A stretch of DNA of 50,636 bases, counting the filler, from Jimgerdemannia flammicorona (Eukaryota), in assembly GCA_003990765.1 (NCBI GenBank). It is 2 parts of 2 records of this genome, joined end to end, with 100 filler letters (N's around TTAATTAATTAA, not from the genome) between each part and the next. Parts side by side here need not be neighbours in the genome. Positions count along the whole stretch, not along the records: positions 25,370 to 50,636 come from RBNJ01000859.1; 1 more part is not named here. One strand, written 5' to 3'. The notes beneath the pieces were generated by a model. It searched no databases, was not told the DNA's origin, and saw nothing but the letters and a program-made list of their open reading frames with translations. Made by a program: the position numbers and the translations under genes. Positions 1 through 50,636 of the stretch are shown here, in pieces (position 1 is the stretch's first letter; each line of letters starts with the position of its first letter).

Positions 1-446
1 TTTTTTGGCGGCCGGCAAAACGTCCTCGGCGAGCACTATACAATGCTTCTTGTTACGCGTCGACAATTTGACATATTTCGTCGTGGAGTCGGAGCTATTT
101 TCGGAGGAGTTGGAAGCTGAACGACCGACAGTGCTGTTCGTTATCGTCGATCAACAGTCAAAAGCGGCAGGAGATCACCGAGCCTACCTCACCGACGTTT
201 GTCTCCGATTTCACCTCAGGTATATACGCGATATGACAAAGTACCCAACTCCTTTCTGCGTGCTCGGCCCCAAGCACCCATCGGCGAGACGCGTTACGCG
301 GTTTGTTTAATATGAAATTGCGAATATTGGATATCCATTTTATTTCACGATATCCCTACTTATACCACGACGAGCCCTACCCACCACATGACTACCCTCT
401 GCCACCATTTCCCAGAGATTTCTTACAGCCAATCCGCGACAAAGTG

Positions 447-3400
447 TCATAGCTTGCTACGGAGGATTTTGGCACCTTCTAGAAACAATAAAAACAAATA
501 AGGAATTCAACGGATGGAACCAACTGAAGTCTACACAACAATCGCCTCGCATGGCCCAAAATAAGCAAAGAATAAAAAAGACTGCATTCGATCCCTTCGA
601 TGGCATCTCTCCGCATGAAGCAAAAACAAAGACAAAAAAAAAAAAAAAAAAAAAACCGACCCTTGCGCGGGAACTGCGGCGGCGCGGTACGCAAAAACCA
701 GATATCCTCGATCTCCGTGTCCAAAACCTCGAGTGGCAATAGTGTATTGCGGTCTGCCAGAGAAGGATGCCGGTGTGAGCCGAAAAAATTATAGATGTCA
801 TGAAAATGCCGTTTGATGATGTACGATATTGTACAGAAATAAAGACACAAACCTCGCGTGCGCAGGAACTCGGCGATGGGAGCGAGTTGGTTGGTGGGGA
901 TAGCAAAGTTAACCTCAGTGATCGTGACGCCGTCTTGGGTCCGTGCGTTGCCTGGAGACGGCGATTTACAAGGCGATTATATCAATCGGGATCTGATAAC
1001 GGTCCTCTCCCAAAGGAAGAAAGAAAGAAGGGAAGAAAACGTCCACTTACTACTTATCAGCCCAATCACACGCTCAGGCTGTGCCGCGTCGACCAACACG
1101 CCGCCGCTGCACCCGCGGTGCACCTTGGTCGACGACACTACCATCACGGGCTGATCCCTGTGCCGAACCACCTTGGACACCACACCCGAGGTCATGGTGC
1201 AGGCGGTGTCGGAGCGCGGGCCGAAGACGCCGTGGCCCAGGGCGAGGAGAGGGAGGCCGGGTGAGGTATTGCTACCGTCAATGAAGGCGAAGCGGGGTGA
1301 AGTGGAGAGGGGTGACGAGATTGATCGGTTGATGTTTTCATAGTATGAATTGCTTCACGCAAACGCCCGCCAAATTTCTTCCGCCGACAAAGATCAACTA
1401 GATGTTGAAAATAAAGATTCGGAGGTCCATTATACATACAACTCGATCTCTTCACCAGGCAACTCCACGAATGGCAACCCGCCCTCCCGTCGCCTCTCCT
1501 CCTCGAACCCCGGACCACTAAGGCGGAGCAGGGCCACGTCCCACTGCGTCAAGCTCACGAAATCAAGGTTCCCGGTGTAGAACCACTTGGATGGGGGGGA
1601 TGGACGCGTTTGAGAGAAACGAATGGGAGGAAGGGCAAAGAGGGAAGATGACATGAGTTGATTTCAAGGCGGCCTCAAAAGGGGCCGGGTCTGGGATAAC
1701 CAATCATGAGCTTTGCCGATTCAGCTACATCATAACAAAGGCACTCCCGTCTTCACGAAGCTCGGGTATTCTCCAACCCAATACAACCAATCCACATCGG
1801 AAATACTCACGCAATCCCCGATCCTCACGCGAACGCGCACCCAATCCTTCAGCCGAGCACGCGGTGACCCGGGCGATTCTTCCTCCAGGAACTCGTAAAA
1901 GATGTGGGCGCTCGTAAGGATATCTGCACATTGGAGATGGGACAAAAATTTCAGTACCAAAGATCGCAAAATAGGGTTATATCGATCGCATATGAGAATA
2001 GATCTTGGGCGATGTGGTGGTCATACCAAACAATCAATGATACAACATATTATACTCACAGCCATCCTCCGAAACGATCACTCCCGATGCCCACGTGTTA
2101 TTCACCGCGATCAACACCACTGCGGAACGCGTCCGCGCAAGGGCGGCGTCTCTGTCCGTCGCGGCAATGCGTACGGCGGGGGGGGAAGGGGATACCGACG
2201 AGGAGAAGGAGAGGAAGGGCTCGACGGCGGAGAGGATGGTGCGCGCGGGGATGATAAGCGCCAGGTCGACGGGGTCGCCATCCTTGCGTCTGGAAGTGGG
2301 TTTGAAGTGGAGATCAAATTGAGTATAAATGGTGAATATGAGGACAGACCAAAGTCCAAGCCTTTAATATATATGTATCTTTCTGGCCGCACCTGATAGG
2401 AACCATCGCCATCCCCGCAAACTCTCCCCCATTCGCACCATCATAGTAGAAGCACGAAGCCCCTTCCATTCCCGGCAGTACACGCACGTCCGTGACCATC
2501 AACGCCACAGAAGTTTTATCAATACCGTGCGGCTCGCGAACGACGGCGACGATGTTGGATACGATGCCGCGCGAGACCATGTTGCTGAGAACCAAAGGGG
2601 TCACCAGACCAAAGGGCGAGGAGTGGAGAAGAAGGGGGCGGCCGACCTGGCCCGATTAGACGAAAAATAAGATGTGAGGTCGAGGCGAATCTGGTACGAC
2701 AATGGTTGCATCAATCACGGTGTTAAGTCGTTGTACCGTACCTTGGGTTCACTCGCGAACTCGGTCGACACACGCTTAACACCCGCACCAATAAAGCCAT
2801 CCACCAACTGTCCCTTTGTCTTCCGCATCTTCAACACGGCGATTCCGCATACCGCCACGTTTGCGATGGAGAATTGGGCGAAGGTGCTCAGGTCGGCGTG
2901 CGGGAGTGGCGAGCCCACGGCCCAACCGCACTCCCAGCAATCGGTGTCGCGTTCCGTCAGGCGCGAGATGGCGTCGCGGACGCCTGTGTGGGGCGAGGGA
3001 AGGAGGGACGTATATGTGAGCAGTATGCGAGTTTCAAGGCGATTGTGAGGGGTTAGAAAGGTGGTTGAAGGGAGGGACCTGTTGCTTCGACAATGGCGAG
3101 GAGTTCGGCGGGGAGCCAAGTGTCTTGATCTGGCAGGATCGTGAAGGGATCAGACGCGGATAGGATCAGCATGGTTCGAATAGTGTGATCTGGCGTTTCT
3201 TCTACGACAATTATCTAACGAATGGGATTTCATGGCTCTCGACATACCACCCTCCAGGAGCACTTCGAAGATGGCTCCCTTTACAGTTCGACTTGGAGCA
3301 CCATTCTCGCCCTAAGCAAGTGATTTATTGATAACATTGAGAAATAATGAATTTCGGCAACCAACCAGGATATAGTTGAGGCAAGCCGAAGTAATAATAA

Positions 3401-3517
3401 TAATAATAATAAGCACGACTCACCAGATGCTCAAGAAACGGAGAAATCACACTTGCGCTAATGATAATAAGATACGTGTATATCATATCATATTATTTTT
3501 ATTTTATTTTATTTTAT

Positions 3518-3548
<31 letters not shown>

Positions 3549-3859
3549 CAATCTCAAAGGTGCACAAATTTTGTTTCAATGAGAGCAATAAACTACCTAG
3601 TTACCACGACATCTCCGTCAATAAGGGTCGCGGACGCGGAGAGTGCGGTGTACCCGTCTGTGGAAAAACGCGACGAAGGAGGTGGTCAAGGACACCAAGA
3701 GTAACAAGGAGAAAAAAGAAGCGAGGGTCAACGGGGCCAAGGATATTTCTTATGATAGAAAGAACGGCCCGAGTGTGCTGGGTCGGCTGGTGGGTCGGCT
3801 AGTGGGTCGGCTGGTGGGTCCGGAGCGTAGACTCGCAGACAGGCTGGGAGCAGTTGCAT
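447..3859 (-). CDS. TYSND1: Peroxisomal PTS2-leader-processing trypsin-like serine protease (TYSND1/DEG15 family), multi-exon
   Basis: Manual splicing gives MQLLPACLRVYAPDP...SFYHKK/DGYTALSASATLIDGDVVVTS/ASVISPF, SSPFGLVTP..SNMVSRGIVSN..TDVRVLPGMEGA, WASGVIVSEDG/YILTSAH (His), WDVALLRL (Asp), ALGHGVFGPR, VHRGCSGG (Ser), VNFAIP. The last exon reads EGAKILRSKL-TGA (stop 447-449), a PTS1. These motifs match DEG15/TYSND1. ATG at 3857-3859. Some internal exon boundaries are approximate. Confidence 0.88.
3660..3746 (-). other. Candidate U12-type AT-AC intron (intron 1 of the TYSND1-like gene)
   Basis: Minus strand 5'SS ATATCCTT (3746-3739), branch box TCCTTGAC (3692-3685), 3' end AC (3661-3660). 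Removal joins AAG AA|A GAC GGG in frame and skips the TGA at 3728-3730. Confidence 0.75.
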
Positions 3860-4270
3860 AGTTTCACAGAAAAGATGGAATGGGGTTCGTTTTTCTCGGG
3901 ACTTTTGAATTGGCACGTGATTGGGGTGATGGGACGATTCAAAGGCTGTCAAAATGGCCAGTCCCGTCGGTATCTTCTTAGTTCCGCCAACCCGTATAAC
4001 GTGGCGTGCGTGCAGCAGGTATGACCTTGTGTGGCTGAATTGGACCCTTGAGTATTGGCAAGAAGTGGTAGTGGTAGACTTGTGTGTGTGTTTGGGTGGT
4101 TCGACAATATTGTATATATTGGAGACGGGGTTGTGTGTGTGATTGGGGCCAATGGTGTCCGACCGGCCAATCACAAGACTTCACATCCCCAAATTTGTTG
4201 CCTTCGCCATTGGACGCGTTGCTCCTTCTTCCTACCTCGTGCACCTCACAATTGCACCAGAAACACAAAA

Positions 4271-6241
4271 ATGACCGACCTCGTGAAAAAACAACTTGTC
4301 AAGCCTCCTCAGAGGCCTGACGAGGAGGCCTTCAAGAAAGCCCAAGAAGATATCAACGCAAAGATCAATGGCCTCCGAAAGAAATCCGTAAGTGGCCACT
4401 CACATCCGCATCACTCCAACAAGCCATTCTCTTCCCCCCCTTCCCCAATCGAACACCGCCATCTCAGGCAGTTCCACAACCACCTTCTCCTCTCTTCCTC
4501 TTTTTCGTCATACCACCACCACCACCACCCCCTTCCCGGTTACTCTCGTAGGATGCGGTCAAGGAGAGGCTGAACAACGCCCCCGGCAAGGGCTCTGGTA
4601 ACGACAAGCGCGAGGAGTTGCGCGGCCGCCTCAACGACCTGCGCAGGCAGCAGGCGGAAATCAAGCAGTCCAAGCAAGGCGTATTCGATCAGTTGAGCGC
4701 CCTCGATGCGTCCATAAAGAAGAAGGTAGGCAGGGGAAATACTGATTTGGATCAGAGGGAGAATGTGATGGATAGGGGAGAGAAAGATGGTAGGATGACT
4801 GGGAGTGATGGAAGGAAGGAAATAGAGTGAAAGGAAAGGTGCGGGGTGATCACGGATACAGATGATTTGGTGATGGTAGGAAAGGAAGTAGATCACCTTT
4901 ACTTTTGGATGCACGCTGCTAATGTTCAATTGACTTGTATTGCCAATGTTATAGATTGTCGATGTCAAGGCCGCCAAGCTCCCATACAAGACCACCGCTG
5001 AGATTGATAACCGGATCAGGTGGGTTGTTCACAAGTACCTGGACAGACGGACGATCTTCATTAATTTCGCGAGAACATTGATATTATGCTTTGCGGCCAT
5101 GCTCTAACACGAACACCATTTCCTCCCCACCTTACAAAGTGAGCTCGATCAAAAGGTCGAGAGTGGCATCCTGAAGCTGGTCGAGGAGAAGAGATTTGTG
5201 GCCGAGATCTCCAGTCTCAAGAAAGCCCGCAAGGCCGTCGAGGCCCAACAAGTGCAACAGGCGGCGATCGACGCCGACAAACAGACGTACGACGAGCTCA
5301 AGAAGACGATCGATGACTCCGGCGCGCGCGCCATCAGCCAAGAGTTCGATGAGGTCAGGGCGCAGCTGGACGCCCTTCAGAAGGATTATCAGTCGGACCG
5401 TGAAAAGCGCGACGAGCTCTACAACGAGCAGACAGCTCTCCGTCAGCAGCTCGACGAGGCCTACTCGGACCTCCGCGCCCTCCGCGACGAGTACAAGGCC
5501 AAGAACGACGAGTACTACGCCCACCAGCGCCAGGCCCAGATTCAGCGCCGCGAGGCCGCCCGCATTAAACAGCAGGTGATCGATGAGGAGAAGCGCCAGG
5601 CCGCCGCGCGCAACGAGCGCGAGCTCGCGGAAATCCCGGCCTTCGAGGAGGAGATCATCACATGCGAGAACCTCATCAACTTCCTCAAGCCCTCCGCCGC
5701 CGCCGCTGCCGCCGAGGCTGCGGCCACCACCGCCGCCACCACCGCCGCCAACGTACGCCAAGTCGACTCCAGTAACGCCCCGCAGGGCGTCGCGCTCAAG
5801 AAGAAGGCTGATCGCGATGAGGATACGTACTTCGTTGGCGGAAAATACGCAAAGAAGAGTAAGGGACAGCCCAAGCAAGCAGCCTCCCCTGGCGCTACTT
5901 CCGCTATCACTCCCTCGGGTGCTTTCAAAATCCCACTCAACATGATGGAAGCATTTTTCACTGTCGATGTCGCCGTGCCGACCTCCGCCGCCGACGTGGA
6001 CCGCGCCGTTGAGGCCCTGCGCGCTCGTCTCGCGCACTACAAAGCCGAACAGCCTAAGGTCACCGAAGAAAAGAAGCGCAAGGCGGAGGAAAAGATCGCG
6101 ACCTTGTTGGCTCGGCAGGAAGAGAAGAGACAGTCGAGGCAGAACGGCGCCCCCAAACCCGCTGAGGATGCCTTTATCGATCCGGTTGAGGTCGAGAGCG
6201 TCACGGTCTCGGTTGCTGCGGTTGAGATTACGCAGGAGTGA
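4271..6241 (+). CDS. BFR1: Bfr1-like coiled-coil protein (nuclear segregation/ER-polysome protein), 4 exons
   Basis: MTDLVKK..RPDEEAFKK.. spliced through GT-AG introns (~4388-4551, ~4727-4955, ~5020-5139) to PYKTTAEIDNRI/ELDQKVESGILKLVEEKRFVAEISSLKKARK, then the long ORF with EIPAFEEEIITCENLINFL. Divergent from the TYSND1-like gene across ~410 bp. Confidence 0.8.
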
Positions 6242-7319
6242 GAGGATATCGGGAAGAAGATGAGGGAGAGGGAGGGAGCCTTGCTTGATGGGATTCGAGC
6301 TTCTTACTTTTTTCTCATGGACGGTAGGGGTTTTGGTCCCGTCGGCGGCTCCCACACCCACGCCCACGCCCACGCCTCTCGCCTCGAGGCCAACTGGTTT
6401 TGAATTTAAAAGTGACACCGAGATTTGGATCGAACATTTGTTTCCGGGGGGGCCGACTGCCGTTGAGTTGGGAGTTTCGAATTTATTTTAAAATACCAAC
6501 AAAGATTTATGCGGGGCGGGTTGACTGGATGGTCAATGGTATCTCTCGCTTATATAGAAAGTATGTAATGTATTCATTTGTTTATCGATTTGGATCTTAT
6601 CCTATAAATAAATAAAGTACGTAGGTTTATTATTTCTATTTTGGAGGTTTTTTTTTTTTTTTTTTTTTTAATAATAATAATAATAATAATAAAGCCGTTC
6701 TCAACAGGGGGTTTAATGCCCATTTGCCAGTGTTCTTCTAGAGAGATGGCTGGCTGGATAGAGAGATAAAACGTCGAGTTCATCTTAGCTGTCAGATTTC
6801 CCTTTTGCAAGGAACTCCAGTTCACCTAGTATTAGGAACATAACCTCGACATGGTGGAATACCTCATAAGAAGTCGATTTTGGTGGGGGCGCGAATACAT
6901 TTCGAATAATCTCTAGCAAGTTAAATTTGCGGTTGTGGGGTACCCTTTCGGCTGCTTCGGCTGCGCACAAGAATGAACCTCGCGGTTTCTATGGATCGGG
7001 CCTGCTCTTGACATGATGGCCCTTGCACATAATATACCCACAGCAATGGCGCAATGTAGCAAAACATCCGAGTTTTTACATTTAAAAATATGTTCACAAT
7101 GTCCACCATTGCCAATCACACAACCACCGCCGAAATCCCATGCCCGCTGTTTCCGAGTCTGAGAATCCAGATCCCAAGCTCTGTTACTTTACAGTCACTG
7201 GAGTGTTACCTGGGCACAGGCGCCAAGCAGGTCAGGTCCCCGCGAACCGCACATAGCGCAGATCGAAAAGACCACGTCTTCTTCCACTTGCAACACCAAC
7301 GTCACCGTCGTTAGTGTCC

Positions 7320-9166
7320 TTACTTGGCCTCCTCCTCCTTCTTTTCCGCCTCGCCCTCGACGGCCTTCTTCTTGTTCTTCTTCGGCTTCAACGAGGTGGC
7401 CAGCAGCGCGATCAGGGTCTCATTCTTGAGCGACTTGTCTGATTGCACAATCGACTGGTCGAACGGGGGGGAAGTGACCTTGAGCGTGCCGTTCTTGGTG
7501 AGGAGAATCGTCGCGAGGAACTGCGCGACGAAGGCGTCTAGTGGGTTGGGAGTTGGGGGAGTGTGGGAGGGGGTGTTAAAATACGATACGAAATTTTCAT
7601 CAACCGACGGACTATAATAAAGAAACAGAACATCCAACGAACCCTCTTTATCGTATAGCACCTCGTAGGGGAGAACGAGATGGTGCTTGGCGCACTCGAG
7701 GATACCCATCCTGGCCTTCTTCTCGTCCTCGAGGTCGCGCAACGGGAAGGGGAACTGGCCAAATTTTGTGTTGAGCTCCTTGAGGACAGCGCGGGAGGTC
7801 TTCATTTTGAGCTCGTAGCGGGTGTCAGTCTTCTTGTAAACAGAAGTGCGCGCGGCACCTGGCTTGGGCTTGCCCTCAGCGGAGGAAGTGATGAGGATGT
7901 CGACGGCGTAAACTTCGTTCTCTGCGAACTCCACGCGCTCAAAATCGTGCAGCTGCTGTTCCGAGGGTGCCTGAATGATCTGCTTCTTGCCGTCGATCAC
8001 ATTGCGCTCCTGGTTGAACGAGATCTGGCCCTCCACGGGTTTGACCTCGAAGGCGTCGGCAATCTGGGTGATGACCTTGGTGACATCCATGTTCTGATAG
8101 TGTGTCGAGTGAAAATATGAGGGTTAGTTGGATAGAGAAAATGCGAGATTCCAACCCGAACCGAGATAAATATGTCGTATTAGAAAGCAGACGAAGAAGG
8201 GTTTCGACGCCGATTTCCCACCTTGGCTCCAGGCTTGACTAATCGAATGGCAGCCTCGAGAGCGAGGTGGGCAGCCTGGAGCACATCGGCCTTACGACCC
8301 TTGATCGGGTTCTCGGCGCTGGCGCCGACGACGACGGTGTGAGCGACGATGGCAGCGAAGCCATCGATCTGGGCACCGAGCTGACTTTTTTTTTTTTTTT
8401 TGCCATACAGAGTCAATCAAATGTTATCATTAGAAACACACAACCACAACCCCGCAACAGCACACATAGTCCCTCCCCCAAAAATAAAATAATAAATGGC
8501 TGTTATGATTAGAGGGTGTGGTGACACTTACATTTTTACCATGTCGCCTGTCTTGATGACGCTGGCGGCCTCGGGGTCGCTGGGTAGCGGCGAGAAGTTG
8601 CAGATGATGTTATTGACAGAGATACAGGTGGGGAACCCAATACCTGGGATTGCGCGGTTAATAGGCTTTGTGTCAGAAGGTATCGGATAGACGGAGGATC
8701 ACGTGTACGACAAATATATTTCAGAATAAAATTAATGACAAGAGCAGCTACATACCCTTCTGAGTCTTGTCCTTGTTGTAGACACCCTTGGTACCTTCTT
8801 CGATGGCCTTGTCACCCAGAATACAGATGTCCAGGACACGCGCGCCATCAACTACTGCAGCAATGACCTTTTTGAGCACCTCTGGAGCAAAGATGAAAAT
8901 ATTGCACATGTAGAATTAGGCGAGCCATAATGTTATGGGTAGAGAGCACTCGGCTAACCGCGTATTAATAATCACTCGTGTGCAGGACGCAAACATTCCA
9001 ATAACTAAACACGAGACGCGTTCATGTGTATCCACGCTACAAACTCACGGTTGGAGATGTCAGCAGCGGTCGTATATTTTGTGACGACATCGACGTTGTT
9101 AACGGTGACGTCAACCTCAGATTCGGCGGCGGCGGCGGCAACGGCGGCGGTCTTCTTGTTGGACAT
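7320..9166 (-). CDS. PA2G4: PA2G4/Ebp1/Cdb4-like MetAP-fold protein, 6 exons
   Basis: [19 protein letters not shown] / [16 protein letters not shown] / [19 protein letters not shown] / [36 protein letters not shown] / [24 protein letters not shown] / [15 protein letters not shown] introns; TAA at 7320-7322. Confidence 0.92.
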
Positions 9167-9356
9167 TGTGGTGTTAAGGGAGGGTTGGTTTCAAGGAGAA
9201 GCGAAAACGAAATCCGCAGCAAGGCGGAAGCAAGGCTGGTCCGAAAACAAAGATAAAATGGACCCTGTGACGTCACCGACACTCCAAGTGACTGGCACAT
9301 CCAAAAGGGGAGAGTGTAAGAACAGGGTAATTGAGGTAATTGGCGATGTGAGCCAC

Positions 9357-9445
9357 TTTACCACCCTCGAGCTGATGAGACATTCACCCTTGAGCTGATG
9401 ACACATTCCGTGTTTACCACCCTTGAGCTGATGAGACATTCCGTG
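9357..9445. repeat. Three imperfect tandem copies of (TTTACC)ACCCTYGAGCTGATGASACATTC in the divergent promoter between the PA2G4-like and MATH-BTB genes
   Basis: Direct repeats visible at ~9357, ~9386 and ~9413. Confidence 0.8.
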
Positions 9446-9732
9446 AGCACCCGATGATGTCAATGTGAAAAAAGAGACTCCCCGTCTTTTCGTTCTTTCC
9501 CCAGGAACTATTATCCTCAATCCCACCCTTCCTCCCAACCCCCCTAGCATGATCCCTTAAAAGCATGCAATCATCATCTTATTATGCGATGGCCCAACCT
9601 CCCAACCCCAGCCCTGCCTCTGCGTCACACACTGGTGTCCGTCCTCTCACCTGTCTTAAGGCCTTTTCACATAGCATCGCGCGAAAAGGACTTCTCACGT
9701 GCTCCTTGTTCCGCCGTACTCGCCGCGCAAAC

Positions 9733-11252
9733 ATGTCCGTCCAACTCACTACCACTACCACCACCTCTGTCTCCGGTCCAGCCCTACCCACCGGTACCAC
9801 CTCCGTCCTCCAGCGCGTGTATCTATACGAGTGGACCGTACGCGCATTTGAGAGGCTGGAGGATAAAAAATATTGCAGCCCCAAGTTTAAATCGTCACCT
9901 TGGGAGGAGTGGACTATCGATATGTATCCGGTAAAGTCAACTGTGAAATGAAACAACCATCAATCCCTCTGGTCTTTATCAAATCCTCGAAAAGAAAAAG
10001 AAAAAAAAAACGTTCCTCACTGACGTCCTACAATTTACCACCACACCCTTCCTTACCCATATACATCAGTACGGTCAAAGCAACCATGATAACTATGAAC
10101 CCGATACCATTTCACTGTTCCTCCAAAAGCGCTCGTTCCGTCCCGCCGACAACGAAAACGGGGAATCCAAAAAGATCCGCTTCACACTCTCGATTCGCTC
10201 CTCGAACTCGTGCAACGACACCTTTACGGTCGAGCGGACCCGTGAGCGAGCTTTCACCGCGGAGAAACCTTGCTGGGGTTGATTAATGTCCATTTTGCAT
10301 GGTGTCTTTGAATTTTATTTATTTATTTATGCATATGTCGTGTAAATTTGTGGCTCTCTTAAATTTATCACATTTACTTTCTTGCAACACAGGCTTCGCA
10401 TGCTTCGTCTCCCGCAGCGCCCTGCATATCAACAAACTCCAAGACCTGACCATCACTGTCAAATTTCACCTTGACTTGCCCACAAATGATATCTTTAAGC
10501 ACATCACGCCCGTCCCCCCGACTCTCTACAAGAGTCTCGCATCCCTTCTGCGCCAGCCCCAACACAGTGATGTCGAATTCCGCGTCTTCCTTTCCACCAA
10601 CGCCTCCCCCCCCAGCTTCAACCTTCCATACCGCAATTCCACGCCGACTACCTCCATCCCAGATCTTTCGTCCCCTCCGTCCACCTCTCCCCCAGTGTTT
10701 CCACGCCAACCGCCTAACTCGCCCACCCAAACCGCCCATGCGGTATTCTACGCAAACCGCAGCATCCTCCGTGAGCGCTCTCCGTATTTTGCGGCGCTCT
10801 TTGACAGCGGCATGGCGGAATCCTACGCCTGCTTCGACACTGGTCGGCACACGATTAGCGTCACCGACTTCCCTGCGGCGACGTTCCACGCCCTTCTGCT
10901 CCACCTCTACACCAACCGCACGGATTTTACGGGCGCTACCACAGATCGCCACCCCTACACCAGTCCCGTCCATGACCACGACCTCTACCGCATCGCCGAC
11001 AAGTACCAAGTCGAGACGCTTCGTTATGCCGCCCGACAGCGCATCCTTGCCGGTCTGACAGTCAACGATGTGGCGAGCGATTTGTTCGCATTCGCGTACC
11101 AGTTCCCGGAAATGAAGGGGGCCGTATTAGAGTTTTTAATTTCTAGATTCGATGAGGTCAAGAAGACCGAGGGTTTCCGTAAGTGCCTGAGGTACTATAA
11201 AGGATCTGAGCAGCATGCTGACCTCGTGTGCGATATCTTGGCGGCCATGTGA
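9733..11252 (+). CDS. MATH-BTB/POZ protein (SPOP-like Cul3 adaptor architecture), 3 exons
   Basis: MATH-like YEWTVRAF..YCSPKF..WTIDMYP / ISLFL..RFTLSI..KPCWG/FACFVSR. BTB motifs HSDVEFRV, FYANRSILRERSPYFAALFDSGMAES, TFHALLLHLYT, LYRIADKYQVETLR. Introns ~9931-10068 and ~10278-10391. Confidence 0.85.
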
Positions 11253-11621
11253 GTGGACATGGGTTAAGGTTGCAGATTAAGAGAAGGCGGGGGAGGATGG
11301 TTGTCGATAATATTGGCATGTTGATTGTTGGTGTCGGTGAGTTTGGTGGATTTTGTGAAGCTGATTTGGAGATTGCAGAATTGTCTTCATTGCGTTTGAA
11401 GTGTGTAAGTCAAATGTGTGCCGTGCAGTCACTTGGTTCAAACATGTTAGCCTTTTGTACATACAAAGACACGCAGCCTGCAATTGACAAATGGGATTAG
11501 AATGAAAACATATAACCCTTTACTTGTTGACGAGACACATTGCAGTGCGACCATCACGTGGAAATTGTCATTGGCAATTTGTCAACCTCTCTCTATACCT
11601 ATCTATACTTATCACTTAACC

Positions 11622-13133
11622 ATGACTTCCACCACCACCCAGCCCGAAAGTGGTCTCAGCCTGCAAGACGACGTCGTCACTCTCCTCACAGACCCAATCT
11701 ACCATGACCTAACCATCGTCTGCGCCGACAACTCTGAGACCACCGCCTGCCGCGCCTTCCTCGCTTCACGGTCGTCCGTCCTCAAGCGCATGATCTACGG
11801 AGAAGGCCGCGTTCCAACCAACAAGATTAAACTCGATGCCATCAAATCGCCAGGCCTCTGCGTCGTCCTCCACTATATCCATACCGAGACCACTGGCGAT
11901 AACCTAATTTTGCCTTCAGAGGCCGTCGAGGCCTACTATGCCGCAACCCTCTTCCATCTCCCGAAGCTCAAGAAGCTCGTCCTGGAAAAGGCTGACTGGG
12001 AGAGCCGGAATCTAACTGACGCCAGGGCGCTGCTTGAAAGGGCCTTCGATTTGATCTCCCCCAATGATACCTCGAATGCGGATCTGTACAACATCCTCCT
12101 CGATCCATTCTGCAAGCGCACCCTTGAGGTCGGAGAACTGAACGGCCTTTCTGACGGGGTGCTCGAGTTTCTGCTCACACGGACCAAGTCTCCTGAGGCC
12201 ACCTTTAACACTAATGAGCACAAACTCTTGTTATGCGTTATCGACTGGGCGTGGTCCCGCGGCGAGAACGTGCCATCCGACGTCGAGCGCCACGCGCGTT
12301 TGAAACGGCTCGAGTTTCCGACAGAGCCATACGGTGATCCGAGAGAAGACATGCGTGTCAGCCTCGCGAACGACGGCACGCGGGAGTCACTCCTCAAAAT
12401 GTGGCATAACTTGAAGCTCGTCCTTATCTGTCCGCACCGCTTGAAGTTCATGATAGATGCCGTCGATGCGCTCACAGATACGTCGCCGCATTGCGCGGCC
12501 TTTTCCGAGCACGCTTGCGCGAGCGTTCAGTGCCCTACCGGACATCCATCGAAGATGCGTGGGAAGCCGCAGGCACCACCACTACCGCCGCCGCCGCCGG
12601 CATCATCACTGCCGGCGTGCGTTAAATGGCGGCTCGGAGCCAATCTTATTGTGTCGGATAACGGTGCGGTCGTTGGACACGATAGCATTAGCGAACTGAT
12701 GGCGAGCATTGCAGTACCTCTTACAGTGCCATGTGAGTGGAACATTGTGATTGAATCAACCGGGATATCTCCATCCGATAAGAAACCGGTGAACGCCTTG
12801 GGATTGGTTTCGCAATATTACAACGAAATTGGCTCGTACAACACGGCGGAGACAGTTTCTCTCTGGGTTTTCTATACAGATGGTTCAGAGATAGCTCAAA
12901 TATCCGAAGGGATAATTGGAGGATCTATGGCTTCGTACGGCCAAGCTCTCAAACCTGGGGATGTTGTTACTTTCCATCTGGACATGGGTGAGGCCAATCG
13001 CACATGTTCGCTCTCAATCAATGGGCGTAATTATGGTGTAGCATGGTGCGATCTTCCCTACAAGGTGTATCCTTTCGTTGGTCTCTGGCCTGGTTCCAAA
13101 TATCGATATCAATTGAAATCCGGTGGCATATAA
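11622..13133 (+). CDS. BTB-(BACK-like)-polyproline-SPRY/B30.2 protein, copy 1 (intronless)
   Basis: BTB: DLTIVC..RAFLASRSSVLKRMIYG, VVLHYIHT. BACK-like EHKLLLCVIDW. SPRY-like GDVVTFHLDM..CSLSINGRNYGVAW.DLP.KVYP. ATG 11622 is shared in context with copy 3. Confidence 0.85.
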   Translation: MTSTTTQPESGLSLQDDVVTLLTDPIYHDLTIVCADNSETTACRAFLASRSSVLKRMIYGEGRVPTNKIKLDAIKSPGLCVVLHYIHTETTGDNLILPSEAVEAYYAATLFHLPKLKKLVLEKADWESRNLTDARALLERAFDLISPNDTSNADLYNILLDPFCKRTLEVGELNGLSDGVLEFLLTRTKSPEATFNTNEHKLLLCVIDWAWSRGENVPSDVERHARLKRLEFPTEPYGDPREDMRVSLANDGTRESLLKMWHNLKLVLICPHRLKFMIDAVDALTDTSPHCAAFSEHACASVQCPTGHPSKMRGKPQAPPLPPPPPASSLPACVKWRLGANLIVSDNGAVVGHDSISELMASIAVPLTVPCEWNIVIESTGISPSDKKPVNALGLVSQYYNEIGSYNTAETVSLWVFYTDGSEIAQISEGIIGGSMASYGQALKPGDVVTFHLDMGEANRTCSLSINGRNYGVAWCDLPYKVYPFVGLWPGSKYRYQLKSGGI

Positions 13134-13574
13134 TCGATCGCAGGAATTCGTTTTGTGATAATACCAAATTCATATTGTAACGCAGATAGTACAGATAGTC
13201 CACTTATATGTATGATAGTATTTGTCAAGATATGTTAGTGAGATGGCTACATATCCATTATTCTTGTTTCTATTCCTGGAAAATAAAAATTAGGAAGGTG
13301 TGTCGCGCACTTTGTTGGCAACCTCCGATGACATTTTACACCACAGCCGTTGGATATACTGGATTACTGCTCAAGGATTTTTGGTTAATGATCCCTATTG
13401 GCCATTGATGGCCAATGCGTACGTCCTTGTGGTTATTCATTGCCGTCGTTTCTTTTGCTTCGTTCCTTTTGTTTGTTCCCTTTGCTTGTTTGGCGTCGTG
13501 CAATGTTCTTTTTGTCAACAAGGAATTTCAAAACAAATGATGAGAAACCGTCATCGTTAATTTGTCTTACTACC

Positions 13575-15062
13575 ATGGAAAGTGGTCTCAGCCTGCAAGA
13601 CGACGTCGTCACTCTCCTCACGGACCCAATATACCATGACCTAACTATCGTCTCTGCCGACAACTTTGAGACCACCGTCTGCCGCGCCTTTCTCGCTTCG
13701 CGGTCGTCCGTCCTCAAACACATGATCTACGGAGAAGACCGCGTTCCAACCAACAAGATTAAACTCGATGCCATCGAATCGCCAGGCCTCTGCGTCGTCC
13801 TTCACTATATCCATACCGAGACCACTGGCGATAACTTGCTTTCGCCTTCAGAGGCCGTCGAGGCCTACCATGCCGCGACCCTCTTCCATCTCCCCAAACT
13901 CAAGAAGCTCGTCCTGGAAAAGGCTGATTGGGAGAGCCGGAGTCTAACTGACGCCAGGACACTGCTTGAAAGGGCCTTCGATTTGATCTCCCCCAACGAT
14001 ACCTCGAACGCAGACCTGTACAACACCCTCCTCGATCCTTTTTGCAAGCGCACTCTTGAGGTCGGAGAGCTGAACGGTCTTTCTGACGGGGTGCTCGAGT
14101 TTCTTCTCACACAGACCAAATCTCCTGAGGCCCCCTTTAACACTAATGAGCACAAACTCCTGCTATGCGTTATCGACTGGGCGTGGTCCCGCGGCGAAAA
14201 CGTGCCATCCGACGTCGAGCGCCACGCGCGTTTGAGACGGCTCGAGTTTCCGACAGCCATACGGTGATCCAAACGAGAACACGCGTGTCAGCCTCGTAAA
14301 AACGTCACGCGGGAGTCACTCCTCAAAATGTGGCACCACTTGAAGCTCACCCTTATCTGCCCGCACCGCTTGAAGTTTGTGATGGCTGCCGTTGATGCGC
14401 TCACGGACACGTCACCGCATTATGCAACCTTTTCTGAGTACGCTTGCGCGAGCGTCCAGTGCCCTGCCGGACATCCGTCGAAAATGCGCGGGAAGCCGCA
14501 AGCTCCACCGCCACCGCCACCACCACCACCACCACCGCCGCCGCCGCCGGCATCACCAATGGCGGCGTGCGTTAAATGGCGGTTCGGAACCAATATTGTC
14601 GTGTCGGACAACGGTGCAGTCGTTGAACTCAAGACCGTTAGCGATCTGATGGCGAGCATTACCGCACCTCTTACAGTGCCATGCGAGTGGAACATTATGA
14701 TTGAATCAATCGGGATACATCCATTAAACAAGGAACCGATGAACGCCTTGGGATTGACTTCGCAATATTACAACAAACTTGACTCTTACGGTACGACGGA
14801 GACAGTTTCTGTGTGGCTTTTTGGTACACGAGGTTCAAAAATAGCTAAAATATTCTCAGGGACAAATATGACTGCATACGGCCAAGTTCTCAACTCTGGA
14901 GATGTTGTCACTTTCCATCTGGACATGGATGGGACCAGTCGTATCTGTTCGCTCTCGATCAATGGACACAATTGTGGTATTGCATGGTGCGATCTTCCCG
15001 ACAAGGTGTATCCTGCCGTTTGCCTCTGGCCTGGTTCCCGATTTCAATCCGGTGGCATATAA
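13575..15062 (+). pseudogene. BTB-SPRY copy 2, interrupted by -2 and -1 indels with an in-frame TGA at 14265-14267
   Basis: Collinear with copies 1 and 3. ACAGAGCCA is ACAGCCA at ~14253 and one base is missing at ~14300. Lacks the N-terminal MTSTTTQP and the upstream module seen before copies 1 and 3. Confidence 0.75.
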
Positions 15063-15822
15063 TCCGTCACAGGAATTTGTTTTGTAATAATTATATGTAT
15101 GATGTTATTTATTTGTCAAGATATATTAGTGAGATGGCTATATATCCATTATTCTTGTTTCTATTACTGGCAAATAAAATTCAGGTGTCGCACGCAACCT
15201 CCAATGGCGAATCTGACATTTTGCACCGGTCTTCAGATATACTGGATTACTACTCCCTATTGGCCATTAATGGCCAATGCGCACGCTGAGTTCTTTTTGT
15301 TTTTTTTTTTTTTGGCCCAATGCTCCCTTGCTCGTTTAGCGTCGCTTAATGCTCTTTACGTTTGTTTTGGTGTTGCGAAATCTCAAGAACATGGAGGGCA
15401 TGATATGCCATACTGCTGATCCGTACACTCGTGCCACTAGATAATTAGATTTGAAATATTGAATAAATATCCCTCGAATATTTTGGCACACTTCAGTTAA
15501 TTATTTGGTAAAAATCCCAAAGTACTACGAATTAGTCAGGGTCCAGCCTTTACAAAGGATTGGGTCATTAAAAAAAAAAAATACATCATAAAAAAGCGAC
15601 GAGATTCCATGTCAACCTTTTTTTTTTTTTTTAATGTCTGCCGTGCAGTCACTTGGTTTAAACACGTTAGCCTCTTGTACACAAAGAATCAAGCAACCTG
15701 CAGTGGCCGAATGGGATTAGGGTGAAAACATAATCCTTTGCTTGTTGACAAGACACATTGCCCAGGTATATATATTATCACAAATATCACGTGGTAATTT
15801 GTCAATCTCTCTCTATACTACC

Positions 15823-17349
15823 ATGACTTCCACCACCATTCAGCCTGAAAGTGGTCTCAGCCTGCAAGATGACGTCGTCACTCTTCTCACAGACCCAATC
15901 TACCATGACCTAACCATCGTCTGCGCCGACAACTCTGAGACCACTGTCTGCCGTGCCTTCCTCGCTTCGCGGTCGTCCGTCCTCAAGCGCATGATCTACG
16001 GAGAAAGCCGCGTTCCGACCAACAAGATTAAACTCGATGCCATCAAATCGCCAGGCCTCTACGTCGTCCTCCACTACATCCATACCGAGACCACTGGCGA
16101 TAACTTGCTTTCGCCTTCAGAGGCCGTCGAGGCCTACCATGCCGCGACCCTCTTCCATCTCCCAAAGCTCAAGAAGCTCGTCCTGGAAAAGGTTGACTGG
16201 GAGAGCCAGAGTCTAACTGACGCCAGGATGCTGCTTGAAAGGGCCTTCGATTTGATCTCCCCAAACGACACCTCGAACGCGGATCTGTACAACATCCTCC
16301 TCGATCCTTTTTGCAAGCGCACTCTTGAAGTCGGTGAGCTGAACGGTCTTTCTGACGGGGTGCTCGAGTTTCTGCTCACACGGACCAAATCTCCTGAGGC
16401 CCCCTTTAACACTAATGAGCACAAACTCCTGCTATGCGTCATCGACTGGGCGTGGTCCCGCGGCGAAAACGTGCCATCCGACGTCGAGCGTCACTCGCGT
16501 TTGAAACGGCTCGAGTTTCCGACAGAGCCATACGGTGATCCAAGCGAAGATACGCGTGTCAGCTTCATGAACAACGTCACGCGGGAGTCACTCCTCAAAA
16601 TGTGGCACCACTTGAAGCTCACCCTTATCTGCCCGCACCGCTTGAAGTTTATGATGGCTGCCGTTGATGCGCTCACAGACCCGTCGCCGCATTATGCGGC
16701 CTTTTCCGAGTACGCTTGCGCGAGCGTCCAGTGCCCTGCCGGACATCCGTCGAAAATGCGCGGGAAGCAGCAAGCACCACCGCCACCGCCACCACCACCA
16801 CCGCCGCCGCCACCTGCATCACCAACGGCGGCGTACGTTAAATGGCGGTTCGGAACCGATATTGTCGTGTCGGACAACGGTGCAGTCGTTGAATTCAAGA
16901 CCGCTAGCGACCTGATGGCGAGCATTGCCGCACCTCTTACAGTGCCATGCGAGTGGAACATTATGATTGAATCAATTGGGATGCATCCATTCTACAATGT
17001 ACCGATGAACAACTTGGGATTGACTTCGCAATATTACAACGAACTTAACTCGTACGGTACGACGGAGACGGTTTCTTTGTGGTTTTTTGGCACACGGGGT
17101 TCAAAAACAGCTCGTATATTCACAGGGCTAGCTGGAGAAATTACGACTAAGTACGGCCAAACTCTCAACTCTGGAGATGTTGTCACTTTCCGCCTGGACA
17201 TGGATGGGACTAGTCGCACCTGTTCGCTCTCGATCAATGGACGTAGTTATGGTGTTGCATGGCGTGATCTTCCCGACAAGGTGTATCCTGCCGTTTTCCT
17301 CTGGCCTGGTTCCCGATATCGATATCAATTGAAATCTGGTAACATATGA
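15823..17349 (+). CDS. BTB-(BACK-like)-polyproline-SPRY/B30.2 protein, copy 3 (intronless)
   Basis: Intact ORF, near-identical to copy 1 in the BTB half and clearly diverged in the SPRY half. Confidence 0.85.
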   Translation: MTSTTIQPESGLSLQDDVVTLLTDPIYHDLTIVCADNSETTVCRAFLASRSSVLKRMIYGESRVPTNKIKLDAIKSPGLYVVLHYIHTETTGDNLLSPSEAVEAYHAATLFHLPKLKKLVLEKVDWESQSLTDARMLLERAFDLISPNDTSNADLYNILLDPFCKRTLEVGELNGLSDGVLEFLLTRTKSPEAPFNTNEHKLLLCVIDWAWSRGENVPSDVERHSRLKRLEFPTEPYGDPSEDTRVSFMNNVTRESLLKMWHHLKLTLICPHRLKFMMAAVDALTDPSPHYAAFSEYACASVQCPAGHPSKMRGKQQAPPPPPPPPPPPPPASPTAAYVKWRFGTDIVVSDNGAVVEFKTASDLMASIAAPLTVPCEWNIMIESIGMHPFYNVPMNNLGLTSQYYNELNSYGTTETVSLWFFGTRGSKTARIFTGLAGEITTKYGQTLNSGDVVTFRLDMDGTSRTCSLSINGRSYGVAWRDLPDKVYPAVFLWPGSRYRYQLKSGNI

Positions 17350-18133
17350 TCGATCGCAGGAAATCGTTCTGTAATGATACCAAATTCATATCGTAAGGTA
17401 GAGAAATTTGACTTTGCGGATAGTACAGATAGTCCATCTTTATGTATGGTGGTGTTTTCCTACCACGATATATTAGTGAGATGCCTGCATATCTATTCTT
17501 ATACCTTTTTCTAAAAAATAAAAGTCAGGAAGGTGCGGTACGCACTTTGATGGCAATCTCCGATGGCGAAACAAGGATTTCTGATCTATGATCCATATTG
17601 GTTATTGAAACCAATGCGTTATCACTCACGCCGTCGTTTTTTTCTCTTCGTTCCTTTTGTCTGTTTTTGTGTTGCAAAATCTCAATAACATGGGATTTCA
17701 CATACAATGATATGCCGTATTGCCATTCGTGCGCTCATGCCATTAGATGATTAGCTTTTGAAATAATAAATAAACGTCACTCAAATTTTGAAGGTACTAC
17801 GAATTACTCGGCGACCATTCTGCAGATAATTAGTCTCAGCTAATCGTCGTTCTACGGTAAATAATTAACTACAGAATTCTTAATCGCAGACCGCAGACCA
17901 CAGACCGCAGCCCACGCTTGGTGGTGAAGGGCCAAACGACGATATTAGCCAGTTTAGCGAACATAAAAAAAAGACACATAACCCTCTGTTATGTCATAAC
18001 CATAAGATCTGAAATGAATGTTAGGAGATTGTCCACTTGGTTCAAACATGTTGGCCTTTTGTTTGTACCTACAGAGCTACGCAGCCTGCCAATATCACAA
18101 ATTTCCGGTACTGTATATTGAGTACATGTGTAT

Positions 18134-19397
18134 TGTGACGAGCAGCAGAATTGTACCGCCGAAATCATAAATTAGCCACATACCATATCTAGTGCGCTAA
18201 GCAACCAAGACTGCTTTACTGCACCAATCTGTATAATTAGTCAGAGATACCAGAAACAGTATGTTTACCTGTACCAGTCCAGTACACTATATTGAGCCAG
18301 TACACCATACCAGTCCAGTACACTGTACCATCCAGGAACACTTGCCATATATAGTCACTTATAATTAGTCATATAGTAATCAGTAGTAACTATAACTGTA
18401 TAAAATACTCCAGAGATAAGAGTGAATAAACCTTAGTCTAAAAAGTTCAAAAGCAAAAGACAAGTCTATCTACCATACTTTGAGAGGAACTCTACAGCTA
18501 CTGCTAGAAGATTGTGAGCTTACTTTCCACTCTAGTCTACTTTTTGATACAAAGAAGAGTCTGTTACATTTTAGTTTACCTACTAGATAAGCCTGAAATT
18601 TCTTTTATCATAAAGCTAGTCTATTGATATAACTTTATAATAGAGTCAGTCATCTGATATAATCCTATACAAATGAAGCTAGTCTTAATATAACTTTGCC
18701 AAGAGAGTTATTTTTCAGAGAAGTTTACTGATTTAGAATGAATCTATATTATCTACTATTTTCAAGTTATCTATCATTCTCAAAGAGCTCAATTCTTATA
18801 ACCAAGTCAGTCTATCAGATACAACTTTGCAGTAGAGCCAGTCTATTGATATAACTCTATACAAATGAAGTCAGTCTTCGATATTACTTATTAAGAATTC
18901 TCACTATCTATATTATCTAAGATATCTGAGTTATCTAAATTATCTATACTATCTGAGTTATTTTCCAGAAGAGCTAATTTAGAAAGAATCCATATCATCT
19001 AAGTTATCTGAGTTATCTGATATTCTCAGAAACTTGCTGATTTAGATGAATCTGTGCCAAATTGAGTTATTTACCAAATCTGTAGAAGGAATACTACCAA
19101 GATTATTTTATTAGAAATTATATATTTTTGAAGATTATTGTATTATACAAAGATCATCATGCAGAAATTATATAAGAAATCTACTCATGCTACATATAAA
19201 TTACTACTAAGAACTTACATATCTTAATAAGAAAATCAACTGTTATATTCAGATTGACTATTATATTACTAAATACTAAGAATCTTAAAAATTATAAGAA
19301 TATTTTATTACTTTTTGATAAAGTAACTAGAGGCTTAAGTCAAACTATATTAACTTCTAGCCTTATAATTTGCATCTATTGAGCTAGGCACATTATA
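18134..19397 (+). repeat. 5' LTR (~1264 bp) with internal ~29-bp and 9-bp (ATCTGAGTT) sub-repeats
   Basis: Aligns with 20476-21198 + 22398-22466 + 23843-24261. Confidence 0.82.
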
Positions 19398-21198
19398 TTT
19401 GGGAGCTCAATTGAGAAGATTTCAAAATTGATATAACTTTTCAACTTATAAGAACTTATAGTCAACTGGATATATTTGATAAAATATCAATCTCTACTAC
19501 TATAAGAGAATTAGTCATCGCTAGTATTTAGATAGAAAGAGAAGTAATTACCTCAAGACTTGCCAACTACCCAATATTAGAAGGATCTCAACAGAAAGCC
19601 AGTATAGCATAGAACTCTCAGCTAGTACTAACAGACTTACTACAAGATCTATCAGATCAATTAGATTAGTCAAACTATACAGATAGCTCTATTAGAGTTT
19701 TTAATAAGCTTTTATAAGAACTTGAAGATCTTATTACATAAACCAATTTCCTGTAGAAGTCCTATCAATTTTATCCATTAAATCTCTCCTACTAGCTATT
19801 ATAGAACAAAAAGAACTAGAAGTATCTCCTTTAAGATACTAAGACTCATTGTTCTCTACTCAAGATCTCTAATATCTTTTTCAGAATACTCAAGTATTCC
19901 AAACTTCAGCAATAATTCAGAAAGTAAACCAGAATCTAAATCTAAATTAGAGCTAGAATTTAAACCAGAATTAGAATTAGAAGATAGTTCTCCTATCACA
20001 ATTCTGTCAAGCTAATGGAAACCCCCTTCAATGAATTCAGATCTATCAGAAAAACCTCACCTTGACCAGATATTTACTACAAGTCCACTAGCTATAGGTC
20101 TATTATACAATTGGAGAACAGTTGCAGAACCTTCTAGTTTCAGACCTAATCTATATCAGAAACTTCACTGGTCTGACTTAGAAAAACACTACTGCTGTAG
20201 ACAGACTATATATAATTTACAAATAAAACACCTCAGTACTGATATATATACAATTCTCTCTGAATAAATATAAGAAATAAATCCTATCATCTATCTGAGT
20301 ATCATCAACCACATCAAAATCCTATTCCTAAAGAAAGAAGAAGAACCTATTGAATAGAGTAACTCTGATCTAAATGAAGATAATAGTTCAAATATTGATA
20401 CTAAAGATACTTACATATATTAGAATAATAACTAAAGGATAGTCTGAGGACAGACCATCCTTTAGTGGAGGCTAATATGATAAAAAGTAGAATTATACTA
20501 TCAAAATTATAAATTAGCTATATATTATATCTAGTGTACTAAGCAACTAAGACTGCTTTACTATACTAACCTGTATAATTAGTCAGAGATATCAGAAACA
20601 GTATATTTATCTATACCAGTTCAGTATACTATACCAGTCTAGTATATTGTACTATTTAAGAATACTTATTATAGATAACTATCTATAATTAGTTATATAG
20701 TAACTAGTAGCAACTATAACTATATAAAATACTCCAGAGATAAAAGTGAATAAATCTCAGTCCAAAAGTTCAAAAGCAAAAAACAAGTCTATCAACTATA
20801 CTTCAAAAGGAACTCTATAGCTATTACTAGGAAATTGTAAGCTTACTTTCTACTCTAGTCCACTTTTCAATATAAAGAAGAGTCTATTATATTTTAGTCT
20901 ACTTGTTAGATAAGCCTGAAATCCCTCTTACCACAAAGCCAGTCTATTGATACAACTTTATAGTAGAGCTAGTCATCTGATATAACTCTATACAAATAAA
21001 GCCAGTCTCAATATAACTTTACTAAGAGAGTTATTTTCTAGAGAAGTCTGTTAATTTAAGAAGAATCTATATTATCTGCTATTTTTGAATTATTCACTAT
21101 TTCCAGAGAGTCTGATTCTTATTACTAAGCCAGTCTATCAGATGTAACTTTACAGTAAAGCTAGTCTATCAATATAACTCTGTACAAATGAAACCAGT

Positions 21199-22397
21199 TT
21201 ATTTTTATTTTATTTTATTTTTTTAACGGACTCAAAGTCTCATGGATTTTTATTGAAAGGGAACCTAGACTATATAGGCCAAAACCCTCTCTTACCACTC
21301 ATCAAGCACTGCTTCTCCATTAACCTAAGCTAGCTATTGTCCAGCAGCTCAACTATACCAGACACAATAGAACCTATATTGATCCATACCTCATTCTGTA
21401 TACCATGCTCTCTCTACTACTAAGGGGAGCTCAGCCATATGCCAATGACCAAAAGTATATGTCCAAGACCCTAACATATGTATAAGGCTATGCCCGAGCT
21501 AAATAGAATAGCCTCTGTCATCTCAAAGAAAATGATAGGTAAAGAAAAAACTCTTATCAAAGTATATCACAATGGGTAGGACCTAGTTCTCTCAGTCAAG
21601 ATTAGTAAAGAACTTACATATGAGGTGAGAGGAGACCCCTAATATCCCACTACTCAAGCCTGTGAGCCTCAATCATATTGCTGTATCAGCTCTTAGTTCT
21701 AGTTGAGTGCAGCCAAGATATCTGAAATGAGTAGCCTTGGGCCCTCCAACCTCCCCCCAATGACTAGAGCCCAACTGGCCAAATCACCAAAAGAAGCTGA
21801 GAGTATCACCTACTACCTAACTACTCTGTACCAATCCAAAGGCCCCACTAAAGCAGTACCCACCCTAACCCTGATGACTGCCCCCCATCTGGTACTCTAC
21901 TGGTTTACTATTATTACCCTTCCTCCTATCTGTAATGGTCATCTCTTCTTCTATCTCAATAATACCTGAAAAATAGTCACCTATACTAGAACCACACTCA
22001 CCAAGAAGCTTGCTAAAGCCAGAGGGCCCCACTATAGATACTGAGGATCTATAGGTAACCTATACTGAGCACTTGATGCCCAAGGTTAGCTGACTCTCTA
22101 TACAGCCTATGACATACTAAGATAGTACTTTATTGGTGATGGTAAAAGGAAAAAGATACCACACCAAAATAGATGTACTCCAGACTCAGCCAAAAGTATC
22201 AGAAACTGTGAAAAAGTAGAGAAGACACTGATATGATACTGATAAAGGGGCAACTCATCACTATTGCCTTTTTCTCACTACCTTGCAACAGGTACAGCAA
22301 ACCAACCCAAGGTAGAGAGAGTAATAATTGTGAAAAGTAGACTCAGAAGGTTATCTACCAAACCATTGTGACTGATAAGGTAGCAGAGAAAGGGGTG
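21199..22397 (-). mobile_element. ~1.2 kb poly(A)-tailed retroinsertion, probably a 5'-truncated LINE of a different family
   Basis: Minus-strand (AAAAT)n tail at 21199-21224 with AATAAA at 21254-21249. Flanking 11-bp TSD ATGAAACCAGT (21188-21198) / ATAAAGCCAGT (22398-22408); the LTR resumes exactly afterwards. Confidence 0.65.
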
Positions 22398-22466
22398 ATA
22401 AAGCCAGTCTTTGATATAACTTACTGAGAATTTCTATTATCTATATTATCTGAAATATTTGAGTTA

Positions 22467-23810
22467 GGGATAGAGAGATCAGTATATCTCTCTGGTAGGA
22501 AAAGTGATAGTGCTGAATATATACTGGTTGCCAAAGCTATAGTATATTGAGTATTACTTAGACTTCTTGGTATGGGTGGTCAAAAGGCTGTTGAAGATGG
22601 CCAGGTTATAGATTTTAGTAGACTAGAGGAGCCAGATTAGCTGAGAGGTGTTGATACTATCAGTGAACAGAGGTGGACTTGGTCTAGTGGACTTTACCAA
22701 GTATCTGCACTATTTGAGGGCATGGTGGCTAAGGCAGGTGAGTAAATTGAAAGGTTAAGAGTGAGTGCCCCTTATGCAGAGAGTGTGGGAGACTTGGTAC
22801 TCTCCTTGAGACACAACTGGTGATCTGCTCTCCATGGTGGCTCTTGAAAGGAGTAAGAAGATATACTACAAGAGATTCTGGTAGAGAGTTGTGGATAGTA
22901 CCCACCACATTGGTCTCTGGTGAAGGGATAATGAGAGGGAGGAGAAATGGAGTCCACAGATATAGAGATAGGACTACCTATTGTTAGGAGATATACTGGT
23001 GGAGAATTTTCAACTAGAAGATGGTATAGAATATTTATAAGAGCATAGAAGGAATTTGTGGTCTGAAGTATAGTAGGGAGTGGAGATTGATAAAGAGTAG
23101 GACTAGAATAGAGTCTGGTCCTGATATAAGCAGATGGCAAGATAGCTCTCCCCCAAGCTCTGGGTAGTATAGTGGTGGATTTTGAGGTATAATATCATGC
23201 TAAACTACTGGTCAGGACACTTGGTGAAAGGGAGTATAGTGGAGTATGAGAAGTGTCTGGATGTTGAGCAGGTGGAGGGTATAGTACAGACTTCTGAGCA
23301 TTGACTTAGAGAGTGCAAGGTTCTGGGAGATTACTGACAGATTATTGAGGACTGACTGGAGCTGCAATCTTTGGAGAGAGAGGAGGGGGAGAGGTGAGAT
23401 AATCTTTGGCAGAGGTTAATGAGAGGAGTTAGAGATGAGTAACTGACTTTGGAATAGACTCTGACCATCTGAGTTGGGCTGGCTAGACATTGGCTCTATG
23501 TATTTGAGAATGGTCAGTAGTTAGTAGTTGGGGTAAGGGTTGTGAGATAGAAGTAGCTATTGATAGATATTTTGAATGAGTGATAACAGGGGTAGAGACC
23601 TGGTAGAAGAGACCATAAGAGACTTATAGAAAGTATCTACAAGAAGAGCAGAGAGAGGATTGGAGTTGCTGAGAGATTGATGACCCTTAGGAGAGAGGGG
23701 GGGGAAGAGAGATTGGGGGGTCTATGTGGGATTGGGTGAAAGATATGTCAGTGCCTTTGTACTAATATAGATCAGAGATTAATTGGTAATAAAGTGGAAG
23801 TCTAAGTGAC

Positions 23811-23842
<32 letters not shown>
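22467..23842 (+). mobile_element. 5'-truncated L1/Tx1-type LINE (ORF2 C-terminus, 3' UTR, poly(A))
   Basis: Degenerate VLNIYWLPKL.YI.YYLDF..GGLGLVDF and C-terminal zinc-knuckle region homologous to the right-hand LINEs. AATAAA then A-run 23814-23842. 15-bp TSD GAAATATTTGAGTTA (22452-22466) / GAGATATCTGAGTTA (23843-23857). Confidence 0.88.
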
Positions 23843-23845
<3 letters not shown>

Positions 23846-24360
23846 ATATCTGAGTTATCCAAGTTATCTAAGTTATCTGAGTTATTCAATATTTCCAGAA
23901 GCTTGCTGATTTAGGAGAATCTCACCAAATTGAGTTATCTGCCAAATCTATACAAGGAATATCACTAAGATCATCCTGTTAGAAATTGCATACTTTTGGA
24001 GATCATTGCACTACACAGAGATTGTCATGCAGAAATCACATAAGGAATCCACTCATGTCATATATAAATTGCTGCCAAGAACCCATCCCAATAAGGAAAT
24101 CAACCATTATATCCAGATTGACTATTATACCACTAAACACCAAGGACCTCAGGAATTATAGGAACATTTTGTTGCTTTTTGACAAAGTAATTGGGGGCTC
24201 AAGCCAAACTACATCAACCCCCAGCCTTGTAATTTGCCTCTATTGAGCTGGGCACGTTACAGTATATGTGATGTGGTTTTATGCTGCCAGTAGATAAATA
24301 ACCCTTTGCTCGCAATGGCATCGGCAATTTGTCAATCTCTCTTTATAGTACCTAATACCA

Positions 24361-24687
24361 CTATCATTCAGCCCGAAATGGTCTTAGTCTGCAAGACGAC
24401 GTCGTCACTCTCCTTACAGACCCAATGTACCATGACCTAACCAACATTGTGATTGAATAACCGGGATACCTCCATCCTCTAAGAAACCGGCGAACGCCTT
24501 GAAATTGGTTTCGCAGCATTACAACCAAATTGGCTCGTACCGAACGGCGGAGACAATTTCTTTGTGGCTTTTCCATACAGATGGTTCAAAAATAGCTAGG
24601 GATAATTGGAGGATCTATGGCTTCGTACGGCCATGCTCTCAAATCCGGAGATGTTGTCACTTTCCCTCTGGACATAGGTGAGTCCTG
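24361..24687 (+). pseudogene. BTB-SPRY copy 4 remnant with two large internal deletions
   Basis: LSLQDDVVTLLTDP.YHDLT is joined directly to SPRY sequence (NIVIE..., most like copy 1), then jumps from LDIGE into the 3' flank. The duplicated 3' flank continues to ~25190. Confidence 0.85.
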
Positions 24688-25269
24688 TTAGTGAGATGGC
24701 TACATATCCATTATTCTTGGTTCTATTTCTGAAAACAAAAATCAGGAAGGTGTCGCGCGCACTTTGTTGGCAACCTCCGATGGCGAAGCCGACATTTTGC
24801 ACACAGCCGTCCTATTGGCCATGCGCACGTCCTTGTGGTCATTCATTGTCGTCGTTTCTTTTGCTTCGTTCCTTTTGTTTATTCCCTTTGCTTGTTTGGC
24901 GTCGTGCAATGTCCTTTTTGTCTGTTTTGGTGTTGCGAAGTCTCAACAACATGGAATTTCAAAACAAATGATGATATGCCTACTGCCGATCCGTGTACTT
25001 GTGCCACTAGATAATTAGCTTTTGAAATATTAAATAAACATCCCTCAAATATTTTTGGTACACTTTAGTTGACTCTTTAGTGGAAATACCAAAGAACTAC
25101 GAATTATTCAGGAACAAGCTTTTTTAAAAAAAAATACATCATATCTCAGAAGATCAAAAAGAGATACAAAGAGCAACAAGATTCCATATCAAACCTGCAT
25201 GGTTCTGTATGTACAAGAGGCTAACATGTTTAAATCAAGTGACTGCACGGCAAACATTGAGATAAAAAA

Positions 25270-25369
25270 NNNNNNNNNNNNNNNNNNNNNNNNNNNNNNN
25301 NNNNNNNNNNNNNTTAATTAATTAANNNNNNNNNNNNNNNNNNNNNNNNNNNNNNNNNNNNNNNNNNNN
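25270..25369. other. Assembly gap or artificial contig linker
   Basis: 100-nt N run containing TTAATTAATTAA (25314-25325), which places stops in all six frames. Confidence 0.95.
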
Positions 25370-27260
25370 CCCCCCCCCTACCCTTTCCCAATGAAAGACC
25401 ACTTTGTCTAACACAATCTCCACCCTTCCACAGATCCTTGCTACCAAACTGTGATGTCACCCACCCTGAGGACCCCAACCCACCCACCATCCAGTCAACA
25501 GATCCCCCAACAGCTCCTCCCACCATGAAACCTTCTCCCACAGCTCCATCTACTGCCCCTCCTCAAATACAAAAAGCCAATGTCCCACCAGTCCCACCTA
25601 CACTGCCAATACCCACCCTACAGTAAGCCAGCTATCCTCCACCCCACCCACTAGCTGAGATCTCAAGTCCTCCCAGCGGCCTCCCTCACCCACCAGCCTC
25701 CACCCCACACCCAGTCTATTCTCTATTTCTACCCAAAAGTCCCCCAAAACCTCACACTCTCCCAGCCAATGTTCCAGCATCTGCACAAGTCCTCTAGCTT
25801 GCCCTACATTGTAACACTCCTCACAATCATACTGGCCACCATCCACCAGATGCCCAGTATGAAAATTTAACATGACATTCCTCTGCAGCATTTACCACCA
25901 TACCACCCAGAACTTGGGAGGAAGCCACCTCTGTACCTCAGCACTCCAAGACCAGATACCTGCCCAGTCCCACTCCTTGCTGATCCCTGCCACCTGCCAG
26001 CCACTTGGCCAAAGATCCTGGCCAAGACCCTGCTGACACTCCACTCCATCCCCAAAATTAAATGTATCTAGCAGAGCACCCCCCAGGAGCAGTCTATCCC
26101 ATCACCACATATCAGGCCCCCACACTACCTCCCCCTCATTACCTTGCCAGCACAGACCAATGCAGTGTGCTCCATCTACCACCCCCTACCAAAAACTCTT
26201 AAACTGCAGCCACTGAGTTCCATTCAGCCTTACCAAAGAGAGCAGATCTCCAGAGGACCCTCAAGGGGAGGTCCTCATCTCCCACACCTTCTGCAGCAGT
26301 AGCACCCAACCTCCTCCCTGCAGTTCAGCAGCTCTCTTCAACCACCAGGCTTGCACACAGTGTAACCTCTTAGGAAAATCCACAAGGCCAAGACCTCCCC
26401 TGACCACTGGTGTTGCAAGCATATCCCAACTTATTGGAGACCTCCTCCCTGCCCGAATCCAATCTCTAGCCATCTTCACCAGCCTCTTCACTACCCAAGC
26501 TGGGAAGTCTAGGTGATAGGCCACGTACCACAGCTTGGAGAACCAGTATACATTCAGAATTGTCATCCACCTAGCCAGAGAGATATAGCAGCCTCTCCAA
26601 CTCTGAAGGGCCTCCCCCCAAATGGTCACCCTGCTCTCCCACCACACTCATGGCAAGACAGAACCATATACAGAAAGGAAGATGCCCTGATACTATACCA
26701 CCTCACCAGTAGGGACAATTGTTCCAAATATGTCTCCACCCACTAGTCTATTTCCAAGCACTAGCATCTCACACTTATGCCAGTTGAGCTTTGCCCCTAA
26801 GTGAGCCTCATACCATTCCACCGTCTCCTTAAGTGCCTTGACATCTGCTACAGACCCAAGTCCAACCATCATATCATCAGCAAAGGCCCCCACCTTCCAC
26901 ACTACACTATATATAAAGAGCCCTGCCACCTTCTGGCAAATTCTATCTATCAACAGCTCCAACAAAAGGGCATAGAGAATAGGAGACAGAGGGTCCCCCT
27001 GAGGAACTCTTCTATCCAAGGAGAATGCCAAACCTCTGTGGCCATTATACATCAGCACCACCCGACTGCTCTCTAGCAGCTTCAATATAGAAGCCCAAAA
27101 TCTTGGGGGAACACCTATTCAATCCAATACCTTGCCCAGCCAGACTCACTGAACATAGTCATAGGCCTTCTCCTGGTCCAAAAATACCAACCTCTCATCC
27201 AGTCTACAAGCCTGGGCCCCTTCAATGACACCATGCACTCATGCAGTCCCATCTCTTATA
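25370..27260 (-). mobile_element. LINE A, 3' part (degenerate ORF2 RT C-half and CCHC region)
   Basis: VPQGDPLSPILY, GAFADDM, GAKLNWHKC, CEEC..EHWLGEC. Continues at 34684 across the TSD GTCCCATCTCTTATA. Confidence 0.88.
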
Positions 27261-29369
27261 TTTTTTTTTTTTTTATAGTCTCTTGGACTGTCCTTTATTA
27301 CCGAAGTCTATAATGTTAACAATACGATATCTCCCCCACCCTCACCCAATACCCCAGGGACTCAACCCCTCTCCCTTAACCTCTCCCTGCCCTAGCACTA
27401 CCCAATTACCAACTACCCGAATCCTCCCACCACTCTTCCGAGATATACACTGCACCAGACCTCTGCAGTTCCCCCCACCCATACCCCAGCCTTGCCACCA
27501 GCTATTCAAAATGTCCAACAGCAATCATTCCCAATGGGCCACCTTGGCACTAACCCTGACTCGATGCCCTTCTTCAAAGACATGAACCCAGTGCCCAGCC
27601 AACCCAACCCACATAGCCAAATCCCAACCAAGGGTCAGCCATTCATCCCCAACCCCACCCACCAGTTGCCAGCAAAGCTCACCCCATCTCCCCCTTCTCT
27701 CTCCCTCAATAGCACCCAACTCCAACCGGTCCCTAATACATTTCCAGAACTCCTCCAAAACCTCACATTCGCTAAGCCAATGTTCAGGCATTTGTACCAC
27801 TCCTCCCTCCTGACCAACATTGAAACAATCCTCACACTCAAATACCCCACCAGCTACCAAGTGTCCCGACTGATAGTTCAACATCACATTCTACCATAGA
27901 ACCCACCACCACACCACCCAGAACTTAGGGGGCAGCCACTGCCTCACCCATTTGCTCCAATGCCAAAGGCCATTCCAATTCCACTCCTCACCAATTCCAA
28001 CCCTCTGCCAGGCTTCTGGCCACAGGTCTCCACCCAGGCCTTGCAGATACTCCAGACCCTCACCAAGCTGAAAGCTCTCCACCGGAATGCCACCCAGCAG
28101 AAGCCTGTCCCACCTCCACATCTGCAGGCCCCAAACCTCCTCAGCCTCATCACCTCGCCACCAAAGTCCAATTTTCTTAGCACCATCTACCACCCCCCAC
28201 CAAAAGCCCATAAACCGCATCCTCCTGCTCCCCTCCATGGCCACCATCATGAGCAAGTCACTGGAACCACCATGTGGGGAGTACTGAACCTCCCACAATC
28301 TCTGCATGAGTGGCACCCACTCCTGACACTAAAGCTCACTCACCCTTCTCAGCCACCAGACTCTCAGACAAAGAAGCCACTTAGTAAAGTCCACCAAGCC
28401 CAGCCCACCTTTTTCCAAGGGCAGTATGAGCACCTCCCAACCAACCTGGCTTTGCTGCCCTCCCCAGATCCATGACCTCGCCATCTTCAACAGCCTCTTG
28501 ACCACCCAGGGTGGGAAATCCAGATGATACCCAACATACCACAGCTTTGGCATCCAGTACACATTCAACACCATCACCCTTCTGGCTAGGGACATATGCC
28601 GGCCTCCCCAATGCAGCAAAACATTACCCCACTCCAGAAGTTTATGGTCCCACCATGCCCGGGGAAGAAGGGACCCAAACACTGAGAAGTAGATCTCCAA
28701 GTAATGCACCAGTTCACCAGCTGGTACCACTGTCCCAATGACATCACCGCCAACAATTCCAGCACCCAGCACCAGTGACTCACATTTGTGCCAGTTCAGC
28801 TTAGCACCAGAACCTCTCTCATACCATTCCACAGTCCTCTGCAACTCTCCCACATCCACCAAGAAGCCCAGCCTGACCACTATGTCATCAGCAAAGGCCC
28901 CCACCTTCCAATTAACCCCTAAAATGTCCAAAACTCCAATCTGATGCCGAATTCTGTCCAGAAGTGGCTCCAGGGAAAGGGCATACAAAATGGGTAACAA
29001 GGGGTCCCCTTGCGGAACCCCATGGCTCAGGGGAAAGGTCACTCCCCTATGGCCATTGATGACCAATGCTGCCTGACTATCCTCCAAGAGGCTGATCAAT
29101 GATCCTCAGAACCCCGGAGGGATACCAATCCGTTTCAGCACCCCCTCCAGCCATATTCTCCACACTCTATCATAAGCCTTTTCTTGGTCCAGAAATACCA
29201 ATCTACCATCCACCCCTGCCATCTGGGCATCTTCAATCACTCCATGAACCCAGGCTGTCCCATCTCAAATCAACTGACCACCAACAAACCCACACTGTTC
29301 CACACTAAGCACCTGTTGAGCAATACCTTGCAGCCTCATTACCAAAATTTTTGTCACCAGTTTGTGGTC

Positions 29370-29371
<2 letters not shown>

Positions 29372-29425
<54 letters not shown>

Positions 29426-31003
29426 ATATCCTTTTGCCTCATTTATTAACTATCTATAACATGCCACATATCCTCATATAACATCAGTAGCCCCATTTCA
29501 CCCCAATCTCAACTCACTCCTAGCCTTGTACCTTTAGGGTGTGAGTTGCGACCTCACTGGCCAAGTAACTAGATCCTCTTACCTGGCCTACCCCACCCAG
29601 TAGGTATGTGTTGTGAGCCCCAACCACCTCAAGTATTTGGCATCTAGTGCACCTGACCTACCCCTATTAGTACCTCCTGTCTTGCCCATCTAGCCTATCT
29701 TGCCCACCCATGTTGCCTGTGTTACCATCTTGCCATCTTGCCTGTCTTGCCTGCCCATGTTGCCCATGTTACCATCTTGCCATCTTGTCCATCTTGCCCA
29801 TCTTGCCCGTCTTGCCCATCTTGCCCATCTTGTCTGCCCATGTTGCCTATATTGCCTGTGTTGCCTGTGTTGCCCGTATTGCCTATATTGCCCGTTTTGC
29901 CCATCTTGCCCATGTTGCCTTTCTTGCCATCTGCCCATCTTGCCCATGTCACCCATCTTACCATCTTGTCTGTCTTGCCCATCTTGCCCATCTTGCCCAC
30001 CCATGGTGCCTGTGTTGCCCATGTTGCCCATGTTGTCCATGTTGCTCATGTTGCCTGATTGCCCATGTTGCCCATATTGCCCGCCTGTATTGCCCATATT
30101 GCCTTGCCTGCCCGTATTGCCCGTGTTGCCTGTGTTGCCCATTTTGCCTGTTTTGCCTGTTTTGCCCATTTTGCCCATATCGCCTGTCTTGCCCATTTTG
30201 CCTGTTTTGCCTATGTCACTTGTCTTGTCATCTGCCCATCTTGCCTATGTCGCCCATCTTGCCATCTTGCCATCTTGCCCATCTTGCCCATCTTGCCCGT
30301 CTAGCCTGTCTTGCCCATCTTGCCCATGTTGCCCTTCTTGTCATCTTGCCATCTTACCCGTCTTGCCCATCTTGCCTGTCTTGCCCATCTTGCCCATCTT
30401 GCCCACCCATGTTGCCCATCTTGCCCATCTTGCCCGCCCATGTTGCCCATGTTGCCCATATTGCCTGCCTGTGTTGCCCATGTTGCCTGTATTGCCTGTA
30501 TTGCCCATATTGCCTGCCTATGTTGCCTGTGTTGCCTGTGTTGCCTGTGTTGCCCGTTTTGCCCGTTTTGCCTGTTTTGCCCATCTTGTCCATGTTGCCT
30601 GTCTTGCCCTCTGCCCATCTTGCCCATGTCGCCCATCTTGCCATCTTGCCATCTTGTCCATCTTACCTGTCTTGCCCGTCTTGCCCATCTTGCCTGTCTT
30701 GCCCATCTGGCCCATATCGCTCATCTTGTTGTCTTGCTGTCTTGCCCATCTTGCCCGTCTTGCCCATCTTGCCTACCCATCTTGCCTGTCTTGCCTGTCT
30801 TGCCCATCTTGCCCATCTTGCCCATGTCGCCCATCTTGTTGTCTTGCTGTCTTGCCCATCTTGCCCATCTTGCCCATCTTACCCATCTTGCCTGCCCGTG
30901 TTGCCATGTTGCCCGTGTTGCCCGTATAATACCTTTTCTCCAAGTTGTGTCGAAAACCATTGCTTGAAGTTTGTGTAATGTGAATTGTACAGAAGAAAGG
31001 TGT
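29372..31003 (-). mobile_element. Element C: non-autonomous composite retrotransposon (LINE 5' UTR + VNTR + unique 3' region + poly(A))
   Basis: 16-bp TSD ACCAGTTTGYGGTCTA (29356-29371 and 31004-31019); 49-nt poly(A) at 29372-29420; AATAAA at 29447-29442. Positions 30930-30972 match the LINE A 5' UTR (38958-39000) at 39/43 nt. Confidence 0.88.
29678..30925. repeat. ~1.25 kb minisatellite of 9-bp (and 8-bp) units TTGCCCATC/TTGCCCATG/TTGCCTGTC/TTGCCATC with higher-order blocks
   Basis: Directly visible. Landmark CTGCCCATCTTGCCYATGTCRCCCATC recurs at ~29931, ~30232 and ~30611. Confidence 0.97.
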
Positions 31004-34000
31004 ACCAGTTTGCGGTCTATATCGAGAAGCATAATTGGCCACCAGTTCTTCCAGTCCTCTCTCCTTCCTTTATCCTTATAGAGCAAGGAGACTAGCCCTA
31101 AGCGCTGTCCCCCAATCCAAACACCAGACCGAAGAACTCCCTTGCACATAGCAGTCATTTTCTCTAGCACCTTGCCCACCCCAGTCATCTTCTGCCAAAA
31201 ATCCCAGGGAAGTCCATCTTCTCTCAGGGCTGTCCCCTTACTCGTTGAGGCCACCACCCTGCAAATTTCCTCACCACTCACTGGGTCCCCCAATGCCCCA
31301 AGTCCCAATTCAGGGTTCGGGTGCCAATCCTCCAGCTGCCTTTCAACATCTAGAGTATCCAATCCTCCTTCCTCCTCACTCCAAAGATTCCCCCACCGGG
31401 TTCGCAGTAGGCTCAGAATCACTGGAGTCCCCACCATCAGCTCACCATCTGCATCCAAAACTCCCTCCCACCGCTGCCTTGTTCGTTGTGCTTGTAACAA
31501 CCATGACAGTAACCTAGTAGGCCTCTCCCCCTCCTCAAGCCCCTGCCACCGCAGGTGGGCCACCATTCCCTGCAACTGCTCCTCCTCCTCCCTTCGTAGC
31601 ACCCCTTTAAGTTCCTCTACCTCCTGCTGGATCCTCACAATATGCCAATCAGTCACTTCCCCATCCTCCAGCACACCTGCCCATCTTTCCATGAGTGCTG
31701 CCAGATGCCATAAGGCCCACCATACCCACCGCCTTCGCTGGGTACATTTTTCTTTCCCAGCTTCCCTTCAATACCTCTGAGCATTTGCCTTCAGTCATCT
31801 GCAGCAGTCCCCAATCTCCAGTCCTTGTTCCTGCCACCTGCCTATATTACTCACCACCTCTGTTTCCCAACCCTCCCACAACACCCTATTCTCCAACAAG
31901 GAAGAATTAAGCTGCCAATGTCCAGGCCCATCCTCATTTCCCCCAAACCTCCCCCCTCCAAGTATCCCCCAGTGATCAGACCATGGACACCATACAACTT
32001 CCAGTCCTGACCAGACATCTGCTTCCCAACACTCTGCTGATAGAACCCAGTCAATCCTGGAGCCCAGCCCAACCACCCAGTGGGTGTACACCTGCCGATC
32101 CACCCAAAAATGCCTCCTCGAGTCCACCAGAGAACTCAACCTCTCCATCTCCAACCAGTCCCCCAACCCACCACTCTCACCCTGCATGCCTCTCCCCCCA
32201 TCAGTTCTGACCAACTTCTTATCAGATATCATGTTGAAGTCACCCCCCATACAGTCCAGGCAAACTCCTCCCAGTATACCAGCTTCTTTCAATTGGCAAA
32301 TCCAATCCACCCTCTCCCCTCTCTCAGCTGGGCAGTAACAAGACCCAACCATCAGCGGGCCCCATCCAGGCCTCTTCCACACTCCCTACACCACCCGAGA
32401 CCCCCAATGTCTAATGTCCCCAATGTCCCCCATCCCTTTCTGAATGAGAATACCCACTTTCCCCCTCCAAACTGCTGCACCCCCCCTTTCCTTAGTCCAA
32501 TCCTGTAAGTCCACCTCCACCTCATAATGGACATCCTGCAACAAGAAGAGGTCTGCATCCAGTCCCTTCAGCCAACCAAATATAAACTTCCTCCTAGCTG
32601 CCCCCCTTAACCCATTAATGTTCAATGAGAATATCCTAGTTGTACTGTTCATATTGAAGAAAAGTTGTAATAGAGACCCCAACCTATAATTCCATGCTCA
32701 TCTCATCCCCCACCAGATCCAAGTGCCACTCAGCTTCCAAGTCACCCTCCATATTATCCTGAGCATCCAGTGCCCCCAAGATTTCCTGACATTCCACCCT
32801 GTCCACTTCCTCCATATCCACCTGGTAGTCCAAGCAGACTGCATGCCACTTCTTCAGTCCCTTCCTCGAATTCCACAAGAGAAGTGCCCTGTCACTTGCA
32901 ATCCTCCTAAGTTCCTCCTCCCACTGATCATCAACTTGATATTCAACCGACTCCAGGAGGACAGCCAGGATCTCATTCCTCATCTTCCTTGGTACCTCCT
33001 CCCTCTGTAGGATCTCCTCCCAGTGCCTCTCCTCCATCACCCGGAAGTCCTCACCCCCCAGCTCTTCAGCCGCTATCCCCTCTAAGGTCTTCCACATCTA
33101 CTTCTCCTCATCCACTGCCTCTGCCGCCCCCTGAGTGATTTGTCCCACATCCACCTTGGGGTCCACCAGTGCGCTCCTCCTCACTGACCCATCCCACTCC
33201 TCATCTGGCACATCCATCAACTCCTCCTCCCCCTCTGCCCCATCCAGAACACTATACTGAGGGTGCACACCCTCACCCATATTGGCATCCACCTCCACAT
33301 TGCCCTCCCTCGCCACCTCCACTCCAATCTGAGCCCCACCCTGGGCCATCCCTCCCCCCTCAGCCCAGGCACTCTCCTGCAACCCCGCAACTCCTTCCCC
33401 TGAGCTTCCACCAGCCCTACCCCCACTCAACTTCACCAACAGCTCCTTCTGGATCTGCCTCTCCTGCATCTTCTCCCAGGCCCCCTTCTCCATCTGGACC
33501 CTCTTCCCATCCACCTCCCCCACCACTATCCTGGCCTCAAACTCCTTCCAGACCAACCTCCTCCTCATAACTGCCCCTTCCAGATCCTCCAGAGCCTCCA
33601 ACAGGTCCTCCTCCTCCTCCTAGGTCCCCTTCACCCTCGTGACCTTACACTCCACCAGTCCCCACCTCAATTCTGCTGGCCAGTCCCTCGACTTCCCTGT
33701 ATTCTCCTTCCGAGCCAGCCTCACCCTGACATCAACATCACCAGTACAAAGCTCCATTCCCTCCCAGACCTTGAACCCAACATCAACAATCTTGCTGTAC
33801 TCCTGGATTACTGCCACAACCAACTCTCTGGTCCTCTCCTACAATACAGTAGGGAGGTCCAACACTGTCAACTGCACCACTCGTGGGTCCCAGTGCATGC
33901 ACTGGGCCATAGGAACCACGACCCCACCAACCATCACCCCCTTCTCCATGGCTGCCAACAAGGTATCTTCCTCCTCAAACCCCACCTCAACCCCTTCCTT

Positions 34001-34683
34001 TCCTCTCAAAAACTTCACCAACACTGCTCACTTAGCCTCCTGCACCACCAGCCCCAAAATCATCCTTGCCGTCACTGCCAAGCCCTGGAAGCATATTGTG
34101 TCCACGAATTCTGACCTTGACTTCTTGAGTAATGGGGCCGACACCATGCCCATCACCCCATCCGCCAGGTCCCCAGGCCTTGTGCCCACGCCCAGTCCCG
34201 AATTGCCAACCACCATCACATCTGGATTTTTTGCCAGATCCCCAGTCACAGCCCCATCAACAGTCACATCTCCAGCCCCTACTCCTGCTCCTCCTCTGCT
34301 ACCTGAGACTCCCCTGGGCACACCTCTCTGTCCCCCAGCAGCAGCTGTCGACACCATCCCCAGGCCCAGCCAGCCATCCAGGCTTGAGGCCATCTTGCCC
34401 ATTCTGACCTTGTCAGCAAAGGTCGACCTCTCCCCTCCTCTCTGCCTCAGCCCTCCCCTCCCTCCACCACAAGTACCCCGGCTAGCCATCGAGGCCCCTG
34501 GCATCCCCAAACCATCTCCCCTCCTCCCCACCTGCTGCCAGCCAAAGGCGCCGTCACCCCCCTGCCCAGTACACTCACCAGTTCGATCATTGCCATCCAT
34601 GTTGCTAGTTGCTAAATACTGAAAATGTAGTAATAAGTGTAGTCAAAGTCTTGTGTCACCCGAATGTTACTGGTGAAAGTCCT

Positions 34684-37600
34684 GTCCCATCTCTTATAAG
34701 TCTGCCCCCAACAAAGCCCCACTGCTCCACCCCCAGCACCTGTTGGGCAACTTTCTGCAGCCTTGCAACAATCACCTTAGTCACCATCTTCCTGTCCATA
34801 TTCAGAAGTATGATTGGTCTCCAATTCTTCCAGTCTTCTCTCCTCTCCTTGTCTTTGTACAATAAGGCCACCAGTCTGAGATCCTGCTCTCCAACCTACT
34901 CACCACTCTGAAGAACATGGTTATAAAGAGCAGCCATCTCACCCAAAATACCTGGGACCTTTACTATCTTCTTCCATAAGTCCCACAGTAACCCATCCTC
35001 CCCTGGTGCTGTTCTAAACTTAGTTGCCACAAGAACACTCTGAATCTCCTCTCCTTGTACTGGTAAGATCAAGTCACCCAGTCCAGCTACTTGCAGCAGC
35101 CCCCACTCCCCTAGTGTATCAGCAATCACCACCCCATCAGCACCCCCTTCTCCCTCACTCCACAAACCCTGCTATCTCTCCTTCAAAACCCCAAAGATTC
35201 ATTGTGTACCATGCACCATGTCCCCATTGACATCTAAGATCCCATTCCACTGATGTTGCACTCTCCTGGCTTTGAGGAGTCTTGATAAATACCTAGTAAG
35301 CTGCTCACCCTCCTCAAGCCCCTGCCACCATAGCCTAGCAGCCATTCCATGCATATGAGTCTCCTCCTCTTCTCTCAACACCAGTTGCAGTTCCACTATC
35401 TCTAATTTCACCTGCTCTGTCCTCCAATTCTCCACTTCCTCAGAAGTAAGCAAATCTGCCCAATCCATTTGCAGTCTCCTCAGCCTGCTGGAAGCACACC
35501 TCGTGTGCTCCCTCCTCTGCCTCCCAGCATCTCTACTAGCTCCTCCCTGATAGACCTTCACTGCCTCTTTCAATCTTATCCAACAGACACCTACAGCCAA
35601 ACCCTCATGCCTCTAGATAACAACCTTCACCTAAATGTCCTCCACTCATGAGTCCCACAACTCCTGCTCAGCCAGCAGAGAGGAGTTAAGGTGCCAATGT
35701 CCGGGTCCATCTCCACTCTCCCCAAACTGCCTCTGCCCCAATAGTCTCCAGTAATCAGACCATGGGCACCACTCCATCTCCAATGTCTTCCAAACATCAG
35801 AACCCCAACACTCTGCTATCAGAATCTAGTCAATCCTGATACCTAAGCCATTCACCCAATGTGTGTAGACCCTGGTGTTGCCCCAACATGTTCTGCCCAT
35901 ATCCCCTAAGGAGTTCAACTTCTCCACCTCCTCCCATGTATCCAGACCTCCACTTCTCCACCTCCTCCCACATATCCAGATCTCCACTTCTTCCCCCTGC
36001 ACTCCTCCCTCCATCAGTTCTGTCTAGAAGCTGATCCCAAACCATATTAAAGTCCCCACTGAGATTATTGACCCCTTCCTCCAAGAGAATACTCTCCTCC
36101 AGCAGCTCTTCAATCTATACAGTACTCTCACCCCTAACTGCAGGGCAGTAGCAAGAGTCAACTATCACTAACTCTCACCCTGGCTGCTGCCAATCTCCCA
36201 AGGCCAAGCAATTACCCCAGTTTCTGATTCCCTCTAAGTCTCCTCTACTCTTCCTCACCAGAATCGCCACTTTTCCAAACCAAGCAGTAGCCCTACCCCA
36301 TTTCCTAGTCCACTCCACCTAGTGCTCCCAAACGAGTTGAATCAATTCGAATCAAATCGAATTGAGGGTTAAATGAGTTGAATCAAATCGAATTGAGGGT
36401 TTAATGAGTTGAATCAAATTGGGGATTTTTCAATTCGAATTAATTCAAATTGAATCAAAAGTCAAATCAAATTGAGGGTCTGATTTGAACCCTAATTTTC
36501 AAAATGCAATAACTCAGCATAACCTCATCCAAATCTAACGTCCTTTAGCTTGTTAGAATCACATAAATATGGTGAATCTAACAAGCTAAAATATGTTAAA
36601 TTAGGATGAGTTTTCGTCGAGTTATTACATTTTGAAAATTAAGGTTCAAATTGAACTTTGAATCGAATCGAATTGGACCCTTGATATGATCGAATTGAAT
36701 CAAGTTTGGGCCAAATTCGATTCAATTCGATTTGTTGGGAGCACTAACTCCACCCGATCATCCTCATCCTCACACTGAACATCCTGTAGTAAAAAGAGAT
36801 TAGCCTCCAATCCCTTGAGCCAAGTAAAAATATTCTTACACTGCCCAGATCCCCTCAACCCATTCACATTCAAAGAGAAAATGTTAGTTATACTGTTCAT
36901 AAGGAATAATGCTAAATAGCAATTCCATCCTTTACAAGTCCACATTCTGCTCCTCCTGTACCAAGTCCAAGTTATGTTCAGCAGCTAGTTTCCTTTCCCC
37001 AGCTTCCTGTGCCTCCAACCCTCCCAGAGGTTCTACCATTGCCCCATCTTCTCTCTCCTCAAAGTCCTCACAATACTCCAGAGAGGCCTCCCTCCAGAGC
37101 TGCAAACCATGACACTCAGCCCAACAGTAGGCTGCCTGCTCACCTGTGACCACCCCCAGCTCTGCCTTCCTCACCTCATTGACCTCATATCCCTCCTCCT
37201 CTAGGAATATCATAAGAATCTCTGCCCTCAGTGCTTCCACCACTCCCTCTCTGCACAGAATCCATGCCCTGTACTCATCAGGCATTACACACAGGTCCAC
37301 GTTTCCCAACACCTCAGCCATGAGGTTATCCATCACCTTGCTCATCTACAGCAAATTCCCCACCTCTTTCCCTCCTGGAGTCCCTGGCCATCCTGCATCC
37401 AACATCATGGTATCAGTACCTACACTGGCAGCCTCATCCCACTCCTCCTCAGAGACATCCACCAGCTCATCCTCACCAACCGCCACCACCTGGCCCCCTT
37501 CTGCCACATCAGGGACCCCAAAGTGCACTTGCTGGACCCTCTGCATCACAACATCCTCTGTTGTCCTTCTCTTCACAGCCAGGCCCCTCCTGATAAGAGG

Positions 37601-39020
37601 GGGGGGGGTGGCATCCAATTTCTGCTCCCAGACCTCAAAAGTACCATCAGTATAGGAGTCTTTGCCCAGCACCTTCCCAGTTCCTTCCTTGCCTGCCTCC
37701 ACCTCCCATTTTCCCTTACTAGCCCAGACACTGGCATTGATGCCCCCAGACACCTTGGCCCCATCTGCCTTCTTCTTTGCCTCTACTTTCATACTCACCA
37801 ATAGCTCTCTCTGCCTCCTGCACCTCTGAGCCCACTCCTACTGCCTCTTGTCTATGCAGATATGCTTTCCCTCCACAACCTCCAGATGCATCATCTCCTC
37901 AAAGAGCTTCCAGGCCTTTGCCCTCCATTCCACCACACCACTCAACTCCTCCAGTACTTCCAACAAGTCCTCCTCCTCCTCTTCACTCTCCTTCACCCTC
38001 AATACCCTAGAGACAATAGCCCCCCACATCAGCACTGAAGGCCAGTCATTCGCCTTTCCAGTGGCCTCCCTCCCTGCCAGCCTAATCCTGACATCCACAT
38101 CACCTATCCTGATTGCCATCCCATCCCACACCCAGAATCCAATATCTACCACATCGCTATATTCTGCCACCACCTCCTCTACTCTCCTCCTAGTTTCAAC
38201 CTTTGTCACCATAGGTACTCCTTAGACTAGCAGCTATACCACTCTGGGGTCCCACCTAAGGCAGTGCACCATAGGGACCACCACTTCACCAACCACTACT
38301 CCAGTTTTCATTGCCTCCTGCCTCCTCAAAGCCCACCCCCACCCCTTCCAGCCCCTTCAGAAACTTCACTGAGGCTGCCCCAGCCACCTGCTGTGAGATA
38401 AGCCCCAGGACCATCCTTGCCATCACTGCTAAGCCCCAGAAGTACAAGGTAGCCATGAATTCTGAAACTGACTTCTTGAGTAATAGTGCCACCACCAGCC
38501 CCATCATACCATTGGCCAGGTCCCCCATCTGAATTGGTAGCCCCAGCCCCACTCCACCATCAGCTGTCACATCTCTTTTTTTTTCCTGATTCCCCATCAC
38601 ACCTTCATCAGCAGTCCCCCCCCCAGCCACTATACCTCCAGACCCTATGCTCATACCCTTAGCCTGAGGACCTCCCCCCCTTCCAAGGCTTGCCTTACTC
38701 CTTCCCCACAGCAGCACCAGCCCTGACTCCAGCCAGCCATCCACTTCCCTTTATCTTGTCCGCAAAGCTTGAGGGGCCAGTCCTTCTCTCATTACCACCT
38801 GACACCAGTCCTCCTCCATATCCCTTACTGCCCTTCAACCCTCCAAAGGCCCCCATCTCCAGGCCATAACCCCTCCTTACATTCCGCTAGCTGAAAGCCC
38901 CAGATCTCCCTGACCCAATATACCCATCAGAACTCTTGCTTAATGCCATAGTGATAGTACCTTTTCTCCTAGTTGTGTCAAAAACTTTTGCTTGAAGTTT
39001 TTATATAACAGGAGAAAGGT
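34684..39020 (-). mobile_element. LINE A, 5' part (5' UTR, ORF1, APE endonuclease, RT N-half); contains MITE 1
   Basis: ORF1 from ATG ~38949 to ~36932. ORF2 MNSITNIFSLNVNGL (~36900), SGDFN, KNWRPIILLNMDRK..QWGFVGGRLIRDG. 5' end ACCTTTCTCCTG at ~39020. Confidence 0.88.
36320..36746. mobile_element. hAT-type MITE copy 1 (427 bp)
   Basis: TIR TAGTGCTCCCAA / TTGGGAGCACTA; 8-bp TSD ACTCCACC (36312-36319 and 36747-36754); subterminal GAATC/GAATT repeats; internal long inverted repeat. Confidence 0.92.
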
Positions 39021-42000
39021 AGTCCCCCACTAGTCACTGGTAAGGACAAAATTTCCCAGCTAATCTGACTCCTCCTCCCTGCCCAGATCTACTCCTTGGT
39101 CAGTTTCAACAGACTCTTCATCACCCAGGCTGGGAAGTCCAAATTATATGTCAGATACTACAACTTCACCAGCCAGTAAGTATTCAAGACAGAAATATGC
39201 TCCACCAGAGATAAGTGGCAGCCTCTCCAGCTTGGCAGGGTCTCTCCCCAGATAACCACCCACTGCTCCCACCAGAGTTTTGGAAAGATGGACATATACA
39301 CTGACAGATAAATGCCCAAGCATCTCACTGTCTCCCCAGCCAGAACAATTGTTCCAATTATATCTCCCCCCACTACACCATTATCCAGCATAGTGCTCCC
39401 AAATGAGTCGAATCAATTCGAATCGAATCAAATTGAGGGTTAAATGAGTCAAATTGAATTGGGGATTTTTCAAATCGAATCAATTCAAATCAAATCAAAA
39501 GTCAAATTGAATTGAGGTTCTGATTTGAACCCTAAATTTCAAAATGCAATAACTCAGCGTAAACATATCCAAATCTAATGTACTTTAGCTTGTTAGAATC
39601 AAATGTATACCATGAATCTAACATGCTAAAATACAATAAAATTGGATGAGTGTTCGTCGAGTTATTACATTTTGAAAATTAAGGTTCGAATCAAACTTTG
39701 AATCGAATTGGACCTTTGATTTGATTCAATTCGTTGAGAGCACTAATCCAGCACCATTGTTTCATACTTATAGCAGTTGAGTTTTGCCCCAGAGTATATC
39801 TCATACCACTCGATAGTCTCCTTGAGCTCCTCAACATTGGTAATTGAACCCAGTCCAACCACTATATCATCTGAAAAAACACCAACTTTCCACTCAATGC
39901 AACAAACTAAAAGCTCTCCTATCTTCTACCAAATCCTATCCATTATGGGCTCTAAGGATAGTGCATACAAAATGGGATACAGTGGGTCTCCCTGGGGAAC
40001 ACCCCTACCTAGAGGGATAGCTACCCCTCAATGCCCATTATACATGAGTGCAGCCCTGCTCCCTTTCCGTAGGCTGACTATTGCTGCTCAGAACTATTGA
40101 GAGACTCCAATCCTATCTATTACCTTTGTCAACCAGACCCTCTGGACATGGTCATATACCTTCTCCTAATCTAAGAAGACCAGGTACCCATCTAATCCAC
40201 AGATCTGTACCCCTTCAATAATACCATATACTCAAGCCATACTATCCTGAATGAGTCAGCCACTGACAAATCCCTGCTGCTCTTCCCCCAAGATCTGCTG
40301 GGCCACCTTCTGCAGTCTTGCTACAACTATCTTGGTAATCAACTTCCTGTCTATGTCCAGTAGTATGATTGGCCTCCAGTTCTTTCAGTCCTCCCTCCTA
40401 CTTTTGTTCATATACAGTAGTACCACCAGCCCCAGATACTACTCTCCAACCCATTTCCTGGACTGCAGTACCAAGTTACAGAGTGCCCTCATCTCTCCCA
40501 GCACACTGGGGACATCTACCATCTTCTTTCAGACAGCCCAGGGCAGGCCATCCTCATCTGGTATAGTACTCAGTATAGGTGTGATAAGTATCTGATGAAT
40601 CTCCTTCTTCTGCACTGGCATCACCAGGTTACTCCACAGTGGATGCCAATTCCCCAAGGCAAGACCAATGGTAACATCTTCTGCTCCCCCCTCCTCCTCA
40701 CTCTATAAGCCACTCCACTGCTCCTTAAGTGATCTGAGAATGTCTTGTATACTATGTATCAATGTCCCCTCAGATCAAGAACCCCCTCTCACCTCTGCTG
40801 AACCCTCCTTGCCCAAAGGGCCCTTGTGAGAAACTTAGAGGGCCTCTCTCCTTCCTCTAGTCCCTGCCAATATAGACATGCTGCCATACTCTGCACCTGA
40901 GCTTCCTCCTTCTCCTATATACCTGTTGCAACTCCACAACCTCCTTTTTCACCCATAGTAATCTCCAATCCTCCACTCCCTCCAGGGCCATCAAATCTGT
41001 CCAATACTCCAACAGCCTCATCAATCTAGCAGGGGCCCACAACCTCCTCTTCCTTCTCTATCTCCCAGCTACCATATCTGTCTCTCTCCAATAGACCTTA
41101 GCAGCCTCCTGCAGCCTTATCCACCTAATGCCAACTGAGGCACCATTATGTATCCACCCCTCCACCCTTTTCCGAATATCCTCAGCCCACTTGTCCAACA
41201 GTATCTTATTGTCTACCAGAGAGGAGTTGAGGCACCAATGTCCCAGTCTATCTCAACTCCCCCCAAAATGGCCCTGTCCCAGCAGTCTCCAATGATCAGA
41301 CCATGGACACCATTCTGCCTCCAGAGGCCCCCAAACATCCAGACCCCAGTAGTCTGCTGTCAAAATCCAGTCAATCCTCGTCTCCAGGCCACTTTCCCAA
41401 TGTGTATACACCTTCTGTCTCCCCACAACTCCCTGCCAGCATCTACCAAGACACTCAGCCTCTTTACTTTCTCTCATACAACCAAACCTCCACTCCTTCC
41501 TTCTGCCCCCCACCCTCTATATTTGATCCAACAGTGCATTCCTGACCATATTAAAGTCCCCTTTAAGCATATCTACTCCAGCCTCTGCCAGAGTCCCTTC
41601 CTCATGGAGATCTCTCATCCACTCTATATGCTCACCTCACACTGTAGGACAATAGCAGGAGCCAACCATAACTGGTGCCTGATCAGTGCAAATCCACTCA
41701 CTCCAGACCAGCCTGTCTCTCCAATTCTATACATCCCATAGTTCCCCTCTGCCCTTTCTGACCAGAATCCCAACCTTGCTCTTCCAAACTACCTCCTCAC
41801 CCCATTTCTTTATCTATTCTAATTTATCAAAATTATCCTCACATCTGACATCCTGCAAAAGAAAGAGATCAGACTTCAATTCCTTCAGCCAAGCAAAAAT
41901 GTTCTATTGACGAAATGAACCCTGAAGCCCATTTACATTTAAAGAGAAAATTTTAGTTGTACTATTCATAAGGAATAATGTATAATATTAAATGTATCCT

Positions 42001-44103
42001 CTACTGCTCCATATTCCTCTCATCCTGAGTCAGGTCCAAATCATACTCTATAGCTTCCTTCTCCTCCTCAGCCCTCTTAGTCTCCAATCCAGCCAGAAGT
42101 TCCTTAAGCTCCCCATCCTCCTTCTTCTCAAATTCTTCATGATATTCCAGGCAAGCCTCTTGCCAGAGCTGTAGCCCAGGTCTCTCCACCCAACAGTAAG
42201 CAGCCCTCTCACCAGCAGCCACTGCCAGCCCAGCCTCCCTCTCCTTACTAATCTCATACTCTTCCTCCTTCAGGAAATCTGCAAGAATCTCCACCTTCAG
42301 TACCTCCACCACACTCTCACCATACAGGATATATGCTCAATGCTTATTACTTATCACTTACAGGTCCATCTCCCCCAACTCCTCTACTGCAAAGTTGTTC
42401 ATCATCCTGCACATCTAAAGTAGATTACCCACCTCCTTTCCCCTGAGAGTCGCTGGCTGCCCTCCCTCCAGTATCAAGATATCAGCATCTGTGCTTGTAG
42501 CCTCATTCCACCCCTCCTTCTGAACATCCATCAGTTCATCCTCATCCACTGCCACCATCTGTCCCCCCATTGCTATCTCAGGAACTCTAAAGTGAACTTG
42601 CTGTGCTCCCCACATGGGCATATCCTCCACCACTCTGCCCCTCAAAGCTGGACCTCATCTAATAAGTGGCATAGGGGTCAGGTATGACTCTTAGACCTCA
42701 AAGATACCATCTACATATAGGTTATCCCCCTTCAGCTCCTCTCTCCCTCCTAGCCTCTTCCCTGCATTCTTGTCATCCTCACTAGCCCAGATGCTCTCCT
42801 TGGCTCCCCCCATGATTTCAACATCACTAAAATCCTTCTTTGCCCTGCTTTCCAGTTTAACCAACAGCTCTCTCTGCCTCTTACATCCTTGGAATCATTT
42901 CCATCACTCCTTATCTATCTGAATTCTCTTCCCATCCACCACTTCCAAGTGCATTGACTCAACATACACCTTTTAGGCCTTAGCTCTCTGCTCTACAGCA
43001 TCACTCAACTCTTCCAGTACCTCTAGCAGATCCACTTCCTCCTCCTCACTCCTCTTTATCCTTGTCACCTTGCACAAGAAAGCCCCCCATACTATTACCA
43101 AAGGCCAGTCTCTCACCTTCCCAGTAGCTTCCTTCTCTGGCAACTGGATTCAAATATCTATATCCCCAGTCCTGAATAAGATCTCCTCCCAGACCCTGAA
43201 TCCAATATTGACCACCTTGCCATTCTCAGCTATGATATCCTCAACTCTCCTTCTTAGCTCCTCAGCAGTTACTGTAGGCACTCCTTTCACCAGCAATTGC
43301 ACCACTCTGGGGTCCCATCTCAAGCATCATTCCATCAGAACACATATCTCTCCAACTGTCAACTCTATCTTCAGTACTTCCTCTAATGGTCCAGCCTCCT
43401 CAAAGCCAACCTTTACTCTTTCTAGTCTCTTTAGGAACTTCATGGACACTGCTCCCACCACCTGCTTAGCAATCAGCTCCAGAACTATTTTCACCATTAC
43501 TGCCAAGCCCCAGAAGTACAAGGTGACTGCAAACTCTGAGATCAACTTCTTGAGTAATAGTGCCACTACCAGTCTCATTACACTATTGACTAGATTACTA
43601 GACCTCATGCTCTTCCCACTGCTCAGTCTACCATCAGCAGTCCCATTTAGATTTTTTTCCTGATTATCTGTCATACTTTCATCAGCAGTTACCCCTCTAG
43701 CCCCTATACTACTAGCCCCACTACTCCAGCCCTCTAGAGAGACTCTCCCTTAAGGCTGCTGCCCTGCAGACTTTGCTATCTCTTTATCCCTCCTAAGCCA
43801 GCCCTCCAGCCCAGCTCCCTGCTGACCCCCCTTCACCTTTTCTGCAAATCTCACTCTCTCTGTCCTCTAACCTCCAGTACTTCCCTCTCCCCTACTATGT
43901 TCTCCCACCAGTAGGCCCCTTATGCTTCCCCCCAAGCCAGGGCCCCTCTCTATATACTGACAGTTGAATGCACCTGGGCCACCCTGCCCAGTATATACCT
44001 CAGAATACTCATCAGTTGCTATGATATAAGAAGCTTTTCTCCAGAAACTATGTTGAAAGTATTACCAAAAGGTGGTGTAACCTGAGTATTACTGGAGAGA
44101 GAT
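39021..44103 (-). mobile_element. LINE D, older degenerate L1/Tx1-type element interrupted by LINE A at 39020; contains MITE 2
   Basis: ORF1 remnants (SEFAVTLYFWGLAV..VKVGFEE); ORF2 start ~41969 (TKIFSLNVNG), WSDH, NWRPI, PQGDP. The 5' end at ~44100 resembles those of LINEs B and F. Confidence 0.85.
39391..39745. mobile_element. hAT-type MITE copy 2 (355 bp)
   Basis: TIR TAGTGCTCCCAA / TTGAGAGCACTA; 8-bp TSD ATCCAGCA (39383-39390 and 39746-39753); homologous to MITE 1. Confidence 0.92.
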
Positions 44104-44210
44104 GTGTTACACATATTATAATATAACTCCATCATCATATAAGCACACAACCTCCAAGCCACTAAAATTGCATATCACCCTTAGAGGAAATTTGAAAATC
44201 ACATGTAAGA

Positions 44211-44303
44211 TCACAAAGCTGAGTCAAACCAGTGTCACAGATCAATAAGTTGAGTCAAACTGAAGTTACAGATCATAAAGCTGAGTCAACTTGAAGTCAC
44301 AGA
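44211..44303. repeat. Three tandem 31-bp units, each containing TGAGTCA
   Basis: Units at 44211, 44242 and 44273 (consensus approx. TCAYAAAGCTGAGTCAAACTGAAGTCACAGA). Confidence 0.85.
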
Positions 44304-44491
44304 ATACAAAATATATAAAAATGAAACCTTATCAATCAGGACTAAAAGTATATATACTAAATATATAGTATGTCAAAAATGAAGAACCACAACAAATCAC
44401 AACCACAACTCTCAATACATACCCAGACATAGCCACTAAAGTCTTCAACTATATCTATATTGATATTTGGAATGCTATTATCGACCAAGCC

Positions 44492-45011
44492 TAGTATCCA
44501 GAATGAATTGAATCAAATTGAATTTGGACTAAATTCAAATCAAATCAAGTCACAATTCAAATCAATTGAATTTAAAATTCTATTTAAAGTTTGAATTCAA
44601 TTTGGAATTCAATTCAAATTAAATTGAATTCAAAATTCAAATTTAAAACTAAATTTAGTAAATCTAAATATATATAATATAACTCACAATATATACGTAT
44701 ATACTCTCCTAAAGTAATCATATCAGATATATCTTTTATATCCTCTATAGAGAATACTATAACAACAGCCTCAGTGTTAGATACAGCTTCAACAAGTCTA
44801 GCTTCAATAAGTATAATCTTATCTGAGAAAGGAAAAGGAAAAGTACAAAAGTAATCTGATATTTAAAAGAAGTTCACAAAATAGTATAAGAAAAATAAAG
44901 ATATCTAAATCAAATATAACTACTGTAAGGTATCATATAAGGCTATTGGTAGCTCAACAATAAATTTGTGAGTACATTTTGACAAATTTCATAAGAGTTA
45001 TCAAACAGCAC
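44492..45011 (+). mobile_element. 5' fragment of a decayed hAT transposon encoding a BED zinc finger, interrupted by LINE F
   Basis: Starts TAGTATCCAGAATGAATTGAATC with MITE-like subterminal repeats. 44855-44995 translates SDI*KKFTK..IKYNYCKVSY..GSSTINL*VHFDKFH, a BED pattern after reverting G>A changes (TAA/TGA>TGG, TAT>TGT). Confidence 0.72.
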
Positions 45012-48000
45012 ACCTTTTACTAATAACATTCAGATGACACAAGACTCAAACAACACTTTCCACAATATTTTTGATAAAAGGAGACTATTAACATAGATAG
45101 CAACAAATATACTGGTGAGTGTATTGACCAGGGTGGCAGCAGTGCCTTCAACTAGCAGCATGTAGAGAGGAGGCAGAGAGATAGTTTAGAGATGCCTGGG
45201 CCTTCTATGGTTGGCCACAGCATTAGTGGTGGAGGGAGGGGCAGATTGAGGTAACAAGGAGGCAGAAGGATGACCTTTGCTAACAAGGTCAAGATGGGGA
45301 GAATGATATCTAGTGTGGACAGTTGGTTGTTACTAGGGAAGGTATCAACAGCTTCAGTTGGAGGACAGGGAGGGGCCCCCATGGGAGGGTTGGACAGTAG
45401 GAGAGGGGGGGGAGTAGGGGATTGGGATGTGACTGCTGATGGAGCTGTAACTGGGGATCTGGAAAAAAATCAAGATATGATGATTACAGGTAGATCAGGA
45501 TAGGGGGAGGGCATGAGGCCTGGGGACCTGGTAGATGGTGTGACTGGCATAGTGTTGGCACCATTACTCAAAAAGTCAAGGTCAGAATTCACCATCACAT
45601 TATGCTTCTGAGGCTTGGTAGTGACTATAAGAATAATTTTGAGGCTGGTAATGTAGGAGGTAAATGGAGCAGCTTTGGTGAAGTTCTTGAAGGGAAAAGA
45701 AGGGGCAAGGTTGGATTTGAGAAAGAGGCATCGTTGTTGGAGACTATGGAGAAGGGGGTTGTAGTAGGTGGAGTAGTGGTCCCTATGGCCAGATGCATGT
45801 GCTGGTACCCCCATGTGGTGTAGTTGACAGTATTGGATCTTCCTATGGTTTCAAGGGAGAAGACCAGGGAGTTGATTGTGGGGGTGGTCAAGGAATATAG
45901 AAATCATGGACATCAGGTTTAGAGTCTGGGAGGGTACTGAACTCTGGATGAGAGATATCAATATCAGGGTGAGACTGGCTGAGAGAGAGAATACTGGGAA
46001 GACAAGAGATTTCCCAGCAACCCTTAAGTGAGAATCAGTTGAATGCAAGATTTTGCAGATGAAGGGGATGCCAGAGGAAGAGGAGGACTTGCTGGAGACT
46101 CTTGAGGATCTGGTAGGAGCAGTGGAGAGGAGGAGATTGGCTTGGAAGAATTATGAAGCCAAGACAGTTGTGGAGATTATGGATGGAAAGAAGATCAGAA
46201 TGGACTGGGTGGTCTGGGAGAAGGTACAGGGGAGGTAAATCCAGAAGGAGCTATTGGAGAAGTTGGGAGGGGGTGTGGCAGGTAGTGGTTCAGAAGAAGG
46301 GGGTGCCAGACTGATGGAGAGTGCTTGGGCAGAGGAGTGTGAGATGGCTCAGGATTCAGCCCAGGGCAGATCAAGTGAGGAGGGACTGGGCAGTATGGTG
46401 GAGGATGCTGAAATGAGTGAGGAAGTCCACCCTTAGTATAGTATCCCAAGTGGGGCAAGTGGGGAGGAGGAACTATTGGACATATTGGAGGAGGAGTAGG
46501 ATGAGTCGGGGAGGAGGAGTGCCTTGGTGGACCCTGTGGTGGAGGTCAAAGGAGTTGCCCAGGGTGTTGCTGAGGCAGTAGATGAAGAGAAGTGGCTGTG
46601 GAAGACTCTGGAGGGGGTGGCAGCTGAGAAGTTGAGGAGAGTGGACTTCCAGGTCCTAAGTGACAGACATTGGGAGGAAATTCTCTATAGAGAGGAGGTA
46701 CCAAGGAAAATTAGAAATGAGATTCTGGTAGTGCTCTTGGAGTCAGAGAAATATGAAGTGAATGATCAGAGAGAGAGAGAGATTACAAATGACTGGGTGG
46801 CATACTTGTGGAATTTGAGGAAGGGATTGGAGAAGTGGAGAGTGGTATGCACAGATTATCAGATAGAAATAAAGGTTGTGGATGGGGTAGAGTATCAGGA
46901 AATCTTGGAAGCACTGAATGCTCAGGCTGTAATAGAGAGTGAGTTGAAGGCTGAGTAGTACTTAGATCTTACTAGTGATGGGATGAGCATAGAATTCTGG
47001 ACTAGGCTCTCAATATCAAAAATTATTCAATATAAACAGTATAACTAGAATCTTTTCTTTGAATGTGAATGGATTGAAGGGAGCAGTATGGTGCAGGAAT
47101 ATATTTGGCTGGTTGAAGGGACTGGATGTGGATCTCTTCTTACTACAGGATGTGTGATATAAGGTAGATATGGACTTACAGGACTGGACTAGAGAATAGG
47201 ATGGGGCAGCTGTGTAGACTGGGTAGGTGGGCATTCTGGTTTGAAAGGAGATGGAGAACATTGGGGATATTGGATATTGGGAGAGTAGGTTGGTATAGAG
47301 AGTATAGAAGAGACCTGGGTGGAACCCTTTAACTATTGGGTCATATTATTGCCTGGCTGAGAGAGGGGAATACATTGATTGGATCAGAGACTTCAGAGAG
47401 ACTGGTGTTATGGATGAGACAGAGATTGATTGCCTGGGGGGTGATTTCAACATGATATGTGATAATGGGGCAGACAGGACTGATGATGGGAGAGGAATGA
47501 GAGACAGAAGTGGTGGGTTGGATGATTGGATGGAGATCAAGAGGTTGAGCTCCTTGAATGACTTGGGGCAATAGTTTTGAATGGAGTACTGAATTTATAC
47601 TCACTGAGTGGCAGGGCTGGGCTCCAGGATCAATGAGGTATTAACAGTGGAGTGTTGGAGAGTAAATGTCTGGGACATGTTGGAGGTGGTTTGGTGTCTG
47701 TGATTGGATCACTGGGGTCTGATAGGAAGTGGGAGATTTGGGGGAAGTGGAGATGGACCTGGATATTGATGACTGAATTCTTCTTTGTTGGAGGATTGTT
47801 CCTTATAGACAGACTAGGAGGTAGATGTTATTGTGAAGATTGGTAAGTGGCAGGAATAGAGATTGGTGATTGGGGATCACTAGCAGCAGCTGAAATCGAG
47901 TGCTCAGAGGTACTGGAGGGAGGCAGGGAAAGGAAGGAGTGTTCAGTGGTGGTAGTGAGTGCTGTGGGCTTTACAGAGATTAGCAGCACTTCTGGAGAGG

Positions 48001-50630
48001 TGGGCAGGGTTATTGGAGAATTGGGGGGCAGCTAATTTGTGAATTCTGCAGATATAAAAAGAAGTCAATGAGCTAAAGTAAGTATTATGAATGGAGGAAG
48101 AGGTTCAGCTGAAGGGGATGATAGTGAGGCTGCCATAGCAGGAGTTGGAGGAGAGGGAGAGACCTACTATATTTCTTTCACAGTTGCTTCAAGCTCAGAG
48201 TATCAGGCAGCAGTAGGATGGTATTTTGGATGAGGATGGGGAGATGGTGGCAGAGACTCCTAAGATTTTGAGATTGCTGAAGACTCACTGGGGGAATTTA
48301 TGGAGTGATGAAGAAGTAGGTAAGGATGCCTGGAACATTGAATGACAGTTGGAGGATTGGTATCCAGACCCAGCTCTGGGTCTGGGGATACTGAGAGACC
48401 CAGTGCAGGGGGAGGAAGTACATGAGGTCTTGGCTTCAGCAAGTAATAGGACAGCTCCAGGAGAGGATGTACTTCTCTGGAATTTTGGGAAAAAGATAGC
48501 TTGGGTATAGGTAGTATTGAAGGAGATGATGGTAATGAGTTATGAGGTCTTTTGATCTGGAACTTGGATTGTAGACCAGTATCTAGGGCTGGTCTCCTTG
48601 CTCTATAAGGATAAGGAGAGAAGGGAAGATTGGAAGAACTGGCACCCAATCATGCTCCTGGATATAGACTGCAAGCTGGTGACAAAGATCGTTATGACTA
48701 GGCTGCAGGGGATCACTCAACAGATACTGGGAGTGGAGCAGAGGGGATTTGTTGGTGGTCAGTTGATCTAAGATAGAACTGCTTAGGTCTATGGGGTAAT
48801 TAAAGGAGCTCAGATAGCTGGGGTTAATGTCTAGTTAGTGTTTCTGAATCAGGAGAAGGTATATGATAGAGTGAGGAGGGTCTGGCTGGAGAGAGTGCTG
48901 AAATATGTAGAAGTTCCCCCAGAGTTCAGGAGGTCATTGATCAGTCTATTGGAAAACAGTTAGGCAGTATTAGTGGTGAATAGATACAGGGGGGTGACTT
49001 TTCTGCTAGGTCATAGAGTACCACAAGGGGATCCTTTGTTACCCATCCTATATATCCTTTCCTTGGAGTCCCTATTGGTTAGGATCTGGTATTGAATTGA
49101 GGGTTTGGACATTTGGGGGTTTAACTGGAAGGTAGATGACATGGTGGTTGGACTGGGTTTATTAGAGGATGTGGAGGAATTAAGAAGAACTGTGGAATTG
49201 TATGAGAGGGGCTCAGGTGCTAAACTCAATGGGCACAAATGTCAGACTCTGGTGATAGATGGCAGAATAGTTAGTGGTGATGTGATTTGAACAGTGGTTC
49301 CAGTAGAAGAACTTGTCTGGTACTTAGGGATCTACTTTTTGGTGTATAGATCCCTTCTGTTCTATGCATGGTGGGAACAGCAGCTACTAGTATGAGGGGA
49401 TGTTCTCTTGAGGTGGAGTGGTTGGCATATATCCTTGGCAGGAAGGGTGATGGTGCTGAATGTGTATTGGCTACGAAAACTATAATATATGGGATATCAT
49501 CTGGACTTCCCAGCATAGGTGGTCAGGTAACTTCTGAAAATAGCAAGATTGTAGATTTGGGCTGGATGGTATAGTCTGATAGGCTGGGAGATTCTGACTC
49601 TGCCTGTTGATAGAGGCAGGCTGGGCTTAGTAGACTTCACCAAGTGTCTATATTGCTTGAGAGCATGGTGGCTAAAGAGAGCGAGCAAGTTAAGAGGCTG
49701 GGAGTGGGCACCACTTATGCAGAGGGTATGGAAAGTCTGGTACTTCCCTCATGGAGTGACTGGTGACCTGCTTGTAATGGTGGCCATAGATGGGAGCAAG
49801 AGGATGCATTACAAAGGCTTTTGGTGCAAAGTAGTAGATAGTGCAAGGAGAATAGGACTTCAGTAGAGGGGTGATGATGAGGGGGAGGAGGACTGGGGAC
49901 TATGGATGTGGAGATAGAACTGGCAACTGCTGGTAGACATATTGGTGAAGGATTTTCAGCTTGGCAATAGAATGGAATATATGTGGGAGCTCAGGGGGGA
50001 CATGTGGCCTGAAGTATGGCAAAGGGTAGAGATTGGCAAGAAGTGGGACTGGAATAGTGTTTGGCTTTAGAGCAAGCAGGTGATGCAGTGGCTTCTGCCC
50101 AAGTTCTGAGTGATATAGTGGAGGTTCCTAAGATGGAATGTGATGCTAAACTATCAGTCAGAGTATTTGATGGTGGATGGCACATTTGAGTATAAGGAAT
50201 GCATGGACATTGGCCAGGAGGGGGGAGTGGTACAAATGCCTAAACATTGGCTAGAGAAGTGAGAAGTCTTGGGGGAGTTTTGGCACAGTATTACTAGCAG
50301 ACTGGGATTGCAGCCCCTGGTGAAGGGGGAAGGAGGGAGATTGGGAGACCTCTGGCATAGGTTAGTGGGCAGGGTTGGGGATGAATGGTTGACCTTGGGA
50401 TAGACCCTGGTAATTTGGGTAGAGCTGGCCAATCATTGGCTTCATGTCTTTGAAGAGGGCCAGCAGGTTGCAGTTGGAGCTAGGGTAGCACATTGAGAAT
50501 GGTTAATACTGGACATTTTGAATGGTCGGTAGAGAGAGTGGGGACAAGGTGGGGGGGGCCATCAGAATCTGGTGAACTGTATTTATAAGAAAAGTGGAGT
50601 GAGGGTTCAGGTGACAGATGGGTAGATTGT
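45012..50630 (+). mobile_element. LINE F, near full-length degenerate L1/Tx1-type element (LINE B-like), 3' end cut at the window edge
   Basis: The 5' UTR (..TAACATTCAGATGACACAAGACT) matches LINE B. ORF1 TFANKVKMG.. ~45090-46990; ORF2 from ~47030 (NSITRIFSLNVNG, GGDFN, PQGDP, GAKLN) with numerous stops. Confidence 0.9.
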
Positions 50631-50636
50631 TTTTTT

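Follow-up and report, generated by a model that had tools for sequence, protein, structure and literature searches.

What kind of element interrupts the reverse transcriptase (RT) region of a LINE in the stretch of DNA examined here, how was it put there, and does it represent a family or a single accident? The stretch, referred to as the window, is 50,636 nt long and consists of two contigs joined by a linker of the form N44-TTAATTAATTAA-N44 (25270-25369), which lies 4 kb from the insert. On the right-hand contig LINEs are nested in one another, all of them on the minus strand, with LINE C (45014-50612, plus strand) lying outside the nest. Within the nest, LINE A1 breaks the RT region of LINE A2, its 5' end lying at about 39020, LINE A1 is itself broken at 34683/27259 by LINE B, and LINE B carries the insert, which is therefore the youngest layer (Table 1). 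LINE B ends in an A14 tail with a 15-bp target-site duplication (TSD), TATAAGAGATGGGAC, and contains a match to the endonuclease family Exo_endo_phos (PF03372) at 27.8 bits, above the cut-off of 24.5 (E 2.5e-6); judged by its domains and ends, it is an APE-type poly(A) LINE. Its frames contain stops and one frameshift; stops are present in all LINE copies of the window, none of which is intact.

The boundaries of the insert bear the marks of LINE-type retroposition. On the minus strand, which is its sense strand, the insert ends in a run of 49 uninterrupted A residues (T49 when read on the plus strand), and an AATAAA hexamer at 29447-29442 lies 21 nt upstream of this tail. The insert is flanked by a TSD of 17 bp, ATAGACC(A/G)CAAACTGGT, the two copies of which are identical at 16 of the 17 positions, the sole mismatch being CG versus TG. 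Upstream of the insert the frame of LINE B reads ...NWWPIMLLDIDRKL, while the downstream piece resumes with VTKILVMRLQ..., and the match to the Pfam family RVT_1 (PF00078) in this downstream piece starts at residue 2 (E 1.2e-18). LINE C, which is 70% identical to LINE B, contains a single uninterrupted copy of the target at the equivalent site and no insert; when the two flanks of LINE B are aligned on LINE C, they overlap by exactly 17 bp. Furthermore, short Logan contigs from a soil metagenome run, X1, were aligned to 29100-31300, and seven of those matching the LINE side of position 31004 run on as LINE and not as insert. The duplication, the poly(A) tail, the empty paralogous site and the X1 contigs that continue as LINE thus show that the insertion is genuine and arose by target-primed reverse transcription (TPRT), and the first three of these taken together exclude chance. 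The insert is an ORF-less product of L1-type TPRT. The nick sites deduced from the TSDs, TCTAT/AT for the insert and TTATA/A for LINE B, are alike, but this is a comparison of two sites only. Since LINE B combines Exo_endo_phos and RVT_1 domains with a poly(A) tail and a TSD at TTATA/A, this genome possesses the machinery that such an insertion needs, and a nick site of similar sequence as well. The initial annotation had placed the insert in the RT region of LINE B, had given it a 49-nt poly(A) and had noted an AATAAA about 20 nt upstream; all of this is borne out, RVT_1 beginning just past the insertion site and LINE C being unbroken there. It had also described a 16-bp TSD with a CpG>TpG mismatch, of which the duplication and the CG/TG mismatch are present, but the length has to be corrected to 17 bp.

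Table 1. Positions in the window of the insert, its parts and the related sites in the LINEs.
Feature	Position	Strand	Description
Whole insert	31003 to 29372	minus	about 1.6 kb, retroposed, within the RT region of LINE B
TSD copy, 5' side	31004..31020	minus	ATAGACCGCAAACTGGT in sense orientation
LINE-type 5' UTR of the insert	30916..31003	minus	about 78-88 nt; starts with the canonical LINE first bases ACACCTTTC
9-bp minisatellite	29678..30925	minus	1,248 nt, about 139 unit lengths; about 77% of the insert
Tail	29421..29677	minus	257 nt, G-rich, C-poor; AATAAA at 29442-29447
Poly(A) tail	29372..29420	minus	49 A without interruption
TSD copy, 3' side	29355..29371	minus	ATAGACCACAAACTGGT in sense orientation
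Host LINE B	27259..34683	minus	5.78 kb without the insert; about 88-nt 5' UTR, ORF1, APE endonuclease, RT
GCAACATGG at the ORF1 start codon of LINE B	34597..34605	minus	within GCAACATGGATGGCAAT
5' UTR of LINE A1	38948..39022	minus	closest relative of the 5' segment of the insert
Empty equivalent of the target site, paralogous LINE C	48664..48680	plus	uninterrupted

At its 5' end the insert is a LINE. It starts with ACACCTTTCTTCTGT, which is LINE 5' UTR sequence, and its first ~88 nt align throughout with the 5' ends of all four LINEs of the window (A1, B, C and A2), with an identity of 81% for A1, 60% for C, 54% for A2 and 48% for B. The proximity to A1 is also seen with BLAST, which aligns 30926-30972 of the insert with 38954-39000 of LINE A1 at 89.4% identity over 47 nt (E 1.2e-11), and the insert UTR with 38954-39005 of A1 at 86.5-89.4% over 47-52 nt (E about 1e-12); in addition, a terminal ACCTTTCT is common to both. 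The first bases of the insert, ACACCTTTC, match the starts of LINE C (CACACCTTTT) and LINE A2 (ACACATCTC), so that the RNA of the insert began at the LINE start. A consensus secondary structure, such as a ribozyme-type fold, was not predicted in the 5' UTRs of the insert and the LINEs. If the comparison with the initial 77 nt of L1Tc, NARTc and RIME holds, the retained UTR may serve as an internal Pol II promoter; for L1Tc, these 77 nt ("Pr77") are presented as such a promoter in two studies (PMC1874656, PMC3383444).

Downstream of the UTR, and at the alignment column of the ORF1 ATG in the LINEs of the window, the insert passes into the 9-bp minisatellite. The array as delimited in Table 1 has a lag-9 autocorrelation of 0.67; TRF reports a period of 9 with 128 copies for 29752-30892. 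The main units on the sense strand are GGCAAGATG, GGCAACATG, GGCAACACA and GGCAAGACA, with GGCAACATG being the second commonest, and GCAACATGG is a cyclic rotation of this unit. In the window GCAACATGG occurs 16 times against 0.47 matches expected: 14 of these lie in the array, one is placed at 2577, and the remaining one coincides with the ORF1 start of LINE B, an event for which we calculate a chance of about 1e-3. Because the unit GGCAACATG is the same cyclic sequence as the start-codon nonamer of LINE B, the array appears to be LINE-born and not foreign, and it probably grew from the LINE's own ORF1 initiation region. The array is organised in about three higher-order blocks of 300-380 nt each, which are 77-81% identical and in which the variant units, frame-breaking ones of 8 nt among them, follow one another in a common order. 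That the blocks have diverged to this degree, while the poly(A) tail is pure and the TSD copies agree at 16 of 17 positions, suggests that the array is older than the insertion, the evolution of minisatellites being so fast that the divergence provides no clock. The sense strand of the insert is rich in guanine runs: it carries 81 GGG runs and seven non-overlapping G-quadruplex (G4) motifs (4.3 per kb), with none on the antisense strand, as compared with 0.36-0.52 motifs per kb in the LINE bodies.

The origin of the tail is less readily seen. Its composition (G 0.32, C 0.14) resembles that of LINE sense strands. Comparison of the tail with the rest of the window gave nothing significant, the best E-value being 0.87 with blastn and 0.036 with tblastx, and no match with nhmmer; its predicted fold is not unusual (z -0.97), and no Rfam family was found at E <= 1 on either strand over 29300-31100. 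The last ~95 nt contain, in collinear order, motifs of the LINE 3' ends, namely ATTGGGGTGA / ATTGGG(G)TGA, TATAGA, TAATAAA and the terminal ...TAT. In shuffle tests, the similarity of the tail to the 3' end of LINE B was marginal (z about 2.1, with 47-48 of 1000 shuffles reaching the score), and that to the 3' end of LINE D or to the visible 3' part of LINE A1 was not significant; the 3' ends of LINE B and LINE D, used as a comparison pair, gave a z of 5-8, and none of 1000 shuffles reached the score. The last ~110 nt of LINE A1 are missing at the contig end, and what can be seen of its 3' region, ~150 nt, is without similarity to the tail. The tail may have a LINE-like 3' terminus, the similarity being marginal.

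No coding capacity of a LINE is retained. A tblastn search with the RT found no LINE-protein similarity inside 29372-31003. The two long frames on the plus strand over the insert, 435 and 411 aa in length, are by-products of a stop-poor repeat. Protein searches with the 435-aa antisense frame gave no relatives of about its length or shorter, and a search of 1.84 billion protein representatives with the long frame yielded a single match of low complexity with 24% identity. On the sense strand, the longest frame of the array is 184 aa and units of 8 and 13 nt are present, so that the array is not a sense-strand reading frame. With respect to the parts of the insert, the initial annotation is therefore upheld throughout: it had proposed a 5' UTR of the LINE A subfamily with a shared terminal segment, which is seen here as 89.4% identity over 47 nt to A1 and the common ACCTTTCT; a 9-bp minisatellite of ~1.25 kb where ORF1 should begin, which measures 1,248 nt and sets in at the column of the ORF1 ATG; a tail of ~255 nt with loose resemblance to LINE 3' ends, which is 257 nt long and reaches a z of about 2.1 against LINE B; and the absence of ORF1 and ORF2 coding, in place of which there are repeat-derived frames without a match to LINE proteins.

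The insert is a real and fairly unusual element. The explanation that we favour, with moderate confidence, is that it is an ORF-less, non-autonomous derivative of the local APE-type LINEs with a LINE-born VNTR core and that it belongs to a family, the membership being the least secure part. Its RNA would start at the LINE transcription start and carry the ~88-nt LINE 5' UTR, nearest to that of A1. In place of ORF1 and ORF2 there would stand the 1.25-kb 9-bp array, formed by amplification of the start-codon nonamer and later enlarged by duplication of blocks of ~300-380 nt, and the RNA would end in the 257-nt tail with its own AATAAA. Once polyadenylated, the RNA was copied into a nick at TCTAT/AT by the endonuclease and RT of a LINE acting in trans, as the anatomy of the insert shows, LINE B being the presumed helper; the copying left the A49 tail and the 17-bp duplication inside LINE B. 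The retained UTR would then drive Pol II transcription from within the element, the G4-prone array may affect the behaviour of the RNA, and the insert would belong to a small family that propagates and has arrays of variable length. The proposal of the initial annotation that the element keeps its promoter and could re-mobilise is a conjecture, all LINEs of the window being defective.

Whether such a family exists depends on copies elsewhere. In the ~50-kb window there is one complete copy of the layout. A search of sequencing runs returned one matching run, the soil metagenome X1 (share 0.05), with no RNA run among the matches. Two contigs of X1 match the tail: a 161-nt contig matches 29436-29548 at 96% identity (4 mismatches and 10 gap letters over 113 nt), and a 150-nt contig matches 29550-29676 at 91% (11 mismatches and 3 gap letters over 127 nt). 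The latter runs on for 20 letters into the 9-bp repeat, a stretch that falls short of the 31-letter rule for bridging and, being in a different register, fits the array at 29978 and not at 29677. At each of the variant sites of the tail listed for X1 the variant letter only is found, the window's own letter being absent, and 29479-29498 is covered by two distinct contigs. A related, non-identical tail followed by the same repeat therefore apparently exists elsewhere, as far as can be read from these short contigs. The depth of the X1 contigs is 35.7 and 5.86 on the tail, compared with 2-4.5 on contigs of single LINE variants, which is a weak hint at several copies, depth not being a copy number. 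Eight joints in X1 place segments of the array in other orders, with the proviso that joints in a metagenome can mislead, and no junction of the LINE UTR with the tail and the repeat is proven in this run. The X1 contigs could also derive from a parent gene or from an orthologous locus and would then not be paralogous copies.

Exact probes placed in other collections returned nothing related. A 22-mer of the tail and a frame-breaking 25-mer of the array each had no match in JGI metagenome contigs, GTDB genomes and IMG/VR, and a second tail probe, a 24-mer, had none in IMG/VR, where a search with the LINE RT likewise found no loci. A plain 27-mer of three array units matched two IMG/VR contigs, both of which we judge to be unrelated repeats: the first (L001) contains a 9-bp array of its own of ~1.15 kb, which at the level of the repeat is ~67% like that of the insert, but it matches neither the tail nor the UTR and open frames cross its array; the second (L002) has just 3.7 units of an unrelated repeat.

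The alternative that survives best is that no family exists and that a single A1-like RNA, or the RNA of a LINE subfamily whose ORF1 start carries an expanded repeat, was copied by an RT that jumped internally or lost the inner part, giving one dead copy, the tail being the 3' UTR of that subfamily. Such an accident would account for the single copy in 50 kb and for the exact probes being blank in all collections, and it is in keeping with a LINE-derived array and with a tail that has a LINE-like excess of G over C and weak 3'-end motifs. LINE 3' UTRs diverge fast, and the contig ends before the final ~110 nt of LINE A1. What makes it unlikely, in our view, is that X1 holds variants of the tail at 91-96% identity without the window allele, one of them running into the repeat, and that the first ~150 nt of the tail are unlike the visible ~150 nt of the A1 3' region, despite an identity of 81-89% between the 5' UTRs.

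A second alternative takes the array and the tail to be the 3' part of a host mRNA or lncRNA, copied by an RT that then switched template to the 5' end of a LINE RNA, with X1 providing the parent gene. Template switching of the RT during TPRT has a precedent in chimeras of the U6/L1 type, and a tail that is unrelated to any LINE sequence of the window, has its own AATAAA and is seen in X1 together with the repeat but without a proven LINE-UTR junction is what such a chimeric retrocopy would leave. The switch, however, would have had to hit the ORF1 ATG exactly, and the array unit agrees with the LINE start-codon nonamer; moreover, neither the lack of a sense-strand reading frame in the array (longest frame 184 aa, units of 8 and 13 nt) nor the strand composition, which fits LINE sense strands, points to a host transcript, so that we regard this origin as improbable. 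That the array or its junctions were mis-assembled, or that the contig is chimeric, is very improbable: long minisatellites are hard to assemble and the window is stitched from two contigs, but a mis-assembly would not produce a matching TSD, a poly(A) tail at one junction and an exact LINE start at the other, and the linker is 4 kb off.

How an ORF-less derivative of LINEs built around a VNTR, the reading favoured here, relates to known retrotransposons can be judged module by module. Most of the known retrotransposons that have a VNTR core and depend on LINEs come from hominoids, where SVA is grouped with LAVA, PVA and FVA of gibbons, which are VNTR composite retrotransposons as well. The VNTR units of SVA, a multi-copy family with VNTRs of variable length, are much longer than those of the insert, which are 9 bp in length and probably come from the LINE start-codon region; the repeat strand of SVA is G-rich and G4-prone. 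According to PMC3956500, SVA is built from a CCCTCT hexamer repeat, an Alu-like part, the VNTR, SINE-R, a poly(A) tail and a TSD. Measured against that description, the insert resembles SVA in being non-coding, in its VNTR core, poly(A) signal, poly(A) tail and TSDs, and in its use of LINE proteins in trans; it differs in that the 5' end is a LINE 5' UTR instead of (CCCTCT)n, in that it has no Alu-like (7SL-derived) region detectable with Rfam at E <= 1, and in its tail, which matches nothing in the window and stands where SVA has the retroviral SINE-R, a 3' module derived from HERV-K. As the only SVA modules recognised are the VNTR together with the marks of LINE-type insertion, the insert is probably no relative of SVA. 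The designation as an SVA-like composite in the initial annotation consequently holds for the VNTR core, the UTR, the tail and the LINE-type insertion marks, but not further, since the VNTR is apparently LINE-born and no SVA-specific module was recognised.

The insert is SVA-like in body plan only, and its logic is closer to that of RIME- and NARTc-type elements. In the pairs RIME/ingi and NARTc/L1Tc of trypanosomatids, the ORF-less, poly(A)-ended partners keep the first ~80 nt of the LINE, as the insert keeps 78-88 nt. In contrast to the insert, these elements are without a minisatellite core, and the 3' end of the insert is not clearly common to the LINE; no sequence relationship between them is to be expected. 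Other ORF-less LINE derivatives are HAL1 of mammals and the LINE-derived, SINE-like Eg-R1 and EGH24 of Blumeria, all of which keep the LINE ends, have lost the coding regions and depend on LINE proteins, but, unlike the insert, are not known to have an expanded minisatellite where the ORFs were. An internal variable tandem repeat is found in EhSINE1 of Entamoeba, a SINE that is LINE-dependent and non-autonomous as well; the insert differs from it in being neither short nor of Pol III type, without a tRNA, 5S or 7SL head. Indeed, ARAGORN found no tRNA genes in 25370-50636 and Rfam gave no matches, and because it has no tRNA or Rfam head the insert is not a Pol III SINE.

Searches of open-access text for SVA-like or VNTR-containing non-autonomous non-LTR elements in fungi turned up general reviews and, judged by title or abstract, no paper describing such an element. 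It is conceivable, and we advance it tentatively, that a soil eukaryote, possibly an early-diverging fungus, harbours propagating, promoter-bearing, ORF-less LINE parasites with a G4-prone VNTR born from a start codon, and that the SVA body plan arose convergently outside hominoids, here with a VNTR whose origin can be traced. The origin of the VNTRs and their part in mobility are open questions for VNTR-cored retrotransposons, and the sequence of the insert itself tells how its array probably came into being, as an amplified ORF1 initiation nonamer beside a complete short LINE 5' UTR. If the insert is one of a family, it would offer a simple natural system for finding out how few parts of a LINE are enough for mobilisation in trans, be it some 88 nt from the 5' end together with a poly(A) signal and possibly a motif at the 3' end, and it could show whether a G-rich array aids this process; if it is a single copy, it would merely be an odd, dead LINE derivative.

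The fungal attribution in the initial annotation is a tentative one. The other contig, across the N linker, carries BTB-SPRY genes, the best sequence relatives of which are 42% identical. In a protein atlas, the taxa matching BTB-SPRY lean towards Mucoromycota, and those matching the LINE RT are mixed.

The two copies of the target-site duplication flanking the element, a retroposed insert built from a LINE 5′ UTR, a 9-bp array, a tail and a poly(A), differ at a single place, CG versus TG (29363-29364 versus 31012-31013). Among the differences listed between the window and contigs of the soil metagenome run X1, 50 of 58 places carry transitions. A period-9 array on the IMG/VR contig L001 (Table) shows ~67% similarity to the element's array at the repeat level; open frames span it, and no similarity to the element's tail or UTR was found on L001. 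The L001 array probably represents a coding repeat with no relation to the element.

Table. Positions of features in the window and on L001.
Feature	Location	Description
Tandem paralogous BTB/POZ genes	window 10287-17565	
AT-rich block	window 18000-22000	30-34% GC, internal duplications
LINE D	window 22484-23885	5′-truncated, A29 end
Foldback/MITE-like element	window 36380-36696 and 39420-39731	two copies, ~320-380 bp
Period-9 array	L001 2168-3321	~1.15 kb, consensus CCATCTTGA; IMG/VR contig, 94.8 kb

The sense strands of the LINEs (minus strand in 25370-44000, plus strand for the paralogue LINE C in 45000-50636) are strongly G-rich and C-poor, with a GC skew magnitude of 0.35-0.54 in 2-kb windows across both regions, while the LINE 5′ UTRs show the opposite bias and are G-poor. 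The 3′ UTRs of LINE D and of LINE B, the host of the element, are clearly related, and the A29 of LINE D is directly followed by 4.8 copies of the 9-bp repeat GAGTTATCT. Sequence within the AT-rich block is duplicated at 18144-18875 and 20486-21198 (80%), and a further duplication involving the block pairs 18988-19395 with 23857-24259 (79%).

At 25270-25369, TTAATTAATTAA lies between two runs of 44 Ns, an arrangement that looks like a contig linker, so that 1-25269 and 25370-50636 are separate contigs; the 3′ end of LINE A1 is lost at this linker. The foldback/MITE-like copies, which share ~85% identity, were inserted independently, one in LINE A1 and one in LINE A2; inverted repeats (TAGTGCTCCC...GGGAGCACTA) form the termini of this foldback/MITE-like element, and its interior contains AT-rich tandem repeats. 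The DNA of the BTB/POZ copies at 11413-13330, 13578-15091 and 15633-17565 shows 82-90% identity, and one gene of the cluster has a weak SPRY match, under the Pfam cut-off. The closest relatives of these genes outside the window are just 42% identical.
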